Assembly (NCBI RefSeq): GCF_000008665.1 | Contig: NC_000917.1 | Span: forward strand, 150,001-182,000 | Length of the DNA stretch: 32,000 nucleotides | Direction: 5' to 3' | Source of the DNA: Archaeoglobus fulgidus DSM 4304 | GTDB lineage: Archaea; Halobacteriota; Archaeoglobi; Archaeoglobales; Archaeoglobaceae | Translations under genes and position numbers: made by a program | Notes under the pieces: model-generated | What the model saw: only the letters and a program-made list of their open reading frames with translations | What the model was told of the DNA's origin: nothing | Database searches by the model: none | Part shown: positions 1 to 32,000 of the stretch, in pieces | Numbering within the stretch: position 1 is the first letter of the stretch | Layout of the letters: each line of letters starts with the position of its first letter

Positions 1-1
1 A

Positions 2-967
2 AACACGCTGGAGAGGGAGATGAAGGGAGAAATTCTGGAGGAGATGGAAAGCGTTGTGGCAGAACTCATAAAGGTTGGCCACACTCACTACAACAGAGAG
101 GAGATGCTCATTTTCCCCTACATCGAGAGGAGGGGGATTACTGCCATTCCAAACGTGTTGTGGTTCAAGCATGATGAGATAAGGGCTGCCCTGAGGGTTT
201 TGCACAGACTTCTTACCACAGACACGGGAGAGAGGTGGGAGGAGCACATCAAAAGAGTTGTGGAGAAAGCGAGGGAGGTTTCATCGGCAATGCTGGATAT
301 GGTTTTCAGGGAGAACAACATCTTCTACCCAACGCTAAAAGTTCTGCTCAGCGAGGGAGAGTGGAGGGCAATAAGGGAGCAGGAAGAGATAATAGGTTAC
401 TACAAGCTCAAGCCAGCAGAATGGAAGAGCGATGCCAAGCCCGTGCATCCTTACGAGATAGACACTACCATAACCGCAGAGCAGCTTATCAGCCTGCCAG
501 AAGAGGTGCAAAACTTGCTGAAGGGACAGCTCTTGAAGCCCGACAGTTATGAGGTAGTGAGGGAGGATGACTTAAGGCTTGATGAGGGATATCTCTCTCA
601 GAGAGAAATTAACGCCATTTTCAAAGCTCTGCCCTTTGACATAACCTTCGTTGACAGCAATGACAGGGTCAGGTTTTTCTCAGGGAGCGACAGGATATTC
701 GCAAGAACACCTTCCGTCATCGGGAGGAGAGTTCATTTATGCCACCCGCCGAGGAGCGTGCACATTGTTGATAAAATACTGAAGGCCTTCAGAAACGGGG
801 AGAGGGATTTTGCTGAGTTCTGGATAAACATGGGTGGGAGAATTATACACATAAGATACTTCGCCGTGAGGGATGAGGGGGAGTACCTTGGCACGGTGGA
901 GGTTGTTCAGGATGTGACGGAGATAAAAAGGCTTGAGGGCGAGAAGAGGCTGCTGGGGTGGAAGTAG
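2..967 (+). CDS. Hemerythrin-like (HHE) / DUF438 + PAS-like sensor protein; the 5' end is probably outside the window
   Basis: ORF 20..967. The frame stays open back to base 2 (NTLEREM...), so the true start may lie upstream. The N-terminal half has His/Glu-rich helical hemerythrin-like motifs (HTHYNREE, WFKHDEI). The C-terminal half (FDITFVDSNDRVRFFSG...HLCHPPRSVHIV...) resembles the PAS-like domain of DUF438 proteins. The stop lies 3 nt before the next ATG. Confidence 0.65.
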   Translation, partial: NTLEREMKGEILEEMESVVAELIKVGHTHYNREEMLIFPYIERRGITAIPNVLWFKHDEIRAALRVLHRLLTTDTGERWEEHIKRVVEKAREVSSAMLDMVFRENNIFYPTLKVLLSEGEWRAIREQEEIIGYYKLKPAEWKSDAKPVHPYEIDTTITAEQLISLPEEVQNLLKGQLLKPDSYEVVREDDLRLDEGYLSQREINAIFKALPFDITFVDSNDRVRFFSGSDRIFARTPSVIGRRVHLCHPPRSVHIVDKILKAFRNGERDFAEFWINMGGRIIHIRYFAVRDEGEYLGTVEVVQDVTEIKRLEGEKRLLGWK

Positions 968-970
968 AAG

Positions 971-1527
971 ATGAAAGAAAGAGTTCCTCCCGGTCAGAGG
1001 GTTTTTGACAAACTCCCGGTGCTGCAATACAGGGGCATCCCGCACATCGACATTGAGGAGTGGAGATTTAGGGTTTACGGGCTGGTTTCAAGGGAGCTTA
1101 CCTTTACCTACGAGGAGATGCTCGAACTCCCGCAGAAGGAGTTTAGGTGTGATGTTCACTGCGTAACGGGCTGGAGCAAGCTCGACTCCGTTTGGGAAGG
1201 TTTTGAAGCCTCTGAGATTATAAAGCTTTCAAAGCCCCTTGAAAACGCCCGATACGTGATGGTTCATTCAGCAGACGGCTACACAACCAACCTCTCCATA
1301 GAGGACTTCTCGAAGGGATTTTTCGCCATCAAAATGGATGGAAAGCCCTTATCTCTCGAGCACGGCTACCGCTCCGCTTGGTTGTGCCACACCTCTACTT
1401 CTGGAAGAGCGCCAAGTGGGTTACGGCAGTGGAGTTTATGGCGGAAGAGAGGCTGGGATTCTGGGAGAGCAGGGGTTACCATATCAGGGGTGACCCGTGG
1501 AAGGAGGAGAGGTACAGCAGGACCTAA
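971..1527 (+). pseudogene. Small SUOX-fold molybdopterin-binding oxidoreductase (YedY/MsrP-like catalytic domain), broken by a 1-nt frameshift near 1370
   Basis: The N-terminal 133 aa carry the Moco-Cys motif DVHCVTGWSKLD. After EHGY (about 1370) the tracked frame becomes Arg/Gly/Ser-rich nonsense. The -1 frame instead reads [52 protein letters not shown] and stops at 1525-1527, a typical family C-terminus. The break is at tacCGCtcc, where taCCCGctc would be expected (C3 read as C2). Confidence 0.75.
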
Positions 1528-1572
1528 AATCTTAGGGAGAATCCTTATCCCCCCAAGTCTTAACTCACCTCC

Positions 1573-2226
1573 ATGAGGCTTTTGCCAAAAATGGGGGGCG
1601 TGATAAGCATCTGGTTAACCTCAACGCTCCTGGCGATGAAATACCTCACACCTCTTAATTTAGCAATAGCGCTGCTTTCCCTGCTGTCAGTAAACCCGCT
1701 CATGTATATGAAGAAAGATTTTTCACTCGTTTTTCCAATTCTCCTTTCAGCGTTGGCAGCATACATCCTCTACCTTAACCCCACTACCATCTACTTCCTC
1801 CTCGCTTACTCGATCCTCTTCATAGCGCTCAAATTCGTGAATGAGTGGAGAATTGAGACGAAAATCGGTGCCTTCGCTCTCACCTTCCCCTTTCCGATGA
1901 TGGCCTTGGCTTACGGGGCGGGCCTGATGGAAATATTGGCACCATTAACCCTCTTGTTCTCTCTAACAGCCTTCAACCTTTTTCTTGCTGACTCAAGAAT
2001 TTACGGCAGAGTTTCGGCAAAGAACTACCTCGCGATTATACCCCTCGCCCTTATTTTCTACATCCTCTCCCATCCAGTCCTTGCGGCAGCTGTGACAGCA
2101 GCGGCGATAGTTGTAACGGTAAAAGCAAACAGCATTAGTGTTAGGAGCTTCGGATTTTCACTGCTTTTTCTGAATCTGCTCTTCGTCGTCGGGTTTTTAG
2201 CTCTGGACTTTGCTGGGCTTCTCTAA
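1573..2226 (+). CDS. Polytopic integral membrane protein, unknown function
   Basis: A 217-aa ORF that is almost entirely hydrophobic, with about 6-7 predicted TM segments. I recognise no motif. The start is uncertain (ATG 1573 or 1591). Confidence 0.5.
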   Translation: MRLLPKMGGVISIWLTSTLLAMKYLTPLNLAIALLSLLSVNPLMYMKKDFSLVFPILLSALAAYILYLNPTTIYFLLAYSILFIALKFVNEWRIETKIGAFALTFPFPMMALAYGAGLMEILAPLTLLFSLTAFNLFLADSRIYGRVSAKNYLAIIPLALIFYILSHPVLAAAVTAAAIVVTVKANSISVRSFGFSLLFLNLLFVVGFLALDFAGLL

Positions 2227-2676
2227 AAATTTTCTAAAAGCCCTTGCGAAGGTCGCATAAATTTCTGATTTCTCCTCAACACACTTAGCAAATTCTAAAA
2301 ACCAGTCTCTAAAATCGGAGAGAAGCTCTGGATTCATTGAAAGAAACTCAAGCTCGACTGATATGTGGTCTGGTGGTTCAGACTCGTAAACGTAGTTAAG
2401 ACCGTATTTCGAGTATAGCTCAGCTGCTCTGAGGGATGCTTTTCCGTAAACGCTCCCCTCCTCGAAGTAGGATTGGTATGGAGGGCACGGAACTGAGGGG
2501 TGTGAGGAAATAAAAAGAGAAGTGTATTCAACCTGAAGTGCTTCAATGTCAACCTGTTTCAAAGTTTGAGCAATCTCTGTAAGGCCAATGCCCTCTGCAA
2601 GCGCTATGGCTTTTCCGAGCTTGTCCTCATCAGGATAGGAAAAAATCAGCGAGAAAAGCTTAAGATGCTCTCTCAT
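2197..2676 (-). CDS. TorD/DmsD/NarJ-family redox-enzyme maturation chaperone
   Basis: 159 aa with an EYTSLF...PCPPYQSYF signature typical of the family. Its start overlaps the stop of the upstream NrfD gene. It is the last gene of the Mo-enzyme operon. Confidence 0.7.
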   Translation of the reverse strand: MREHLKLFSLIFSYPDEDKLGKAIALAEGIGLTEIAQTLKQVDIEALQVEYTSLFISSHPSVPCPPYQSYFEEGSVYGKASLRAAELYSKYGLNYVYESEPPDHISVELEFLSMNPELLSDFRDWFLEFAKCVEEKSEIYATFARAFRKFLEKPSKVQS

Positions 2677-3896
2677 GCCTTCTCACCCACATCTTTGAGA
2701 GGAAGAGCCTTAAGCAGAGTCAGCAGGACCAAACTCAGTACGGCAACAATTCCGACCGTTACTGCAATTTCAACTGCAGACGGTGAGTAGCTCCAGTAAT
2801 CCACGAAAACAGGCTGAGGGCTGAACAGGTCACCCCTCACCTCTCCTACAGCGATAGGATACTGCCATCCCTCGATGCTGAAGGCAAAGACGTTGTAGGC
2901 AGGAGGCATCAGTAGAAATCTGTGGAGGAGGACACCCACGTTGACAGACACGCTACCAATAATTAGCCTTGCACGGGTCGTCGCCTTGGCCAGCACGATG
3001 GCTGAGAAGAGGATAAACAGAACTTCGAGGAAGTGTATGTGGAGGTAATCTCTGAAGACAATAGCCAGAGCCTCGTATTCCAGCCCTTCTCCCCACCAGT
3101 ATCTGACGAGGAAGTCGTTGTAGTACATGAAAAGGAGAGCAGCGGATGATGCTGCAGAAATCTTGCCGAGAAGTCTGTAGGCATTTTTAAGCCTATCTTC
3201 ATAACCATAAACGAAGAGGGATGCAAGTATTACAACGGCAGGCCCTGTGGCGATTGCAGCTGCGATGAAAGTTGGGGCGAGCAGCCCGCCATACCACCAC
3301 GGCCTCGAAAGTTGCGTTGCGAGAACCCAAGCCGTCACGGTGTGGATGAGTATGGCGAAGGGGAGGGCTATCGGAGCAAGAACTTTCGCATACTTCTCGG
3401 ACTTTTGCCTTAAAGACTCTAAATCAGTCGCATCTTTCTTTAGAAAACCTAAGACTCCCCTCTCAGCAATTCTCGGCATCAGAAGAACGTAGGTGTAAAT
3501 GGCCGAAAGGAAAGCGTAGGTTGAGAGTACTATCAGGTCCCAGGGTAGAAGAGATGAGAAGTTGGGGTAAAGAAACATGTTCAGTATTCTGTCCACCCTA
3601 CCGAGGTCGGGTAGAACCATAACCATCGCACCGACAGCGAAGATGAAGGCAGTCGTTGATGCCACTGGCGCTATGGGCTTGAATTCTCTTGCCCCGAAGA
3701 TGTATATCGCAGATGACACAACAAGACCACCAGCAGCCGTTCCGACAAAAAATGCCCACATCGCAATGTAGAGCCCCCAGCTAAAGGGATTCCGCATGTT
3801 CGTTACTATCAATCCTTCCTGAAGCTGATACAGCCATGCTGCCATTCCCAGTGCTGCTAAGGCAACCAGAACCGCAACTAAAGCTTTAAACTTCAC
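2673..3896 (-). CDS. NrfD/PsrC-type membrane anchor subunit of the molybdopterin oxidoreductase
   Basis: 407 aa and polytopic. It has the NrfD-like motif WGLYIAMWAFFVGTAAGG. Its boundaries overlap both neighbouring genes, which suggests translational coupling. Confidence 0.8.
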   Translation of the reverse strand: MKFKALVAVLVALAALGMAAWLYQLQEGLIVTNMRNPFSWGLYIAMWAFFVGTAAGGLVVSSAIYIFGAREFKPIAPVASTTAFIFAVGAMVMVLPDLGRVDRILNMFLYPNFSSLLPWDLIVLSTYAFLSAIYTYVLLMPRIAERGVLGFLKKDATDLESLRQKSEKYAKVLAPIALPFAILIHTVTAWVLATQLSRPWWYGGLLAPTFIAAAIATGPAVVILASLFVYGYEDRLKNAYRLLGKISAASSAALLFMYYNDFLVRYWWGEGLEYEALAIVFRDYLHIHFLEVLFILFSAIVLAKATTRARLIIGSVSVNVGVLLHRFLLMPPAYNVFAFSIEGWQYPIAVGEVRGDLFSPQPVFVDYWSYSPSAVEIAVTVGIVAVLSLVLLTLLKALPLKDVGEKA

Positions 3897-4648
3897 AATT
3901 TCACCTCCAGTTCTGGAGAATACCTAACTTCTCCTCTTTCAGCCCTTTTCATAGGTAAAAGGTAGAACACCTTTGGCTCCGTCCCCAAATCTTCCAGCAA
4001 TCTCGTGTGTGCCCCGTCCCTCAACACCTTTGAAATCTCACTGTTAGGGTCATCGAGGTCTCCGAAAATCCTCGCATTCCCTGGACAGCCTCTAACACAT
4101 GCGGGCTTTAGACCTTTGTCAATATACTGCACACAGAATGTGCACTTTTCAACCACTCCTCTTGGTCTCTTGGGCGTGTAAACCAGCCTTCCGTCTTTGG
4201 TTCTGTGATCAATGGGATATCCGTGCCTGTATCCTTCTACGTACTCACCTTCAAATCCTGCCGCCTTGAAACCTTTCTCTACCGCCTTATCCTTATCTTC
4301 CCAGTTAAACTGCCTCACACCATAAGGGCAGGCAGTCATGCAGTACCTGCAGCCAATGCACCTCTCAAAGTCCACCAGCACAACCCCGTCCTCTCTTTTC
4401 CACGTTGCACCGACGGGGCATACCTTAACGCAGGGTGGATTATCGCAATGCATGCAGGGGACTGGGAGGTAAAGTTCAGTCAGATTGGGGTAATCTCCCG
4501 ACGGAGTTTGATGTTCTTTGCTCCCTACGGTCTCAACTCTGTGCCACCAAGTGCCCGGCGGGAGAGAGTTGTGAATTTTGCAAATAACAGCGCAGCTTCT
4601 GCAGCCTATACATCTGTTCAGGTCTATAACCATTCCATACCTCACCAT
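3893..4648 (-). CDS. Four-cluster [4Fe-4S] ferredoxin-type electron-transfer subunit (PsrB/DmsB/NrfC-like)
   Basis: 251 aa starting MVIDLNRCIGCRSCAVIC, with further CxxCxxCxxxCP-type motifs (CMHCDNPPCVKVCP, CIGCRYCMTACP, CTFC...C). Confidence 0.85.
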   Translation of the reverse strand: MVRYGMVIDLNRCIGCRSCAVICKIHNSLPPGTWWHRVETVGSKEHQTPSGDYPNLTELYLPVPCMHCDNPPCVKVCPVGATWKREDGVVLVDFERCIGCRYCMTACPYGVRQFNWEDKDKAVEKGFKAAGFEGEYVEGYRHGYPIDHRTKDGRLVYTPKRPRGVVEKCTFCVQYIDKGLKPACVRGCPGNARIFGDLDDPNSEISKVLRDGAHTRLLEDLGTEPKVFYLLPMKRAERGEVRYSPELEVKL

Positions 4649-4652
4649 GCAC

Positions 4653-7343
4653 CTACACCTCCACCTTCCTTACTGCACACGCAACCTCATTCCACGCTGT
4701 AGTGGGTTCCCAGATGCCGGGGACGAAGTAGACAATATGGGTTGGTTTAATCCAGGGGAAGGTCAGGCTGTTGTAGGATGTTCCTCTCAAATATCTGCTC
4801 CACCAGCCCTGCTCGAATATGATTACCGAGGGATGCAGTCCCTCATCCAGTACGGCATAGCCGTATACCCTGCCCCTGTCGTTGTAAACCTCTACAAGGT
4901 CTCCCTCAGCAATTCCGTTCTCCTTTGCTGTTATAGGATGCAACCAAACTCTCGGCCTGAAGTCCTGAAGCTCAAGCATCGTTATGTTGTTGCTGTGGGT
5001 GGAGTGAACTCTGTAGAGCGCGTTTCTGGTGATGTAAAAGTACCTGTATTTCCTCTTCGCTTCGGGATTCAGCCTGTACTCAGTATCAACAAACGGGTCT
5101 TTGTGAACTGGCAGAGTTTCCCCAAGGTCTATGAAAACGTCCTCCTCTTTGTAAAACTCAATTCTTCCACTTTTCACAAATCTCGCCGTTTTTTGAAGTG
5201 GAACAGGATAGGACTGGGGTGGGAAAGGCTTTTTAAGGTTTATCTGCTCCCAGAATGGAATCTGTCTTTTATTAGGGGTTGGCAGGTTCAATCTCACAGG
5301 TCCTTTTAGCAGTTTTTCAAGAGTTATCCCTTCCACAAGCTCGCCACCAGTCTTGAGCATGAGCTCGACAGCTTTCAGGGAGGCCTTATGTGCAATATTC
5401 CTTGCCAACCTGAAACTCCACGTCCCATCCTTTCTCGCCCTCTCCTCCTCATCGAAAAGCTCTGGATCAGGATAGAACTCAGAAATGCTGGATTTGAGCT
5501 CTTCATCGTTCCACTTCTGGACGAGTCTTTTGGCCAGCTCCTTGAAAATCCATATTTCTGGCATGCATTCGAAAAGTGGCTCGATCGCAGGCTGCTGGAG
5601 CTGGACGTAGGGATGGAGAATCGTTGCTGTTAGCTCGTACTTCTCGTACCATGCGACACCGGGCAACACCACATCTGCCCACTTGCATGAGGTCGTCATC
5701 TGGAAGTCTATCGCAACTATGAGTTCCAAGTCTCCATTCTCGGCGTATTCAATCATCCTGTTAGCCATGTTGTGCTGGTCGAAGGGATTGTTCCAGCCGA
5801 AGAGGAAAGCTTTAACATCGTTCTTAGGATAGGGGGTTTCTCTGTTGTATTTTTTGAACTCCTCGCTTTGCCTGTATTCCTTGTTCATCCAGAGGAGGTA
5901 GGTTACCCATTTATTCTTCCTACCCTTGAAGCTCCACCATGCTCCAAGAGGCCAGCGAATCTTGAACTGTCCAGCATATGTGGATATTCCTGCGCCACTC
6001 TTTCCGAGATTTCCTGTTAATGCAACAATCAGCGCCAGAGCCCTTCCCTTCAGGTCACCGTGGTACCACTGGTAATTACTCGCACCGTAGATGATGTGCA
6101 AAGGCTTTACGGTTGCCATTTCAAATGCAAGTCTTTTGATCATATCCACGTACTCGCCCTTATTTCTGTTTGGAGGAGTAATAATCTCAGCAACTTTTTC
6201 GGGGGTGTACTTCTGAACCTCCTCCTTTAGAAGCTGGAAAACCGGTTTTACCTTCACCCTTTTTCCGTCAACAAGCTCTACCTCAAATTCTCCTTCTATC
6301 GCAGGCTCAAAATCCCTCTCAAGGGTTTCTGGATTCACCGGCTTGAATCCCTCGTTGACGTCGTAAACGACGAACACATCTCTGTATTCTGGAACGTTTA
6401 GTTTTCCAGCAATCTCCTCAAGTTCCTTTACTTCCTTCGCCATCAGCCTTTTCTGGGTGTCCATTCTCACCAGCAGCGGCATGTCGGTGTATGTTTTGAT
6501 GAATTCCTCGTCATAGAGTCTGTTTTCAATTATCTCTCTCGCTATTGCCAGCGCGAAAGCTGAGTCGGTTGAAGGATTTATCTGCACCCATTCATCAGCC
6601 TTAGCTGCTGTGGGGCTGAAGTTCGGGTCCACTACAACAACCTTCGCCCCCCTCTCCGCAGCGATGTTTACGAACTTTGCATCTGGAAGGCGGGTGACCA
6701 TTATATTGGAGCCGAAAATGGCTATATACTTCGAGTTGGTCCATTCAAGGGACTCGAACTCCTCCGTTTGAACTCCGAAGGTTTGTGACCAGAAGGCTGG
6801 CAGGTCTCCATTCATCGTATAGCCGTGCAAAGCACTCCATCCGAACATGGATGCGAGTCTCATCATAGCCCCTTTGTGAACGTAGCCAGTCCCTGGAACC
6901 TGAATCGAAATTGCCACCGATTCCGGACCGTGTCGCTTCATTATGTCAGCCAGCCTGTCTGCAACGTAATCCAAAGCCTCATCCCAGCTCACAGCTTTGA
7001 ATTTCCCCTCTCCTCTTTTTCCCACCCTGATTAACGGCCTTTTCAACCTGTCCGGACCGTAAATCAAGTTCATCATTGACTGTCCCCTGAGACATCCCCT
7101 TGGGTTATATTCAGGCTCAGGATAATCTGCTGCCTGAGTGAGTGTCTCGATTCTGCCGTTGTAAACAAGCGCATCAAAACCGCATGCTCCCGTGCAGTTT
7201 GGTGAGCAAACCGACCTCACAGTTTTGATTTCGCCTGCATTTTGCTGCACTCCACGACTTTTCTGGAAGTAGCCAAGACCTAAACCGGAAGCAAAAGCAG
7301 TCGCTGCAGAGAGCTTGATAAAGTCTCTCCTGCTTACCTTCAT
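4653..7343 (-). CDS. Tat-exported bis-MGD molybdopterin oxidoreductase, catalytic subunit (DMSO reductase superfamily)
   Basis: 896 aa. It has a twin-arginine signal (MKVSRRDFIKLSAATAFASG) and an N-terminal Fe-S motif (CSPNCTGAC...C). Its length and operon context (FeS, NrfD and TorD genes) fit the family. Confidence 0.9.
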   Translation of the reverse strand: MKVSRRDFIKLSAATAFASGLGLGYFQKSRGVQQNAGEIKTVRSVCSPNCTGACGFDALVYNGRIETLTQAADYPEPEYNPRGCLRGQSMMNLIYGPDRLKRPLIRVGKRGEGKFKAVSWDEALDYVADRLADIMKRHGPESVAISIQVPGTGYVHKGAMMRLASMFGWSALHGYTMNGDLPAFWSQTFGVQTEEFESLEWTNSKYIAIFGSNIMVTRLPDAKFVNIAAERGAKVVVVDPNFSPTAAKADEWVQINPSTDSAFALAIAREIIENRLYDEEFIKTYTDMPLLVRMDTQKRLMAKEVKELEEIAGKLNVPEYRDVFVVYDVNEGFKPVNPETLERDFEPAIEGEFEVELVDGKRVKVKPVFQLLKEEVQKYTPEKVAEIITPPNRNKGEYVDMIKRLAFEMATVKPLHIIYGASNYQWYHGDLKGRALALIVALTGNLGKSGAGISTYAGQFKIRWPLGAWWSFKGRKNKWVTYLLWMNKEYRQSEEFKKYNRETPYPKNDVKAFLFGWNNPFDQHNMANRMIEYAENGDLELIVAIDFQMTTSCKWADVVLPGVAWYEKYELTATILHPYVQLQQPAIEPLFECMPEIWIFKELAKRLVQKWNDEELKSSISEFYPDPELFDEEERARKDGTWSFRLARNIAHKASLKAVELMLKTGGELVEGITLEKLLKGPVRLNLPTPNKRQIPFWEQINLKKPFPPQSYPVPLQKTARFVKSGRIEFYKEEDVFIDLGETLPVHKDPFVDTEYRLNPEAKRKYRYFYITRNALYRVHSTHSNNITMLELQDFRPRVWLHPITAKENGIAEGDLVEVYNDRGRVYGYAVLDEGLHPSVIIFEQGWWSRYLRGTSYNSLTFPWIKPTHIVYFVPGIWEPTTAWNEVACAVRKVEV

Positions 7344-7401
7344 AAATAGTGTCTTTTTGGCAAGGTCATAAGGTTTTTCCCTAAAATATTAGGAAAAATT
7401 G

Positions 7402-7971
7402 CTACTCAAAATACCCCTTTCCAGCACACATAAAGCAAACCATCCTTCCATCAACCTCAGCGACGTAATCAGATGGCTGAAGCTCCCCGCATTTCTCACA
7501 TTCAACTATTGGCTCCTTTGTCCCACCCACAGGTATCGTCAGCCTTATTTCTCTAACCTCAAAGTATTCAGGCTCAAGGTTCAGAAACTCCTCAGCCAGC
7601 CTTTTCTCCTCCTCTTTGTTCAGCTTTCCAAGCCTGTAGAGGAATTTCTTTATCAGCTCAGACTTCTTGGCCGCCTCTTTCTTAATCGTCACCCTATAGC
7701 CTTCTCTGGTGTCAAACCTCACAATCGCCAAAGCGAGCTTTCCGTAGTCCTTCACAATCAAATTCCTGTTGCCGGGTGTGGTTCCTGCAACGACCTGCAG
7801 AGCATCGGGCAGGCACATTGCTGTCTCGGCAATCCCAACAAGCCCCTTCCCTCTGAAGTTCACACCAAGCTTTTCGTATGCAATTTGGGCCATCTTTATG
7901 CCCAGAGCCACTCCGGGGCTGAGGTGGCTGTGAAGCTTTGCCGCAAACTCAAGCATCTCGTTTCTGTCCAT
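7402..7971 (-). CDS. FmdE-family protein with C-terminal zinc ribbon
   Basis: 189 aa. The motif HSHLSPGVALGIKMA resembles the FmdE motif FHGHxCPGxAxG. The C-terminus has CEKCG...CFMC (CxxC...CxxC). Confidence 0.65.
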   Translation of the reverse strand: MDRNEMLEFAAKLHSHLSPGVALGIKMAQIAYEKLGVNFRGKGLVGIAETAMCLPDALQVVAGTTPGNRNLIVKDYGKLALAIVRFDTREGYRVTIKKEAAKKSELIKKFLYRLGKLNKEEEKRLAEEFLNLEPEYFEVREIRLTIPVGGTKEPIVECEKCGELQPSDYVAEVDGRMVCFMCAGKGYFE

Positions 7972-8093
7972 GGACTCTTAAAAACTCATTAGCTTTAAAT
8001 TATTTTTGAACGGTGTTAAGTTGCCTAATTCGATTATTTTTAATCATGTAAAAACACCGTTAAATTTAAATACAGCGTTTGGTTTGAAAAATC

Positions 8094-9376
8094 ATGGAAA
8101 TTGTGTATTGGGAAGAGCTGGGAAAGAGACTGGGAAGTTTCGAGGTGAAGAAGGATAAGGTCAGCTACAGGATTGCTCCCTTCACGCAGTGGAAGGTTCT
8201 CGTCGCAGATGAGAGGCGTGAGGTTGAGAAGGGGAAGCCTGAGCTTATAAGGCTGAGAGTGGCAGGATTCCTCAGAACACAATCGTTGCTCCGCTCTCAA
8301 TCGCCCCCCATGCGACGGGCACAACAGTTGACGTTGTTGAGGAAAAGCCGAGCAGAGTTGAGGAGGAGAAGAAGATAACTCACGCAGTCTTCCTGCCCGC
8401 TGAAGATGGAGTTGTGGAGGAAGGAGATATCGTTGGCATACTGAAGGTTTTCTTTGTCAGAACCGGGGCAATTGGAAAGAGACTGGGATTCAAGGCTGGA
8501 GACATAAGGATAAGGGAGGAGATAGTTCAGGCGAACCTGACGTGGAAGGAAGATGGAGAGATAAGGAGGGAGAGAATAAAGACGAGGTTTTTCGGCTACT
8601 TCAGGAGCCATGTTGCCGAGTGGGAGCCGGTGATAGCTGCAGAATCTGTTGATGTTGAGAGGGGTGAGGTTGCGAGAATAAAGATAAAGGAGATAACGCT
8701 GCCTGAATACACCGTCATAACGCCTCTCTTCATCAGGAGGCATGCCTTGGGCTCTTTAATTGATGTTGTTCAGCAGGGAAAGAGGAGGAAGGTTGAGGAG
8801 AAGAAGAGAATTGGCGAGGCAATTTTCCTGCCCGCAAGAAGCGGGAGAGTTGAGAAGGGAGACCTGCTGGGTGTGATTAATGTTTACTACATAGCAACAG
8901 AGAACTTCAGCGTTGGCAGAAGGGAAAAGGATGAGGTTCTTGCAAAGGTTGTTGATGAGAGGGGAAGAAAGGAGTTCAGAATCAAGCCCTTCGCCTACAG
9001 GAGGAAGACCATAGCGAGATGGGAGCCCATTGTTGCGGCAGAGAACCGAAAGGTCAGGAAGGGGGAGGTTGAGGAAATTGCGATAGAACCAATTAGCCTT
9101 GAGGAGAACACCATTGTCTATCCCCTCTACGTGATGAGAAACGCCTTTGGAAGTGTGGTTGATGTTGTTGAGGAAAGGCCGAGAAGAGTCGAGGAAAGAA
9201 GGGAGATTATAAAGGCAGTCTTCCTGCCAGTCTTCGACGGAGAAATAAGGAAGGGGCAGCTGCTTGGAGTTATGAACGTTTATAGCATTGAGGTTCAGCC
9301 CTACGAGGTGATATGGCGGTGGCTTGAGGAGTGGCAGGGAGAGTTCAGGAGATTGTTTGCAGAGGTGGTTGGATGA
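8094..9376 (+). pseudogene. Protein built from three tandem ~125-145-aa repeats, split by a frameshift near 8265
   Basis: ORFs 8094..8378 and 8414..9376 lie in different frames. The second frame is open from about 8243 and reads IPQNTIVAPLSIAPHATGTTVDVVEEKPSRVEEEKKITHAVFLPAEDGVVEEGDIVGILKVFFV. That completes a first copy of the unit seen twice more downstream: WEP(V/I)(I/V)AAE..V.(R/K)GEV..I.I..I.L.E.T(V/I)..PL....A.GS..DVV....R.VEE...I..A(I/V)FLP...G.(V/I).KG.LLGV.NVY.I. Confidence 0.6.
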
Positions 9377-10074
9377 GGGCGGTTGTGGTTCTCAGGGATG
9401 AAATAGAGCCAAGCTTTGATGCAGAGGAGATACATCTGCTGGTTCTGGAGAATGGCACAGGGGGAAGGGCGATTTCAGAGAAGGGAGAAATGAGGGCGAT
9501 GGCCAGAGACAAGATTAGGGCGATAAGGAGAGCAGAGAAGCTCTTTGAAAGATTTGAAGAATTCTACAACGTTTCGGGGCTGAGCATAGCCTTCGACAGA
9601 TTTGAGGATGAGCTAATCCACGCTGTTGAGTCGCTGGGGGCAGAGGTTGTTTACTTCTTCACCTCAATGCCCCTACCTGAAAGGCTGCTGTCTGAAAACG
9701 TCACTCTGGTTTTTCCGAGGGGAGGGCTTAGCTTCAACAAGGCTCTTTACGTCCACTCCTCCAGCACACCAAACACTGCATGGCTTGAAAGGGCAAAGGA
9801 GCTTTTCATTCTGGCAATAGTCCAGCCAACGATGCCTCCTGAAGCGTCATCGAGGAAGTTCAGGGAGGAGTTTGAGAGGATGGAGAGGGAAACAGAGGAG
9901 CTCTCATCTCATCTTAAGGCTGAAAGAGCTGTTATCAGGGGAAACATAGTTGAAGATACGCTGAGGTATTCAGAAAAGCACGGTGCAGACACCATATTCC
10001 TCAACAGGGGGCTGGGGAAGGAGAACATTGAAAAGATTGTGGAGAGGGCGAAGGCGAGTGTTGTGGTTGTTTAA
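9373..10074 (+). CDS. Hypothetical protein; the C-terminal half is universal-stress-protein (USP)-like
   Basis: ATG 9373 overlaps the stop of the upstream gene (ATGA). The tracked start at 9331 would lie inside that gene. The C-terminal part (...IVEDTLRYSEKHGADTIFLNRGLGKENIEKIVERAKASVVVV) fits the USP C-terminal pattern. The N-terminal half is only weakly similar. Confidence 0.45.
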   Translation: MRAVVVLRDEIEPSFDAEEIHLLVLENGTGGRAISEKGEMRAMARDKIRAIRRAEKLFERFEEFYNVSGLSIAFDRFEDELIHAVESLGAEVVYFFTSMPLPERLLSENVTLVFPRGGLSFNKALYVHSSSTPNTAWLERAKELFILAIVQPTMPPEASSRKFREEFERMERETEELSSHLKAERAVIRGNIVEDTLRYSEKHGADTIFLNRGLGKENIEKIVERAKASVVVV

Positions 10075-10087
10075 TTTTTATTTTATT

Positions 10088-10993
10088 TCATGCAGTCTTC
10101 GTTTTAACGAGCTTAACCAGCCCCTCAACCTCATCCAAAAACCAGCGCTCGAATTCAGGTCTTTTGACAGCCCTTGCTATATCTTCTTCCAGCTTAAGAA
10201 CTTTTGAGACCTCCAACCATTTTTCCCTTCTGTAAGCTATGATTTCTCCGTCATCAAAGGCTTCAAGAGCTTTTTCGGTCTCCTCCTCACTTCTGAACTT
10301 TAAGCTTGTGTATATGGCCACTCTATCCGAAACGTCACCTCTGAAGACGTAAACGCTGACGATTTTGCCGTTGATATAGCCCATGAAGTGGTCAGTGGCT
10401 TTATCAAACCCCATGGACATGAACTTCTTTTTGACGTGTTCGGGGAGGTCGTCAGTCAAACATCCACAAAGGGCCTTCAGCTTCCCTGTCACAAGCTCCC
10501 TTTCGAATCTTCTGAAGAGTTCAGCTGGAAAGCCCACCACGACCTCCTCGCTGCTGTAACCTCCGAGAACCCTCGCCCCCTCGCACAGAAAGGAGACGTT
10601 GGGCTCCCCCTCTTTGATAACATCCGCCGTTGCCTCACCGCAAACCGCTCTGCTACCGCTAAACCTTGCTACCAGTAAATCTCCAAAAACCTGCCTGAAA
10701 GCTCTTGAAATCTCCATCACCTTTTCGGGGGTAGCTATGACCAGCACGACATCGTAATCTCCCTTTTCATTGTAGGGCTCGATGAGGATGCCCTGAGCCT
10801 CAAATCCCTTCAGAGGCTCAAGAAAAAGGGAAACCTCTGCTCCAGCACAGTTGAAGGCCTTTGCAATTACCCTCCTGTTTGTCGCCTCTCTCACTGCGGA
10901 GCAGAACCTGTCCATGACTTCTCCATCCTCGGTTTCAAGCAGCTTCACTCCAACAGGGCTGTATCTGAGCTGAAAATACCTCCTGAAGCTCAA
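10088..10993 (-). CDS. DUF169-like protein with ~80-aa C-terminal extension
   Basis: 301 aa. The N-terminal ~215 aa (YSPVGVKLL..., Cys-containing core) resemble DUF169/COG2043 proteins from memory. The TTG start overlaps the SepCysS stop (TTGA) and is preceded by GGAGGTGGA. Confidence 0.5.
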   Translation of the reverse strand: MSFRRYFQLRYSPVGVKLLETEDGEVMDRFCSAVREATNRRVIAKAFNCAGAEVSLFLEPLKGFEAQGILIEPYNEKGDYDVVLVIATPEKVMEISRAFRQVFGDLLVARFSGSRAVCGEATADVIKEGEPNVSFLCEGARVLGGYSSEEVVVGFPAELFRRFERELVTGKLKALCGCLTDDLPEHVKKKFMSMGFDKATDHFMGYINGKIVSVYVFRGDVSDRVAIYTSLKFRSEEETEKALEAFDDGEIIAYRREKWLEVSKVLKLEEDIARAVKRPEFERWFLDEVEGLVKLVKTKTA

Positions 10994-12162
10994 TCTTCCA
11001 CCTCCAGGCCATATTTCTCGGCAATCTCCTTGAAGGCCTCAGCAACCCTCTCAACCTCCTCCCAGCTCAGGCCGTAAACGTTGAGCTTAACGTTCCTCGT
11101 CATTCCCGGCTGCACACCAAAAATTCCCCTCTCCTTAAGCTCGTGATAGAGGAAGTATCCCTTCCGCCTGTGCTTTTTAGCTATTAAGTTAAAGGACGGA
11201 GTTTCGAAGTTCATGAGCGTGTGGTTCTTCGGCCTCTCCCCCAGAAGCATAACACCCTCAATCTTTTCCATCTCCTCAACAAACCACCTTGCCTTCTCAA
11301 CCTCCTCCTTCCATCTCTTCACCCTCTCCTTTACTACTGGAAAGGAGGCCATAAGGGTTACAAGGGGAAGGCCGTAAACTGGAGAGCAGCCGAAAAGGGC
11401 AACCTCCTTCTTGGTGAAAGCCCTGCCGCTCCAGTTTCCCCTCACTTCAGAAACCCTGAAAACCCTTTCAGCGAACTCAAAAGTTGTTGCGAGAATTCCG
11501 ATGGGTGCTGTTGCGGCCCAGCTTTTGTGCCCGCTTGCAACAATAAAGTCGCATCCCGTTTCCCTTCCACTCACCTCCATAATCCCTGAGGTGTAGGCTG
11601 TGTTCAAAATAAGCGGAATCCCGTAATCCCTGCATATTTCCGCAACCTTCTTAGCATCTGCCAGATTCCCGTATTTGTAGTCGGCGTGGGTTAGCAGTGC
11701 AACGGCGGGATAATCTCCGGTCTCCTCCTTAACCTTCTCGAAAACATCCGTATAACTCTCAGCCTCTATCCTGAACTCAGGATAGCCCGTGTTGGGAACC
11801 TCGTAAACTCTCAGGCCATTGAGTTCTGCTGCAATGTAGGTAGTGTAGTGGGCGAGGGAGTCCACCACCAAAGCCCCCTTAAACCCGCTCATCGCCACGA
11901 ACTTCGCATGCCTCGCCCCAGCGGTGAACCTCACTTCATCCATACCGAGAAACTCCGCAACCTCTTCCTTGAACCTCTTGACTGGCGGTTTGTCCAGCAG
12001 GTCAACTCTGCCCTCAAGGCAGATATCACACATGCTGTAGCCATCCCCCCACTCTAAAAGCACCTTCCTCGCCTCTTCAGTCAGAATTCCTCCTCTTTGA
12101 ATGGGATGAACGTTAATCATTCCCTTTGATGGTCTCAGCAGTTCCATAGGCTTACTTAACAT
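10990..12162 (-). CDS. pscS: O-phosphoseryl-tRNA:Cys-tRNA synthase (SepCysS) paralog, PLP-dependent
   Basis: Strong resemblance to archaeal SepCysS. Shared motifs include LLEWGDGYSMCDIC (two Cys), GARHAKF, AHYTTY, the PLP-Lys motif ASGHKSWAA, the third Cys in LFGCS, and MASFPVVKERVKRWKEEVEKARWF. The start may instead be the internal ATG at 12147 (MELLRPSKGMINVHP), which gives an N-terminal length closer to the canonical enzyme. Confidence 0.85.
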   Translation of the reverse strand: MLSKPMELLRPSKGMINVHPIQRGGILTEEARKVLLEWGDGYSMCDICLEGRVDLLDKPPVKRFKEEVAEFLGMDEVRFTAGARHAKFVAMSGFKGALVVDSLAHYTTYIAAELNGLRVYEVPNTGYPEFRIEAESYTDVFEKVKEETGDYPAVALLTHADYKYGNLADAKKVAEICRDYGIPLILNTAYTSGIMEVSGRETGCDFIVASGHKSWAATAPIGILATTFEFAERVFRVSEVRGNWSGRAFTKKEVALFGCSPVYGLPLVTLMASFPVVKERVKRWKEEVEKARWFVEEMEKIEGVMLLGERPKNHTLMNFETPSFNLIAKKHRRKGYFLYHELKERGIFGVQPGMTRNVKLNVYGLSWEEVERVAEAFKEIAEKYGLEVED

Positions 12163-12170
12163 TGTTAAGT
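12154..12170. promoter_or_regulatory. Perfect 17-bp palindrome ACTTAACAtTGTTAAGT at the 5' end of the SepCysS paralog
   Basis: The palindrome centre coincides with the first ATG (12162) and lies 15 nt upstream of the alternative ATG (12147). Confidence 0.6.
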
Positions 12171-12173
12171 TTT

Positions 12174-13214
12174 TTAAGTTTTATCCCGAAGCAGTTTCCT
12201 TCCGATGTTCAGACAGTCCAAGTAAAAGTTTCCTGAGGGGGAAAATTCGAAATCAATTTCGGAGCACATGCAGACGCACGCCGGATTCTTTGTAAACCTG
12301 AACTCCTCAAGCAGGTTGAAATCCGGCATTGGAATGACAAGGGGATAGAAGCCAATAACTTCCTTGCACCTCCTGAAACCCTCGGCAGCAGGGATATAAA
12401 TTGCCTCATCTGCGAGCTCAAAGACCGCCTCAATCTGGGCGTAGGAGGCGAAAATTCCCGGGATGAAGAGGTAAAGCTGGCTGTAGTATGTTTTTGCTGA
12501 AGGAAAAACTTTCTTCTCTGCGCTGAGGTCTTCCAGCTCTTTAAAGCTGATTTGGTGGGAGTTGCGTTTGTAGGTCTCTCCGTCGTATCCAAGCTTTTCC
12601 CTTAGCAGCCTGCCATTCTTCTCTCTCAGAACAAAGAGGGTGTCGAAGATTCTGCCGAAGCTCTCACGATTTAGGTGCAAAAGGGAGTGATGAACGAAGT
12701 CGGCGAGAAAATCGGAAATATCTGTCGTGCGGTTTTTTATCCCTGACCTTTCGGCGATACTGGCGTGGAGATTGAAGGCTGGCTCGTCGCTGCCACAAAG
12801 CTTTATGTCCGCAATGCACTGCCTTTCGACGAAGTCTTCAGCAACTAAGTACTTTCTCACCTCCCATCCCCTTTTCCTTCTTGCAAACTTTGGCATCACA
12901 AGGCTGTACTTGAATGGATTTCTGGTCGTGAAGCCGTCACACAGATACGTGAGGTCAAAACGATCAAGGTCGTATGATCTGCAGAGAACCTCGGCAACGA
13001 TATTTTCGAAGTGTAAGCCAAAAAACTGCCTCCACATACCCCCTCCACTGAAATCAAAGCTGTAATCGTCAACGTCAAAGCCAAAGGTTTTCAAAAAATA
13101 GCTCCGCGCCCTGTAACCACACCTCTCCCTCGCTCTGTACTCCTTCCTCAGGTCATCATAGCTGTTAACGTAGGGCAGAGAAAAATCAAACGAAGATGAA
13201 GTTGTCACCGCCAA
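12174..13214 (-). CDS. Hypothetical 346-aa protein, no confident family assignment
   Basis: A long ORF co-oriented with the sulfur cluster. Its start overlaps the upstream gene by 29 nt. It has a weak PD-(D/E)xK-like pattern ([14 protein letters not shown]) and a C-terminal Cys cluster (CVCMC...C). Confidence 0.5.
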
Positions 13215-13575
13215 GAACCTCTGTCAGCCCGCCGACCTTGTCCACCCATTCCGGTAGCTCATCCTCTCTGAGACCGAAAAGCTCCATGCTGCCGGAGCAC
13301 GCAATGATTCGCATCCGTCCGAACGACTTTCCGAGATTCACAAGTTGCTCCAGCTCTCTCAAAATACCTCTTTTGATGCCGCTCTCAATTGCCTGTCTTT
13401 CCTCATCTCCATCGAAAACCTTCTCTCCTCTGCATATATTTCTCAGAGCCCAGTAGGTGAGAAAAACCTGCACTTCCTCGCCCATTGATGCGAGAACCGA
13501 TGCTATGCTGAATGCATGGTAAATTCTGTCCCACTGTCCGCTGTGGACTATGATTCCGTTAATTCTGTCAGACAT
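13186..13575 (-). CDS. DsrE/DsrF-like sulfur-relay family protein (COG2210-type)
   Basis: [25 protein letters not shown]...[12 protein letters not shown] shows a DsrE-fold pattern with a conserved Cys. I prefer ATG 13575 over the tracked GTG 13584 because a TATA-like box and the palindrome lie directly upstream. Confidence 0.7.
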
Positions 13576-13576
13576 A

Positions 13577-13591
13577 ATGAACACTGTTAAT
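13577..13591. promoter_or_regulatory. Degenerate copy of the same palindrome (atGAACAcTGTTAAt), 2-16 nt upstream of the dsrE-like ATG at 13575
   Basis: The AACAnTGTT core is conserved, and 11 of 14 arm positions match the other two sites. The position relative to the ATG and a TATA-like A/T box is the same as at 16363. Confidence 0.45.
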
Positions 13592-13609
13592 TTCTGAATA
13601 AAAGCTTTA

Positions 13610-13798
13610 TCAGAGCAACCTTCTCGTTCCGCTCTTCAACTGCTCCTGCCTTCTCATCCACCCCGCCTTCCACTTCTGGTAGCAGCCTCTGCTGCAGAAG
13701 GTTACAGGGTGGTCAACGCAGCAGGTTTTGACAACAATCGGGTCCCTTGCGATTTTACCGCAGACATCACAGCGATGCTTTGCCGTACTCTTGTCCAG
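13610..13798 (-). CDS. TRASH / zf-FCS-type metal-binding domain with no canonical start codon; probably the C-terminal part of the upstream HTH protein
   Basis: This is not in the ORF track. The minus-strand frame reads ...FELDKSTAKHRCDVCGKIARDPIVVKTCCVDHPVTFCSRGCYQKWKAGWMRRQEQLKSGTRRLL and stops at 13610-13612. The pattern CxxC-x21-CxxxC matches the TRASH signature C-X2-C-X19-22-C-X3-C. The frame is open back to 13900 but has no ATG, GTG or TTG ahead of the domain. Confidence 0.55.
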   Translation of the reverse strand: MDKSTAKHRCDVCGKIARDPIVVKTCCVDHPVTFCSRGCYQKWKAGWMRRQEQLKSGTRRLL

Positions 13799-13799
13799 C

Positions 13800-14138
13800 T
13801 CAAACGGAATACATCTCTTCCTCGATGAGCCCCTCCTCTCTGAGAATCTCGCAAACTCTGCAGAGGTAATCCACCTCGTCTTCGATGGTAATTCTTCCTG
13901 CTACGAGGTCATCCACGAGCTCTCTTACAATTCTCTTCGCCCCATCGGATTTCTTTATGATGTCCAGCCCCCTCTGTCCCCTTTTGCTCTTGAGGTACTG
14001 CGAAACTGCTGCCTGTGTCAACCCGAGCAAATCTGCAACATCCTTTACCCTGTAACCTCTATCTATTAGCTCAAGCGCAACCTTCGCCCTCAGGGCGGGG
14101 AGTACGTATTTCACCATCATCACGCAGTGCGGTTTCAT
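13800..14138 (-). CDS. Small HTH transcriptional regulator (COG2522-like)
   Basis: 112 aa with a helix-turn-helix segment (VKDVADLLGLTQAAVSQYLKSKRG). The start lies 3 nt after the iscU stop. It is embedded in the sulfur/Fe-S operon. Confidence 0.7.
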   Translation of the reverse strand: MKPHCVMMVKYVLPALRAKVALELIDRGYRVKDVADLLGLTQAAVSQYLKSKRGQRGLDIIKKSDGAKRIVRELVDDLVAGRITIEDEVDYLCRVCEILREEGLIEEEMYSV

Positions 14139-14141
14139 GGC

Positions 14142-14603
14142 TCAAGCCTCACAATACTCTCCGTGGTCGTCCATCTCACCCTTCTCCATCTTCTCAAGTT
14201 CCTTTTCCAGACCTAACTCTTTTATCTTATCAATTTTTCCATTTTTTCTAAAGTAGTCAACTATTGCCCTCCTCAGCGCATCTGCGGCCAAGTTGGAGCA
14301 GTGCATTTTCTGCTTCGGCAAACCGCCAAGGGCTTCGGCAACAGCATCTCTTGTAATTTTCAGAGCTTCCTCTATAGTTTTCCCCTTCGCCATCTCAGTG
14401 GCCATGCTGCTGGTTGCAATGGCAGCAGCGCAGCCAAAGGTCTGGAACTTGATATCCTCAATTCTGTTGTCCTTCACTTTAATGTAAATGGTCATCAAAT
14501 CCCCGCAAACTGGATTGCCGACAGTTCCTACACCATCAGCATCCTCAATTTTTCCAACATTCCTCGGATTCTGGAAGTGGTCGAAAACCTTATCACTATA
14601 CAT
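14142..14603 (-). CDS. iscU: IscU/NifU-type Fe-S cluster scaffold with acidic/Lys-rich C-terminal tail
   Basis: MYSDKVFDHFQNPRNVG...GNPVCGDLM...FGCAAAIATSS...MHCSNLA carries the three scaffold Cys. ATG 14603 is preceded by GGAGGTGA. The tracked start at 14612 is a GTG. Confidence 0.9.
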   Translation of the reverse strand: MYSDKVFDHFQNPRNVGKIEDADGVGTVGNPVCGDLMTIYIKVKDNRIEDIKFQTFGCAAAIATSSMATEMAKGKTIEEALKITRDAVAEALGGLPKQKMHCSNLAADALRRAIVDYFRKNGKIDKIKELGLEKELEKMEKGEMDDHGEYCEA

Positions 14604-14608
14604 AGCCC

Positions 14609-15757
14609 TCACCTCCTGTAGAGAGGAGACATGCTCCTCAGCCTCTCAATCACGCCCGGCAGCACCTCAAGCAGCCTGTCAACATCTTCGTCAGTGTTGT
14701 ATCTGCCCAGCGTCAAAAGCAGAGTGCCGTGCGCCTCCTCATGCTTCAGCCCACACGCCATGAGAACATGGCTTGGCTGCAAGGTTTTTGAGCTGCACGC
14801 CGAGCCGGTTGAAGCCTGAATTCCCGCCATGTCAAGGCTCAAAACGATTGACTCTCCCTCAATGTAGCTGAATCTCACGTTTACATTGTTGGGCAGCCTT
14901 TTTTCAGGATGGCCGTTTAGGTAGCTTTCCTCAATTTTCAGAACGTTATCGATTATCCTATCTCTCAACCTTCTGAGCCTCCCAGCCTCCTCTCCCCACT
15001 CCTTTGCGGTGATTTCAGCGGCTTTACCAAATCCAACTATCGCAGGAACGTTTTCACTACCACTCCTGAGCCCTTTTTCCTGCCCACCTCCGAGAATTAT
15101 CGGCTGCAACCTCACTCCCTGCCTTACCCAAAGCGCCCCCACTCCTTTGGGGCCGTAAATGTCGTTGCTTGAAATAGTCAGCATATCAGCACCGATCTTC
15201 TCAACATCCACCTCAATTTGCCCGAGAGAGGCTGTAGCATCAACGTGCAGAGCTGCTCTACCGTTAATTATTTCTGAAATCTCCTTTATGGGCTGAATCG
15301 TTCCAATTTCGTTGTTTGCATGCTGAACAGAAACAAGAATCGTGTCTTCCCTGATTTTCTCCTCAATAAATTCAAGGTCGACGGTGCCGTATTTGTCCAC
15401 TGGGATGAATTCAACCTCAAATCCCTGCTTCTGAAGATACTTTGCCGGATTTATGACGGACATGTGCTCAATTGATGAAACGAGAACGTGCTTACCCTTT
15501 CTGGCGTTTCTCATCGCATATCCAATGAGAGCGAGGTTGTTGGACTCCGTGGCACCTGAGGTGAAAACGATGTCCCCGCCACCACCATTTATCAGCTCCG
15601 AAATCTTCCCCCTTGCCTCCTCAATCACCTCTCTTGCTTTAAAGCCGTAGGAGTGGACTGAGGAAGGATTTCCGAAGTGCTCGGTCATGTAGGGAAGCAT
15701 TGCTTCAACAACCCTCTCATCCACAGGCTTTGTGGAGGCGTAGTCAAAGTAGGGCAT
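14609..15757 (-). CDS. iscS: IscS/NifS-like class V aminotransferase-fold protein in which the PLP-binding Lys is replaced by Asp
   Basis: From [16 protein letters not shown]... (ATG 15757, preceded by GAGGTGGTGG) the protein is 382 aa. The Cys loop GSACSS is present. The canonical S-x-H-K-x-x-G-P-K-G motif reads [10 protein letters not shown]. The tracked upstream start (15823) would overlap the preceding gene. Confidence 0.9.
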
Positions 15758-15767
15758 TTCCACCACC

Positions 15768-16127
15768 TCAGAAATAGAGCACACCATCCGCCTCAAGAAC
15801 GAGCTGGTTGAGCGTTGCAGCACCTACAATCTTGACACCATCAACAATCTCTCCCTTATCAATCCCAAGGAGTTCGGAGCTTCTGTCGCAAACCATCATC
15901 TCAACCCCGCTTTCCCTTGCCTGTTTCATTAACTCACTCAGCGGCGGAAAGTTTCCCATCTTAATTTTCTCAGCATTATCCTTTTTAACAACTGTTACAC
16001 CCTTGATAACAAAGTAAATGATTGCATCATCTCCCATGGCCTTGGCGGTCATTGCGAGGACGAAGGGAGCGTAGAGCCTTTCGGGAGTGTCGATACCGCT
16101 CGTCTGAACGTAAAGCAGCTTCGCCAT
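15768..16127 (-). CDS. DsrE-family sulfur-relay protein
   Basis: 119 aa. [25 protein letters not shown]...MMVCDRS fits the DsrE fold. GGAGGTGA lies upstream, and the gene abuts the tusA-like stop. Confidence 0.75.
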
Positions 16128-16361
16128 CTACCTCACCTCCTTTACAATTTTTACAACAAACCTCAAAACCCCATCCTCAAGCTTTTCAAACTCGACAAGC
16201 TCCTGACCGAGCTTTTTAACCAAAACTGGGATGTCCGATTCTGCAGCAGGGTCGTCTGCAAGAATTTCTATAATTTCCCCAACCTCTGACTCTTCCATTG
16301 CCTTCCTCGCCCTGAATACGGGTTCGGGGCAGTAGAGGCCGATACAGTCAACCTGTTTCAT
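16128..16361 (-). CDS. tusA: TusA/SirA-like sulfur carrier
   Basis: 77 aa with the diagnostic CPxP motif (DCIGLYCPEPV). It is the first gene of the minus-strand cluster. Confidence 0.8.
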   Translation of the reverse strand: MKQVDCIGLYCPEPVFRARKAMEESEVGEIIEILADDPAAESDIPVLVKKLGQELVEFEKLEDGVLRFVVKIVKEVR

Positions 16362-16362
16362 A

Positions 16363-16379
16363 ACTTAACATTGTTAAGG
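16363..16379. promoter_or_regulatory. Palindromic operator candidate ACTTAACAtTGTTAAGg, between a TATA-like box (16384-16393) and the tusA ATG
   Basis: A perfect 15-bp palindrome, CTTAACA-T-TGTTAAG. The identical 16-mer recurs at 12154-12169. Confidence 0.6.
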
Positions 16380-16725
16380 TAACTATTTAAAAGTTTCGGG
16401 AAAAAAAATAGTTTCCACATAGGGAGTCAAAATGAAAAATAATTACCTGCCACGAGAGGATGATCACCAAAGCAAGCCCTTTAATAAATCCAGGTAACTC
16501 GGCAGGCTGGATGAAAATGTTGATAAAGTAGGATTTCAGATTTTAGGACAATACCTTCTTCTGGGAAGCGTATTTAAGACAATAGTTGCAGATAAAACGA
16601 TTGATTTTGGAGATGAAACGTATCGTCAGCTTATGAAACGTTCTGAACCATCTGGCAGCTTCAATTTCAGACGTTTTAACGGGCAAGACCTATTGCCTTT
16701 CAGGTTAAAGCAGTTATGAGGTGAA

Positions 16726-17094
16726 ATGGATTGGAAGAAGATTAGCATAGTGCTGGTGCTGGTGGCTGGGCAGGGCTCTATGTTGCGACGGCAATACCAT
16801 GGGGAATGATGAGGTACGGAGGATACGGTTACATACCCATGATGGGCGGAAATGGCATGGGCGGAGGTTACGGAATGGGTGGTGAAATACGGGTACAGAT
16901 ATGGCTATGATTACAACAACACGCCACAGCAGCCAGTGCAGCAAGGCTACTACGTAACGTACCACTGGCACTGCCCGGATGATGTGGCACTGGTGAGTGG
17001 GCACAGTTACATATCATACCTCTCTTTTCTCAAATTTTTTAAGCAAAGCAGCATTCGCGCTCCGTGCACAAGCTTTCTGGAATGTAGCTCATAA
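16726..17094 (+). pseudogene. Signal-anchored Gly/Tyr/Met-rich small protein, broken by two frameshifts
   Basis: GAGGTGA plus ATG 16726 gives MDWKKISIVLVLVAG, then nonsense and a stop at 16807-16809. The -1 frame continues AGLYVATAIPWGMMRYGGYGYIPMMGGNGMGGGYGMGG. The original frame resumes as KYGYRYGYDYNNTPQQPVQQGYYVTYHWHCPDD... (tracked ORF 16852..17094). The breaks are at about 16768-16770 (G run) and about 16878-16885. Confidence 0.5.
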
Positions 17095-17214
17095 ATCTGT
17101 CTGACCTGGCAACTAAGGCTAAGGCGAAAGATGCCGGTGTTATGCCGTTTGTGAAATGGGTAAGAATTGGATGCAAATTCCTCAGCGTTACAAATCTTAC
17201 GAGAAGCGGTATCA

Positions 17215-17769
17215 TCAGCCGAGTTCCTTCAGATAGGCTATGATATCGTTCAAGTCCTCATCGCTCATCTGCCACCTTGGCATGCACCAGTCGAGGGTTT
17301 CGTTATCATGCTCCCCCTTTGTGATTGCAATTCTGATCTCCTCGTCACTCATCTCCTCTTCAGTTAAGGCGGAGTATCTTATGTCTGGAGCCTTTTCATT
17401 GCACATCATCGGCACAAGCCCTCCCCTTCCATCCCTGCCATGGCAGTTCACGCAGCTTCCCCCATGCATCACCAGCCATTGAGGACCACCTGTAAAGGGG
17501 ATTCTCTCTCCCTTCTCGTTAATTCCCGTGAAGTAAATTTTTTCTCCATTTGAACTGAACTCAGCAGGACCCTGACAGCAGCCCGGTGGGTAGTAGCGCT
17601 CATCACTGTAGCCCATCATCGGGTTGTAGCCACCCATTGGGTAGCCACCGTAGCCCATCATAGGCATGTAGCCGTAGGGGGTTAAGAAGTTCAGCAGGAA
17701 GAACGCCACAACCACGACTGCAATTATCGCAACAACAATTTCGGACTTTTCCATGGTATTTATCAGCAT
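17215..17769 (-). CDS. Membrane-anchored monohaem c-type cytochrome with a Met/Gly/Tyr-rich linker
   Basis: One CxxCH motif (GGSCVNCHG), an N-terminal TM helix (IVVAIIAVVVVAFFLL), then PYGYMPMMGYGGYPMGGYNPMMGY. The start could be ATG 17754 (MEKSEIVV), directly downstream of an A/T-rich box. Confidence 0.7.
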   Translation of the reverse strand: MLINTMEKSEIVVAIIAVVVVAFFLLNFLTPYGYMPMMGYGGYPMGGYNPMMGYSDERYYPPGCCQGPAEFSSNGEKIYFTGINEKGERIPFTGGPQWLVMHGGSCVNCHGRDGRGGLVPMMCNEKAPDIRYSALTEEEMSDEEIRIAITKGEHDNETLDWCMPRWQMSDEDLNDIIAYLKELG

Positions 17770-17904
17770 AAAATTTTAAAAATTTTTTTACTCGGTTCCA
17801 ACGATATTAAGGAAACTTAGAATAAAAAGTTTGGAATCTTTTGTTGCTAGACTAATGCTTAGATCGAGTGGTTTTGAAAAGTTCAGCTCTCTATACCACA
17901 ACCT

Positions 17905-18440
17905 CTACCTCAGCAACCTCATCGAGTTCATAACGGCAATCAGCGTAACCCCGACATCCGCAAACACAGCCTCCCACATCGTCGCCATCCCCATTGCGCC
18001 GAGGCTTATGAAGAATCCTTTTACAGCTAAGGCGAGGACTATGTTCTCCCATACTACCTTCTGTGTCCTCTTTGCCAGCCTAATTGCTCTGGCAACCTTC
18101 GACGGCCTGTCGTCCATGATCACGACATCCACCACCTCGATGGCTGCACTTCTCATCGCCCCCATGGAGATGCCCACATCAGCCCCCGCTATAACTGGGG
18201 CATCGTTGATGCCATCTCCAACAAAAGCAAAGCTTTCTCCTTAGCCTTAATCTCCTCTATAACCCTCACCTTGTCTTCCGGCAGCAGTTCTGCGAAGTAT
18301 TCGATGCCCAGCTCTGATGCGATGCTTTCGGCAATCCCCCTGCTATCTCCGCCCAGTAGCAGTTTTTCCACCCGCATCCGGTGTAGCAGTAGGGAATCCA
18401 CCGAACAGACAGCCAACGTTAACAGAGCTATACAGAGCAT
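17905..18440 (-). pseudogene. C-terminal remnant of a heavy-metal P1B-type ATPase (Zn/Cd-like), N-terminally truncated and frameshifted
   Basis: ORF 18189..18440 reads ...LLLGGDSRGIAESIASELGIEYFAELLPEDKVRVIEEIKAKEK. The -1 frame continues SFAFVGDGINDAPVIAGADVGISMG... into ORF 17905..18177, ending ...VFADVGVTLIAVMNSMRLLR. This covers the P-type hinge motif GDGINDAP and the last two TM helices only. The frameshift is at the T3/A3 run at 18234-18236. Confidence 0.8.
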
Positions 18441-18503
18441 AGCTCATACATGTGTTCACTAATATCAAATGTTTAAAAATCTTTCGCCAATTGACACCAA
18501 AAT

Positions 18504-18830
18504 ATGCAATCAGTAAAGGATATTTTTAAGGAGCTTAAATCTTTGAGAGGAACGACTCGAAATTAAAGTTTTGGGAATTGCAACCTACATCCAGACATCA
18601 TCTGTGAGAAGAACTGCTAAAATCCTTTCAGAGTTGCATCCTGTTTCTAAATCATCAGTACATCGCTGGATAAAGAAGTTTGAGGAAAAATTGCCCATCT
18701 CAGCGGAGAAAAAAGGAATCTGATAGCGATGGATGAGACAGTGGTTAAGGCGAACAGGAAGCATTACTACGTCTATGCTGCGATAGGTGTGGAGTGGAAT
18801 GAGCTCATTCTTATGAGGGTCGCTGCCACA
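18504..18830 (+). pseudogene. Degenerate N-terminal fragment of an IS6-family (IS240-type DDE) transposase
   Basis: Pieced together across three frames: MQSVKDIFKELKSLRG / ERLEIKVLGIATYIQTSSVRRTAKILSELHPVSKSSVHRWIKKFEEKLPISAEKK / NLIAMDETVVKANRKHYYVYAAIGVEWNELILMRV. This is an HTH followed by the first catalytic Asp region (DETxxK). Similarity ends near 18830. Confidence 0.7.
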
Positions 18831-19001
18831 ATTTCTGGAATCTGTTCTGTAAGCTGTTTATGCTTTACTACAATCGATCGAGGTGGTTTTTGTGTTATGT
18901 GGACACATTCAAATGAGAAATCGAAATGGTATAATGGTATATGGATGTAGCAAAGCTACATCTTATCATGACAATTTATCACTAAGCTTTCAAAGATGAA
19001 A

Positions 19002-19016
19002 GAAAAACTTATTTTG
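19002..19016. repeat. Left copy of the 15-bp target-site duplication GAAAAACTTATTTTG
   Basis: Identical to 19980-19994 and directly abuts the left IS end. Confidence 0.85.
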
Positions 19017-19979
19017 TGTAGTATCCCAAAATTATTTCACAACCCTAAACCCAACTCTTGTGAGAAAACTAACGAACAAAAAGATCAAGTGGATCATCAA
19101 ACAGCTCGAAAAGGGAACACCAGTAAAGGAAATAGCTGCTGTGATGAGAGTTACACCAAGAAGAATCTACCAGCTTAAAAAGCAATACGAGGAAACTGGC
19201 CAGATCCCAGAACTAAAACAAGCAGGAAGAAAGCCCAAACCAATTGACGAGAAAACAGAGCAAATCATCCTGCAAGCCTACAAAAAATACAGGGTAAGTC
19301 CAGTACCTCTTTAAAAGCTGATAGAAAGAAATTACAGAATCCACATCCCCCACAACACCATATACAAAGTTTTACTCAAACACGGTTTGGTGGAGGAGAA
19401 CATGAACAAGAAGAAAAGGAGGAAGTGGGTTCGCTATGAAAGGACTCATTCAATGTCTTTATGGCAGGGAGACTGGAAAAAGCTTGGAGAGAAATGGATT
19501 ATAGCCTTCATGGACGATGCTTCCCGCTTCATCACCTGCTATGGAGTATTTGACTCTGCTACTACTGAGAACACAATCAAGGTGTTCAAGAAAGGATTCG
19601 CTGAGTATGGCATTCCGGATGAAATCCTCACAGACCATGGTACCCAATTTGTTGCAGCGAAAAGCAGAGAGAAGGCTAGGCACAGATTCAGAGAGTTTTT
19701 GGCCGAGAATGGAGTAAGGCACATTCTTGCGAGAGTGAACCATCCACAAACGAATGGGAAGATAGAGAGGTTCTTTGGGCTGATGGAGCAGAAGCTCCAT
19801 CTGTTTGATTCTTTGGATGAGTTCATTTATTGGTACAATTACGTTAAGCCTCACATGAGCCTGAATTTTGATGAACTGGAGACTCCTTACCAAGCTTTTC
19901 TGAGGAAGCTACCTGCTGAAAGGGTGTTTGAGTACGGGAGGTGGTTGTTTGAGGAGTGAAATTATTTCGGGATATCACA
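19017..19979 (+). mobile_element. Complete 963-bp insertion sequence (rve/DDE integrase type, IS481-like; the size matches the A. fulgidus element named ISA0963)
   Basis: Imperfect terminal inverted repeats: TGTAGTATCCCAAAATTATTTCAC at 19017-19040, versus the reverse complement of 19957-19979, TGTGATATCCCGAAATAATTTCAC. The element is flanked by a perfect 15-bp direct repeat. Confidence 0.85.
19060..19959 (+). pseudogene. IS transposase (HTH + rve integrase core) interrupted by one in-frame TAA at 19312-19314
   Basis: ORFs 19060..19314 and 19387..19959 are in the same frame. Read-through gives ...YRVSPVPL*KLIERNYRIHIPHNTIYKVLLKHGLVEENMNKKKRRKW.... The DDE triad candidates are in FMDDASRF, LTDHGTQF and HPQTNGKIERFF. 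Confidence 0.8.
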
Positions 19980-19994
19980 GAAAAACTTATTTTG
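19980..19994. repeat. Right copy of the 15-bp target-site duplication GAAAAACTTATTTTG
   Basis: Identical to 19002-19016 and directly abuts the right IS end. Confidence 0.85.
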
Positions 19995-20013
19995 ACAAAA
20001 AGTTAAAGTTTTC

Positions 20014-20434
20014 ATGGATTCAAAGGCAGTCTTAAAGGGAATGCTTGAGAAAGCCTACAGAATCGAGGCAGGATTTGAAAAACGAGGCTAATTTCAAAGC
20101 TTTTCTTGAGGTTATGGACGAGACTCAGAAAAAAGTTCTCTTTCAGCTCATTGCTGACTCTGAAAGGCATAAGGCCACGATTGAAGAAATCGCAAATAAC
20201 CTCGGAATTGAAATTGAGAAAAAGTCTGCGGAATTCGAGTTCAAGGACAGGAGGTTTTTTAACGAGATATACAAGCTTGAAGTGAGTGTAAGGTCTTTAT
20301 ACGAGCAGATGATATACAAATTTGGTAATCTTCTTGGTGAGGAAGTCGAGAAGTTAAAAGCACTCTTAAATGATGAAGAAAAGCACGCCAAACTTGTTGA
20401 AAAATTCGTAGACAAGACCCTCAGGATTGTTTGA
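20014..20434 (+). pseudogene. Ferritin-like / rubrerythrin-like diiron four-helix-bundle protein, frameshifted at an A5 run (20078-20082)
   Basis: ATG 20014 gives MDSKAVLKGMLEKAYRIEAGFEKRG and then a stop. The +1 frame (tracked ORF 20045..20434) continues NEANFKAFLEVMDE...DSERHKATIEEI...YKLEVSVRSLYEQM...NDEEKHAKLVEKF. Together these give the E / ExxH / E / ExxH ligand pattern. Confidence 0.65.
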
Positions 20435-20461
20435 GGGAAAACAGGAAGTTACCGTTTTCCC
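20435..20461 (+). terminator. Hairpin GGGAAAAC-(11 nt)-GTTTTCCC immediately after the ferritin-like stop
   Basis: A perfect 8-bp inverted repeat seen in the sequence. Whether it acts as a terminator in an archaeon is uncertain. Confidence 0.25.
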
Positions 20462-20565
20462 CCGAACAACAACTGACGAAATGAGCACGATTTGTTTATT
20501 TATGATGATAAAGTATTTATGAATACTCATACGAAATTATTATTCAATAAAAAAGGGGTGGTGGT

Positions 20566-22188
20566 ATGAGGTACAACCTGACCATAAAGAAGACCCTCTT
20601 TTTCCCCCTGCACGCCTTTCCGAACAAGGAGATAGTCTACAGGGACATCAACAGATACACCTACAGGAGATTCTACGAAAGGTTGCAGAGAGTTGCCAGC
20701 TCCCTTGAAAATATTGGGGCTAGGGGAGCGAAGATTGCCTTCATAGACTGGAACACGCACCAGTATCTGGAAGGGATGTTCGCCATTCCAATGATGGGCA
20801 GCATTCTGCACTGCGTAAACCTAAGACTGGCTCCAGAAGAGATAGTTTACACGATGCGCTACGTCGAGGACGACTTTGTTGTTATCAGGGACGAGTTTCT
20901 GCCCTTGGCCGAGAAGCTCGCTCCCCATGTGCCATCAGTGAAGGGCTGGATAGTGACGGGCGATGATGTGGACAAAGTCGAGACAAGCCTCAAGCCGGTT
21001 TACATCTGGGAGGATCTTGTTAAGGAGGGTTCGAGCTACGATTTTCCTGAGCTTGACGAGCATGAAACGGCGGTGGTTTACTTCACCTCAGGCACCACAG
21101 GATTGCCTAAGGCTGTCCACTTCTCCCACAGGCAGGTGGTGATGCAGTGCATAATCAACGGCCTTGCCCTTTCAGCCAATGAATCCCCAGCGAGGATGAG
21201 CTCTGCAGACACCATAATGCACATCCCGCCCTTCTTCCACGGAATGGGCTGGACTTTCCCGTATCTGGCAACAATGCTTGGAATGAAGCAGGTTCTGCCG
21301 GGAAGATATGAGCCTCAGGTAATGCTGGATTTGATAAAGAATGAGGGCGTTACCTTTGCAGGCGGGGTGCCGGTGTTCCTTAAAATGCTCATTGAGCATC
21401 CAGAGGCTGAGAAGTACAAGGATGCTCTGTCCAAGTTCAAGTTTGTGTGCGATGGTGAGCACCCGCAGAGAGTGCTTTTTGAGAGAGCTAAGCAGCTGGG
21501 CATAAAGATGATTGAAGCTTTTGGCATGTCTGAAGGAGTGGGGTTTACCTTTGCCGTTCTAAAGGACCACATGCTGGACTGGGACTGGGAGAGGCAGGTG
21601 GAGTATCTCAACAAGGCAGGCTTGCCCGCTCCCTTCGTTGAGGTCAGGATTGTTGACGATGAGGGCAAAGAGGTGCCGAGGGACTTCCAGACGATGGGTG
21701 AGATTCTCATCAGAAGTCCCGGCCTGACGGAGGGATACTGGAAGAATCCGGAGAAGACTGCTGAATCTTGGGATGAGGAAGGATGGTTCCACACCGGCGA
21801 TTTGGGAGTGTGGGATGAGGAGGGCTACATCCTGATTCTCGACAGGGCTAAGGACGTCATAAAGAGTGGAGGCGAGTGGATAAGCTCCGTAAGGCTTGAG
21901 GGATACATTCTGGAGCATCCTGCTGTCAGCGAGGCTGCAGTAGTTGCTGCGAGGAGCGAGAAGTGGAGTGAGAGGCCCATAGCCGTCGTTGTGCCAAAGC
22001 CCGGGATGAGCGTGACAGAGAAGGAGATAATAGACTTCCTGATGAAGAACTTCGTTGAGACGGGAAAGATGGCGAAGTGGTGGCTGCCTGACAGGGTTTT
22101 CATTGTGGATGAGATGCCGAGAACCACTGTGGGCAAGATAAACAAGAGGGCGATAAGGGAGAAGTACAAGGACCTCGTACTCCCCTGA
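20566..22188 (+). CDS. Medium/long-chain acyl-CoA synthetase (AMP-forming)
   Basis: 540 aa with the AMP-binding signature YFTSGTTGLPKAV, also GYWKNPEKT, WFHTGDLG and the C-terminal catalytic Lys region TTVGKINKR. GGGGTGGTGG lies before the ATG. Confidence 0.9.
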   Translation: MRYNLTIKKTLFFPLHAFPNKEIVYRDINRYTYRRFYERLQRVASSLENIGARGAKIAFIDWNTHQYLEGMFAIPMMGSILHCVNLRLAPEEIVYTMRYVEDDFVVIRDEFLPLAEKLAPHVPSVKGWIVTGDDVDKVETSLKPVYIWEDLVKEGSSYDFPELDEHETAVVYFTSGTTGLPKAVHFSHRQVVMQCIINGLALSANESPARMSSADTIMHIPPFFHGMGWTFPYLATMLGMKQVLPGRYEPQVMLDLIKNEGVTFAGGVPVFLKMLIEHPEAEKYKDALSKFKFVCDGEHPQRVLFERAKQLGIKMIEAFGMSEGVGFTFAVLKDHMLDWDWERQVEYLNKAGLPAPFVEVRIVDDEGKEVPRDFQTMGEILIRSPGLTEGYWKNPEKTAESWDEEGWFHTGDLGVWDEEGYILILDRAKDVIKSGGEWISSVRLEGYILEHPAVSEAAVVAARSEKWSERPIAVVVPKPGMSVTEKEIIDFLMKNFVETGKMAKWWLPDRVFIVDEMPRTTVGKINKRAIREKYKDLVLP

Positions 22189-22206
22189 TGCTCACACTTT
22201 GAGCAT
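22188..22206 (+). terminator. Hairpin ATGCTCA-cactt-TGAGCAT overlapping the stop codon, followed by a T-rich tract
   Basis: A 7-bp perfect inverted repeat, followed by aattcaatttttta. This is a speculative terminator or operator. Confidence 0.25.
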
Positions 22207-22274
22207 AATTCAATTTTTTAAGATGATAATGAATTTAAATTTGCTCATTAAATGTTATAAATTGGAGGTGAACT

Positions 22275-24263
22275 ATGGAGCCGAAAATTTTGTGGGAGCC
22301 GGATTCGGAGTTTATCAAAAACTCCAATCTGGCCGAGTTTGTTGAGTGGCTTTCTTCAAACAAGGGTCTCGATTTTGTGGTTTCAGAGAATGCGAGGGAG
22401 AACGTTGAGAACTACAAGAACCTCTGGAAGTGGTCTGTGGAGAACCTTGAGGACTTCTGGGAGAGCGTGTGGGAGTTCTTTGAGATTAAGAGCTACAGCG
22501 ATTACAAGACTGTTCTCGATGAAAGGAAGATGCCGGGAGCAAAGTGGTTTGAGGGGGCAACGCTGAACTATGCGGAGCATGCCTTTTTGAAGGCTGGTGA
22601 GGGAGAAGCGGTTGTTTACGTTAGAGAGGACGGTTTGAGGAGGGCTTTAACATGGAGCGAGCTGGAGAGGCAGACTGCAGCCTTTGCTGCTTGGCTTAAA
22701 GATATGGGTGTAAAGAAGGGAGACAGGGTTGTTGCCTACTGCAGTCAGGTTCCTGAAGCGGTTATTGCATTGCTGGCAACGGCGAGCATTGGTGCAATCT
22801 GGGCGGCCGTTGGTGGTGAGGTTGCGCCAAGGGCTGTTATTGACAGGTTCAAGCAGCTTGAGCCAAAGGTTCTGATCGCATCTGATGGCCACTTCTACAA
22901 CGGGAAGGAGTTCAACAAGCTGGAGGACATTAAGACCGTTGTCAGCGGCATCCCGAGCCTTGAGAGGGTTGTCTTGATTCCCAACCTCTACGAGTCCCAC
23001 GACCTGAAGCTTAGCATCCCACTCCACTATTGGGAAGAGACGGTTGATAGAAAGGAGAAGCTCACCTTCGAGCCTCTGCCCTTTGACCATCCACTATGGG
23101 TTCTTTACACCTCAGGAACAACAGGAATTCCGAAGCCCATTGTTCACGGGCATGGGGGGATAACGGTCGAGATCTTCAAGGGCTCCTTCCACATGGACTT
23201 CAAGGAGGGCGACCGCTTCCTGTGGTACTCCCCGCCCTCATGGATGATGTGGAACACTGTTGTTAGCGGTCTCCTCGCTGGAGCTACCATTGTCTTCTAC
23301 GATGGCAGCCCGCTTTACAACTTCCTCCAGCCGCTGTGGCAGATATGCGAGAAGGAGAAGCTGAACATCTTCGGAACGAGTGCTCCCTTCCTCCACGGCT
23401 GCATGAAATTCGGCCTGCAGCCCGGCTCGCAGTACGATTTGAGCAGCTTGAGAATGGTTGGCTCCACCGCCGCCCCGCTATCGCCTGAGGGCTTTGAGTG
23501 GGTTTACAGGAATGTTAAGGAGGACGTATGGCTGAACTCTGCAAGCGGCGGGACGGATGTGATGACGGGCTTTGTTGGAGGCTGCCCAATTCTCCCCGTC
23601 TGGAGTGGAGAGCTTCAGTGCAGGTGGCTGGGGACGAAAGTTGAGGCTTACAACATTGAAGGCAAGCCTGTAATCAATGAAGTGGGAGAGCTTGTCATCG
23701 AGCTCCCGATGCCCTCAATGCCCCTCTACTTCTGGAATGACAAGGACTTCAGCTGGTATAAAGAGAGCTACTTCAGCATGTTCCCCAACGTCTGGTGGCA
23801 CGGGGACTGGCTGATGATTACAGACAGAGGAACGGCAATAATCTTCGGCCGCTCTGATTCAACAATCAAGAGAAAGGGAGTTAGAATGGGAACTCTGGAC
23901 TTCTACAAGGTTGTCGAGAGTATGAACGAAATTATCAGCAGCCTCGTTGTTGAGGTCAAGGGCAAGATTTTCCTCTTCGTGGTTCCAGCACATGGAATTG
24001 AGGTCAACGAGGAGCTTAAGGAGAAGATAAACAGAGCCTTGAAAGAGAATCTCGGAGCCTACTTCGTTGCGGACTACATTATTCCAGTGCCCGACATTCC
24101 AATGACTTTGAACTACAAGAAGCTGGAGGTGCCGATAAAGAAGATTCTGCTCGGCTGGGAAGTGGAGAAGGCAGTGAACCTTGACAGCATAATGAATCCT
24201 GATGCCGTTTTCAAGGTCGTTGAGGCTGCAAAGCCCTACGTGGAGCAGCTGGAGGGAGAATGA
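22275..24263 (+). CDS. Acetoacetyl-CoA synthetase-type acyl-CoA ligase
   Basis: 662 aa. The N-terminus (ILWEPDSEFIKNSNLAEFVEWL...NLWKWSVENLEDFWESVWEFF) and YTSGTTGIPKPIVHGHGG are typical of the acetoacetate-CoA ligase family. GGAGGTGA lies before the ATG. Confidence 0.8.
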   Translation: MEPKILWEPDSEFIKNSNLAEFVEWLSSNKGLDFVVSENARENVENYKNLWKWSVENLEDFWESVWEFFEIKSYSDYKTVLDERKMPGAKWFEGATLNYAEHAFLKAGEGEAVVYVREDGLRRALTWSELERQTAAFAAWLKDMGVKKGDRVVAYCSQVPEAVIALLATASIGAIWAAVGGEVAPRAVIDRFKQLEPKVLIASDGHFYNGKEFNKLEDIKTVVSGIPSLERVVLIPNLYESHDLKLSIPLHYWEETVDRKEKLTFEPLPFDHPLWVLYTSGTTGIPKPIVHGHGGITVEIFKGSFHMDFKEGDRFLWYSPPSWMMWNTVVSGLLAGATIVFYDGSPLYNFLQPLWQICEKEKLNIFGTSAPFLHGCMKFGLQPGSQYDLSSLRMVGSTAAPLSPEGFEWVYRNVKEDVWLNSASGGTDVMTGFVGGCPILPVWSGELQCRWLGTKVEAYNIEGKPVINEVGELVIELPMPSMPLYFWNDKDFSWYKESYFSMFPNVWWHGDWLMITDRGTAIIFGRSDSTIKRKGVRMGTLDFYKVVESMNEIISSLVVEVKGKIFLFVVPAHGIEVNEELKEKINRALKENLGAYFVADYIIPVPDIPMTLNYKKLEVPIKKILLGWEVEKAVNLDSIMNPDAVFKVVEAAKPYVEQLEGE

Positions 24264-24703
24264 TGCAGAGCCTTTACTTTGAAGACTTTCAGGAAGGAAT
24301 GGAGCTTGAAACTGTTGGGAGAACAGTAACGGAAGCGGACATAGTGATGTTCGCTGCCCTCACAGGAGACTGGAATCCCATACACGTTGATGCAGAATAT
24401 GCGAAAACAACAATTTTTGGCCAGCGCATCGCCCACGGAACACTCACATTTTCCATCATGACCGGTTTGCTGATGAGGCTTGGATTTCTGGAGGAGACCG
24501 TTGTTGCCTTTTACGGCGTTGACAGGCTCCGCTTTACCAATCCCGTTTTCATTGGAGACACGATTAAGGCGAGAGCAAAGGTTGTGGAGAAGCAGGACAG
24601 GGGGCAGTTTGGTGTTGTGAAGATAGAAGCGAGTGTGGTTAAGCAGACAGGCGATGTGGTGCTGAACTGCATTCTGAGGGTTGCGGTGAAGAAGAAAGGC
24701 TGA
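24260..24703 (+). CDS. MaoC-like (R)-specific enoyl-CoA hydratase (hot-dog fold)
   Basis: 147 aa with the hydratase motif LTGDWNPIHVDAEYAKTTIFGQRIAHG. There is an ATGA start/stop overlap with the upstream gene. Confidence 0.85.
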   Translation: MMQSLYFEDFQEGMELETVGRTVTEADIVMFAALTGDWNPIHVDAEYAKTTIFGQRIAHGTLTFSIMTGLLMRLGFLEETVVAFYGVDRLRFTNPVFIGDTIKARAKVVEKQDRGQFGVVKIEASVVKQTGDVVLNCILRVAVKKKG

Positions 24704-24715
24704 GGAGGTGAGAAA

Positions 24716-25948
24716 ATGCACTTTGAATTCAACGAGGAACAGAGGATGATTGCCAATGCAGCAAGAGACATTGCAAAGGACTTCCCGCCTGAATACTGGA
24801 GGGAGAAGGAGGAGAATGGTGAGTTTGCGGAGGAGTTTTTCAAGGCTGTATGCGATGCGGGCTTCATGGGCATCGTGATTCCAGAGGAGTACGGCGGTGG
24901 CGGCTACGGGATGACTGAGCTTCTTATTGCCATGGAAGAGCTTTCAGCCAATGGCTGCGGTGCTGGAGGAGTGTGGTATTTTGTGCTGACTGAAGTTTTC
25001 GGGGCTTTGCCCATAGTAAGATACGGCACAGAGGAGCAGAAGGAGAAGTACCTGCCCAAAATCGCCAAGGGGGAGATGGAGTTCTGCATGGCCTTAACCG
25101 AGCCAGATGCGGGCACAAACACGCTGAGAATCAAGACTTTTGCAGAAAAAGATGGAGAGGAGTATGTCATTAACGGGAACAAGATTTTCATAAGCGGGGT
25201 TGACAGGGCGAAGGGGATGCTTCTTGTGGCAAGAACAACACCTCCTGAGAAAGCCCCAAGAAGAACCCTCGGTATTACACTTTTCCTCGTTGACCTGCCC
25301 AACGAGGCGGTTAAGTGGAATCCAATACCAAAGCACGCCATAAACTTCTCGAAAACCTGTGAGGTGAGCATAAACAACCTGAGAGTTGAAAGCAATGCGA
25401 TTCTCGGCGAGAAAGATCTGGGCTGGTATCTGCTGCTTGATGTCCTCAATCCTGAGAGGATGAGCGCCGCTGCAGGAGCAATTGGAGGGGCTAAGTTAGC
25501 GATAAGCAAGGCAGTTGAGTATTCAAAGCAGCGCAAGGTTTTTGCTGATCCGATTGGCAGCTATCAGGGTCTGCAGTTCCCCTTAGCTGAGGCCTATGCT
25601 GCCTTAGAATGTGCAAGGCTCATGATGTACAAGGCTGCATGGCTCTACGATACCAAATTTGCCGCTGAAGATGTCAAAGACCCGAAGAAGAGGGTGGAGA
25701 TGGCCGCTGTTTTCAGGGAGATAGGAGATGCTGCAAACATGGCTAAGGCTGTGGCTGTTGAGAACGCGCTGAAAGCAGTTTACTGGGCAATGCAGACCTT
25801 CGGCGGCTACGGCTACGCCAAGGAGTACGATGTTGAGAGGTGGTGGAGGGAGGTCAACCTTCTCCGCCTTGCACCGATAACACAGCAGATGGCTCTGAAC
25901 TACATAGCTGAACACATCCTCGGAATGCCGAGGAGCTACAGAGTTTAG
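24716..25948 (+). CDS. Acyl-CoA dehydrogenase (FAD-dependent)
   Basis: 410 aa with the typical ACAD pattern (ALTEPDAGTN..., GNKIFISG, QTFGGYGYAKEYDVERWWRE). Confidence 0.9.
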   Translation: MHFEFNEEQRMIANAARDIAKDFPPEYWREKEENGEFAEEFFKAVCDAGFMGIVIPEEYGGGGYGMTELLIAMEELSANGCGAGGVWYFVLTEVFGALPIVRYGTEEQKEKYLPKIAKGEMEFCMALTEPDAGTNTLRIKTFAEKDGEEYVINGNKIFISGVDRAKGMLLVARTTPPEKAPRRTLGITLFLVDLPNEAVKWNPIPKHAINFSKTCEVSINNLRVESNAILGEKDLGWYLLLDVLNPERMSAAAGAIGGAKLAISKAVEYSKQRKVFADPIGSYQGLQFPLAEAYAALECARLMMYKAAWLYDTKFAAEDVKDPKKRVEMAAVFREIGDAANMAKAVAVENALKAVYWAMQTFGGYGYAKEYDVERWWREVNLLRLAPITQQMALNYIAEHILGMPRSYRV

Positions 25949-25950
25949 CC

Positions 25951-27756
25951 ATGAAGGTTGTCAAAGACCCAGAGCTGAAAATTGAGCGAAAGGAATCGCT
26001 CAACAAGATGCTCTGGAACACCGTTCAGAGTCATCCAAGAGTGTCGGCCATTGGCTACTGGGACGATGGAAAGCTGAAATATCTCACCTACGAGGAGTTC
26101 TGGGAGAGGGTGAGGAAGCTATCAAAGTTTTTAATTTCTTCCGGCCTGCGGAAGGGAGACAGGGTTGCGATTTACGCCGACACACGCTATGAATGGGAGA
26201 TTGCCGACTTTGCAGTTCTAACTGCTGGGGGAGTGGTTGTTACAGTCCACAGCGTTCTTAACAGAGAGCAGGTTGAATACATCCTGAGAGACTCGGAGAG
26301 CAGAGTTGTTTTCACGGAAAAGAAGTATGCTGAAAACGTTCCTGAGGACTTTGAGGTTTACTTTCTGGAGGAGCTGGAAAAGCTTGTCGGTGAGGTTTCT
26401 GATGATGAATTCGAAAGCAGATGGAAGAGCGTTGAGCCTGACGACCTTGCAAGCATTGTTTACACCTCTGGCACCACAGGAGAGCCAAAGGGGGCGATGC
26501 TCACGCACTGGAACTGGAGGTTCAACTGCCACTCTGTGATGTCCATCACGCCCTTCTATCCCGGAGAGCCCCACATCTGCTATCTGCCATTGAGCCACGT
26601 TTACCAGAGGCTTGTTTTCTTTGCTGGAATTTCGAGGGCAGCAACAGCAGTTTTCTGCAGTCCCCAGCAGTTCCTCGAAACGTCAACAGCAGTGAAGCCT
26701 GTTGGACTAATAGTTGTGCCGAGAATTCTTGAGAGGGTGAATGCGGGAATTGTCGAGAAAGTTGAGAAGTCACCAGCTTTGGCAAAGAAGATTTTCTACT
26801 GGTCGAGAGGAGTTGCCATTGAGTGTGGAAAGAGAATGAGCAGAGGGGAGAAATACGGCTTCTGGCTGAATATAAAGAGAATAATCGCAGACAGGCTTGT
26901 TTTCAGCAAAATTCGGGAGAACCTCGGCCTCACAAGAATCAGGTTTGTCTGCTCCTCTGCCGCAGAACTACAGAAGGAGCTGGCCTACATGTTCAATGGC
27001 ATGGGAATTCCCGTAATTGAGGGCTACGGAATGACAGAGACTGCAGCACCATCCAACCTCAATCCTGTCGGAAGGTTCAAACCCGGCACAGTTGGCCCGC
27101 CAATTCCCGGCATCGAGGAGGCGATAGCTGAGGATGGAGAGATTCTCGTCAGGGGAGACAACGTGATGAAGGGCTACTGGAGAAAGGAAGCTGAGACGAG
27201 AAAAACCTTCACCGAGGATGGATGGCTGAAGACAGGTGACCTTGGAGAGTTCGACGAGGATGGCTACCTCGTCTTTCTCGGGAGGAAGAAGCACATAATT
27301 GTCCTTGACACGGGTAAAAACGTTTCTCCTGTCCCTATAGAGGAGGAATTGCTCAAAAATCCGCTTGTGAGTGATGCGGTTATCATTGGTGACGGAAAGC
27401 CCTACGTAACTACCCTCATAGTCCCGAATTTCAGCATGCTCCTTGAGTTTGCCGATAAAAACGGAATTGAGTATGACAGGAGTAGAACGATTGTTCAGAG
27501 GAGCATTTCTGGAGAGGAGGAGATTGTGGCTGTTGATGAAAACCTTGTGGAGAATAATGCAGTTAAGGAGCTTTACGCAAAAATTGTTGATGATGTCAAC
27601 AGCAGGCTGGCAAAGCACGAGACAATCAAGAAGTTCAAAATTTTGCCTGAGGCTTTCAGCCTTGAGAAGGGGGAGATAACTCCAACTTTGAAGAAGAGGA
27701 GGCACGTCATTCTGAAGAGGTATGAGAAATTTATTGAGGAGATGTATAAGAGGTGA
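25951..27756 (+). CDS. Long-chain fatty-acid-CoA ligase (FAA1/FadD15-type)
   Basis: 601 aa with YTSGTTGEPKGAMLTH, EGYGMTE, GWLKTGDLG and a C-terminal TPTLKKRR motif. Confidence 0.9.
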   Translation: MKVVKDPELKIERKESLNKMLWNTVQSHPRVSAIGYWDDGKLKYLTYEEFWERVRKLSKFLISSGLRKGDRVAIYADTRYEWEIADFAVLTAGGVVVTVHSVLNREQVEYILRDSESRVVFTEKKYAENVPEDFEVYFLEELEKLVGEVSDDEFESRWKSVEPDDLASIVYTSGTTGEPKGAMLTHWNWRFNCHSVMSITPFYPGEPHICYLPLSHVYQRLVFFAGISRAATAVFCSPQQFLETSTAVKPVGLIVVPRILERVNAGIVEKVEKSPALAKKIFYWSRGVAIECGKRMSRGEKYGFWLNIKRIIADRLVFSKIRENLGLTRIRFVCSSAAELQKELAYMFNGMGIPVIEGYGMTETAAPSNLNPVGRFKPGTVGPPIPGIEEAIAEDGEILVRGDNVMKGYWRKEAETRKTFTEDGWLKTGDLGEFDEDGYLVFLGRKKHIIVLDTGKNVSPVPIEEELLKNPLVSDAVIIGDGKPYVTTLIVPNFSMLLEFADKNGIEYDRSRTIVQRSISGEEEIVAVDENLVENNAVKELYAKIVDDVNSRLAKHETIKKFKILPEAFSLEKGEITPTLKKRRHVILKRYEKFIEEMYKR

Positions 27757-27760
27757 TTAT

Positions 27761-28828
27761 TTGAGGATTGGAATTGTTGGTGTGGGTTTTAGTGAGTTTC
27801 GGATTCACGAGGAGCCCTTTTACAACGTGGCCTTTTTAGCTGCGAAAAGGGCTCTTGAGGATGCCGGAATTGAGAGGGGTGAGGTGGACAGCTTCATTCT
27901 TGGTGGTTACGACAACCTCGGGGTTGGGAGAACAATTTCGAACATGTACACAGCCCCTGCTGCTGGTGCGTATTTGAGGCATGAGATAAGGGTGAGCGAT
28001 GATGCTCTCTTCGCCCTTCCACTGGCCTTCATGAAGGTGAAGAGCGGCTCAGAGATTACGATGCTTCTCGCCTTCGGGCACAGCTCAGAAACGCCCATTG
28101 AGCTGGTTGAGCTGCAAAGCCTCGACCCCTTCTTCCACCGCCCTTTCAACCTCTCCCTGCCAGTCTTCTTCGCCATGCAGAGCTACGCTTACAGGGAGAG
28201 GTATGGCGTGAAGGAGGAAAAGATAGCCGAGGTTGTGGTAAGGATGAGGGAGAAGGGGGCGAAGAATCCAAGAGCCTACATAAGGGAGAAAGTAAGCGTT
28301 GAGGATGTTCTGAGCTCTGAAGTCGTTTCATCACCGCTGAGAAGGCTTGAAATGGCTGAGTGGTGTGATGGATGCGTTGCATTCATTCTTGCTGAGGAAA
28401 CGGTTGCGAGAAGGCTTTCCGACAGTCCAGTGTGGGTTAGCGGTCTTGGGTGGAGCGCTGAAAATTACTACTTCGACAGATCCCTGCATGACCTTCCTTT
28501 TGTTGCAAAAAGTGCGGAAATGGCCTTCAAAATGTCAGGAAAGGAGAGAAAAGACGTGGAAGCCTTAGAGATTTCCGATTTGACCGCTGATTATTACTGC
28601 ATGATTCTTGAGGCTCTTGGGTTTGCTGAGACGGGCAGAGGTTGGGAGTTCAATGGAGATGTCAATTTCTCAGGAGGAGCGCTATGCACCAACGCCTACG
28701 GCTCGACTGGAGCCTTCCTGCTCGCCAGCATCGTTGAGAGAATCAGGAAGGGAGAGATCGAGTGTGGGATGGCTCAATCGATGAGCGGCTACGCCCAGAA
28801 GTCTTGCGTTGCGATTTTGGAGGGATAA
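27761..28828 (+). CDS. SCP-x/thiolase-like protein lacking the nucleophilic Cys (Ser at that position)
   Basis: A TTG start at 27761 follows AGGTGA. The tracked ATG 27722 would overlap the upstream gene by 35 nt. The protein has a thiolase-like N-terminus (IGIVGVGFSEF) and C-terminus (NFSGGALCTNAYGSTG). The active-site stretch reads RVSDDALFALPLAFMKVKSG, where thiolases have xxxC(A/S)SGxxA...SG. Confidence 0.7.
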   Translation: MRIGIVGVGFSEFRIHEEPFYNVAFLAAKRALEDAGIERGEVDSFILGGYDNLGVGRTISNMYTAPAAGAYLRHEIRVSDDALFALPLAFMKVKSGSEITMLLAFGHSSETPIELVELQSLDPFFHRPFNLSLPVFFAMQSYAYRERYGVKEEKIAEVVVRMREKGAKNPRAYIREKVSVEDVLSSEVVSSPLRRLEMAEWCDGCVAFILAEETVARRLSDSPVWVSGLGWSAENYYFDRSLHDLPFVAKSAEMAFKMSGKERKDVEALEISDLTADYYCMILEALGFAETGRGWEFNGDVNFSGGALCTNAYGSTGAFLLASIVERIRKGEIECGMAQSMSGYAQKSCVAILEG

Positions 28829-28829
28829 A

Positions 28830-29972
28830 ATGAGAGTTGCGGTTGTTGGATTCGGTCAAACTCCCTTCAGGACAAAGAGGAAGGATAAAACCCATCCGGA
28901 GCTTGCCTTCGAGGCAATAAATGCCGCCCTCGACCATGCTGGACTGGAGATGAAGGATGTCGAGGCAGTAGCTTACGGCTGTATGGACCCCTTCGACGGT
29001 ATCTACTGCCCTGAGAGGTGGGATGCTACTGCAGCGGGCCTCGAAAAGCCGATAATGAAGATTTCCACTGGTGGCACAACGGGAATGACCACAGCCTTGG
29101 CGGCATACGAGCACGTTGCCAGCGGGCTTTTTGATTTGGTAATGGCCGTCTGCGTGCAGAGGGTAGGGGAGTGCGTTGATGCGCAGCCCGTTCTCAACAC
29201 AGCAGTCGACCCCATTTACGAGAGACACTCAGGTCTGGGAGCCATTCACGTAGCCTCCTTTCAGGCCACAGCATATATGGCAAAGTATGGCGCAACTGAA
29301 GAGGACTTGGCGTGGGTGAGCGTCAAGGATCACAAAAATGCCCTCAAGAATCCCTACGCCCACATTAAGATGGATGTGAGCGTCGAGGGTGTTCTCAAAA
29401 GCAGGGTTGTCTGCTCTCCCCTCAAGCTGCTGGAGTGCTGTCCGAGGAGCGATGGTGCTGCTGCCGTCATCTTCGCTTCTGAAGATGTGGCGAGGAAGAT
29501 AAGGGACAATCCAGCTTGGGTTGTTGCGGAGACAACAATCAGCGACAGCTACTACCTCGGTGACAGGCCGAGCTTTGCCGAGTGGGATTCATTGGCAATA
29601 GCTGGCAGAAGGCTTTTCAAGGCTGCTGGAATTGAGCCAGATGAGATAGATGTTGCCGAGCTATACTCTCCCTTTACCATTCAGGAGATTCTGGAGCTGG
29701 AGGCTCTGGGCTTTGCCAAGAAGGGAGAGGGGAAGAACTTTGCGAGGGAGGGTGTAACCTTTGTGGATGGCGATTTTCCCACCAACCCCTCAGGAGGGGT
29801 GCTGTGCACAAATCCCATTGGAGCTACTGGCCTTGTGAGGTTTGGTGAAGCTGCCCTGCAGGTGATGAACGAGGCGAAAAATCAGGTTGATGGTGCTGAA
29901 GTTGCACTTGCACACGCATGGGGTGGGACTTTGCAGTTCCACACCCTCGCTTTGCTTTCTTCAAGGAGGTGA
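28830..29972 (+). CDS. SCP-x/thiolase-like protein lacking the nucleophilic Cys (Gly at that position)
   Basis: ATG 28830 lies 1 nt after the upstream stop. The protein begins MRVAVVGFGQTPF... The active-site stretch reads KISTGGTTGMTTALAAYEHVASG, and the C-terminal motif is NPSGGVLCTNPIGATG, where GHP is usual. Confidence 0.8.
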   Translation: MRVAVVGFGQTPFRTKRKDKTHPELAFEAINAALDHAGLEMKDVEAVAYGCMDPFDGIYCPERWDATAAGLEKPIMKISTGGTTGMTTALAAYEHVASGLFDLVMAVCVQRVGECVDAQPVLNTAVDPIYERHSGLGAIHVASFQATAYMAKYGATEEDLAWVSVKDHKNALKNPYAHIKMDVSVEGVLKSRVVCSPLKLLECCPRSDGAAAVIFASEDVARKIRDNPAWVVAETTISDSYYLGDRPSFAEWDSLAIAGRRLFKAAGIEPDEIDVAELYSPFTIQEILELEALGFAKKGEGKNFAREGVTFVDGDFPTNPSGGVLCTNPIGATGLVRFGEAALQVMNEAKNQVDGAEVALAHAWGGTLQFHTLALLSSRR

Positions 29973-29976
29973 TTTT

Positions 29977-30432
29977 ATGGATGTGATGGAGTTTGAGGTT
30001 TGGTGGAAGATTCCCTTCAAGCATTCTGCTGGCTTGCACGCCACGAAGTTCTTTCAGGGGCTGAAGGAGGGGAAGATTTTTGGAGTGAGATGTGATAGGT
30101 GCGGGAGAGTTCTCGTTCCCCCCAGAGCCTTCTGCGAGAGGTGCCATGTTGAAACCAAAGAATGGGTTGAGGTGAGCGATGAAGGCGTGGTTGAAACACT
30201 GACAGTAACCTACATGAAGTTTACTGGCTTACCTGACCCGCCTTACGCCATTGGTGTTGTCAGGCTCGATGGGGCAGATACGGGAATGCTCTGCTTTCTT
30301 GGCGGTGTTGACTTGTCAGACTGGAGGAAAATCCACGAGACATTCAAACCGGGAACGAGGGTTAAAGCAGTGTGGAAGGAGGAGAGGGAGGGGAAGATAA
30401 CGGACATCCAGTACTTTGAACCAGTGAAATAA
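29977..30432 (+). CDS. DUF35 protein (rubredoxin-like zinc ribbon + OB fold), a thiolase-associated scaffold type
   Basis: GGAGGTGA precedes ATG 29977. The sequence RCDRCGRVLVPPRAFCERCH (CxxC...CxxC) is followed by an OB-fold-like segment (VETLTVTY...PYAIGVVRLD). The tracked upstream start at 29887 overlaps the thiolase gene. Confidence 0.8.
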   Translation: MDVMEFEVWWKIPFKHSAGLHATKFFQGLKEGKIFGVRCDRCGRVLVPPRAFCERCHVETKEWVEVSDEGVVETLTVTYMKFTGLPDPPYAIGVVRLDGADTGMLCFLGGVDLSDWRKIHETFKPGTRVKAVWKEEREGKITDIQYFEPVK

Positions 30433-30504
30433 ACTTTCATTTTTTGCATGAAACGATATCAGCGCAAAGCAAAGTTTAAATCCTCAACAAATAATTCCTA
30501 ACGA

Positions 30505-31095
30505 ATGATAGACAGGATCATATCGAAGCTTGTCTCCGCTGGAGCAGACTTAAGCTCGAAAAACGCCATAAAGGCTGCCCTGAAAATTCTCGGGGAGGAC
30601 GAAGGGCTTGCGGACTACATTTACATTCTCGTAAAGAACAGAGCCTACAGGAAAGACTGGGCGGAGCTTCCTGTGGAAAAAAGGCTGATATTCCTGCCCC
30701 AGTGCCTCAGAAACTCGAAGAGCTGCCAGGCAGAGCTAACTGAGAAAGGATACATTTGCAAGAAGTGCGGGGGCTGCGATATAGCCGAAATTGTAGAGAC
30801 TGCGGAAGAGCTTGGGTATAAGCACGCCTACATAGTTCCCGGGGGAAGCATGATTTACAGAATCCTAAAAAGTCTGGATATGGGTTCCTTTGCGTGTCTC
30901 GGCGTTGCTTGTCTTCCTGAGCTTTGCGAGGCCAGTGAGAGGCTTACGCTGAAGGACATTCCACACCAGTGCGTCCCCCTTCGGAAAACAGGATGTGTGG
31001 ACACGGAGGTAGATGTCGAAGAGGTCAAGGCTTTTTTAAAAGCTGGTATAGAGCATGAAGAAGAAAAAGCTGGAAATAGTGCTGGAAAAAATTAA
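30505..31095 (+). CDS. DUF116-family Cys-rich protein
   Basis: 196 aa. LIFLPQCLRNSKSCQAELTEKGYICKKCGGCDI fits the DUF116/COG1852 pattern as I recall it. Confidence 0.6.
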   Translation: MIDRIISKLVSAGADLSSKNAIKAALKILGEDEGLADYIYILVKNRAYRKDWAELPVEKRLIFLPQCLRNSKSCQAELTEKGYICKKCGGCDIAEIVETAEELGYKHAYIVPGGSMIYRILKSLDMGSFACLGVACLPELCEASERLTLKDIPHQCVPLRKTGCVDTEVDVEEVKAFLKAGIEHEEEKAGNSAGKN

Positions 31096-31669
31096 GGGTT
31101 TTCAGAATCCGAAAATAGAGCTTGAGCAATACGTCACCCCACCTTCGCTTGCTGCCTTCATAGCAACCACAGCGGAACTTAACGGTGACCTCGACCTAAT
31201 CATCGATTTGGGGTGCGGTACGGGAATTCTGGCAATAGCTTGCTCACTGCTTGGCCACTACTCAGTTGGAGTTGATCTGGATGTTGAGGCATTGAAAATA
31301 GCGAGAGATAACGCAGCAGAGCTTGGGGTTGAGGCAGACTTCGTGAGGAGCGAGGTATCGAAATTCCGGTGCAAGAGGAAAGTTACAACTGTGATGAACC
31401 CTCCTTTCGGCATACAGAGAAAGCACGCGGACAGACCTTTTTTGCTCAAAGCCTTTGAGATTTCGAAGGTAATTTACACCGTTCACTCCGCAGGAAGCTC
31501 AAATTTCGTTCGAAAGCTTTCGGAAGAGCATGGCTTTAAAGTTACGTACCAGTGGAACTTCTCCATCCCCCTTAAGAGGACCTACTCTTTCCACGAAAAA
31601 GCATTTAAGTATATACCCGTAGAGGTGTTTAGGATTGAGAAACATGAGATTCGTAATGCCGGGAGATAG
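31055..31669 (+). CDS. METTL5-like SAM-dependent methyltransferase (predicted RNA N6-adenine methylase, COG2263-type)
   Basis: LEQYVTPPSLAA, the SAM motif DLGCGTGILAI, and the catalytic NPPFG motif. It overlaps the upstream gene by 41 nt. Confidence 0.8.
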   Translation: MKKKKLEIVLEKIKGFQNPKIELEQYVTPPSLAAFIATTAELNGDLDLIIDLGCGTGILAIACSLLGHYSVGVDLDVEALKIARDNAAELGVEADFVRSEVSKFRCKRKVTTVMNPPFGIQRKHADRPFLLKAFEISKVIYTVHSAGSSNFVRKLSEEHGFKVTYQWNFSIPLKRTYSFHEKAFKYIPVEVFRIEKHEIRNAGR

Positions 31670-32000
31670 GATAGGTTCTGCGGAGGAATACGTTAAAGGG
31701 GAGGGAGTTTACGAGGAGGGAGGAGAGCTTTTTGCCGCCGTTGCGGGAAAGCTCATCATCAAGGACAGAGTTGCAAAGGTGGAGAGCATCTCTCCGATCC
31801 CGGAGATAGTTAAGGGAGATGTTGTCCTCGGCAGAGTTGTGGACCTCAGAAACTCAATCGCTCTGATCGAAGTTTCAAGCAAAAAGGGAGAGAATAGGGG
31901 TCCGAGCAACAGGGGAATAGGAATTCTGCACGTCTCCAATGTCGATGAGGGATACGTAAAGGAAATTTCGGAAGCTGTGGGCTACCTCGACATTCTGAAG
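31644..32000 (+). CDS. csl4: Exosome cap subunit Csl4, N-terminal part (3' end outside the window)
   Basis: This is not in the ORF track because the frame runs off the window. It reads MRFVMPGDRIGSAEEYVKGEGVYEEGGELFAAVAGKLIIKDRVAKVESISPIPEIVKGDVVLGRVVDLRNSIALIEV..., the Csl4 N-terminal domain plus the start of the S1 domain. It overlaps the methyltransferase gene by 26 nt. Confidence 0.8.
   Translation, partial: MRFVMPGDRIGSAEEYVKGEGVYEEGGELFAAVAGKLIIKDRVAKVESISPIPEIVKGDVVLGRVVDLRNSIALIEVSSKKGENRGPSNRGIGILHVSNVDEGYVKEISEAVGYLDILK

Follow-up and report, generated by a model that had tools for sequence, protein, structure and literature searches.

A run of minus-strand genes for sulfur carriers, Fe-S cluster assembly and tRNA-dependent cysteine synthesis in Archaeoglobus fulgidus DSM 4304 raises the question of whether these genes form a single sulfur-trafficking unit, as an earlier note on this DNA had it, or several modules that adjoin. 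The window analyzed here is the whole stretch of 32,000 nucleotides containing the run. Exact protein matches identify the genes as AF_0180 to AF_0188, all of which had been annotated previously.

Architecture of the gene array

The array of ten same-strand ORFs described earlier is real, with nine canonical ORFs at matching coordinates; the tenth is Cys-rich, 66 codons long and conserved, although in this genome it does not begin with a canonical start codon (Table 1). The junctions are tight or overlapping, as first described, and measure 0 nt, about 10 nt, a 4-nt overlap, 3 nt, a 29-nt overlap, 11 nt and the TTGA overlap. The two or three transcription units proposed for the array fit three promoters, each consisting of a TATA element and an operator. 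From these motifs and the gene order, AF_0180 to AF_0188 is best described as three predicted promoter units with a common operator, rather than one ten-gene unit.

Table 1. Genes and predicted operators of the array, in order of transcription
Feature	Position	Strand	Family match or remark
TusA-family sulfur carrier, AF_0188, heads module A	16128..16361	-	PF01206, 4.6e-23; exact match O30050
DsrE_a, DsrE family, AF_0187, single conserved Cys80	15768..16127	-	PF02635, 1.2e-21
IscS1, AF_0186, Asp-type	14609..15757	-	PF00266, 6.6e-80
IscU scaffold, AF_0185, 4-nt overlap with IscS	14142..14612	-	PF01592, 2.9e-53; TIGR03419 above cutoff
Xre/Cro-type HTH, AF_0184, C5/C93/C96	13800..14138	-	weak sub-threshold HTH_3/HTH_5 matches only
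66-codon Cys-rich TRASH-like ORF, overlaps HTH stop	about 13610..13810	-	C-x2-C-x21-C-x3-C by eye
DsrE_b, DsrE/DrsE_2 family, heads second unit	13186..13584 (129 aa from ATG 13575)	-	PF13686, 1.8e-11
346-aa protein, function unassigned	12174..13214	-	no family match
SepCysS2, O30056	10990..12162	-	TIGR02539, 1e-153, above cutoff
Long-form DUF169, AF_0180, TTGA overlap with SepCysS2	10088..10993	-	PF02596, 4.4e-23
Operator O1, TTAACATTGTTAA	16365..16377	.	between TATA box TTTTAAATA (16384-16392) and TusA ATG
Operator O2, TTAACAGTGTTCA, one mismatch	13578..13590	.	between TATA TTTTATT (13597-13603) and DsrE_b ATG 13575
Operator O3, TTAACAATGTTAA	12156..12168	.	past TATA-like TTAAAAA (12171-12177), 8 nt before SepCysS2 ATG 12147

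The 346-aa protein has no match in Pfam, NCBIfam, PADLOC or PHROGs, and its AF2 model reaches a pLDDT of 44.6. Its homologues form only 6 clusters, all from Archaeoglobaceae, and the Geoglobus homologue lies in an unrelated neighborhood; this spread and context rule it out as a module component, the role suggested for it earlier. Flanking sequence has a GC skew of about -0.2, and the gene itself -0.04. The gene is best read as a lineage-specific insertion, being found in Archaeoglobaceae only.

One pathway of ten genes whose products all cooperate, the 346-aa protein included, would suit genes that share one strand and tight junctions. We consider it very improbable, as the array has three separate promoters, the 346-aa gene is confined to Archaeoglobaceae, with no linkage in Geoglobus, and the full array is conserved in no other locus examined. 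The blocks are separate even in the close relatives L001 and L054, so the ten genes claimed earlier as a unit do not hold together as a conserved one.

A conserved operon around an Asp-type IscS

The first block (module A) encodes TusA, DsrE, IscS and IscU. IscS1 carries Asp at the PLP-lysine position, retains the loop Cys (Cys321) and is 87% identical to the crystallized paralogue IscS2 (PDB 4EB5). This bears out the initial identification of a Lys-less IscS, and 118 of the 120 closest IscS homologue clusters likewise have Asp at this site. Among locus copies, Asp is found in 84/85 and the loop Cys in 85/85. In the partner proteins, all 75 of 75 TusA homologues taken from related loci have the CPxP Cys11; Cys80 of DsrE_a is invariant in 46/46 and the three cluster Cys of IscU in 42/42. 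DsrE_a scores 48.9 bits against the DsrE2 equivalog, under the cutoff of 210.

For 65 Asp-type IscS loci the sequence extends 900 nt or more upstream. TusA lies upstream on the same strand in 54 of them, TusA together with DsrE in 35, and neither in 10; as the metagenome scan pattern (NDIYGPKG) selects Asp variants, these counts describe Asp-type loci only. The gene order TusA-DsrE-IscS occurs in 33 loci, IscU follows the Asp-type IscS in 65/72, and TusA is present in 17 of the 20 Asp-type IscS clusters left after dereplication at 70% identity. The locus of the crystallized IscS2 paralogue has a truncated DsrE only, without TusA. The linkage of TusA/DsrE to a Lys-less IscS-IscU pair that had been noticed in this one genome is thus a conserved gene arrangement in many archaeal lineages, and TusA-DsrE-IscS(Asp)-IscU appears to be a widespread archaeal operon and no local accident.

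TusA and DsrE might instead serve other thiolation (tRNA s2U/s4U, molybdopterin, thiamine) next to an IscS(Asp)-IscU cluster supplier or scaffold, or TusA might modulate IscS-IscU in the manner known from E. coli. The E. coli relay passes sulfur from IscS to TusA and then to TusBCD, which is homologous to DsrEFH, with TusA and IscU as competitors for IscS (PMC13066941; PMC3397948); ThiI, ThiF, ThiS and PP-loop genes are also common neighbors. However, the Asp-type IscS cannot make persulfide from cysteine (PMC8918507), so TusA would be no acceptor without another sulfur source, and the TusA-(DsrE)-IscS-IscU core of 54 loci has no internal thiolation enzyme. These readings are accordingly quite unlikely in our estimate, and we favor delivery of sulfur to IscS-IscU.

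A second SepCysS coupled to DUF169

SepCysS2 is an exact match to UniProt SepCysS 2, and its true start is likely ATG 12147, giving a 385-aa form. It passes the SepCysS equivalog TIGR02539, and alignment to Methanocaldococcus jannaschii SepCysS (PDB 3WKR) confirms the PLP Lys and three Cys first ascribed to it as a second SepCysS. It also matches A. fulgidus SepCysS1 (2E7I, 8.7e-108).

The translational coupling of SepCysS2 to DUF169 likewise extends beyond this genome: in 10 of the 11 lineages, SepCysS is followed immediately 3′ by the long-form DUF169 (25 homologue clusters), with a 4-nt overlap in most. We found no description of this pairing in the literature searched. The DUF169-linked SepCysS proteins, represented in A. 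fulgidus by the SepCysS2-DUF169 pair (module B), constitute one clade, other members of which are coupled to ThiI or ThiF. Long-form DUF169 has six invariant Cys, four of them family-wide; of 125 short relatives, >92% retain C31, C49, C118, C137 and R141, and the CxC motif and C-terminal domain belong to the long form only. The Cys4 site could be structural zinc.

DUF169 could be an adaptor or chaperone of SepCysS2 in lineages without SepCysE, perhaps bridging it to SepRS/tRNA, or a thiol-disulfide partner by which the Cys pair of SepCysS is reset. SepCysE is missing from Archaeoglobi and DUF169 occasionally adjoins SepRS (PMC8762117), the AF2 model has a C-terminal domain that is weakly YbjN or type III secretion chaperone-like (E 5e-3, TMt about 0.5), and thioredoxin/glutaredoxin genes lie 5′ of SepCysS-DUF169 in L050 and L135. 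Yet the four Cys are kept across some 140 relatives of DUF169, among them short forms that have no relation to SepCysS, and the most distant long form, which has no SepCysS beside it, is grouped with TusA, sulfite reductase and ThiI. These two observations favor a general role in sulfur or metal chemistry, and we regard the adaptor and redox-partner readings as unlikely.

The Cys of the CSGSME motif in DsrE_b is conserved in 5/5 homologues and aligns with Cys80 of DsrE_a. DsrE_b homologues are found in sulfate-assimilation clusters adjoining SepCysS-DUF169 (L046, L048, L049).

A shared operator and its candidate regulator

Upstream of TusA, DsrE_b and SepCysS2, the palindrome TTAAC-N3-GTTAA separates the TATA box from the start codon, and it occupies the same pre-SepCysS position in L001 and L042 to L045. 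A scan of 1.39 Mb revealed 28 perfect operator cores, compared with 1.8 expected, and 23 of these are located at ORF starts. Operator-preceded starts in other lineages include those of SepCysS, TauE-SepCysS, TusA, sulfite reductase, PALP, PP-loop ATPase and FeoB, and the palindrome is additionally found 5′ of DUF22/FmdE.

The 112-aa HTH protein of the first unit has C5, C93 and C96 invariant in 18/18 sequences, and its homologues are encoded immediately 3′ of SepCysS in MAGs of methanogen type and 3′ of IscU in L054. The palindrome is present in 9/15 loci with the HTH family versus 10/121 loci without it, and the three-Cys HTH is a candidate binder of the shared operator. In methanogen-type loci a 90-aa wHTH gene also adjoins the palindrome, and the operator could be another regulator's.

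The Cys-rich ORF begins with ATT in A. fulgidus and with ATG in its relatives L042 (98% identity) and L054 (83%), and has no match in Pfam or PHROGs. Because it has its own ATG in relatives, the "HTH-TRASH regulator" originally taken for a single protein resolves into two overlapping ORFs.

Linkage of the two modules across lineages

Modules A and B are contiguous in L048, in a gene order differing from that of A. fulgidus. They share one contig in five further cases, and of the 13 long DUF169 clusters whose contigs reach 20 kb or more, 7 are accompanied on the contig by an Asp-type IscS, the sharing being judged by matching contig records (size and source), not by sequence. Overall, where contigs are long enough, about half of the lineages have the modules either next to each other or within one contig of no more than 44 kb. 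Gene-neighborhood conservation, the check originally proposed, therefore holds for TusA-DsrE-IscS-IscU and for SepCysS-DUF169 separately and fails for the ten-gene set; what survives of the combined supercluster is its two conserved submodules and, through the operator and this co-location, the link between their blocks.

Loose juxtaposition, with independent housekeeping modules neighboring by chance and the palindrome marking a broad sulfur/redox/metal regulon, would explain why the modules lie apart in L001 (94% SepCysS identity), where arsenic-type permeases are upstream, and in L054 (79% IscS identity), where SepCysS is absent within 5 kb. It is also in keeping with the absence of IscS-IscU within 10 kb of DUF169 in L043, L044, L046, L049, L050 and L135, and with the palindromes 5′ of FeoB, DUF22/FmdE and PP-loop genes. 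The independent contiguity in L048, the 7/13 co-location and the identical TATA-operator-ATG layout at three promoters argue against chance, which we find a doubtful explanation. We infer that modules A and B are functionally tied.

A proposed route for sulfur

The reading to which we incline, with somewhat better than even confidence, is a composite sulfur-assimilation island in which a persulfide relay to IscS1-IscU and a DUF169-assisted SepCysS2 belong to a common regulon. Each step proposed below derives from gene order, conserved Cys or promoter motifs. In each of the three units, the TATA element is followed by TTAAC-N3-GTTAA, placed where transcription is expected to begin. Unit 1 would comprise TusA-DsrE-IscS1(Asp)-IscU-HTH-(TRASH), and IscS1, without cysteine desulfuration, would act as a Cys-donating partner of IscU. 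TusA and DsrE, with one invariant Cys each, would relay sulfane sulfur whose ultimate origin is sulfide, polysulfide or thiosulfate. Its recipient in [2Fe-2S] assembly would be either IscU or the loop Cys of IscS, the reverse of the E. coli flow from IscS to TusA.

Published data bear on this route. A. fulgidus IscS is devoid of desulfurase activity, and where its sulfur comes from is left open (PMC8918507); M. acetivorans IscS1, in which the Lys is likewise missing, is encoded in a cluster with four uncharacterized genes (PMC7585200); and DsrE Cys78 is persulfurated in vitro by sulfide alone (PMC3397948).

Units 2 and 3, DsrE_b(-insertion) and SepCysS2-DUF169, may form a second sulfur-delivery module. 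Here the Cys4(+CxC) DUF169 would be a partner reserved for SepCysS2 that carries metal or persulfide, and would supply or regenerate the sulfur with which SepCysS2 converts Sep-tRNACys to Cys-tRNACys. The three-Cys Xre-type HTH of unit 1 would be the operator-binding repressor and, by sensing sulfur or Fe-S status, would place both modules in one regulon. Two widely conserved, undescribed sulfur-handling modules thus adjoin in A. fulgidus under a common DNA control site, and the locus offers testable candidates for desulfurase-free sulfur supply to Fe-S clusters and tRNA-bound cysteine in anaerobic archaea.

Comparison with known systems

Among the closest characterized systems are the A. fulgidus IscS2-IscU complex (PDB 4EB5/4EB7, 4HVK) and the minimal MIS (MisS-MisU) Fe-S system. 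The IscS1-IscU pair is 87% identical to the crystallized paralogue, and IscS1 shares its Asp-for-Lys replacement and the loop Cys that ligates the [2Fe-2S] cluster. MIS has been described as two-component, with no further components (PMC13066941), whereas in the Asp-type clade here about 83% of loci have TusA ahead of IscS, sometimes together with DsrE; the IscS2 locus that was characterized is a truncated duplicate without TusA, unlike module A.

The E. coli IscS-TusA-TusBCD-TusE-MnmA relay and the sulfur-oxidizer TusA/DsrE(FH)/DsrC relay have the IscS, TusA and DsrE-fold families in common with module A, each family having one Cys for carrying persulfide. In those relays sulfur starts at an active IscS or rhodanese and flows outward. 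The IscS of module A is inactive, so that the flow must go toward IscS-IscU or bypass IscS. As a further difference, DsrE_a falls under the DsrE2 equivalog cutoff.

Methanogen factors for sulfide assimilation (COG1900/NIL-ferredoxin, COG2122) and the sulfide-using SMS (SmsCB) address the same problem, the formation of Cys, Hcy and Fe-S clusters from sulfide in the absence of a cysteine desulfurase, by means of other protein families, none of which is encoded in the A. fulgidus cluster.

SurR is a sulfur-responsive CxxC regulator of Thermococcales with a double-wHTH and the site GTTn3AAC. It and the candidate HTH are both archaeal Cys-containing factors associated with sulfur genes and with a short palindrome that has a 3-nt spacer and lies near the TATA box or transcription start. 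No sequence relationship between the two was detected. The A. fulgidus protein is of Xre/Cro type with C5 and C93xxC96, has no double-wHTH, and its proposed half-sites (AAC-N3-GTT) are in inverse order.

SepCysS2 resembles the SepRS-SepCysS(-SepCysE) system in passing the SepCysS equivalog with all catalytic residues retained. "A few sulfur metabolism genes" have been reported for SepCysS clade VII only (Mukai 2017). The SepCysS2 clade is coupled to DUF169 (or ThiI/ThiF) in place of SepCysE/SepCysSn, and SepCysS2 differs further in bearing a putative sulfur-regulon operator.

Gene content of the array

The minus strand between 10088 and 16361 carries nine canonical ORFs in our ORF listing, which exact-sequence look-ups identify as AF_0180 to AF_0188, the IscS gene being IscS1 (AF_0186) and the SepCysS gene UniProt 'SepCysS 2'. 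Distances at the junctions are as the earlier note described. These genes have long been annotated and Asp-type IscS proteins, in which Asp replaces the PLP lysine, are already known; a literature search by locus tag (AF0180 to AF0188, AF0564) returned nothing relevant. An Rfam search of 9500-17500 gave zero matches.

Genes of the array with their family matches and the promoter elements preceding three of them (P1 to P3)
Gene	Strand	Promoter	TATA box	Candidate operator	Start codon	Family match (database)
TusA	-	P1	TTTTAAATA 16392-16384	TTAACAATGTTAA 16377-16365	ATG 16361	PF01206, 4.6e-23; 81.3 bits vs cutoff 28.6 (Pfam)
DsrE_a, 119 aa	-					DsrE superfamily, PF02635 (Pfam)
IscS1	-					PF00266, 6.6e-80 (Pfam)
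IscU	-					PF01592, 2.9e-53 (Pfam); TIGR03419 209.8 vs cutoff 187.9 (NCBIfam)
HTH protein, 112 aa	-					sub-threshold HTH matches only (Pfam/NCBIfam)
DsrE_b	-	P2	TTTTATT 13603-13597	TTAACAGTGTTCA 13590-13578	ATG 13575	DsrE/DrsE_2 protein, PF13686 (Pfam)
346-aa protein	-					none (Pfam/NCBIfam)
SepCysS2	-	P3	TTAAAAA 12177-12171	TTAACAATGTTAA 12168-12156	ATG 12147	TIGR02539, 1e-153; 511.7 bits vs cutoff 365 (NCBIfam)
DUF169, 301 aa	-					PF02596, 4.4e-23; 82.7 bits vs cutoff 27 (Pfam)

Ten same-strand ORFs had been counted in the earlier note. Nine of them stand as canonical ORFs; the tenth is a conserved TRASH-like ORF of 66 codons in the 216-nt gap 3′ of the HTH gene, which is absent from our listing because the listing demanded an ATG, GTG or TTG start and the first codon in DSM 4304 is ATT (13808-13810). 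By eye it has the pattern C-x2-C-x21-C-x3-C (CDVC...x21...CSRGC), the TRASH motif being C-x2-C-x19-22-C-x3-C; Pfam returned chance-level matches only at E <= 1 and PHROGs no match. It is 98% identical to its counterpart in homologous locus L042 and 83% identical to that in L054, both of which start with an ATG overlapping the HTH stop codon, and it is a genuine conserved coding sequence. As the ORF is otherwise intact, either non-canonical or coupled translation, or recent silencing, would account for the ATT codon.

Residues and conservation of the TusA-DsrE-IscS-IscU genes (module A)

IscS1 has the fold of a class V aminotransferase (PF00266), aligns over its full length to PDB 4EB5, the crystallised paralogue IscS2, at 3.7e-228 and is 87% identical to it. 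The earlier claim of a Lys-less IscS holds: Asp occupies the PLP-lysine position (SxHK motif) in place of the lysine of type I desulfurases, and the flexible-loop Cys (SxGSAC; here STGSACSS) is kept, as it is in 85/85 locus copies. IscS1 scores fall under the equivalog cutoffs of TIGR03402 and TIGR02006 (NCBIfam). Desulfurase activity is absent from the IscS2 paralogue, and the sulfur source of A. fulgidus IscS-IscU is an open question for which sulfide has been suggested (PMC8918507). IscS1 belongs to the desulfurase fold but, on the precedent of its paralogue, lacks desulfurase function.

Cysteines are equally well kept in the neighbouring proteins: the IscU cluster ligands C36, C61 and C105 (42/42), TusA Cys11 of the CPxP motif (75/75) and DsrE_a Cys80 (46/46) are invariant, and DsrE_a (PF02635) and DsrE_b (PF13686), both of the DsrE superfamily, have one conserved Cys each. 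TusA scores below the E. coli TusA equivalog cutoff (51.6 vs 78), and DsrE_a (48.9 bits) and DsrE_b (32.6 bits) score below that of the DsrE2 equivalog (NF047629, cutoff 210).

The 120 closest IscS1 homologue clusters, ranked by similarity alone (61-100% identity), have Asp at the Lys site in 118 cases, the sole Lys being that of an engineered D199K variant; their named sources include Archaeoglobus, Ferroglobus, Geoglobus, Hadarchaea and Bathyarchaeales. A further 80 loci came from a metagenome scan, one search pattern of which selects for Asp variants. Loci, which are partly redundant, were annotated by simple ORF calling and purpose-built HMMs, and IscS and SepCysS were told apart by single-sequence phmmer scores. 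Among the 65 Asp-type IscS loci with at least 900 nt upstream, TusA lies within 1.5 kb upstream on the same strand in 54, a count over Asp-type loci alone; TusA and DsrE are both upstream in 35, the order TusA-DsrE-IscS is found in 33, and both genes are missing upstream in 10. IscU is 3′ of Asp-type IscS in 65/72 loci. After dereplication (single-linkage, 70% identity), TusA is found in 17 and both genes in 10 of the 20 informative clusters. By these counts module A is a conserved operon. We found no description of the combination of TusA, DsrE and IscU in archaea in the searchable literature, and a 2026 review still presents MIS, the minimal MisS-MisU Fe-S system, without additional components (PMC13066941).

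At the IscS2 locus (L053, 955-2578), a DsrE copy minus its first ~25 residues precedes IscS2-IscU and TusA is absent, which makes the locus resemble the product of an incomplete segmental duplication of AF_0185 to AF_0187. Such a truncated-duplicate origin of the crystallised IscS2-IscU may be the reason that the accessory proteins have escaped notice.

SepCysS2 and long-form DUF169 (module B)

Alignment to M. jannaschii SepCysS (PDB 3WKR) bears out the description of a SepCysS paralogue that retains its PLP Lys and three active-site Cys (CDIC, ASGHKS, third Cys). No tRNA genes were found in the window, so tRNACys is unlinked to SepCysS2 here, whereas it is linked at clade VII SepCysS loci. 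As far as is known, it is the paralogue SepCysS1 to which in vitro work and the 2E7I structure relate.

Long-form DUF169 is rare, with 25 clusters among 5.8 billion proteins and ~16 representatives among 623 DUF169-like matches in a library of 1.84 billion representatives. It lies directly 3′ of SepCysS, mostly with a 4-nt overlap, in 10 of the 11 lineages examined (window/L042, L001, L002, L043, L044/45, L046/47, L048, L049, L050, L135), which agrees with the translational coupling proposed earlier; module B is a conserved gene pair. The exception, L134, has the most distant long-form DUF169, in a cluster with PAPS reductase, Sat, TusA, sulfite reductase, TusA and ThiI. Genes for sulfate assimilation and sulfur carriers abound in the SepCysS-DUF169 neighbourhoods (Sir, Sat, Apr-like, TauE, PALP, ThiS, ThiF, TusA, DsrE_b-type).

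The DUF169-linked SepCysS proteins belong to one clade in an NJ tree, the remaining members of which are coupled to ThiI (L003) or ThiF (L006). In L003 (9175-12051) and L006 (9174-11877), SepCysS without DUF169 is overlapped by ThiI and ThiF, respectively, with ThiF or a PP-loop ATPase on its flanks. It seems characteristic of this clade that SepCysS exchanges one sulfur-activating partner for another.

All six Cys of long-form DUF169 are invariant. C31, C49, C118, C137 and R141 are kept in >92% of 125 short relatives, and C176xC178 and the C-terminal domain are found in the long form only. The AF2 model (pLDDT 87) is confident apart from the CxC loop; its C-terminal domain alone is weakly similar to YbjN and type III secretion chaperone folds. 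DUF169 occasionally adjoins SepRS, and SepCysE is absent from Archaeoglobi (Mukai et al. 2022, PMC8762117). Another translation-related neighbourhood was observed in L049 (1837-2565), where a short-form DUF169 (242 aa) that has the CGEA and FxCxGxR motifs in common with the long form lies beside arginyl-tRNA synthetase and aRF1.

Integrity of the array and its flanks

The proposal of a single ten-gene pathway does not survive comparison with two loci in which the array is split. In L001 (SepCysS 94% identical), ACR3- and ArsP-type permeases are encoded in the 6-kb stretch 5′ of the 346-aa gene; in L054 (IscS 79% identical), TusA-DsrE-IscS-IscU-HTH-TRASH is found with no SepCysS within 5 kb. 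The full ten-gene set is not a single unit.

The 346-aa protein had been put forward as a component of the pathway. Its six homologue clusters are from Archaeoglobaceae without exception, and the Geoglobus acetivorans homologue stands alone amid unrelated genes. It has zero matches in Pfam, NCBIfam, PADLOC and PHROGs, and its predicted structure has a pLDDT of 44.6. GC skew over the gene (12001-13000) is about -0.04, compared with -0.18 to -0.27 in neighbouring minus-strand genes, which is consistent with a foreign or recent insertion. By its distribution and context the gene is an insertion and not a pathway component.

Modules A and B are linked more often than by chance, the same-contig part of this statement being inferred from tables. 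L048 carries SepCysS-DUF169-ThiI-TusA-IscS(Asp)-IscU on a single strand, and in L011 a stretch of 12 kb contains SepCysS, the HTH gene, TusA-IscS-IscU and DsrE. Five further DUF169/Asp-type IscS pairs come from the same source and equal-sized contigs (43513, 37310, 40727, 20945, 31646), and an Asp-type IscS is on the same contig for 7 of the 13 long-DUF169 clusters with contigs >= 20 kb, as read from tables and not from sequence.

Outside the array, the region 17215-19959 starts with a 184-aa cytochrome c domain protein (PF00034, 1.3e-7), followed by short ORFs resembling by eye the C-terminus of a heavy-metal P-type ATPase (no Pfam match) and by an rve-family integrase fragment (19387-19959); a gene broken up by an IS element at the edge of the cluster is the probable explanation. 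The plus-strand run at 20566-28828 (three AMP-binding ligases, an acyl-CoA dehydrogenase and a thiolase-like protein, of fatty-acid beta-oxidation type) is of a kind usual in A. fulgidus and has no connection with the sulfur modules.

A palindrome shared by three promoters

P1, P2 and P3 have in common the layout TATA box, candidate operator, start codon. An operator between TATA box and start codon is in the classic archaeal repressor position. The 11-mer TTAACANTGTT is present at the three loci at zero mismatch; with one mismatch allowed on both strands there are 10 occurrences vs 1.6 expected, and the 13-mer occurs 12 times vs 0.15 expected. In 1.39 Mb of sequence, made up of the window and 135 loci, the core TTAAC-N3-GTTAA is found 28 times vs 1.8 expected, and 23/28 core palindromes fall between -15 and +60 nt relative to an ORF start. 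Expectations are from shuffles that kept mononucleotide content only.

The palindrome precedes SepCysS2 (L001, L042 to L045), TauE-SepCysS (L046 to L049), the TusA of module A (L054, L112; degenerate site in L048) and sulfite reductase (L046/47, L054). Further targets are PALP, a PP-loop ATPase, FeoB and the divergent FmdE/DUF22 region. A DUF22 protein and a ~240-aa protein without family form a syntenic pair 3′ of DUF169 (window 2197-10074; L042 to L045), and past this pair is an operon of FmdE, molybdopterin oxidoreductase, 4Fe-4S protein, NrfD and a chaperone. The intergenic region between FmdE and DUF22 has perfect palindromes in L043 and L044 and degenerate ones in the window (8007-8019, 8053-8063); from these copies, a Psr/Phs-like sulfur reductase may belong to the same regulon.

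A candidate regulator

The candidate binder of this palindrome is the 112-aa HTH protein (AF_0184), which is Xre/Cro-like, with weak HTH_3 matches (Pfam) in 12/12 members and invariant C5, C93 and C96. A PDB profile search yielded generic Xre/ArsR HTH matches only and no solved relative. The palindrome is present in 9/15 HTH-containing loci vs 10/121 others. In seven loci from methanogen-type MAGs SepCysS is followed by an HTH homologue, and six of these loci have the palindrome TTAACG[GC]CGTTAA. The order SepCysS, three-Cys HTH, divergent 90-aa wHTH, with IscU upstream, was observed in six such MAG loci (L026, L027, L029, L031, L034, L037), the palindrome sitting in the 90-aa wHTH promoter (e.g. 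L027 2828-3131).

The palindrome might alternatively be bound by this 90-aa wHTH protein, whose gene adjoins it in methanogen-type MAGs; we judge it the weaker candidate because Archaeoglobi loci with the operator lack the gene. The three-Cys HTH protein is therefore preferred as the candidate regulator.

Discussion

The earlier observation was largely correct, and sequence comparison lends substantial support to the idea that IscS-IscU and SepCysS receive sulfur independently of a desulfurase; the regulatory link between the modules is an addition beyond it. In the searchable literature, neither the operator nor the conserved accessory modules seem to have been described before.

On the observed gene content, residues, two conserved modules, insertion and shared palindrome with its positions, we base a proposal. 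Sulfur would flow from DsrE and TusA to IscS(Asp)-IscU, DUF169 would be a sulfur or metal partner of SepCysS2, and the HTH protein would combine a Cys-based sensor and a repressor. A bolder version is possible but doubtful as a whole: in a large anaerobic archaeal clade, Asp-type IscS-IscU would be fed by a dedicated TusA/DsrE persulfide relay replacing cysteine desulfuration, DUF169 would be the long-sought physiological partner in SepCysS sulfur delivery (an Fe-S or persulfide carrier), and both would be under a previously unrecognised three-Cys Xre-type sulfur/Fe-S sensor binding TTAAC-N3-GTTAA.

A. fulgidus is cultivable and structurally tractable, and the named proteins make two questions directly testable: where IscS-IscU obtains sulfur without desulfurase activity (PMC8918507), which extends to the 'minimal' archaeal Fe-S systems, and what the in vivo sulfur donor is in tRNA-dependent cysteine synthesis. 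For the first, TusA and DsrE are candidate obligate partners of Asp-type IscS; for the second, DUF169, a family without known function, is a candidate partner of SepCysS2. The candidate regulator and operator would mark out a regulon for sulfur assimilation, in Archaeoglobi as well as in related lineages.

SurR of Thermococcales, with a CxxC motif and the site GTTn3AAC, offers a comparison for this regulator. The double wHTH of SurR was not found in the 112-aa HTH protein by PDB profile search or Pfam, and SurR is thus a conceptual analogue and not a homologue.

Follow-up and report, generated by a model that had tools for sequence, protein, structure and literature searches.

Conserved pairing of a SepCysS paralogue with a two-domain DUF169 protein, a candidate sulfur-delivery subunit, in Archaeoglobus fulgidus and other archaea

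In Archaeoglobus fulgidus DSM 4304, a 390-aa paralogue of SepCysS (positions 10990..12162, minus strand, ATG start) is translationally coupled to a 301-aa two-domain DUF169 protein, designated DUF169x (10088..10993, minus strand, TTG start), which is encoded by the last gene of the operon. Positions are those of the whole 32,000-nucleotide stretch of DNA that was analyzed (the window). Comparative sequence evidence strongly supports a functional partnership of the two proteins, and we lean toward the reading that they constitute one functional unit in which DUF169x would act as the sulfur-delivery or activating subunit. The pairing is not described in searchable text, where the sole reported link is the occasional presence of DUF169 in SepRS gene clusters (PMC8762117). 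Literature searches on DUF169, COG2043, and SepCysS sulfur-donor topics turned up no work on what the pair does, and the supplements of two Mukai papers make no mention of DUF169.

The product of the upstream gene is, judged by its sequence, a genuine member of the O-phosphoseryl-tRNA:Cys-tRNA synthase (SepCysS) family, with predicted tRNA conversion activity. The whole protein scored 511.7 bits against the TIGR02539 equivalog model (cut-off, 365.25) and 579.7 against NF006810 (versus 301), and its PDB matches 3wkr, 5x6b, and 2e7i had E-values of ~1e-108 to 1e-110. The PLP lysine (K213 in SGHKS), the three sulfur-transfer cysteines (C45 and C48 in MCDIC and C259 in FGCS), and the Arg/His/Tyr phosphoserine pocket (R84 and H105-Y106) are all retained; these residues, which the original prediction had judged intact by eye, were invariant in 20 diverse SepCysS and 128 further sequences. 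Only one SepCysS gene lies inside the window, and its product is just 50% identical to the crystallized AF0028 sequence (2e7i, which we take to be the A. fulgidus AF0028 structure), consistent with its designation as a second copy. To our knowledge, enzyme assays have so far covered only SepCysS of the AF0028, MJ, and bacterial types. The clade of the window SepCysS carries a GxWSGR insertion that is missing, as (R)GxWSGR, from the AF0028 and MJ types. This 8-residue element was considered as a DUF169-specific interface and rejected, since it is common to many SepCysS, including the unlinked M. kandleri protein. What does distinguish the DUF169-linked clade is a set of four residues, E50, L55, K251, and F257, which flank the catalytic residues C45, C48, and C259.

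The minus-strand SepCysS/DUF169 junction reads GGCCTGGAGGTGGAAGATTGAGC. In this coupling junction (10990..11005, minus strand), GGAGGTGGA (11005-10997) stands upstream of the TTG start of DUF169x (10993-10991), which overlaps the TGA stop of SepCysS (10992-10990), so that both ORFs and the junction proved to be as first described. The TTG start is supported because homologues keep the N-terminus (M/L-SFRR), and the pattern GGAGGTGGA(A/G)GA-TTG-A, exact or with 1-2 substitutions, was found at every Archaeoglobi-type junction with a 4-nt overlap.

Upstream on the same strand, a lineage-specific hypothetical protein of 346 aa (12174..13214, minus strand) ends 11 nt before SepCysS and probably belongs to the same transcription unit; Pfam and NCBIfam searches with it gave no match, and the only homologue found occupies the same position in the closest relative (locus L001). 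The start of this ORF is overlapped by a gene for a 132-aa homologue of DsrE/DsrE2-like sulfur carriers (13186..13584, minus strand; Pfam DrsE_2, 1.8e-11), and DsrE-like homologues were also found a few kb from the pair in L006-L008, L010, L012, and L017. Farther upstream of the operon, again on the minus strand, are IscU, IscS, and a second DsrE-like gene (14142..16127), identified by NCBIfam matches. The window IscS has SSND where the PLP-lysine motif is expected. IscS and IscU also lie less than 3 kb from the pair in L004, L008, and L010-L012. No TusA gene immediately adjoins the A. fulgidus pair; the nearby sulfur genes in the window are only the DsrE-like genes and IscS/IscU.

Forty-four complete SepCysS–DUF169 pairs were recovered, 35 with SepCysS followed by DUF169 and 9 in the reversed order, from Archaeoglobi, Methermicoccus shengliensis, Methanoperedens, Methanococcoides vulcani, Hadarchaeaceae (Hadarchaeota), Hydrothermarchaeota, Altiarchaeota, and bacterial MAGs. 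The pairs span at least seven lineages, and 21 of the 44 show an exact 4-nt start/stop overlap, with overlaps kept in both gene orders. The notion of a stoichiometric partner, drawn from the coupling, is strongly supported by this distribution; adjacency is clearly not unique to this genome, and what seemed a peculiarity of one paralogue is instead a property of a whole SepCysS clade that includes cultured methanogens. When 80 metagenome SepCysS loci were split by closeness to the window SepCysS, a long DUF169 lay directly downstream in 13 of the 15 closest loci and 1.5 kb off in one (the remaining locus had no downstream flank), whereas none of the 65 more distant loci had one (0/65). From the DUF169 side, SepCysS adjoined every long-form DUF169 locus with enough flank. 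Linked SepCysS appeared in at least three separate places of a neighbor-joining tree, and the genes around the pair varied between loci while the pair itself stayed intact. The SepCysS and DUF169 distance matrices were correlated (r = 0.76, reached by 0 of 2000 Mantel permutations), a result of limited weight since such correlation is expected for any two co-inherited genes. A word-based protein search returned only 25 DUF169x clusters among 5.8 billion, and long-form DUF169 made up ~20 representatives among 623 DUF169-like matches in 1.84 billion proteins. The picture of a tiny, Archaeoglobi-centred family given by the word search and a pattern-based genome scan was a sensitivity artefact; context look-ups revealed the pair in Methermicoccus, Methanoperedens, Methanococcoides, and Hadarchaeota.

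The window DUF169 protein scored 82.7 bits against Pfam DUF169 (PF02596, COG2043; gathering threshold, 27), and DUF169x homologues span profile positions 3-206 of 209. Its N-terminal DUF169 domain (residues 1-170; 10484..10993, minus strand) contains C31, C49, C118, C137, and R141, which were invariant in 24 long, short, and generic DUF169 members, and the AF2 model places each N-domain cysteine at a helix N-terminus. A linker loop with C176-G-C178 (residues 172-178; 10460..10480, minus strand) is the only segment of the model with a pLDDT <50. It leads into a C-terminal domain (residues 180-301; 10091..10456, minus strand) that is present only in SepCysS-linked DUF169, is modeled as alpha-beta-beta-beta-alpha-beta-beta-alpha, and has invariant D182, D201, R256, and W259. 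Generic DUF169/COG2043 proteins (PF02596) have the same N-domain with the same invariant residues; the rare SepCysS-linked form has two additions, the CGC loop, which short and generic DUF169 do not have, and the ~120-aa C-terminal domain. All six cysteines of DUF169x occupy conserved positions, and C137, R141, C176, G177, and C178 were invariant in 44 of 44 long forms. C31, C49, or C118 was replaced in three Hadarchaeota-like pairs (one or two N-domain cysteines missing), indicating that a four-cysteine centre in the N-domain cannot be a universal requirement and weakening the idea of a universal four-cysteine cluster site.

No solved structure for the DUF169 domain was found, either by sequence among PDB chains or by fold with Foldseek. 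A profile of 25 DUF169x sequences run against PDB chains with E up to 10 matched only a designed helix bundle (E = 7.5). Foldseek gave weak matches to YbjN and type III secretion chaperones (TM (target) ~0.5), which we infer from the order of secondary-structure elements to involve the C-domain, the Foldseek output giving no aligned query residues. Pfam searches of the 25 members with E up to 1 detected none of the TusA, DsrE/TusD, rhodanese, ThiS/MoaD, and SufE/SufU families, and DUF169 was the only Pfam family found in all 25.

The surroundings of the pair are rich in sulfur genes. Among the 145 ORFs within three genes on each side of it, we counted TusA 17 times, ThiI 10, ThiF 8, TauE 6, sulfite reductase 5, and IscS-like 5; DsrE and IscS/IscU are also frequent near it. 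Among 65 selected ORFs adjacent to SepCysS without DUF169, the corresponding genes were ThiF (16), ThiS (8), and ThiI (6-7). ThiF starts 2 nt after SepCysS at a sister locus, and JAB genes, together with ThiS and ThiF, flank many SepCysS genes. One Bacillota MAG has a short DUF169 gene with a 4-nt overlap to TusA; the cluster around them, as read from translations only, also encodes ThrC-like, ThiS, ThiF, JAB, CysK/M-like, and LarE-like proteins. Other DUF169 members adjoin TauE (PMC4001038). Conversely, the AF0028-type SepCysS sits among translation genes (IleRS, eIF5A, ABCE1, and the RNA polymerase L subunit), and both types are present in A. fulgidus and Methanosarcinales. The suggestion that DUF169 could be a sulfur donor or adaptor is supported, though not proven, by the sulfur-gene neighbors, by ThiF/ThiS at the equivalent position, and by the invariant cysteines.

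We propose that SepCysS and DUF169x most likely form a physical complex, made in fixed proportion, that would convert Sep-tRNA(Cys) to Cys-tRNA(Cys) with sulfur from protein carriers. Sulfane sulfur would reach DUF169x from carriers of the TusA or DsrE type, or by a ThiS/ThiF thiocarboxylate route, encoded next door. DUF169x would keep this sulfur on C137 and the flexible C176-G-C178 loop, its invariant cysteines, perhaps together with a metal or Fe-S centre at the C31/C49/C118/C137 site. From there it would move to the catalytic cysteines of SepCysS, all three of which would take part in attack on the PLP-bound dehydroalanyl-tRNA. Gene identities, translational coupling, the conserved pairing, its sulfur-gene surroundings, and the invariant residues are observed; that the proteins bind each other, which way sulfur moves, and in what chemical form it does so are inferred. 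In A. fulgidus, the DUF169-linked copy would be tied to sulfur assimilation and the AF0028-type copy would be the housekeeping enzyme. The in vivo sulfur donor of SepCysS has been stated to be unknown (PMC2330236). That sulfide alone suffices in vitro (PMC2330236) counts against a sulfur-delivery model.

It is unlikely, though worth weighing, that DUF169x is instead a redox or cofactor maintenance partner that keeps SepCysS active without carrying substrate sulfur. It might use a dithiol (CGC) or Fe-S centre to reduce a post-turnover disulfide or persulfide on the catalytic cysteines, or it might install or mend the Fe-S cluster that SepCysS, cited as an iron-sulfur protein (PMC5424206), is reported to have. 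The four cysteines and the arginine invariant in the DUF169 members sampled, with their position at helix N-termini, fit a metal or cluster site, and the spacing of the CGC motif is typical of redox dithiols. In Methermicoccus, Methanoperedens, and Methanococcoides, the gene immediately before SepCysS is a small thioredoxin-like one, and IscS and IscU lie near the pair both in the window and at several Archaeoglobi loci. However, the commonest neighbors are sulfur carriers and activators (TusA, ThiF, and ThiS) rather than reductases or electron carriers, the position equivalent to that of DUF169x is filled in other SepCysS clades by a ThiS/ThiF sulfur-donor system, and SepCysS of the AF0028 and MJ types work without such a partner.

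The helical scaffold protein SepCysE, which has a tRNA-binding tail, is represented by chains in PDB entries 3wkr, 3wks, and 5x6b. In the SepCysS-SepCysE-SepRS transsulfursome of class I methanogens (3wkr and 5x6b), SepCysS likewise has a dedicated small partner of patchy lineage distribution. DUF169x could by analogy bridge SepCysS to SepRS and/or tRNA(Cys) and channel Sep-tRNA with no sulfur chemistry, a role we regard as quite unlikely. DUF169x is found in lineages from which SepCysE is reportedly missing, Archaeoglobi among them, and DUF169 is occasionally present in SepRS clusters (PMC8762117). The C-domain, probably the source of the weak Foldseek matches, would thereby resemble protein-binding folds, and 10 of the 25 members gave RRM_1 matches. 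These matches, however, were all below the gathering score, and an RRM assignment was rejected, as the beta-beta-beta-alpha-beta-beta order is unlike that of RRM and the charge of the C-domain, acidic to neutral in most lineages, is not conserved; the latter also weakly disfavors RNA binding. DUF169x shares neither sequence nor fold with SepCysE, which appeared neither in the PDB profile search nor in any of the 50 best Foldseek matches, and it is cysteine-rich and encoded among sulfur-carrier genes rather than beside SepRS. A pure scaffold would leave its invariant cysteines unexplained. SepRS was, as originally noted, absent from the window by tblastn, and it was found at 0 of 124 loci. The description of the pair as not coupled to tRNA-Cys pathway partners stands in this respect, but it marks nothing unusual in itself, since SepCysS without adjoining SepRS is the norm in Euryarchaeota (PMC5424206, PMC8762117); A. 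fulgidus is reported to encode SepRS elsewhere in its genome (PMC2330236).

A distinctly improbable alternative is that the substrate of the pair is not Sep-tRNA(Cys) but, for example, free or carrier-bound O-phosphoserine, or that the pair serves persulfide or thiol cofactor synthesis, leaving all tRNA work to the AF0028 type. The co-occurrence of both SepCysS types in A. fulgidus and Methanosarcinales, and the location of the linked copy in sulfur-assimilation islands versus that of the AF0028 type among translation genes, would suit such a division. ARAGORN found no tRNA genes in the window, and a tRNA-Cys gene lies near the pair in only 1 of 28 loci; in that one (L032), however, it is just 2.4 kb away. 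The score well over the SepCysS equivalog cut-off and the full retention of catalytic and phosphoserine-pocket residues also speak against another substrate, as does the report by Mukai et al. that complete genomes without SepRS contain no SepCysS (PMC5424206). Finally, that the adjacency is merely inherited synteny of functionally unconnected genes is very unlikely, verging on negligible: most pairs do come from related euryarchaeal lineages, and co-inheritance would produce the distance correlation, but the pair survives gene-order reversal with 4-nt overlaps either way round, is found in bacterial MAGs and in combination with three or more SepCysS lineages, remains intact among differing genes, and includes every long DUF169 for which the flank sufficed.

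The proposed sulfur-delivery role has parallels in known systems. In CysO-CysM-MoeZ/Mec (M. tuberculosis type) and HcyS/HcyF-type systems, a PLP enzyme likewise swaps the phosphate of O-phosphoserine for carrier-supplied sulfur, and the likeness extends to the ThiS, ThiF, and JAB genes that flank many SepCysS and to the short DUF169 inside such a cluster. In those systems, however, free O-phosphoserine takes up the sulfur and a ThiS-like C-terminal thiocarboxylate donates it, whereas for the pair a tRNA-bound substrate is presumed and DUF169x has neither a GG tail nor a ubiquitin fold. SufS-SufE/SufU and IscS-TusA/IscU similarly combine a fold-type I PLP enzyme with a small sulfur protein bearing a mobile-loop cysteine, often encoded by translationally coupled genes. 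DUF169x falls outside the SufE, SufU, and TusA families because Pfam gave no matches to them, and sulfur would flow in the opposite direction to that in these pairs, from carrier to PLP enzyme to product. Archaeal ThiI and Ncs6/TtuA (cluster-dependent sulfur insertion) also have three conserved cysteines, use sulfide- or carrier-derived sulfur, and catalyze tRNA-linked reactions; ThiI is itself among the commonest neighbors of the pair. Unlike these enzymes, DUF169x lacks a PP-loop or ATP-binding domain.

More broadly, and with somewhat greater reserve, we suggest that DUF169 may be an unrecognized sulfur-trafficking family. SepCysS would then be heteromeric, and the two-domain form would be its missing subunit, the physiological donor of sulfur. 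For tRNA-dependent formation of cysteine in Methanosarcinales, Methanoperedens, Archaeoglobi, Hadarchaeota, and their relatives, sulfur might be relayed from TusA/DsrE through DUF169 to SepCysS instead of coming from free sulfide, with ThiS/ThiF as the equivalent in other SepCysS clades. In many methanogens, tRNA-dependent synthesis is the only route to cysteine. What donates the sulfur to SepCysS in nature has been asked ever since the first description of the pathway (PMC2330236), and DUF169x is a concrete and directly testable candidate: it is rich in cysteine, translationally coupled to SepCysS, and strictly conserved as the partner of a large SepCysS clade that includes the cultured Methermicoccus, Methanococcoides, and A. 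fulgidus. If correct, the proposal would provide the first function for DUF169/COG2043, a widespread domain without a known role, and would explain why many archaea have two types of SepCysS, one embedded among translation genes and the other in sulfur-assimilation islands.

All sequence evidence identifies the first open reading frame of the pair (10990..12162, minus strand; 390 aa) as a SepCysS: it scored 511.7 bits against TIGR02539 (cut-off, 365.25), gave matches of about 1e-108 to 1e-110 to SepCysS proteins of solved structure, and has Lys-213, Cys-45, Cys-48, Cys-259, Arg-84, His-105, and Tyr-106, all of which are invariant in diverse SepCysS sequences. Because it is only 50% identical to the sequence of the A. 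fulgidus crystal structure (2e7i), which we take to be AF0028, it represents a second genuine SepCysS gene of A. fulgidus; its identity to M. jannaschii SepCysS is also 50%. The original prediction of a second copy with its catalytic residues kept was thus confirmed. The TTG start (10993-10991) of the following DUF169 gene (10088..10993, minus strand; 301 aa) overlaps the SepCysS TGA stop (10992-10990) as predicted, the junction reading GGCCTGGAGGTGGAAGATTGAGC on the minus strand, and GGAGGTGGA is located ahead of this start at 11005-10997. A search of the window detected no SepRS, again in agreement with the earlier reading, and no tRNA genes. Two SepCysS copies per genome (PMC5424206) and Euryarchaeota without SepRS–SepCysS linkage (PMC8762117) are already known.

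Genes of the AF0028 type were found in the cultured Archaeoglobi A. veneficus, A. sulfaticallidus, A. neptunius, and Geoglobus ahangari, with translation genes (IleRS, eIF5A, ABCE1, and DRG GTPase) as neighbors; in Methanosarcina, the neighbors were genes for diphthamide synthase, an exosome subunit, and the RNA polymerase L subunit. Two such genes (L125:5001-6119 and L126:4001-5161) lie among translation/information-processing genes, a setting that contrasts with the sulfur islands of the DUF169-linked type. The window-type SepCysS was recovered from A. fulgidus and from Archaeoglobus, Geoglobus, and Ferroglobus MAGs and was not found in the four cultured species named here. Its nearest relatives beyond the class were those of Methermicoccus (68%), Methanoperedens (62%), ANME-2, other Methanosarcinales, and Hadarchaeota.

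The DUF169 protein scored 82.7 bits against Pfam DUF169 (cut-off, 27). A word-indexed search for this two-domain long form (DUF169x) returned only 25 clusters among 5.8 billion, and a full HMM search across 1.84 billion representative sequences yielded 623 proteins resembling DUF169; of these, only about 20 were of the long form, the others being short (about 200 aa) or generic (230-280 aa). In the model of DUF169x generated using AlphaFold2 (mean pLDDT, 87), an N-terminal DUF169 domain (residues 1-170) is followed by a single low-confidence loop (residues 172-178) and a C-terminal domain with the order alpha-beta-beta-beta-alpha-beta-beta-alpha. Foldseek gave no PDB match for the DUF169 domain; its only matches to DUF169x, which were weak, were YbjN and type III secretion chaperones, and these probably fall on the modeled C-domain because of the secondary-structure order. 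The sequence profile of DUF169x found no relevant solved relative, its sole match being a designed helix bundle (E = 7.5). Six cysteines in total are present in the window protein. Cys-31, Cys-49, Cys-118, Cys-137, and Arg-141 were invariant in all DUF169 types sampled. Substitutions at Cys-31, Cys-49, and Cys-118 were seen among three Hadarchaeota-like sequences (L044, L055, and L057), one to three of them being affected at each position. Two features, the C-domain and the Cys-176–Gly–Cys-178 motif of the disordered loop, occurred in SepCysS-linked DUF169 only, and Cys-137, Arg-141, Cys-176, Gly-177, Cys-178, Asp-182, Asp-201, Arg-256, and Trp-259 were invariant in the 44 complete pairs that we assembled. 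DUF169x has invariant cysteines, two of which lie on a flexible loop.

These pairs came from several lineages, with organisms named as in their record titles, and from both gene orders (35 in one and 9 in the other), showing that the adjacency is not unique to A. fulgidus; uniqueness was among the outcomes that the original prediction had set against itself. A genome scan with the window DUF169 protein gave 35 loci, and wherever the flanking DNA of a long-form locus sufficed, SepCysS immediately adjoined the long form; no long form was found without SepCysS. In the Archaeoglobi, SepCysS comes first and DUF169 second, usually with the 4-nt overlap seen in the window, and the junction string GGAGGTGGA(A/G)GA-TTG-A recurs there, either unchanged or differing by one or two substitutions. 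The reversed order, often also with a 4-nt overlap, was seen at most Hydrothermarchaeota loci, the Altiarchaeota locus, and in bacterial MAGs, while L019 and L020 (the latter labeled Hydrothermarchaeota) retained the Archaeoglobi order. Context look-ups also placed the pair in cultured Methermicoccus shengliensis, Ca. Methanoperedens, cultured Methanococcoides vulcani (4-nt overlap), and Hadarchaeaceae, and it was absent in M. kandleri. The exact 4-nt overlap occurred in 21 of the 44 pairs, with some reported intergenic gaps being artefacts of automatically picked ORF starts. The translationally coupled pair is thus conserved across lineages and across gene-order inversion. Linked SepCysS occupied at least three separate places in the tree, which was built by neighbor-joining only, and the SepCysS and DUF169 distance matrices were correlated (r=0.76, reached in 0 of 2000 Mantel permutations).

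A tRNA-Cys(GCA) gene (L032:7525-7598) lies 2.4 kb upstream of the pair in an uncultured archaeon, the only such case among 28 pairs scanned; the SepCysS of this locus groups with that of the Altiarchaeota locus. Second DUF169 paralogs, without the CGC loop/C-domain and not beside SepCysS, were observed in two MAGs that also carry the long linked form (about 185-205 aa; L033 and L034, from the same MAGs as L021 and L029) and at L017 (242 aa).

The proposed neighborhood census was also carried out from the SepCysS side, by scanning metagenomes with a broad alignment of SepCysS and keeping the best 80 loci. Among the 15 nearest the window SepCysS (57-83% identity), 13 had long DUF169 directly downstream, one had DUF169 1.5 kb away, and for one the downstream flank was missing. 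The long form was found at none of the other 65, more distant loci, two of which had a short DUF169 in divergent orientation, located upstream of SepCysS at a distance of about 100 nt. From the direct flanks of these distant SepCysS genes, 65 ORFs were selected, and these included ThiF (16), ThiS (8), and ThiI (6-7), along with JAB and NIL domains. Many of these SepCysS genes (L060-L124) were tightly flanked by ThiF, ThiS, ThiI, and JAB genes, which in many cases overlapped them (-1 to -8 nt), suggesting thiocarboxylate sulfur supply in these clades. In a sister locus of the Archaeoglobi clade, ThiF lies 2 nt after SepCysS, in the usual place of DUF169; ThiS/ThiF hold the position equivalent to DUF169 in other SepCysS clades.

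Comparison of 44 linked with 84 unlinked SepCysS sequences (criterion, ≥90% in linked and ≤15% in unlinked) identified only four positions, Glu-50, Leu-55, Lys-251, and Phe-257, the last present in 100% of linked and 1% of unlinked sequences. All four are a few residues from the catalytic Cys-45, Cys-48, and Cys-259; the linked-specific residues thus adjoin the sulfur-transfer cysteines. An 8-residue GxWSGR insertion was rejected as a DUF169 signature, being present also in SepCysS sequences without the link.

The pair has a sulfur-trafficking neighborhood. Among 145 ORFs within three genes on each side of 30 pairs, the commonest families were TusA (17), ThiI (10), ThiF (8), TauE (6), sulfite reductase (5), and IscS-like (5), and ATP sulfurylase and PAPS reductase were also found. 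APS-reductase-like, LarE-like, ThiS-like, and ThrC-like neighbors were recognized by eye and, in Methermicoccus, by precomputed Pfam; there the pair is followed by TusA, ThiF, ThiS, a PLP enzyme, DsrE2, TusA, and ATP sulfurylase. A small thioredoxin-like gene (Thioredoxin_3, 82-103 aa) directly before SepCysS forms a recurrent trio with the pair in Methermicoccus (L036:5748-5996), Methanoperedens (L040:4747-4998), and Methanococcoides (L042:3642-3953); the A. fulgidus window does not have this trio. In a Bacillota MAG (L035:2233-8596), a short DUF169 overlaps TusA by 4 nt in a cluster read by eye from translations as ThrC-like, ThiS, ThiF, short DUF169/TusA, a second ThiF, JAB, ThiS, CysK/M-like, and LarE-like; this cluster links DUF169 to cysteine synthesis that depends on protein carriers, also where SepCysS is absent.

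Upstream of the pair and on its strand, the window contains, in addition to a DsrE-like gene and a lineage-specific 346-aa ORF, genes for an HTH regulator, IscU, IscS, and another DsrE-like protein. The 346-aa ORF (12174-13214, minus strand), located between a DsrE-like gene and SepCysS and ending 11 nt from the SepCysS start, has no family match and a Cys-rich C-terminus (ACVCMCSE...); its only homolog found was that of the closest relative (L001), where it occupies the corresponding place. The IscS homolog (14609-15823, minus strand), in which SSND replaces the PLP-binding SGHK lysine motif of cysteine desulfurases, scored below the NifS and IscS equivalog cut-offs, and this agrees with the published unusual A. 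fulgidus IscS without the PLP lysine. A reading frame lacking a start codon (13609-13900, minus strand), which runs over the 3' end of the HTH gene (13800-14138, minus strand) out of frame with it, encodes a Cys-rich motif (CDVCGK...CCVDHPVTFCSRGCYQKW) resembling a TRASH or zinc-ribbon metal-binding domain; this arrangement could represent a frameshifted HTH–TRASH metalloregulator, a sequencing error, or a real frameshift.

We somewhat favor a model in which SepCysS and DUF169x form a complex, where DUF169x would supply or activate the sulfur that SepCysS puts into Sep-tRNA(Cys), the sulfur coming from TusA- or DsrE-type carriers or a thiocarboxylate route. With its invariant cysteines, DUF169x could instead be a redox or cluster-maintenance partner, which we consider unlikely though worth weighing; a SepCysE-like scaffold seems doubtful, and action of the pair on a non-tRNA substrate slightly more so. 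For a pair retained in both gene orders, meaningless synteny is very improbable. The favored role of DUF169x as sulfur supplier or activator concerns a step, the in vivo sulfur donor of SepCysS, that was stated to await investigation (PMC2330236). Searchable literature gave no assigned function for DUF169/COG2043 and, in its text, no description of the pair, although figures of the Mukai papers may show the gene without comment; the sole reported link is the occasional presence of DUF169 in SepRS clusters of TACK archaea (PMC8762117). Since no description of the pair was found, DUF169x is a candidate new accessory subunit of SepCysS, itself part of a known system.

Follow-up and report, generated by a model that had tools for sequence, protein, structure and literature searches.

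A recurrent palindrome at sulfur gene promoters of Archaeoglobus fulgidus, a probable operator of a cluster-encoded HTH protein

In the Archaeoglobus fulgidus DSM 4304 DNA analyzed here (henceforth the window, the whole stretch of 32,000 nt), a cluster of sulfur-related genes carries the same short palindrome at the 5' ends of three units. This raises the question whether the palindrome is an operator and, if so, which protein recognizes it and to what effect. The reading developed below is that TTAAC-N3-GTTAA is probably the autoregulated operator of a 112-aa HTH protein encoded within the cluster (13800-14138), by which leaderless promoters would be repressed.

Palindrome copies in the window and their promoters

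An exact 16-mer, ACTTAACATTGTTAAG, is found twice in the window, at 12154-12169 and 16363-16378, as reported in the first-pass annotation. The former copy extends to the perfect 17-bp palindrome claimed there (12154-12170) and has 8-bp arms, while the latter has 7-bp arms (16364-16378). The degenerate third copy noted near a dsrE-like ATG was also recovered (TGAACACTGTTAA, 13578-13590) and deviates from TTAACANTGTTAA by one mismatch. On the other hand, the assertion that a 16-mer repeat is not expected by chance in 32 kb was too strong: the window contains five different repeated 16-mers, and first-order Markov simulations, with a mean of 0.43 repeated 16-mers, yielded at least one in 29% of runs. 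Because the window has five such pairs, the exact repeat by itself is weak evidence; significance comes from the symmetry of the dyad, its position at promoters and its being conserved in other genomes. None of 100 shuffles reached four matches to the 16-mer with up to three mismatches allowed, and all four window positions with at most two mismatches to TTAACANTGTTAA (8007, 12156, 13578 and 16365) are situated in 5' intergenic DNA. The three main copies lie on the gene (minus) strand, each with an A/T-rich TATA-like box on one side and an ATG on the other.

Operator 1 (TTAACAATGTTAA on the gene strand; 16365-16377) is located in the tusA promoter, 6 nt past a TATA-like box read from the sequence (cTTTTAAATAg on the gene strand; 16384-16393, minus strand) and 3 nt before the ATG at 16361. 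The center of this box is about 26 nt from the tusA ATG, which suggests a leaderless transcript. The unit, encoded on the minus strand, comprises tusA (AF_0188; 16128-16361; Pfam TusA, E = 4.6e-23), a dsrE-like sulfur carrier gene (15768-16127; Pfam DsrE, E = 1.2e-21), an iscS/nifS-like class-V aminotransferase gene (14609-15757; Pfam Aminotran_5, E = 5.4e-80), an iscU/nifU-like scaffold gene (14142-14612; Pfam NifU_N, E = 2.9e-53) and, as fifth gene, the HTH gene encoding the candidate regulator (13800-14138; 112 aa; UniProt O30053, AF_0184 by gene order). The iscU/nifU-like gene probably starts at ATG 14603, since the L003 orthologue opens with MYSDK. Intergenic gaps in the unit range from 0 to 10 nt and two genes overlap.

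The HTH stop codon is overlapped by a small Cys-rich ORF of 66 codons (13610-13810, minus strand). Its orthologues, called as 62-66-aa genes in L153 and L154, have an ATG start codon that is ATT in this strain. The earlier annotation had considered HTH and TRASH as possible parts of one protein, a fusion that we reject: the Cys-rich ORF is a separate gene in a different frame, and what it matches of Pfam TRASH scores below threshold.

Operator 2 (TTAACAGTGTTCA on the gene strand; 13578-13590) lies in the dsrE2 promoter, 2 nt before the ATG at 13575. A TATA-like box, CTTTTATT on the gene strand (13597-13604, minus strand), was again read from the sequence, and L001 and L003 have an A/T box at the same position. 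Downstream are the dsrE2-like gene (13186-13575, minus strand; UniProt O30054; Pfam DrsE_2, E = 1.6e-11) and, as second gene of the unit, AF_0182 (12174-13214, minus strand; 346 aa), which is without recognizable family, as searches of Pfam and NCBIfam gave no match.

Operator 3 (TTAACAATGTTAA; 12156-12168) is found in the promoter of a SepCysS paralogue, SepCysS-2 ('O-phospho-L-seryl-tRNA:Cys-tRNA synthase 2', UniProt O30056; 10990-12147, minus strand), which scores 511.7 bits against NCBIfam TIGR02539 (cutoff 365). The site is 1 nt past a TATA-like A/T box read from the sequence (taaaaCTTAAAAAA on the gene strand; 12170-12183, minus strand) and 8 nt before the ATG at 12147. The palindrome had been described as covering the first ATG of this gene; an ATG at 12162 does fall inside the site, but it is probably not the actual start, because the closest orthologue (L081) lacks it and begins 8 nt past the site, and the RefSeq 385-aa form runs from 12147, the most likely start. 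A DUF169 gene (10088-10993, minus strand; Pfam DUF169) overlaps SepCysS-2 by 4 nt and is co-transcribed with it; this gene pair recurs in L002, L081 and L155.

Two further degenerate copies, absent from the earlier annotation, are present in the divergent FmdE/DUF22 intergenic region (8007-8063): TGAACGGTGTTAA at 8007-8019 and AAAACACCGTTAA at 8051-8063, with one and two mismatches to TTAACNNNGTTAA, respectively. In L002, a perfect TTAACATTGTTAA is found between the orthologous FmdE and DUF22 genes. The region is possibly a fourth regulated one.

Conservation of the sites and association with the HTH family

The location of the site between TATA box and start, pointed out in the first-pass annotation, is a conserved feature, with the geometry kept in seven tusA, three dsrE2 and three SepCysS-2-like promoters, whose flanks and three central site positions drift. 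Among the seven orthologous tusA promoters (alignment A4), only TAAATA of the TATA-like box, TTAAC, GTTAA and the ATG are invariant; the center of the site varies (AAT, GCT, AAC) and the flanks drift as well. L001 and L003 retain the dsrE2 site. In L081, the SepCysS-2 site reads TTAACACCGTTAA, with a changed center and identical 1-nt and 8-nt spacing, and in Geoglobus L155 a site is found 2 nt before a SepCysS-like gene. No site is present at the SepCysS-2 orthologue of L082, and no clear site in the promoters of the Archaeoglobaceae HTH homologues L005, L006, L009-L013, L015 and L016.

The HTH protein is a stand-alone protein with invariant cysteines C5, C93 and C96 and a recognition helix, TQAAVSQY, that is nearly invariant across the family. 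Its AF2 model is all-helical (pLDDT 88); no relative was found in the PDB. Using the protein as query, 80 neighborhoods were fetched, and TAAC-N3-GTTA was observed just upstream of homologues from Archaeoglobi, Bathyarchaeia, Nitrososphaeria, methanogen lineages and others. In the region from -150 to 0, these 80 loci contain 24 matches, whereas each of 11 control palindromes, permuted at the same composition, yields 0-2, a contrast that lends computational support to the earlier suggestion that the HTH protein of the cluster is the binder. Extending the region to -500 gives 28 exact cores, or 0.72 per kb versus a background of about 0.03 per kb, and 14 of the 80 upstream regions have a match to TTAACNNNGTTAA with at most one mismatch, compared with 1.3% of random windows. 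Non-ORF DNA, 11.5% of the sequence, holds 60% of all cores (p about 1e-30). Positions outside the selection are still informative (W at -6, R/Y at +/-1), the extended form of the family-wide core TAAC-N3-GTTA being wTAACRnYGTTAw.

Proposed repression and alternative readings

From these sequence patterns we infer binding, dimerization, repression and a signal, as follows. A dimer of the HTH protein would occupy both half-sites. At the three window promoters, the site would take up the space that separates the TATA box from the start of a leaderless transcript, so that a bound dimer would permit TBP/TFB binding while blocking RNA polymerase recruitment. Such a block of polymerase recruitment is how archaeal repressors with a binding site downstream of the TATA box act, among them MDR1 of A. 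fulgidus, LrpA and Phr. Where the site abuts the TATA box upstream, the dimer would block TFB instead, resulting in repression in either case. The units under control would be tusA-dsrE-iscS-iscU-HTH-small Cys ORF, which would be autoregulated because it includes the regulator gene, dsrE2-AF_0182 and SepCysS2-DUF169. C5, C93 and C96 are the likely sensor, carrying an Fe-S cluster or reporting a persulfide/sulfide state; the triad could instead be a structural Zn site.

Rather unlikely, in our assessment, is that the HTH regulator binds the site and acts mainly as an activator or in a dual role, switching sulfur-assimilation genes on with the signal. The site is located upstream of the TATA box in front of sir in L155, L157 and L158, as the distal of two sites in L156, and in the HTH promoters of L018, L050 and L076, an arrangement also compatible with activation. 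In these, as well as in the HTH promoters of L021 and L057, it abuts the upstream side of the box, the BRE/TFB-recruitment position, and some archaeal regulators, SurR and TrmBL1 among them, have both functions. However, the three sites of the window, like the majority of those in Archaeoglobaceae, are flanked by the TATA box and the ATG of apparently leaderless genes, where overlap with the expected start site is incompatible with activation, and several of the sites upstream of a TATA box precede a divergent gene, with 2-25 nt to its start, which is a repressing position there.

The association with the HTH family also bears on the identity of the binder. It is quite improbable that another factor (a global one of Lrp, TrmB or ArsR type, an HTH_3-CBS protein, or the product of the small Cys-rich ORF) binds a real operator, leaving the AF_0184-type HTH protein as a co-regulated passenger. 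In 14-18 loci of Bathyarchaeia, the site-bearing metY-like gene has an HTH_3+CBS gene as its divergent neighbor, and in L154 PadR and ArsR genes are located upstream of tusA. Nevertheless, the HTH_3-CBS gene is not near the Archaeoglobus loci, a DNA-binding signature is lacking in the small Cys ORF, which is itself missing from most loci, the motif peaks directly upstream of the Cys-HTH gene, and, among loci that were fetched by it, the Cys-HTH protein is the only regulator common to all motif lineages.

It is very unlikely that the palindrome belongs to the core promoter, as promoter-proximal or initiator element of some promoter subclass, or is inherited sequence without a dedicated regulator. 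The sites do overlap positions -3 to -21, a stretch in which A/T-rich proximal elements are found, and sharing among close genomes is partly by descent. Yet invariance is limited to the two symmetric half-sites, G/C positions included, while center and flanks change; the same dyad is found in distant phyla, at unrelated genes of sulfur function and in two positions relative to the TATA box, and other window promoters lack it. Hardly credible, finally, is a role in RNA, as 5' leader hairpin or terminator of the upstream unit: operators 2 and 3 are just past the end of the preceding unit (13610 and 12174) and the arms are able to pair in a 5-7-bp stem, but the hairpins are predicted to be weak (-3.0, none and -4.7 kcal/mol at 37 °C; z-scores +0.84, +0.64 and -1.53) for an organism growing near 83 °C, the site is mostly upstream of the inferred start, an Rfam search of the window gave no match, and the half-sites do not covary but keep one sequence, compensatory changes being absent from alignment A4.

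Relation to known regulators and content of the regulon

Repression by AF_0184, as favored here, would resemble that by MDR1 (a metal-dependent repressor of the DtxR family, acting on an ABC transporter operon in A. fulgidus), LrpA and Phr in the palindromic operator over the transcription start, the regulator encoded in its own operon (autoregulation) and the expected mechanism, in which TBP/TFB bind but RNA polymerase is not recruited. AF_0184 differs in that it lacks the signatures of DtxR, Lrp and Phr, has another motif and would govern sulfur/Fe-S genes. With bacterial IscR (Rrf2 family), SufR, CymR and CysB there is a functional analogy: a Cys-containing regulator is encoded with iscS-iscU and would exert autoregulated control of Fe-S assembly and sulfur relay, with cysteine/methionine synthesis genes in other lineages. 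In contrast, no relationship in sequence or fold was detected (no Rrf2 or LysR Pfam hit, no PDB match), the Cys pattern is C5 ... C93-x2-C96, and the promoters are archaeal TATA/TFB promoters.

The SurR motif, GTT-N3-AAC, is likewise a short dyad with a 3-nt spacer, its half-sites being in opposite order to those of TAAC-N3-GTTA. SurR, too, is archaeal, linked to sulfur and equipped with a CxxC motif, but belongs to another protein family with another distribution; its targets are hydrogenase and S0-reduction energy genes, and its signal is elemental sulfur. This sulfur-responsive regulator of Thermococcales finds mention in PMC12162507. ThiR is presented, in a passage of PMC12029414 citing Rodionov et al. 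(2017, J Bacteriol 199:e00743-16), as an archaeal thiamine regulator with HTH and ThiN domains. Since the homologue L080 carries the Cys-HTH module at its N terminus (57% identity across residues 1-53), fused to a ThiN domain, ThiR-type proteins and AF_0184 may have a DNA-binding module in common. AF_0184 itself lacks a ThiN domain, and its neighbors and targets are sulfur genes, not thiamine genes; no TAAC-N3-GTTA site is present in the L080 upstream region.

In the sources searchable, no publication, Pfam/NCBIfam family or solved structure was found for the HTH regulator, whose family is undescribed there and accompanies sulfur-assimilation genes across archaea. Genes adjacent to sites are the HTH gene itself (23 loci), Cys_Met_Meta_PP (19), PALP cysteine synthase-like (10) and TusA (5) genes, the sulfur genes including O-acetylhomoserine sulfhydrylase-like ones; in Archaeoglobaceae, sites adjoin sulfite reductase-like-tusA-dsrE operons in five genomes, FTR1 iron permease genes in two and thrC-like genes in two. 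SufS, IscU, FdhD, ThiI, ThiF, thioredoxin and CDGSH genes are additionally found in the neighborhoods. With the HTH gene inside the tusA unit and sulfur genes adjoining sites across lineages, the previously proposed sulfur-related, autoregulated regulon is supported. Over the lineages, the functions of targets and neighbors span cysteine/methionine synthesis, sulfur relay, Fe-S assembly, sulfite reductase and iron permease, and the regulon would open when sulfur or Fe-S supply is short.

Palindromic sites at three promoters of the sulfur cluster

Every gene of the sulfur cluster is located on the minus strand. Exact protein look-ups identified AF_0188 (TusA), AF_0182, O30053 (a 112-aa HTH protein, AF_0184 by gene order) and O30056 ('SepCysS 2') on the chromosome of 2,178,400 bp. 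The first unit consists of tusA (AF_0188; 16128-16361), dsrE (15768-16127), an iscS-like gene (14609-15757), iscU (14142-14612), the HTH gene (13800-14138) and a Cys-rich ORF of 66 codons (13610-13810). A second unit comprises a dsrE2-like gene (13186-13575) and AF_0182 (12174-13214), and a third a SepCysS paralogue, SepCysS-2 (10990-12147 or 12162), followed by a DUF169 gene (10088-10993). AF_0182 (346 aa) has no recognisable family in Pfam or NCBIfam, and is an Archaeoglobus-conserved member of the operator-bearing dsrE2 unit.

Both exact copies of the 16-mer ACTTAACATTGTTAAG reported in the first-pass annotation were recovered, at 12154-12169 and 16363-16378, as was the degenerate third copy at the dsrE-like gene, TGAACACTGTTAA (13578-13590). 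The dyad has arms of 7-8 bp at two sites and one imperfect arm at the third. The arrangement noted earlier for the tusA and dsrE-like sites, between TATA box and start, is found on the gene strand at all three sites. At tusA, the TATA-like box cTTTTAAATAg is followed after 6 nt by the site TTAACAATGTTAA, which ends 3 nt before the ATG; at dsrE2, the box CTTTTATT and the site TTAACAGTGTTCA are likewise 6 nt apart, with 2 nt to the ATG; and at SepCysS-2, the box CTTAAAAAA lies 1 nt from a second copy of TTAACAATGTTAA, with 8 nt to the ATG at 12147. A TATA-like box 1-6 nt upstream and an ATG 2-8 nt downstream are common to the three window sites and their orthologues. Because the ATG follows the TATA-box centre at ~25-26 nt in all three units, the usual TATA-to-start spacing in archaea, all three look leaderless, with the site overlapping the start region as judged from this spacing.

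The T-rich TATA box of the second unit (13597-13604) lies 6 nt past the stop of the small Cys-rich ORF, and that of the third (12170-12183) overlaps the last codons and stop of AF_0182; both could double as oligo-T terminators for the upstream units.

The original argument from chance, by which a repeated exact 16-mer would not be expected, carries little weight, as the window contains five different repeated 16-mers, versus a mean of 0.43 in simulated sequences. All four window matches to TTAACANTGTTAA with at most two mismatches lie in 5' intergenic DNA. The four other exact 16-17-mer repeat pairs (22715-22731/26151-26167, 19001/19979, 1497/30372 and 8655/27870) are neither palindromic nor promoter-placed like the operator; the first is an inverted repeat, and both of its copies lie within plus-strand genes for AMP-binding enzymes.

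Conservation of the site and its association with an HTH family

Loci from relatives were fetched using the HTH protein and its close homologues. The complete first unit, from tusA to the small ORF, is kept in six more Archaeoglobus genomes (L001-L004, L153 from A. neptunius, and L154). In an alignment of seven tusA promoters, the only invariant columns are the TATA box (TAAATA), TTAAC, GTTAA and the ATG; the central three bases vary (AAT, GCT, AAC), and the DNA upstream of the TATA box cannot be aligned. The dsrE2 site is retained in L001 and L003. The closest SepCysS-2 orthologue (locus L081, 73% identity, with DUF169 downstream) carries the site TTAACACCGTTAA with the same 1-nt and 8-nt spacings as in the window, and the site is absent from a second orthologue at 65% identity (L082). 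Since the L081 palindrome contains no ATG, in agreement with the 385-aa RefSeq form, the true start of SepCysS-2 is most likely 12147.

The HTH protein gives only sub-threshold matches in Pfam and NCBIfam, and a sequence search of the PDB returned no relative. Its AlphaFold model is all-helical and confident (pLDDT 88), and Foldseek found nothing in the PDB at E ≤ 0.001. Nevertheless the protein belongs to a large family, with 1,576 clusters at 90% identity (E ≤ 1e-5) and 1,530 clusters at 50% identity (E ≤ 1e-10), distributed across archaea and a few bacteria. With few exceptions the members carry generic names and consist of a stand-alone protein of 100-135 aa; Methanobacterium and Methanosphaera relatives are among the hits. 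Three cysteines (C5, C93 and C96) are invariant and the recognition helix (TQAAVSQY) almost so, and many members have an extra C-terminal CxxH...CxxC.

Eighty loci were examined, from Archaeoglobi, Bathyarchaeia, Nitrososphaeria, Methanobacteriaceae, Methanocellales, ANME-2, Hadarchaeota and others; promoter bias was thus measured on 1.24 Mb of related loci, a set distinct from A. fulgidus itself. The core TAAC-N3-GTTA concentrates directly 5' of the family's own genes. Matches to TTAACNNNGTTAA with at most one mismatch occur in 14 of the 80 upstream regions, compared to 1.3% of random windows. The interval −500 to 0 of the HTH homologues holds 28 exact cores (0.72 per kb versus ~0.03 per kb elsewhere), and the interval −150 to 0 holds 24, versus 0-2 for each of 11 permuted half-site palindromes. 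Overall, 60% of all cores fall outside called ORFs, that is, in 11.5% of the sequence (p ~1e-30). Information is also present at positions unused in site selection, extending the motif to wTAACRnYGTTAw. A simple form of covariation between recognition-helix variants (TPAAITQY versus TQAAVSQY) and the outer base of the site was rejected.

Such an upstream pile-up is what is classically seen for a transcription factor that controls its own gene through an operator, here a predicted pair. Of the HTH(-TRASH) protein originally proposed as binder, the HTH part is supported as the probable binder by the peak of cores 5' of the family's own genes across 80 loci and the negative permuted controls. The TRASH fusion, on the other hand, is rejected, also as a frameshift: the HTH ORF ends at 13800, the Cys-rich ORF is in a different frame, and the two are separate in all relatives, where they are annotated as two genes. 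All 32 close HTH homologues are stand-alone proteins (88-134 aa). Against Pfam Arc_trans_TRASH (PF08394), the window ORF scores E = 2.4 and its best orthologue 0.0098, both under the 27-bit cutoff.

Binding of the site by another protein is disfavoured by the family-wide association of the HTH protein with the motif; no regulator other than the Cys-HTH protein is shared by all these lineages. The recurrence of a G/C-containing dyad at sulfur genes across phyla is not accounted for by a pure core-promoter element. An RNA hairpin or known RNA family is unlikely. Folding predicts weak stems (−3 to −4.7 kcal/mol at 37 °C) that are marginally better than shuffled sequence at most: of 200 shuffles, 20 equal or exceed the best site. 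In the tusA promoter alignment the half-sites do not covary but keep a fixed sequence, and Rfam has no match in the window.

The small Cys-rich ORF (13610-13810, minus) overlaps the HTH stop. In L001-L004 it starts with an ATG within tATGccgtttga, where A. fulgidus DSM 4304 reads ATT, and in L153 and L154 it is annotated as a gene of 62-66 aa. The ATG to ATT change is probably shared by a second lineage, in which the HTH protein likewise has YSV at its C-terminus. In DSM 4304, translation of the ORF would depend on a rare start or on translational coupling; otherwise the ORF is inactive. Related small ORFs are found near HTH homologues in three Bathyarchaeia loci (L019, L020 and L028).

Predicted regulon

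The gene directly downstream of core sites is the HTH gene itself in 23 loci, a Cys_Met_Meta_PP enzyme (O-acetylhomoserine sulfhydrylase-like) in 19, an HTH_3+CBS protein in 14, a PALP cysteine synthase-like gene in 10 and tusA in 5. Wider neighbourhoods also contain genes for MetX-like, CysE-like, SufS-like, IscU, SufC-like, FdhD, ThiI, ThiF, thioredoxin and CDGSH proteins. In five Archaeoglobaceae genomes, site-bearing operons combine a sulfite reductase-like gene (sir) with tusA and dsrE (L004, L155 from Geoglobus ahangari, L156, L157 and L158), and further sites in this family are located at FTR1 iron permease genes and at thrC-like genes (two genomes each). The sulfite reductase-like promoters were taken from Geoglobus and three other Archaeoglobaceae; among the matches listed, none is an A. 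fulgidus orthologue of the site-bearing gene. Based on the site-adjoining genes and their neighbourhoods, the predicted regulon is sulfur assimilation and relay, Fe-S assembly and iron uptake. This agrees with the sulfur-linked, autoregulated regulon anticipated in the first-pass annotation, cores being found 5' of the HTH gene in 23 loci and of sulfur genes elsewhere.

In Geoglobus (L155, 1-6392), operator copies lie between two divergent units, one with TauE, a SepCysS-like gene and DUF169, which has its own site, and the other with sulfite reductase, TusA, an FAD protein, ferredoxin and ATP sulfurylase. Because of this arrangement, the SepCysS paralogue and DUF169 are suggested to act in assimilatory sulfur metabolism and not in tRNA-dependent cysteine synthesis.

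A fourth region of the window is the intergenic DNA between the divergent genes for FmdE (7402-7971, minus) and DUF22 (8094 onward, plus), with the degenerate copies TGAACGGTGTTAA (8007-8019) and AAAACACCGTTAA (8051-8063); a perfect TTAACATTGTTAA is present in the orthologous pair of L002. FmdE is the first gene of a Psr/Ttr-like molybdoenzyme operon, the remainder of which (2197-7343) encodes a catalytic subunit with a TAT signal, a 4Fe-4S subunit, NrfD and a TorD-like chaperone. The DUF22 gene (8094-9376, plus) is split into two ORFs of 94 aa and 320 aa. As the L002 orthologue (432 aa) aligns across both, matching frame 1 to ~8258 and frame 3 from ~8249, the sequence points to a frameshift near 8250-8260, which may be genuine or an error in the sequencing of the 1997 genome.

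Proposed mode of action, relation to known regulators and significance

Two site geometries are observed. In class I, the TATA box is followed by the site and then, within 0-8 nt, by the ATG; this class includes the three window sites and the tusA, dsrE2, SepCysS-2 and thrC-like promoters, as well as some sir and some HTH promoters. Class II, in which the site abuts the upstream side of the TATA box at ~31 nt from the ATG, is represented by the sir promoters of L157 and L158 together with the distal site of L156. A similar layout at a greater distance from the ATG is seen for sir in L155 and for several HTH promoters; among the latter, several sites belong to class I with respect to a divergent gene. 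A dimer bound to a class I site would block polymerase recruitment, while one on a class II site would clash with TFB and the BRE. By analogy with the archaeal repressors MDR1, LrpA and Phr, we predict repression at both classes; activation at class II sites is possible. The most economical candidate for the signal is an Fe-S cluster or persulfide sensed by the HTH protein, given that three of its cysteines are invariant, that the regulon mixes iron and sulfur genes, and that the HTH gene lies behind iscS-iscU.

AF_0184 differs from several known regulators. CopR-like HTH-TRASH regulators combine both domains in one polypeptide, whereas AF_0184 is not a fusion. Matches to the ArsR/SmtB family are below cutoff (Pfam HTH_5, 21.9 versus 22 bits; NCBIfam NF033788, 20.7 versus 55 bits). 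Rrf2/IscR proteins have a winged helix and a C-terminal three-Cys cluster ligand motif; in contrast, AF_0184 has no Rrf2 match in Pfam or NCBIfam, and its all-helical model no PDB match at the threshold used. SurR binds GTT-N3-AAC, in which the half-site order is reversed relative to the core TAAC-N3-GTTA. ThiR has a C-terminal ThiN ligand-binding domain, for which the 112-aa AF_0184 has no match. ThiN is present only in a distant homologue from Thaumarchaeota (L080, 10001-10948), where the full Cys-HTH module is fused to it (Pfam PF10120) in a ThiR-like architecture; upstream of this gene there is no TAAC-N3-GTTA, and a GATAA-N9-TTATC dyad is found instead. Judging from this fusion, which has its Cys-HTH module in common with AF_0184, ThiR may be the nearest characterised relative. 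AmzR (bioRxiv 10.1101/2025.05.05.652248) is unrelated.

The Fe-S demand of methanogens and Bathyarchaeia is very high, and the regulation of sulfur assimilation and Fe-S biogenesis in archaea, these groups included, appears largely unknown. Full-text literature searches, including the locus tags AF0181-AF0188, returned no description of this regulator or motif, nor of any transcription factor for these pathways, and none is named in a 2021 survey of methanogen Fe/S pathways (PMC8351635). Systems in which a repressor acts on its own gene through an operator are a well-known kind; the family, the motif and the regulon appear new. The analysis yields a concrete pair, a 112-aa protein and a 13-bp putative operator, with a predicted regulon coherent across phyla, and provides a regulatory context for the SepCysS paralogue with DUF169, AF_0182, the DsrE2-like protein, FmdE/DUF22 and the small Cys-rich ORF. 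For archaeal genetics, it offers a candidate portable module of sulfur-responsive promoter and repressor. Tentatively, and with somewhat less than even confidence, we propose that the AF_0184-type Cys-triad HTH proteins (~1,500 clusters) are the long-missing master regulators that control sulfur assimilation and Fe-S biogenesis in archaea, and would sense an Fe-S cluster or persulfide through C5/C93/C96 and repress cysteine, homocysteine, sulfur-relay, sulfite-reduction, Fe-S scaffold and iron-uptake genes via TAAC-N3-GTTA. If true, this family would be the archaeal counterpart of IscR, CymR and CysB combined.

Follow-up and report, generated by a model that had tools for sequence, protein, structure and literature searches.

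An HTH regulator gene of Archaeoglobus fulgidus DSM 4304 and the Cys-rich reading frame that leads out of its 3′ end are, with high probability, two overlapping genes, the second of which carries in this lineage an ATT in place of its ATG start codon; we read this allele as a natural knock-down or knock-out, any residual product of which would start from AUU. Directly observed are the gene pair with its overlap, the purifying selection that acts on it between species, the change of ATG to ATT and the recurrence of that change in independent assemblies. The window, that is, the whole stretch of DNA that was analysed, comprises 32,000 nt of the DSM 4304 genome (NC_000917.1, positions 150,001–182,000), and the locus lies on its minus strand with the following features.

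13800..14138 (-): HTH regulator gene, 112 aa (AAB91048.1 / WP_010877696.1 / UniProt O30053)
13610..13810 (-): small Cys-rich (TRASH-like) ORF, 66 codons plus TGA, first codon ATT; orthologues P0033–P0036 and P0065–P0078
13800..13810 (-): HTH/small-ORF overlap, 11 nt, TAT TCC GTT TGA versus ATT CCG TTT GAG
13808..13810 (-): ATT where orthologues have the ATG start, from sequence comparison
13786..13819 (-): polymorphic patch, 34 nt, with linked substitutions, from comparison with DSM 8774 and GCA_900069765.1
13682..13771 (-): Cys motif C14-x2-C17-x12-C30C31-x7-C39-x3-C43, in agreement with the TRASH pattern
13819..13823 (-): GAGGA, a Shine–Dalgarno-like purine run approximately 9 nt upstream of the ATT, seen in the sequence and putative in its SD role
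14142..14612 (-): NifU/IscU-like scaffold gene, directly upstream of the HTH gene
14609..15757 (-): NifS/IscS-like cysteine desulfurase gene
13186..13575 (-): DsrE/DsrF-like gene, 34 nt after the end of the small ORF

The HTH protein encoded in the window is exactly identical to the DSM 4304 entry (AAB91048.1, WP_010877696.1, O30053). Its ORF ends in ...EEGLIEEEMYSV (...EEEMYSV), followed by TGA at 13802–13800, and the +1 frame continues past this stop as ...RKRC-IPFELDKSTAKHRCDVCGKIARDPIVVKTCCVDHPVTFCSRGCYQKWKAGWMRRQEQLKSGTRRLL-TGA, with its own stop at 13612–13610. The first-pass annotation had pointed out that a +1 frame with CDVC-x21-CSRGC follows the HTH stop, and that this frame is open from about 13900 with no ATG, GTG or TTG before the first Cys. 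Both observations were borne out: the Cys spacing is exact, the frame opens after a TAG at 13903–13901, and upstream of its first Cys codon it contains none of the three start codons. The near-cognate codons in this interval, listed exhaustively, are ACG at 13879, ATT at 13870, ATT at 13810, CTG at 13798 and ACG at 13786. As its most economical reading the annotation had proposed one ancestral HTH–TRASH gene that a 1-nt indel, somewhere from 13800 to 13835, had split in two. That the two frames abut is in keeping with such a history, as is the fact that other families of archaeal regulators, such as CopR, do contain HTH–TRASH fusions (PMC7830388).

Comparison with relatives speaks for a different history. 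A homologue search with the conceptual HTH–TRASH fusion protein as the query retrieved 32 protein homologues of 98–134 aa, all of which span the HTH part only, and across 80 related genome loci the HTH ORF measures 96–140 aa from the start of the match, save for one partial-match outlier; a fused TRASH motif was found in none of these 32 proteins or 80 loci. In the closer relatives, where the tail aligns, the HTH protein terminates in YAV, HAV or YSV. The G4 run near 13836–13846, which had been put forward as the indel site, cannot be one, because the HTH frame 3′ of the run (GLIEEEMYSV, then stop) still aligns with native orthologue C termini. By these comparisons the stop of the HTH gene is native, and the gene is complete and not truncated.

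The HTH protein itself is poorly matched by known families. Searches against Pfam and NCBIfam gave only sub-threshold ArsR/XRE-type matches; the best Pfam matches, HTH_5 and HTH_23, fell below their cut-offs, as did an HTH_AsnC-type match (E = 0.057). The AF2 model (pLDDT 85) is all-helical, with tail residues 108–112 disordered, and searches of the PDB by sequence and by fold gave nothing significant. A literature search for AF0184 / O30053 found nothing relevant. In the family alignment C93-x2-C96 is invariant, and most members also have C5; we noted these three Cys residues together with the position of the gene directly after nifS–nifU in this clade (window 13800–14138). The protein may act as a thiol-, metal- or Fe-S-sensing regulator.

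Relatives carry the Cys-rich frame as an independent gene that has an ATG of its own. A gene of 62–66 aa starting MPFELD... is present in A. fulgidus DSM 8774, in A. neptunius and in six or more MAG lineages; its ATG is placed 8 nt ahead of the HTH stop, generating an 11-nt overlap, a geometry that is kept in all orthologues. The orthologue DNA reads TAT GCC GTT TGA (Y A V stop) in the HTH frame and, one base on, ATG CCG TTT GAG (M P F E). L001–L004, L110, L128, L135, L083/L084 and L157 all read ...TATGCCGTTTGA..., which encodes MPFELD... in the +1 frame. The genes are called at 3001–3339 (HTH) and 3329–3520 (63 aa) in DSM 8774 (L083) and at 3676–4011 and 4001–4201 (a 66-aa hypothetical protein) in A. 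neptunius, in both cases with the 11-nt overlap. In the Archaeoglobus MAGs L001–L004 the peptide occupies the same +1 frame with 79–92% identity, and between species it is 79–92% identical with DNA that is merely 75–85% identical. Outside the overlap, dN/dS of the small ORF between species is 0.02–0.16, with dS often saturated, and such values mark it as a real protein-coding gene under purifying selection between species, well beyond a match by chance. The first-pass annotation had made its case depend on conservation of the TRASH-like frame at the protein level, and this part of it held.

A scan of metagenome DNA for the junction yielded three more examples, which were ATG alleles only. In a profile search that covered 1.84 billion representative proteins, only 25 relatives were found, nearly all of them free-standing proteins of 48–82 aa that begin MP[FLYQ]... 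or MRC... directly ahead of the first Cys; one of them stands without an adjacent HTH gene. The free-standing genes of distant family members as a whole span 46–82 aa. The sole long member, P0045 (181 aa), was rejected as an HTH fusion: its N terminus is unrelated (hhalign probability 0.2%). Two further members, P0041 and P0057, match the family up to approximately residue 38–40 and then continue in unrelated tails, which fits frameshifted copies or assembly errors. We also observed in Archaeoglobus sp. UBA230 a second, different TRASH-like ORF (CDYCGK...LCCRTC; L004 3656–3772 (-)), which lies immediately beyond the small gene and is encoded on the opposite strand.

A split fusion gene is thus confronted with 32 proteins and 80 loci that hold no fused homologue, with an HTH C terminus that is native up to its stop, and with a +1 offset, an 11-nt overlap and an own ATG in every orthologue; the window, moreover, differs from the ATG alleles without any indel. 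Two separate orthologous proteins, with a proper start for the TRASH ORF, had been named in advance as the finding that speaks against a split gene. This is what the orthologues encode: a separate HTH protein and a TRASH ORF of 62–66 aa with a proper ATG, and not a single ORF of approximately 170 aa. The split-gene reading therefore fails, and we hold it to be extremely improbable.

The Cys motif of the window peptide, CDVC-x21-CSRGC (C-x2-C-x21-C-x3-C), agrees with the TRASH definition C-x2-C-x19–22-C-x3-C (Ettema 2003), and all four motif Cys are invariant in an alignment of five orthologues. The 'clean TRASH signature' claimed by the first-pass annotation stands as a motif pattern but not as a Pfam call on the window peptide, which matches Arc_trans_TRASH (PF08394) with E = 2.4 and 8.8 bits against a gathering cut-off of 27. 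Weak matches to the same family occur in four of five close orthologues (best E = 0.037); P0037, a distant family member (E = 8e-18 to the family profile), passes PF08394 with 31.9 versus 27 bits; and multi-repeat relatives strongly match TRASH and zf-FCS. The AlphaFold (AF2) model of the small protein (pLDDT 70.6) shows a small β-hairpin zinc knuckle and, after it, a long basic helix, and its top Foldseek matches in the PDB are L24e chains (TM 0.5–0.6, rmsd 1.3–1.6 Å over approximately 41 residues, E ~1). L24e is the structural relative first cited for TRASH. The motif, the Pfam pass of P0037 and the L24e-like fold of the model indirectly support a TRASH-like assignment of the small protein, which would be expected to bind metal through its Cys motif.

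The ATG of the small gene is lost in DSM 4304 through a change of G to T on the coding strand at 13808, which converts ATG into ATT and, in the HTH frame, A111 into S. The first-pass annotation had listed initiation at CTG or ATT as an alternative to a split gene. The ATT at 13810–13808 lies exactly at the orthologous ATG, and ATT initiation is therefore the sole route to the protein that needs no frameshift; the CTG does not coincide with the start of the orthologues. The substitution belongs to a patch of 34 nt with 5–7 linked substitutions, and the changes beside it replace a GGA codon of the HTH frame by ATG and thereby remove the GAGG nearest the start, relative to the DSM 8774 allele. 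Over 3,509 nt the window is 99.69% identical to DSM 8774, and 7 of the 11 differences fall within 13786–13819; with GCA_900069765.1 it shares all but five positions in 3,390 nt, and the five differences all lie inside the same interval. Relative to the ATG alleles, the window carries substitutions only.

The ATT patch is found, in identical form, in ENA ERZ926311, JGI 3300030446 and Logan ERR9765742 (L147, L151 and L152), which are 100% identical to the window over 2.2–2.4 kb, and also in the Logan contigs L081 and L082, whose backgrounds are approximately 97% identical to it (approximately 3% diverged). Nine other A. fulgidus-like assemblies carry the ATG allele. A sequencing or assembly error, with G as the true base, might be suspected, as the HTH protein encoded in the window matches the DSM 4304 genome record and a single record can hold base errors. 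The same ATT with its linked substitutions, however, stands in five other assemblies (ENA, JGI and Logan), three of which show 100% identity with the window across more than 2 kb, so that ATT is not a sequencing error, and we give this explanation practically no weight. The comparison indicates that ATT is a segregating natural allele.

Several features of the surrounding DNA were recorded alongside. Differences among A. fulgidus assemblies are packed in short dense patches (13786–13819, 13880–13968, 14982–15131 and 15733–16083) with identical DNA between them, and in L082 approximately 31 differences fall in a 90-nt segment of the HTH gene; these dense patches look like short-tract recombination between lineages. 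The two independent contigs L081 and L082 both break a few bases past the patch (window ~13792–13795), which suggests mixed alleles in those samples that split the assembly graph. A paralogue as donor of the patch was considered and dropped, only a single HTH homologue from A. fulgidus having been found among the protein homologues. A template-switch origin from a quasi-palindrome is likewise unsupported, because its arms as DNA are not perfectly complementary. An RNA hairpin spotted by eye (UGUAUUC/GAGUACG, a 7-bp stem around the AUU that takes in five patch substitutions) was not chosen by ViennaRNA, and ViennaRNA folding of the junction was, for all alleles, no better than that of shuffled sequences (z-scores +0.8 to -1.0). 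DSM 8774 (L083 from 3509 onward) diverges abruptly from the window (from 13630 downward) in the last codons of the small ORF; there the small ORF ends ...QLKSEAG and is followed by a 60-aa ferredoxin, TusA and a sulfite-reductase-like gene, where the window and other species have a DsrE-like gene instead.

The geometry of the pair suggests how the small gene could be translated. The genes are co-directional, and in all orthologues the downstream start overlaps the upstream stop by 11 nt. Overlapping gene pairs coupled by termination–reinitiation have been shown experimentally in Haloferax and Escherichia coli (PMC6728339), and overlaps of -11 form a recognised phase-1 class (PMC10666635). By analogy, the 11-nt overlap, a typical feature of coupled pairs, and the purine-rich tail of the HTH gene are consistent with such coupling. 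In the proposed mechanism, the HTH gene terminates at its native stop, and the small protein is encoded in the +1 frame from the ATG 8 nt earlier, on which, in ATG strains, a ribosome that finishes the HTH gene would restart. In the DSM 4304 lineage, the short patch of linked substitutions made ATG into ATT and took away the nearest GAGG. In the part of PMC10666635 that cites Hecht 2017, the initiation efficiency of ATT, measured in E. coli, is approximately 0.3% of that of ATG, a value that supports the reading of small-protein synthesis as strongly reduced or abolished in the ATT allele. Any residual product would start at the AUU, from ribosomes terminating at the HTH UGA, and would amount to a small fraction of the level reached by the ATG allele.

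A milder reading is that in this hyperthermophilic archaeon the AUU might truly serve for coupled restart: it would be an efficient, bona fide start that gives useful levels of the small protein in DSM 4304, and the allele would merely tune the TRASH:HTH ratio. In Haloferax Ribo-seq data, approximately 30% of the putative alternative initiation sites are near-cognate codons (PMC7261190), the upstream GAGGA is retained, and the start lies no more than 8 nt from the HTH stop, so that terminating ribosomes would be brought to it (PMC6728339, PMC10666635). Beyond the patch, ATT and ATG alleles do not differ in the small ORF, and in the fully recovered ATT lineage (the window and the three 100%-identical contigs) the ORF carries no further lesion. 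Its intactness fits continued use as well as very recent loss; no decay is visible in the ATT ORF, and the time is too short for decay to show. The allele is found in three genetic backgrounds, and its persistence in several samples and on two diverged backgrounds means that it has no strongly deleterious effect and might function fully.

Against an efficient AUU stand the very low activity of ATT where it was measured, the retention of ATG by all other species and by most A. fulgidus assemblies, the removal of the nearer GAGG by the same patch, and other lesions of the gene in relatives. In L153, an ATG allele (Logan SRR23823800), codon 43 has changed from TGC to TAC, which replaces the last Cys of CSRGC by Tyr; the C terminus of the small gene is replaced in DSM 8774; and P0041 and P0057 are apparently frameshifted. 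Such lesions suggest that the small gene is dispensable, although the strong selection between species and the persistence of the ATT allele in several samples would argue against dispensability. We consider an efficient AUU start unlikely, at perhaps one chance in five, and favour a knock-down or knock-out.

The protein could also be reached by programmed +1 frameshifting at GUU-UGA-G, which would join the HTH to the TRASH part (...MYSV-ELDKS...), at least in ATT strains. A codon before an in-frame UGA is the classic setting of a +1 shift, as in prfB and antizyme. This arrangement is present here, and CCGTTTGA is invariant across species. That invariance is, however, fully accounted for because CCGTTTGA is dual-coding, for AV-stop and for MPFE; moreover, tRNA-Val (GUU) re-pairs poorly on UUU, no SD occurs at a prfB-like spacing (about 3 nt), the folding z-scores given above reveal no stimulatory RNA structure, ATG strains need no shift and there are no fused relatives among the 80 loci. 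Frameshifting, which the first-pass annotation had offered as another alternative, is on these grounds very improbable, and equally so is its corollary, that ATT strains shift +1 without restart to make a fusion of approximately 175 aa, which would render A. fulgidus polymorphic for a two-protein versus a fused regulator.

The gene order in the window is tusA, dsrE, nifS, nifU, HTH, small ORF, dsrE-like, a 346-aa gene, a SepSecS-like aminotransferase and DUF169, and up to and including the small ORF this order is shared across the A. fulgidus-like clade. A general link between the HTH gene and nifS/nifU was rejected: NifU lies near the HTH gene in 5 of 80 loci, those of the A. fulgidus-like clade only. 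In the Bathyarchaeia-type loci L019, L020 and L028, a homologue of the small protein is encoded on the strand opposite to the HTH gene, at a distance of approximately 0.1–1.3 kb. The HTH and small proteins may plausibly be functional partners, and the small protein may be linked in function to the HTH gene or to the nifS–nifU/DsrE sulfur and Fe-S genes. Further downstream, the 346-aa ORF (12174–13214 (-)) has no Pfam match and overlaps the DsrE-like gene at the latter's end; beyond it lie the genes for a SepSecS-like PLP enzyme (10990–12162 (-)) and a DUF169 protein. This block is kept together with the DsrE-like gene in all ten of the further contigs that were retrieved via the exact downstream DsrE-like protein.

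The M-start form of the small protein is missing from the protein collection for DSM 4304, and the gene appears to be unannotated there, likely because gene finders demand ATG, GTG or TTG. The protein of the ATG allele is held under several accessions, one of them with the UniRef name 'TRASH domain-containing protein'. The annotation of the type strain thus appears to lack a conserved small Cys-rich protein that is annotated in sister strains. DSM 4304 (ATT) versus DSM 8774 or GCA_900069765.1 (ATG) constitutes a near-isogenic natural experiment, and the ATT/ATG pair could be used to study coupled restart at AUU in a hyperthermophile and the role of a small TRASH protein beside nifS–nifU/DsrE genes. 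The locus also cautions that an HTH gene followed by a TRASH frame is not by default a broken fusion. The protein is of a known kind and its start-codon variant is a natural one; no major concept is altered.

Set beside known systems, the locus resembles several without coinciding with any of them. With termination–reinitiation pairs it shares co-directional genes, a short phase-1 overlap (-11) and a purine-rich, SD-like run in the upstream gene; unlike in those pairs, the putative restart codon in DSM 4304 is AUU and not AUG, GUG or UUG. The small protein has the Cys spacing and FCS motif of the TRASH/FCS treble-clef zinc fingers (PF08394, zf-FCS PF06467 and YHS PF04945; L24e fold), and its family goes beyond the TRASH definition in two respects, an additional CC pair that is invariant and a basic helix (W-x3-W-x2-RQEQ) that is conserved at the C terminus. 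Its closest counterparts are the small proteins of DSM 8774 (AIG97002.1, AFULGI_00001660; 'TRASH domain-containing protein' in UniRef), which is 98% identical over the shared 58 residues, and of A. neptunius, both encoded in the same nifS–nifU–HTH–small ORF locus with the same 11-nt overlap; the small genes of DSM 8774 and A. neptunius start with ATG and that of the window with ATT, and DSM 8774 has a replaced C terminus and other downstream genes from window ~13630. As in the HTH–TRASH metalloregulators CopR/CopT, in which an Lrp-like HTH is fused to TRASH, an HTH and a TRASH-like domain are encoded together here; in contrast to CopR/CopT, they form two polypeptides, whose genes start and stop separately in every orthologue, the HTH is not of the Lrp type, and the neighbouring genes belong to sulfur and Fe-S metabolism, not to copper export.

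Follow-up and report, generated by a model that had tools for sequence, protein, structure and literature searches.

Gene organization of the locus

The window, i.e. the whole stretch of 32,000 nucleotides that was analysed, carries on its minus strand five co-directional genes, separated by gaps of 0-10 nt, which encode in this order a TusA-family sulfur carrier, a DsrE-family protein, an IscS-like protein without the Schiff-base lysine of cysteine desulfurases (hereafter lysine-less IscS), an IscU/NifU-type scaffold and a small HTH protein. These genes, a second DsrE-like gene beyond them and the putative control elements in front of them are listed in Table 1.

Table 1. Positions of the cassette genes, of the degenerate motif and of the putative control elements in the window
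Feature	Positions	Strand	Remarks
TATA-box-like TTTTAAATA, preceded by BRE-like CGAAAC	16384..16392	minus	Putative archaeal promoter for the cassette, about 27 nt ahead of the TusA start codon (ATG)
13-nt palindrome TTAACAATGTTAA	16365..16377	minus	Candidate operator, lying after the TATA box and ahead of the TusA start
TusA-family sulfur carrier, 77 aa	16128..16361	minus	Pfam PF01206, E 4.6e-23; Cys11 in C-P-x-P
DsrE-family protein, 119 aa	15768..16127	minus	Pfam PF02635, E 1.2e-21; Cys80 in V-C-(D/E)-x-S; start abuts the TusA stop
Lysine-less IscS-like protein, 382 aa	14609..15757	minus	Asn198-Asp199 replace His-Lys; Cys321 kept
Codons of the degenerate PLP-lysine motif, S196-S-N-D-I-Y-G-P203	15149..15172	minus	Sequence and alignment register
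IscU/NifU-type scaffold, 153 aa	14142..14603	minus	ATG at 14603, 5 nt after the stop of the lysine-less IscS; Pfam NifU_N, E 2.9e-53
Small HTH protein, 112 aa	13800..14138	minus	Starts 3 nt after the IscU stop; weak HTH_5/HTH_23 matches
Second, divergent DsrE-like protein (DrsE_2 type), 132 aa	13186..13584	minus	Pfam PF13686, E 1.8e-11; Cys kept (IIACSGS)

The window TusA is a homolog of E. coli TusA as seen in the IscS-TusA complex 3LVJ, and its Cys11, Pro12 and Pro14 do not vary among 13 cassette TusAs (Cys11-Pro-Glu-Pro in the window). The top PDB match of the window DsrE is 3MC3, a DsrE/DsrF-like protein. Cys80 of this DsrE is invariant in 12 aligned sequences, and we did not consider the protein as a DsrE2 proper because it reaches 49 bits against the NCBIfam DsrE2 cut-off of 210. 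The scaffold scores 210 bits with NCBIfam TIGR03419, over the cut-off of 188, and all its cluster ligands are present (Cys33, Asp35, Cys58 and His101-Cys102). Orthologs of the HTH protein are found at the same position in two related loci, L084 and L085, the first of which also has an ortholog of the second DsrE-like protein; in fact, the block of nucleotide synteny with L084 runs from 16398 to 13193, ending at this gene.

In the upstream region, an AAAg/c-nTtTAAAT block is kept in four Archaeoglobi loci, while the remaining intergenic region has diverged. The palindrome keeps 11 of its 13 positions unchanged between the window, L084, L085 (A. neptunius) and L089. A possible regulator of the cassette, and the obvious candidate for binding the palindrome, is the operon's own HTH protein.

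The adjacency of SepCysS/DUF169 was considered as a core part of the cassette and rejected, being kept only in the window and in Geoglobus. None of the HscA/B, Fdx, IscA and IscR-type domains was found in the cassette flanks, and Pfam/NCBIfam scans of the window genes gave no DsrF/H, DsrC/TusE or MnmA domains, with DsrE-type genes occurring only singly. Scanning the window for tRNAs and Rfam families gave no matches.

The degenerate lysine motif

The sequence-only reading of this DNA had placed S-S-N-D-I-Y-G-P at residues 196-203 of the IscS-like protein, with Asp199 (codon gac, complement of 15161-15163) at the position of the Schiff-base lysine, Asn198 in place of the preceding histidine and the persulfide loop retained. 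A codon-wise reading of the minus strand, numbered from the ATG at 15757 (MPYFDY), bears this out: positions 15172-15149 read tca agc aac gac att tac ggc ccc, with S196 to Y201 spanned by 15155-15172 and the G-P extending to 15149, and the loop is present as G318-S-A-C321-S-S. In the alignment, the lysine column is K in 187 of the 187 Lys-bearing homologs, inside S-x-H-K-x-x-G-P, and the column before it is H in 167 of them. Around the motif the alignment has no gaps, nor does it show a lysine elsewhere in register with the PLP site, the exact position being fixed by the engineered D199K mutant (PDB 4R5F), which is also the sole "NK" entry among the top homologs. A longer ORF with a GTG start, reaching 15823, is an alternative for this gene; we considered the ATG at 15757 as the likelier start because it gives an end-to-end match to the crystallised 382-aa protein and lies 10 nt past the DsrE stop.

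The substitution had been judged probably genuine, and this judgement stands. SSND is found in all the 119 natural top homologs, at 61-100% identity, and comparison with two relatives gives the gene a dN/dS of 0.11 and 0.056. A sequencing error or a decaying pseudogene is refuted by these homologs, by a dN/dS of 0.06-0.11, by the same motif in crystal structures and by an intact ORF of 382 codons; nothing was found in favour of either, and we regard their probability as negligible.

Relation to A. fulgidus IscS2

The lysine-less IscS of the window matches PDB entries 4EB5, 4EB7 and 4HVK (A. fulgidus "Probable cysteine desulfurase 2") with 87% identity over all 382 residues (E 3.7e-228). On the strength of this similarity we consider the gene as a close relative, called here an ortholog, of A. 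fulgidus IscS2 (AF_0564), known from its (IscS-IscU)2 complex, with which it has in common SSND/Asp199, the Cys321 loop and the adjacent IscU. A lysine-less IscS is hence already known and the substitution is not new; since it has been characterised both structurally and biochemically in the relative, by itself it merely adds another member. The structures 4HVK, 4EB5 and 4EB7 and the D199K mutant 4R5F are credited to Marinoni 2012, Yamanaka 2013 and Pagnier 2015 in PMC8918507. At the DNA level the gene is a mosaic: its 3′ third hardly differs from A. fulgidus, while its 5′ part shows about 25% divergence per 150 nt.

PMC8918507 and PMC7585200 describe AfIscS as a protein in which Asp199 replaces the lysine and desulfurase activity is absent, which forms a complex with IscU and gives a cysteine ligand (Cys321) to the [2Fe-2S] cluster, and for which a role as scaffold only is proposed. 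The suggestion that the window protein would act as a scaffold partner rather than a desulfurase is in line with this description. The sequence-only reading had also referred to structural work on an A. fulgidus IscS that lacks the lysine, binds no PLP and still complexes with IscU. The first and last of these elements are correct and the second is inexact: PMC8918507 reports PMP for crystals of the wild type and of the D199K mutant, and PLP for the IscS-IscU(D35A) complex with its cluster bound, so that the cofactor of AfIscS is non-covalently bound, not absent.

Catalytic residues and family assignment

The lysine-less IscS matches Pfam PF00266 (Aminotran_5, class-V aminotransferase fold) over residues 3-362 (E 5.4e-80). 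With the canonical type I desulfurases IscS, NifS and NFS1 (E. coli IscS, PDB 1P3W) it shares a common fold, about 45% identity, the Cys loop, the pairing with IscU and the cofactor contacts His104, Asp180 and Thr76, but it is devoid of Lys206, His205, Gln183 and Arg354 of the canonical IscS and falls under the NifS/IscS equivalog cut-offs. Precisely, it scores 480.5 with TIGR03402 NifS (cut-off 530.75) and 421.4 with TIGR02006 IscS (cut-off 643.2), and the sole NCBIfam model that it passes is the broad subfamily model NF002806 (312.5 against 304). Besides the lysine, three catalytic positions are changed across the Lys-less clade, i.e. His205→Asn, Gln183→Ala and Arg354→Leu/Val in E. coli numbering, the last two corresponding to Ala176 and Leu347 in the window protein, whereas Lys-bearing sequences have Arg354 in 186/187 cases and Gln183 in 183/187.

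In a neighbour-joining tree computed with the active-site columns left out, 139 Lys-less sequences form one split without any Lys-bearing sequence. Judged from these sequence comparisons, the Asn-Asp substitution sets apart a large clade, which is evolving under purifying selection. As a warning for annotation, hundreds of proteins from Bathyarchaeia, Hadarchaeia, Asgard and Archaeoglobi genomes that bear the name "cysteine desulfurase" or "NifS" are without the four catalytic residues.

Among 153 Lys-less sequences the mobile-loop cysteine (Cys321; Cys328 equivalent) is present in every one, the Asp199 column is Asp in 136 and the Asn155 position is variable, while 88-99% retain the equivalents of the cofactor-pocket residues His104, Asp180, Thr76, Ser203 and Thr243, in agreement with non-covalent cofactor binding. 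Lys-less, PMP-dependent fold-type-I enzymes such as ColD and E1 dehydrase are precedents for a protein of this kind that would still be an enzyme, using non-covalent PMP or PLP for a reaction other than cysteine desulfuration. The PMP and PLP found in the crystals and the kept pocket would fit such an enzyme, as would the prevalence of Asp at position 199, which suggests a non-random replacement. However, no activity has been reported, the loss of the α-carboxylate-binding Arg354 together with the variable Asn155 means that the amino-acid binding site is gone, and a structural role explains the conserved pocket equally well. We consequently consider another enzymatic function as improbable.

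Co-occurrence with TusA and DsrE genes

The sequence-only reading had raised the possibility that the Asn-Asp variant always co-occurs with adjacent TusA/DsrE genes. As a test set we considered the matches of a scan of a mixed genome collection, unselected, and we used TusA and DsrE HMMs built on ORFs of at most 200 aa. The result was strongly positive: among the matches listed, a same-strand short TusA gene lies immediately upstream in 13 of the 13 Lys-less loci, usually together with DsrE, against 0 of the 61 Lys-bearing loci (Fisher about 1e-14 among the matches listed, a value that ignores shared ancestry). In six further loci (L084-L089) TusA is present in all six and DsrE in five. A Lys-less IscS gene is thus almost always found directly behind TusA and DsrE genes, an association that may be new, and the difference between Lys-less and Lys-bearing loci among the matches listed points to a role tied specifically to the loss of desulfurase chemistry.

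The cassette occurs in Archaeoglobi, Hadarchaeia, Bathyarchaeia, Asgard archaea, Methanomethyliaceae, Methanomicrobiaceae and Thermoplasmata, and also in actinobacterial MAGs and in one Halanaerobiales MAG. DsrE is absent at the Ferroglobus and Geoglobus loci and at two Asgard loci. In three Asgard loci a flavoprotein disulfide reductase fused to rhodanese-TusA-rhodanese is encoded just downstream. The link to TusA is not universal to all Lys-less lineages, as TusA was not found at two others, P0157 (Gln-Gln), which adjoins NuoF-like and MoCF genes, and P0167 (His-Thr), which consists of HTH-IscS-IscU only.

Sulfur supply to the lysine-less IscS

The sulfur source of AfIscS-IscU is an acknowledged open question (PMC8918507, PMC7585200). 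The explanation that we prefer, with a probability of roughly 0.6 for the whole of it, is that an IscS unable to use cysteine would serve as an IscU-paired platform fed with sulfane sulfur by TusA and DsrE. According to this explanation, a class-V aminotransferase-fold protein descended from the IscS/NifS cysteine desulfurases would no longer use cysteine, the residues for substrate holding and cofactor tuning being replaced as well (Arg354→Leu, Gln183→Ala, His205→Asn). Together with the IscU encoded 5 nt downstream it would form an (IscS-IscU)2 assembly platform, in which the nascent [2Fe-2S] cluster would have Cys321 as its fourth ligand, both features having been seen experimentally in the 87%-identical relative. 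The sulfur would arrive not from cysteine but as protein-bound sulfane sulfur via TusA and DsrE, presumably co-transcribed immediately upstream; the persulfide, made from sulfide-derived or polysulfide/thiosulfate sulfur, would be passed by TusA Cys11 and DsrE Cys80 to Cys321 and/or IscU. Such a persulfide relay is what the four-gene TusA-DsrE-IscS-IscU cassette suggests for the origin of the sulfur.

The E. coli IscS-TusA-TusBCD-TusE-MnmA relay offers a comparison, since the cassette likewise brings together a member of the IscS family, a TusA that has its cysteine in CPxP, and a Cys-bearing DsrE/TusD-family protein. E. coli, however, has a TusBCD heterohexamer of three DsrEFH paralogs, whereas the cassette has a single DsrE and no TusE/MnmA nearby. 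In E. coli the transfer goes from IscS to TusA, opposite to the proposed relay. The lysine-less IscS cannot make persulfide, hence the sulfur flow in the cassette must start elsewhere and is possibly reversed with respect to E. coli. The residues of E. coli IscS that dock TusA are Trp45, Glu49 and Asp52 (IscS-TusA complex 3LVJ; PMC2854127); the corresponding residues in the window are Phe39, Glu43 and Glu46, and these columns vary across the clade (F/L/H/Y/N; K/N/E/Q). The E. coli docking residues are not specifically conserved in the Lys-less clade, a point that may count against the relay.

A different explanation is that IscS-IscU uses free sulfide directly, and that the TusA and DsrE of the operon serve elsewhere, in tRNA thiolation, in molybdenum cofactor synthesis or in reactive-sulfur buffering. 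Use of free sulfide is the hypothesis favoured by published authors for the sulfate-reducing A. fulgidus (PMC8918507). In locus L001, which encodes an IscS identical to the one crystallised from A. fulgidus, there is no TusA and DsrE is 5′-truncated, unlike the window with its intact TusA and full-length DsrE; the A. fulgidus system hence apparently works without TusA/DsrE, or uses copies elsewhere in the genome. In Geoglobus, ThiI lies directly upstream of TusA-IscS-IscU, which would fit another role of TusA, as would locus P0249, with TusA and the lysine-less IscS but without IscU, from which it follows that the pair can exist apart from Fe-S scaffolding. On the other side, an onward relay of the E. 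coli type would have no sulfur source in an IscS that cannot make persulfide, the annotated cassette neighbours included no TusB/C, TusE/DsrC or MnmA, and direct use of sulfide would leave the TusA adjacency (13/13 against 0/61 among the matches listed) to be accounted for. Overall, we consider free sulfide as unlikely, though clearly less so than another enzymatic function.

Returning to the persulfide relay, the TusA-DsrE-IscS-IscU set could tentatively be seen, with a confidence somewhat short of even, as a distinct, ancient and widespread module of anaerobes for cysteine-independent Fe-S assembly, in which a dead desulfurase would act as persulfide receiver and cluster ligand. If true, the module would answer where AfIscS-IscU gets its sulfur, and the TusA/DsrE adjacency makes a cysteine-independent sulfur route into the Fe-S clusters of anaerobic archaea a testable hypothesis.

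Related archaeal systems

The isc1 cluster of M. acetivorans (IscS1 MA0808, IscU1 MA0807) has an IscS1 without the catalytic lysine (PMC7585200). Its Cys loop, GSACFS, is that of the "HT" lineage L027/P0188, where TusA-DsrE are upstream; going by its description, IscS1 belongs to a separate His-Thr Lys-less lineage outside the main Asn-Asp clade. In literature outside subscription-only sources, we found no paper linking TusA/DsrE to the sulfur supply of AfIscS-IscU. The model strain, with no TusA and a truncated DsrE, apparently has a degraded cassette, and the M. acetivorans equivalents are recorded only as "unknown function", two possible reasons for the link having been missed.

The MIS system MisS/MisU (Garcia et al.), as outlined in PMC13066941, has an archaeal IscS-like/IscU-like core without HscAB, Fdx, IscA and IscR, as in the window. 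MisS is given there as a cysteine desulfurase, whereas the lysine-less IscS is without the catalytic residues and would be catalytically dead, and its cassette has two extra sulfur-carrier genes.

Sequence comparisons

We scanned genomes, one for each species, with aligned Lys-less proteins. This yielded a mixed and unselected set of at least 80 loci (44-61% identity, many phyla), whose ORFs were searched with TusA, DsrE and IscU profiles. Active-site residues were compared between 153 Lys-less and 187 Lys-bearing sequences, using the enterobacterial IscS of locus L071 for the E. coli numbering.

Identity of the Lys-less IscS-like protein

The IscS-like protein of the window (IscS*) is encoded by 382 codons and begins with MPYFDY. 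The ORF call reaches further, to a GTG at 15823; we preferred the ATG at 15757 because from there the protein is collinear end to end with its crystallised homolog, and because this start lies 10 nt past the stop of the upstream gene. As the sequence-only reading had reported, residues 196-203 are S-S-N-D-I-Y-G-P (15172-15149, minus-strand reading), with codon gac for Asp199 (complement of 15161-15163), and the persulfide mobile-loop motif, G-S-A-C321-S-S, is unbroken.

The best match among PDB sequences was the A. fulgidus 'Probable cysteine desulfurase 2' (IscS2, or AfIscS; 4EB5, 4EB7, 4HVK; E 3.7e-228, residues 1-382), followed by 4R5F, the engineered D199K mutant, whose sole difference is Lys at 199. 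The window and A. fulgidus proteins share 87% identity; the substitution is real but already known. The first reading had pointed to a published A. fulgidus IscS without the Lys, and the literature agrees: in AfIscS the catalytic Lys is replaced by Asp199, cysteine desulfurase activity is absent, and the protein is proposed to serve solely as a scaffold, in line with the scaffold partnership first suggested (PMC8918507, PMC7585200, PMC13066941). The complex with IscU named there corresponds to the published IscS-IscU structure with [2Fe-2S], where AfIscS Cys321 is the fourth ligand of the IscU-held cluster (PMC8918507, PMC7585200, PMC13066941). The accompanying statement that the protein binds no PLP needs correcting in that the protein is not cofactor-free: PMP is found in the wild-type and D199K crystals and PLP in the [2Fe-2S]-bound IscS-IscU(D35A) complex (PMC8918507, PMC7585200, PMC13066941).

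The window protein is almost certainly an AfIscS-type inactive paralog, having every testable feature of that group and lacking three of the features that define a cysteine desulfurase. By homology to the published experiments, IscS* can be taken to be catalytically dead towards cysteine, to bind IscU and to ligate a [2Fe-2S] cluster through Cys321.

A distinct and selected subfamily

Of the best 120 homologs, 119 are natural proteins, and every one of these (61-100% identity; Archaeoglobus, Ferroglobus, Geoglobus, Hadarchaeia, Bathyarchaeia and MAGs labelled 'Thaumarchaeota') has S-S-N-D; the sole N-K entry is the PDB mutant. The substitution is genuine, as first supposed; it is conserved, and published work already accounts for it. 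A broken gene was ruled out by this conservation and by dN/dS values of 0.11 and 0.056 against two Archaeoglobus relatives. IscS* scores under the NCBIfam equivalog cut-offs for NifS and IscS, and belongs to a protein subfamily of its own that selection has maintained.

The best 150 cluster representatives (clusters at 50% identity) included 113 with H-K, 16 with S-K and about 17 that were Lys-less (ND, SA, NS, GP, QG, SD, QQ, HM, HT, HR, HL, RS, NQ, NP). In a neighbour-joining tree built without five active-site columns, 139 Lys-less sequences and no Lys-bearing one fell on one side of a split; parsimony implied about six more independent losses of the Lys. The family alignment placed a Lys in every Lys-bearing sequence where the window protein has Asp199. 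Judged by the aligned residues, the Lys-less sequences have evidently lost the amino-acid substrate-binding machinery and kept both the cofactor pocket and the Cys that handles sulfur.

Residues at active-site positions (E. coli numbering) in 153 Lys-less and 187 Lys-bearing sequences
Position	Lys-less	Lys-bearing
Lys206	Asp 136/153	Lys 187/187
His205	Asn 139/153	His 167/187
Gln183	Ala 137/153	Gln 183/187
Arg354	Leu/Val 139/153, Arg 4	Arg 186/187
Asn155	variable	Asn 181/187
His104	kept 149/153	187/187
Asp180	kept 152/153	186/187
Thr76	kept 148/153	165/187
Ser203	kept 149/153	137/187
Thr243	kept 135/153, plus 14 Ser	185/187
Cys328	kept 153/153	186/187

The cassette and its linkage across genomes

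IscS* is the third gene of a tight, co-directional minus-strand row. At the nucleotide level, synteny with L084, a 93%-identical relative, covers exactly 16398-13193, so the cassette acts as a unit with differing flanks. The BRE/TATA-like element and the palindrome TTAACAATGTTAA are kept in four Archaeoglobi loci, with 11 of the 13 palindrome positions invariant, although the rest of these intergenic regions has diverged; the palindrome could serve as an operator, possibly bound by the HTH protein of the cassette.

Features of the window (first 20 rows) and of three Asgard loci
Feature	Coordinates	Strand	Size	Remarks
TusA	16128-16361	minus	77 aa	Cys11 in CPEP
DsrE	15768-16127	minus	119 aa	0 nt after TusA; Cys80
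IscS*	14609-15757	minus	382 aa	10 nt after DsrE; Asn198-Asp199, Cys321
IscU	14142-14603	minus	153 aa	5 nt after IscS*; every cluster ligand present
HTH protein	13800-14138	minus	112 aa	3 nt after IscU; weak HTH matches
Second DsrE-like protein	13186-13584	minus	132 aa	gap ~215 nt; Cys retained
BRE/TATA-like element	16384-16392	minus		upstream of TusA
Palindrome TTAACAATGTTAA	16365-16377		13 nt	between TATA-like box and TusA ATG
ORF with TTG start	12174-13214	minus	346 aa	between DsrE-like gene and SepCysS
SepCysS	10990-12162	minus		few genes downstream of cassette
DUF169 protein	10088-10993	minus		follows SepCysS
IS fragment, HTH	18571-18723			by P-type ATPase remnant
IS fragment, DDE IS240-like	18729-18950			by P-type ATPase remnant
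IS fragment, rve integrase core	19387-19959			by P-type ATPase remnant
Cytochrome-c-like protein	17215-17769	minus	184 aa	CVNCH motif, N-terminal membrane segment, Met/Gly/Tyr-rich stretch
Short ORF	16806-16910	plus		similar M/G/Y-rich peptide; 400 nt from cytochrome-c-like gene
Psr/Phs-type molybdopterin oxidoreductase operon	2197-7343	minus
FmdE-domain protein	7402-7971			near Psr/Phs-type operon
Hemerythrin-PAS protein	20-967			near Psr/Phs-type operon
Fatty-acid activation/β-oxidation cluster	20566-29972	plus
Pyr_redox_2 + rhodanese + TusA + rhodanese fusion	L007 9242-11638
Same fusion	L014 8783-11185
Same fusion	L015 8360-10741

Among the matches listed, all 13 Lys-less loci had a short TusA (74-84 aa, one of them N-terminally extended) upstream in the same orientation, and 11 of these loci also had DsrE, whereas neither TusA nor DsrE was found within 6 kb at any of the 61 Lys-bearing loci for which 1 kb or more of upstream sequence was available (Fisher ~1e-14 for TusA, not corrected for shared ancestry). 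The TusA-positive Lys-less loci came from archaea (Bathyarchaeia, Promethearchaeota, Thorarchaeota, Methanomethyliaceae with Trp-Asp, Methanomicrobiaceae with Asn-Glu, Thermoplasmata with Asn-Asn) and bacteria (three actinobacterial MAGs and a Halanaerobiales MAG of the separately branching His-Thr lineage); both carriers were absent at the listed Lys-bearing archaeal loci of Thermoplasmata, Aenigmarchaeota, Micrarchaeota and Methanomassiliicoccales. In gene tables of further loci, the order TusA-DsrE-IscS*-IscU recurs in a distant, 63% identical ND-type metagenome contig (L003), in A. neptunius, two other Archaeoglobi, one Hadarchaeon and one Bathyarchaeales genome; Ferroglobus and Geoglobus have TusA-IscS*-IscU without DsrE.

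The co-occurrence raised for checking by the sequence-only reading thus held for the loci listed and failed as a rule without exception: outside them, an outlying Asn-Asp protein has TusA and no IscU, one His-Thr protein has only HTH-IscS-IscU, and a Gln-Gln lineage adjoins NuoF-like and MoCF genes. In the latter (L090 2704-5194, L091 1905-4395) the gene overlaps NuoF-like (Complex1_51K) and follows MoCF_biosynth; TusA, DsrE and IscU are absent from these loci, where a dead desulfurase seems to have been put to another use. The near-obligate TusA(-DsrE) partnership of Lys-less IscS across many anaerobic lineages is the result added here.

At cassette loci, IscU is lengthened in some lineages (L007 7183-7983, L008 3460-4239, L009 7162-7965, L010 3845-4648, L027 7161-7796): it reaches 259-267 aa in MAGs of Asgard archaea and Actinobacteria, where an uncharacterised C-terminal domain faintly matches Pyr_redox, and 211 aa with a FeS_assembly_P domain in Halanaerobiales. 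A TRASH/YHS-type metal-binding mini-protein of 51-54 aa, a possible metal-handling partner, directly follows IscU in Hadarchaeia and Bathyarchaeales (L087 6546-6701, L088 6567-6731).

A possible sulfur relay

From the gene linkage and the conserved cysteines we infer that TusA and DsrE may deliver protein-bound sulfane sulfur to IscS* Cys321 and/or IscU, so that carrier-borne sulfur would replace the lost desulfurase chemistry. We put the probability of AfIscS-type identity and relay, as a combined statement, at roughly 0.6; the relay itself falls somewhat short of even odds. In its favour, three Asgard loci encode, 1.2-2 kb downstream of IscU, an ~800-aa sulfane-sulfur-handling fusion (a flavoprotein disulfide reductase of the CoA-disulfide/persulfide-reductase type). 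Against it count the published preference for free sulfide as the sulfur source, the transfer direction known in E. coli, from IscS to TusA, the variation across the Lys-less clade at the positions of the E. coli docking residues, and the degraded cassette of L001, a contig encoding an IscS identical to that of A. fulgidus.

In its components the operon resembles the E. coli IscS-TusA-TusBCD relay, without TusB/C, TusE and MnmA. It also fits the two-gene 'MIS' outline, differing in that its own MisS is no desulfurase and in having two carriers in addition. The loop sequence of M. acetivorans IscS1 matches the His-Thr lineage of L027, which carries TusA-DsrE.

In L001, TusA is absent (region 1-1250), the stretch homologous to the window begins at window 16105, within DsrE, and DsrE has 94 aa, without its first 25 codons; read by eye, a putative FeoB-like membrane-protein C-terminal fragment lies upstream. 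The cassette of the model organism appears degraded, which may be why the TusA/DsrE link went unnoticed. We found no literature connecting TusA/DsrE with Lys-less IscS, key subscription papers being outside reach, and the partnership offers a lead on an openly acknowledged question.

The window iscS* is a mosaic with respect to L001, with 23-39 nt differences per 150 nt over codons 1-250 and only 10 in total over codons 251-383. This 3' third (14609-15000) points to recent recombination, in a tract that A. fulgidus shares.

Other features of the window

The SepCysS is full (TIGR02539, 512 bits against a cut-off of 365) and a paralog of PDB 2E7I. In Geoglobus (L086 4482-6589) the SepCysS-DUF169 pair precedes ThiI-TusA-IscS*-IscU and adjoins assimilatory sulfate-reduction genes. 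Neither Pfam nor NCBIfam matched the 346-aa ORF, and none of the compared loci has a homolog.

The region 17831-19959 contains a P-type ATPase remnant together with the neighbouring IS fragments. The HAD-domain fragment of the remnant aligns with no more of a 752-aa homolog than residues 557-622; IS insertion probably destroyed the gene. The cytochrome-c-like gene and the M/G/Y-rich ORF, on opposite strands, form inverted DNA repeats. The Psr/Phs-type operon comprises an 896-aa catalytic subunit, a 4Fe-4S subunit, an NrfD membrane subunit and a TorD-like chaperone, and the fatty-acid cluster includes three AMP-binding ligases, an acyl-CoA dehydrogenase and two thiolase-like proteins.

Follow-up and report, generated by a model that had tools for sequence, protein, structure and literature searches.

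The window analysed here, a 32-kb stretch of the Archaeoglobus fulgidus genome, contains a cluster of co-oriented genes (Table 1) in which a MaoC hydratase, an acyl-CoA dehydrogenase (ACAD) and three CoA ligases lie upstream of two genes for thiolase-fold proteins, called A and B below, and a DUF35 gene. Pfam and NCBIfam searches recovered every gene named in the first-pass annotation, including those for MaoC, acyl-CoA dehydrogenase and DUF35, at its position. Colinearity with loci L001 and L087 begins at position 20496.

Table 1. Genes of the cluster, with positions in the 32-kb window
Feature	Position	Strand	Remark
Acyl-CoA synthetase, medium/long-chain type	20566..22188	+	First gene of the co-oriented cluster
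Acetoacetate-CoA ligase (AACS) family enzyme (beta-ketoacid-CoA ligase)	22275..24263	+	
MaoC-type (R)-specific enoyl-CoA hydratase	24260..24703	+	PF01575, 1.3e-38 (Pfam)
Acyl-CoA dehydrogenase	24716..25948	+	Three ACAD domains (Pfam)
FadD11-like fatty-acid-CoA ligase (AMP-forming)	25951..27756	+	AMP-binding, 3.7e-71 (Pfam)
Subunit A, thiolase-fold, without catalytic residues	27761..28828	+	ORF 27722-28828
Subunit B, Cys-less thiolase-fold protein	28830..29972	+	Likely start ATG 28830
DUF35 protein (Cys4 zinc ribbon and OB fold)	29977..30432	+	Likely start ATG 29977

The first ligase carries AMP-binding and AMP-binding_C domains (Pfam) and exceeds the cutoff of PRK06187 (531.7 versus 476 bits), and the second exceeds those of NF002937 (876.6 bits, cutoff 639) and TIGR01217 (719.9 bits, cutoff 520.9); the third reaches 331 bits against the FadD11 model of NCBIfam, under the cutoff. 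The MaoC translation keeps the hydratase-2 motif F-AA-L-T-G-D-W-N-P-I-H-x5-A, and its top solved relatives are MaoC hot-dog proteins. When the dehydrogenase is aligned with 5lnx, the Glu of YEGT is replaced by Pro and a Glu is present in LNPER, which we take to be the position of the catalytic base in the IVD/LCAD (isovaleryl-CoA-dehydrogenase) group. By this alignment, the enzyme keeps a catalytic Glu, located where isovaleryl-CoA dehydrogenase has it.

The genes for A, B and DUF35 are translationally coupled, with Shine-Dalgarno-like motifs and gaps of 1-4 nt. The true start of A is probably TTG 27761, which has GAGGTGA upstream and agrees with homologs of 355 amino acids. The motif GGAGGTGA precedes the DUF35 start, and an oligo-T run follows its stop. 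The DUF35 protein consists of zf-ChsH2 and OB_ChsH2_C domains (Pfam), and its CxxC...CxxC pattern is retained in 53-61 of 64 orthologs. As the first-pass annotation had noted of its cluster, no canonical thiolase or 3-hydroxyacyl-CoA dehydrogenase accompanies these genes: neither a thiolase with a catalytic Cys nor a dehydrogenase of the 3HCDH or SDR type was found in the whole 32-kb window.

Both A and B are predicted to fold as full SCP2-type thiolases (pLDDT 88-90, TM 0.8-0.9 to solved thiolases), and their closest structures are all DUF35-partnered (6et9, 7pxp, 6ok1, 5m3k, 9myr and 9vbo). No curated family model fits either protein; the "lipid-transfer protein" models PRK07937 and PRK07855 of NCBIfam score them far under their cutoffs. 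The claim that both paralogs are Cys-less is borne out. For B, HMMER alignment to solved thiolases and MAFFT alignment with PDB references match Gly82 to the nucleophilic Cys (KISTGGTTG versus KIEAACASG), Asn328 to the His of GHP (CTNP versus GHP, with a one-residue deletion), and Y279-S-P-F to the HDCF motif. A has no Cys in register either; in it, HDCF has become S-D-L-T and GHP has become T-N-A.

The first-pass annotation had proposed Gly as the nucleophile replacement in B, which stands, and Ser in A, which does not. MAFFT alignment with PDB references and the AlphaFold model, in which a strand spans residues 74-78 and a helix runs from residue 82, place Ala82 at the Cys position of A; a three-residue deletion corresponds to the far end of this helix. 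Ser79, in the RVSDDA loop, would be the nucleophile if the complex performed Ser-dependent acyl transfer, another early suggestion. However, this residue lies three positions upstream of the structural Cys position, is Ser in only 22/64 orthologs (T19, A12 and G10 in others), and stands in a protein that also lacks the His and HDCF residues. We regard such chemistry as scarcely credible.

How far these replacements extend can be read from 165 related loci, most of which keep the order A-B-DUF35. Their hosts include Archaeoglobi, Asgard, Thermoplasmatota, Chloroflexi, Deltaproteobacteria, Actinomycetes and others, and we observed one A-B fusion (L039) and one B-DUF35 fusion (P0217). Across 64 trios, B displays the signature T80-G-G82-x-T-G, Y279-x-P-F, N328-P. 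T80, G82, G85, N328, G365, G366 and F370 are each present in 64/64, F282 in 62/64 and Y279 in 55/64, the remaining nine having Gln; among the 44 closest homologs of B, which span several phyla, Y279 is invariant. The motif shared across phyla is thus TGGxTG, YxPF, NP and GGxxQF. Sites constrained in B vary freely in A, whose Cys site is G43/A17, HDCF first position D18/M12/S6/C5/H5 and His site N38/Y10/W6 among the 64 orthologs. Since both proteins fold as full thiolases and the gene arrangement is conserved across phyla, the features are not due to chance; the pattern is a family signature rather than local decay. A-B-DUF35 forms a widespread, unnamed family of anaerobic archaea and bacteria, rather than an archaeal oddity.

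Because B has no Cys nucleophile, no acid/base Cys and no catalytic His, no acyl-enzyme and no thiolysis would be expected, and by their residues the products of the trio cannot be thiolases. A Cys-independent route may be imagined, in which CoA attacks the keto group directly, with no acyl-enzyme intermediate, and the complex acts as a thiolase or Claisen-type enzyme on the 3-oxoacyl-CoA from the neighboring acetoacetate-CoA-ligase-like enzyme. AACS-family ligase and acetone/acetophenone-carboxylase-like genes, which adjoin the trio in 7/64 lineages, would yield 3-oxoacyl-CoA needing cleavage, and a fused CoA site lies where the subunits of the archaeal thiolase/HMGS/DUF35 complex meet (PMC12329534; PMC12960953). 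This scheme, however, leaves the conserved ACAD and hydratase partners and the missing dehydrogenase unexplained, and the pattern of Tyr, Gly and no His fits aldolases rather than thiolases. We know of no thiolase-fold enzyme capable of thiolysis in which the Cys nucleophile is missing, and consider the scheme improbable.

The comparison with the actinobacterial ChsH/Ltp2 hydratase-aldolase system, drawn in the first-pass annotation, proves apt. Ltp2-ChsH2(DUF35), the steroid side-chain retro-aldolase (TcLtp2, 6ok1), also lacks a catalytic Cys in its thiolase fold and has Tyr first in the HDCF-equivalent motif (YDHF versus YSPF), a thiolase His site that is no longer His, and a DUF35 partner, which it needs. 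In its pathway, which includes no hydroxyacyl-CoA dehydrogenase step, an ACAD and a MaoC hydratase act before it. The Tyr residues of Ltp2 had been reported as not evident here; yet in the MAFFT alignment Tyr279 matches the catalytic base, Tyr294 of TcLtp2, as well as Tyr302 of CtSal (YDCY; PMC12329534), and only the second tyrosine, Tyr344, is absent, its place being taken by Asn328. Further differences are Pro in place of His296, a DUF35 protein that is separate rather than fused to MaoC, an extra, putatively inert thiolase-fold subunit, and the host, an anaerobic hyperthermophilic archaeon in which steroids are not expected.

Sal-Shy(DUF35), the proteobacterial bile-acid aldolase (CtSal, 9myr), shares with B a Gly at the nucleophile site, the Tyr base and, where the His used to be, an amide residue (Gln352 versus Asn328), and with the trio a DUF35 partner and a MaoC hydratase. 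Unlike the trio, Sal is a homodimer flanked by DUF35 domains and has no A-type partner, and the site of its essential acid Cys304 holds Pro/Ala in B (Pro281). The replacements of Cys by Gly and of the HDCF His by Tyr and the loss of the GHP His, common to B and the characterized aldolases (PMC12329534), argue for a lyase. Against a lyase, neither sequence nor fold brings B nearer to Ltp2 and Sal (28% and 24% identity; Foldseek ranks 15 and 42) than to true thiolases, with which its identity is 31-34%.

We therefore favor, at roughly even probability, a reading of B as a retro-aldol 3-hydroxyacyl-CoA lyase, with A as its inert partner and the DUF35 protein as a clamp; among the three options offered by the first-pass annotation, the evidence most favors a heteromeric aldolase or lyase. 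The two thiolase-fold proteins would be held in one complex by the zinc-ribbon/OB protein, which would bridge them, with B catalytic and A, a presumed dead paralog, shaping or enlarging the pocket or stabilizing B. An acid would be activated by a CoA ligase, the acyl-CoA dehydrogenase would make the 2-enoyl-CoA, and the MaoC hydratase would add water to give (R)-3-hydroxyacyl-CoA. Tyr279 would then take the hydroxyl proton and the C2-C3 bond would break, yielding acetyl-CoA and an aldehyde or ketone; this cleavage would take the place of two beta-oxidation steps, those of the dehydrogenase and the thiolase. The backbone NH of Gly82, at the old Cys site, could hold the substrate hydroxyl, and Asn328 could polarize the thioester. 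Two further observations speak against a lyase. The enolate would presumably require a proton donor, and B has no equivalent of Sal Cys304 or Ltp2 Tyr344 in this role. Also, position 279 is Gln in 9/64 orthologs although a Tyr-to-Phe variant of CtSal is inactive; therefore, either the Tyr is not indispensable throughout the family or the function differs in those clades.

A decarboxylase acting on malonyl-type or beta-ketoacyl-CoA, comparable to Cys-less ketosynthase partners, is suggested by the Trypanosoma SCP2-thiolase-like protein TbSLP, which resembles B in fold, is Cys-less, has YDCF and slowly decarboxylates malonyl-CoA (PMC12329534). However, TbSLP is a very poor catalyst of this reaction (kcat 0.005 per s) and has been proposed to be really an aldolase (PMC12329534), CtSal has no such activity, and no conserved carboxylase that would produce malonyl-type substrates was found among the neighbors in related loci. 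We hold this function of B to be highly unlikely.

The trio might instead be a non-catalytic scaffold or acyl-CoA-binding module organizing neighboring enzymes such as the hydratase or dehydrogenase. Neither paralog has any of the canonical thiolase catalytic residues, and DUF35-thiolase pairs are known assembly hubs: the Sulfolobus ketothiolase/DUF35 pair Saci_1121/1120 has a MaoC dehydratase and a reductase as binding partners (bioRxiv 10.1101/2024.07.05.601840). PhlA and MucA provide examples of thiolase-fold subunits that are inert (PMC2954200, PMC12960953). Known hubs, however, retain one catalytic thiolase-fold subunit, and the loops of B that once formed the active site do not vary between phyla and share a new motif while those of A drift, as expected of a working pocket in B. 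The scaffold proposal thus suits A but not B, and as an account of the trio we find it rather unlikely.

Other DUF35-containing assemblies bear on the proposed lyase complex. The tripartite HMGS/ACAT/DUF35 complexes, that is, the archaeal thiolase/HMG-CoA synthase (6et9), PhlABC (5m3k) and MucABC (9vbo), have the same gene order (thiolase-fold protein, SCP2-type thiolase-like protein, DUF35), the first subunit of PhlABC and MucABC is catalytically inert, and the thiolase chains of 6et9 and 6esq rank with the top structural matches for B. In contrast to B, their second subunit retains the Cys nucleophile and GHP His, so that the trio differs in having the Cys in neither A nor B; their first subunit is HMGS-like, whereas A is itself SCP2-thiolase-like. 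BbsAB, the benzoylsuccinyl-CoA thiolase (7pxp), likewise joins SCP2-type thiolase-fold and DUF35 zinc-finger subunits in an anaerobic beta-oxidation-like pathway. BbsB, however, is a true thiolase and BbsAB has no second thiolase-fold subunit; the NCBIfam BbsB model gives 172 bits against a cutoff of 750. Ltp3-Ltp4, an adjacent thiolase-like pair known from genetics only and likened here to A-B by description rather than alignment, has been put forward as a heteromeric aldol-lyase acting on C24-branched sterol side chains, in which aldol chemistry would split the branched acyl-CoA after its hydration (PMC6678751).

Gene neighborhoods fit the pathway proposed for the trio. Archaeoglobi retain ACS-A-B-DUF35-MaoC-ACAD despite rearrangement. 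Of 64 dereplicated lineages, 35 have an ACAD near the trio, 40 a hydratase, 29 both of these and 34 a ligase; a 3HCDH lies nearby in 1/165 loci, and an SDR within 3 kb in 6/114 Tyr-type loci. Against a lyase, aldehyde dehydrogenase was not found as a common neighbor in related loci. An AACS gene adjoins the trio in five dereplicated lineages, and the ketone-carboxylase and acetoacetate-CoA-ligase neighbors hint at beta-branched substrates yielding ketones. Genes of the trio usually carry the annotation "thiolase".

The two Cys-less thiolase-like genes, A and B, and the DUF35 gene behind them (together, the trio) close a run of nine plus-strand genes that extends over 20566-30432 with short or zero gaps; eight of these genes are itemised in the table. 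The A/B and B/DUF35 gaps measure 1 and 4 nt, and an oligo-T run lies 3' of the DUF35 stop. As the first-pass annotation had stated, Pfam matches and the gene map place a MaoC hydratase and an acyl-CoA dehydrogenase (ACAD) upstream of the pair and DUF35 directly downstream. That annotation had also seen no canonical thiolase or 3-hydroxyacyl-CoA dehydrogenase in the cluster, and this extends to the entire 32 kb window, where neither a thiolase with catalytic residues nor a 3-hydroxyacyl-CoA dehydrogenase was found. The MaoC hydratase and the ACAD look like competent enzymes. When the ACAD is aligned to solved relatives, Pro replaces the MCAD-type catalytic Glu and a Glu is present in the motif LNPER, which we take to be the base position of isovaleryl-CoA/long-chain dehydrogenases. 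The solved relatives also lack a stretch of about 20 residues that this ACAD carries at roughly 313-335. The window has a GC content of 0.49, its best protein matches are in Archaeoglobus MAGs and A. neptunius, and the metagenome contig LDZQ01000631.1 is 98% identical across 19603-29473.

Features of the operon, its flanks and related loci (window positions unless a locus is named; L-numbers denote related loci from the genome and metagenome scans)
Feature	Coordinates	Strand	Remarks
TAT-signal molybdopterin oxidoreductase, 4Fe-4S subunit, NrfD-type membrane subunit, NarJ-like chaperone	2197-7343	-	
Integrase-core (rve) fragment	19387-19959		
129-aa ORF without a family	20045-20434		
Acyl-CoA synthetase	20566-22188	+	
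Acetoacetate-CoA-ligase (AACS) family enzyme	22275-24263	+	NF002937, 877 bits (cutoff 639)
MaoC hydratase	24260-24703	+	hydratase-2 motif kept
Acyl-CoA dehydrogenase	24716-25948	+	
FadD11-like ligase	25951-27756	+	
Thiolase-like A	27761-28828	+	likely start TTG 27761; GAGGTGA- or GGAGG-type motif 5'
Thiolase-like B	28830-29972	+	likely start ATG 28830; GAGGTGA- or GGAGG-type motif 5'
DUF35 protein	29977-30432	+	likely start ATG 29977; GAGGTGA- or GGAGG-type motif 5'
DUF116 gene, then overlapping 204-aa gene	30505-31669		
Further paralogous sets near the module	L006 14846-17062; L008 2707-6088; L013 13004-16365; L087 1-987		Archaeoglobi
186-aa protein	L087 1026-1583		
In-frame A-B fusion	L039 7953-10235		760 aa; alphaproteobacterial MAG
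Hydantoinase-family three-subunit enzymes beside A-B-DUF35	L006 222-5358; L013 1314-5899; L085 3266-8208; L092-L095; L165		
Amine-oxidase/phytoene-desaturase-family flavoprotein adjoining the B gene	L083 9232-10728; L085 1607-3106; L103		498 aa; Asgard-type loci

A and B have the fold of thiolases of the SCP2/archaeal ACAT type, but the nucleophilic Cys (CxS, at the start of helix N-alpha-3), the HDCF motif and the GHP His of these enzymes are all absent from both. For B, HMMER alignments against solved structures agree with a MAFFT alignment of 193 relatives and PDB reference sequences: KISTGGTTG stands against KIEAACASG, so that Gly82 takes the nucleophilic Cys position; HDCF, with its His and acid/base Cys, is replaced by YSPF (LYSPF against VHDCF); and GGVLCT-NP against GGLKAAGHP puts Asn328, followed by Pro, at the catalytic His with a one-residue deletion. 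MAFFT finds no Cys in register in A, where Ala82 is at the Cys position, SDLT at HDCF and TNA (Asn311-Ala, again with a one-residue deletion) at GHP. The AlphaFold model of A (pLDDT 89.6) has a strand at 74-78 and a helix from 82, the same layout as in B, where the helix starts at 81; the three residues missing in A correspond to the far end of this helix. Alignment thus upholds three claims of the first-pass annotation, namely the absence of the Cys from both paralogs, the Gly at the nucleophile site of B and the loss of GHP near both C-termini.

Both models (pLDDT 88-90) are complete, five-layer SCP2-type thiolase folds, with Foldseek TM-scores of 0.81-0.92 to the comparators 6esq/6et9, 7yvy, 6hrv, 4yzo, 7pxp, 6ok1, 5m3k and 9myr. 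We also considered, and rejected, that A might be a degraded HMG-CoA synthase or resemble PhlA: only SCP2/ACAT-type chains match by sequence and fold, and no HMGS or PhlA chain is in the top 50. Of note, the 'thiolase-like protein' ST0096 of Sulfolobus tokodaii (PDB 4yzo) has no nucleophilic Cys (VDNTSGSGG) and keeps His in HDMA and GHP, a third, distinct pattern of catalytic loss within the same subfamily.

The Cys-less trio is a family and not the product of decay at one locus. Searching genomes with A homologs as seeds yielded 80 loci, and a metagenome scan seeded with B homologs 80 more; most of them have the order A, B, DUF35 (phmmer-based synteny). Archaeal hosts include Archaeoglobi, Thermoplasmatota, Lokiarchaeia and Freyrarchaeia; bacterial hosts include Dehalococcoidia, Syntrophales and other Deltaproteobacteria, Actinomycetes, Alpha- and Betaproteobacteria, Acidobacteria and Mycobacterium. 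Lokiarchaeia, Freyrarchaeia, Thermoplasmatota and Chloroflexi have close homologs of B, with 55-62% identity. The DUF35 protein combines a Cys4 zinc ribbon with an OB fold (PF01796 and PF12172 both above cutoff; C39, C42, C53 and C56 present), and the zinc ligands are kept in 53-61 of 64 orthologs. Physical association of the three proteins is supported by two fusions, the A-B fusion listed in the table and a B-DUF35 fusion of 731 aa with an extra zinc ribbon (P0217). The further paralogous sets of Archaeoglobi have the order DUF35, thiolase-like, thiolase-like, sometimes with a second DUF35. Separately, a thiolase-like gene next to a long DUF35 protein in locus L030 encodes a canonical thiolase with Cys, HDCF and GHP.

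Neither A nor B, nor their orthologs from four other phyla, reaches the cutoff of any curated NCBIfam model; the best matches are PRK08313 for B (325 bits, cutoff 514) and PRK06066 for A (183 bits, cutoff 516). We rejected the named families BbsB, AcCoTHIOL_METTL (archaeal ACAT) and 'lipid-transfer protein', which are all far below cutoff, orthologs of the four phyla included. Two Mycobacterium trios (L077 and L078), tried as Ltp3/Ltp4, likewise pass no NCBIfam model. Public names of A/B-type proteins are limited to 'thiolase family protein' and 'acetyl-CoA C-acetyltransferase'. We found no description of the A-B-DUF35 family in literature mentioning both DUF35 and thiolase, and the A. fulgidus locus tags lead to antibody catalogue numbers only.

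Conservation differs in kind between the two paralogs. Across 64 trios of the first scan, the former catalytic loops of B are strongly constrained: T80, G82 and G85 are found in 64/64, G81 and T84 in 63/64, E277 in 63/64, Y279 in 55/64 (Gln in the other nine), P281 in 54/64, F282 in 62/64, N328, G365, G366 and F370 in 64/64 and Q369 in 61/64. Y279 is invariant in the 44 closest B homologs, which span several phyla. Set beside these loops, a trio serving as a non-catalytic scaffold seems rather unlikely. The A orthologs of the same trios vary at the Cys site (43 Gly, 17 Ala, 3 Ser, 1 Val), the first HDCF position (18 Asp, 12 Met, 6 Ser, 5 Cys, 5 His, others) and the His site (38 Asn, 10 Tyr, 6 Trp, others); AGAYLxxEI is invariant in A only because the scan pattern selected for it, and we exclude it as evidence. 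The Ser that had been placed at the nucleophile site of A is Ser79, which MAFFT and AlphaFold put out of register and which is not conserved (22 Ser, 19 Thr, 12 Ala, 10 Gly among the 64). Ser79 was therefore rejected as nucleophile, and Ser catalysis in A is hardly credible.

A bacterial subclade of B has QAPF in place of YxPF (L050, L052, L055, L059, L060, L061, L069, L077 and L078). Of these nine loci, 3-4 have an SDR gene at a distance of up to about 1-4 kb from B, versus 6 of 114 Tyr-type loci, and the subclade may carry out a different reaction.

The closest known systems are the DUF35-dependent retro-aldolases Ltp2 and Sal and the tripartite HMGS/ACAT/DUF35 architecture. Our aldolase references are fragments from a fragment search, TcLtp2 (6ok1, residues 142-338) and CtSal (9myr, where the chain index and the published numbering differ by 24). 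Y279 of B is in register with Tyr294 of TcLtp2 (YDHF) and Tyr302 of CtSal (YDCY), both experimentally supported general bases (PMC12329534). Sal has a Gly (Gly89 of CtSal) at the nucleophile position, with its backbone NH contacting the substrate hydroxyl, and an equivalent Gly has been proposed for Ltp2 (PMC12329534). At the thiolase His position (six residues past the conserved GG), Ltp2 has Tyr344, Sal Gln352 and B Asn328. The first-pass annotation, which found the Ltp2 tyrosines not evident here, was thus right for Tyr344 and wrong for the catalytic base. As far as alignment can tell, B shares three of the aldolase replacements, while the proposed proton donors differ: the catalytic acid is Tyr344 in Ltp2 and Cys304 in Sal (at a site that is His296 in Ltp2), and B has Asn328 and Pro281 at these sites. 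A does not share the Tyr. DUF35 is a partner and MaoC a pathway member in the Ltp2/Sal systems; here DUF35 lies 3' and MaoC 5', both conserved in Archaeoglobi at the level of genes.

B is no closer to these aldolases than to true thiolases (24-28% identity to Ltp2/Sal, for the 6ok1 and 9myr fragments only, versus 31-34%; Foldseek ranks 15 and 42 for Ltp2/Sal), so the shared residues may be convergent. That the trio is a thiolase or Claisen enzyme working without Cys is unlikely. HMGS/ACAT/DUF35 complexes, PhlABC and MucABC have the same order as the trio (thiolase-fold, ACAT-like, DUF35), and PhlABC and MucABC are precedents for an inert first subunit (PMC2954200, PMC12960953). However, the first subunit of HMGS/ACAT/DUF35 complexes is HMGS-like, which A is not, and their ACAT-like subunit has Cys and His where B has Gly82 and Asn328; MucB and PhlC retain CxS and GHx (PMC12960953). 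Judged by its residues, the trio mixes features of both systems and lacks what defines each, with no aldolase acid recognised, no ACAT Cys/His and no HMGS-like first subunit.

From the sequences, conservation, synteny and fusions that we observe, we infer both chemistry and assembly: an aldolytic shortcut of beta-oxidation, with B as lyase, A as inert partner and DUF35 as clamp, to which we give about an even chance. A ligase would convert an acid to its acyl-CoA, the ACAD would form the enoyl-CoA and MaoC the (R)-3-hydroxyacyl-CoA. B would then cleave C2-C3 by a retro-aldol reaction, Tyr279 acting as base, the Gly82 amide holding the hydroxyl and Asn328 polarising the thioester. The weakest points of the lyase reading are that no proton donor is recognised in B, that Gln stands for Tyr in nine bacterial B orthologs and that convergence is possible. 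It is very unlikely that B is a decarboxylase.

The lyase reading draws further on gene neighbourhood. Beyond the window's own clade, the genes of Archaeoglobi run ACS, A, B, DUF35, MaoC, ACAD, often then FadD, and a deltaproteobacterial locus has ACS, ACAD, MaoC, A, B, DUF35; since both orders keep hydratase and dehydrogenase, their linkage with the trio survives rearrangement. We dereplicated loci at 85% identity of B to 64 lineages and scored genes up to 10 kb from B; the counts are lower bounds, given the many short contigs. An ACAD was present in 35 lineages, a hydratase in 40 (MaoC 14, crotonase 29), both in 29 and an acyl-CoA ligase in 34. Dehydrogenases for the hydroxyl step are rare beside the trio. 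In a Pfam census covering 139 of the 232 neighbouring ORFs, no 3-hydroxyacyl-CoA dehydrogenase, adh_short or aldehyde-dehydrogenase family reached two members. Searches with hand-entered Hbd and PhaB seeds gave a 3-hydroxyacyl-CoA dehydrogenase near the trio at one of 165 loci; among 114 Tyr-type loci, 6 had an SDR no more than 3 kb from B.

Other neighbours point to what might become of a ketone. An AACS-family gene adjoins the trio in the window and four other lineages, and a three-subunit acetone/acetophenone-carboxylase-like enzyme does so in four: two Archaeoglobaceae groups, one Freyrarchaeum contig, whose small subunit matches Pfam Acetone_carb_G, and one further lineage. One or the other is found in 7 of the 64 lineages, among them Archaeoglobaceae and an Asgard archaeon. 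The three-subunit carboxylase-like enzymes belong to the hydantoinase family and often occur with an AACS gene. Baeyer-Villiger monooxygenases were rejected as ketone-consuming neighbours: FMO-like Pfam matches occur in 6 of the 139 ORFs, none with the BVMO fingerprint. The flavoprotein adjoining B in three Asgard-type loci may hint at isoprenoid-like substrates.

We may thus hypothesize, solely from gene neighbours, that the trio is a tertiary-alcohol lyase in an undescribed anaerobic route past beta-methyl branches, a possible if doubtful reading. Candidate substrates could be isovalerate from leucine and isoprenoid acids such as phytanate. An acid-CoA ligase would activate the acid, the ACAD with its IVD-type base would form the 3-methyl-2-enoyl-CoA, and MaoC would hydrate this to 3-hydroxy-3-methylacyl-CoA, a tertiary alcohol, which a dehydrogenase is unable to oxidise. 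A/B/DUF35 would cleave it to acetyl-CoA and a methyl ketone, at its simplest acetone. The acetone/acetophenone-carboxylase-like enzyme would carboxylate this ketone to a 3-oxoacid for re-activation by the acetoacetate-CoA-ligase-like enzyme. Such a route would account for every module gene and for the missing dehydrogenase, and it is supported by the AACS/ketone-carboxylase neighbours (7/64), the phytoene-desaturase-family neighbour in three Asgard loci and the IVD-type Glu of the ACAD. Ltp2, and putatively Ltp3/4, have the same reason for aldolase chemistry; Ltp3-Ltp4 are putative aldolases on the same chemical logic as Ltp2 (PMC6678751).

The labels that these proteins now carry, "acetyl-CoA C-acetyltransferase" or "thiolase family protein", imply a reaction for which they have none of the required residues. 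To our knowledge, steroid degradation by aerobic bacteria is so far the only setting in which thiolase-fold retro-aldolases are known; if the lyase reading is true, they would extend to anaerobic archaea and many bacterial phyla, with a third catalytic layout, Tyr/Pro/Asn, beside Tyr/His/Tyr (Ltp2) and Tyr/Cys/Gln (Sal), and the last two steps of beta-oxidation would have an aldolytic counterpart that can stand in for them. If the beta-methyl route is true, archaea could degrade isoprenoid chains without oxygen or biotin carboxylase. Thiolase/DUF35 gene pairs have been counted as evidence that archaea, especially Asgard, make or burn fatty acids (bioRxiv 10.1101/2024.07.05.601840), and Cys-less pairs would be miscounted in such surveys.

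The flanks of the operon have their own features. Window genes below position 20000 are unrelated to it (the molybdopterin oxidoreductase set, NifS/NifU, an integrase fragment). The molybdopterin set, which we take to resemble the A. fulgidus (per)chlorate/nitrate-reductase-like locus, is unconnected with the trio. On the 3' side, the DUF116 gene and the 204-aa gene, read as a putative methyltransferase, are kept only in the closest relatives (L001 and L087) and so probably lie outside the module. Just 5' of the operon are the rve fragment and the 129-aa ORF. At the corresponding site, the colinear relative L087 encodes the 186-aa protein, which has no family match and whose N-terminus, judged by eye, presumably resembles a ribbon-helix-helix motif. 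At least six Archaeoglobi loci have this protein together with the module, but the window encodes no homolog of it; upstream of the window operon, a mobile element may have taken the place of the probable regulator.
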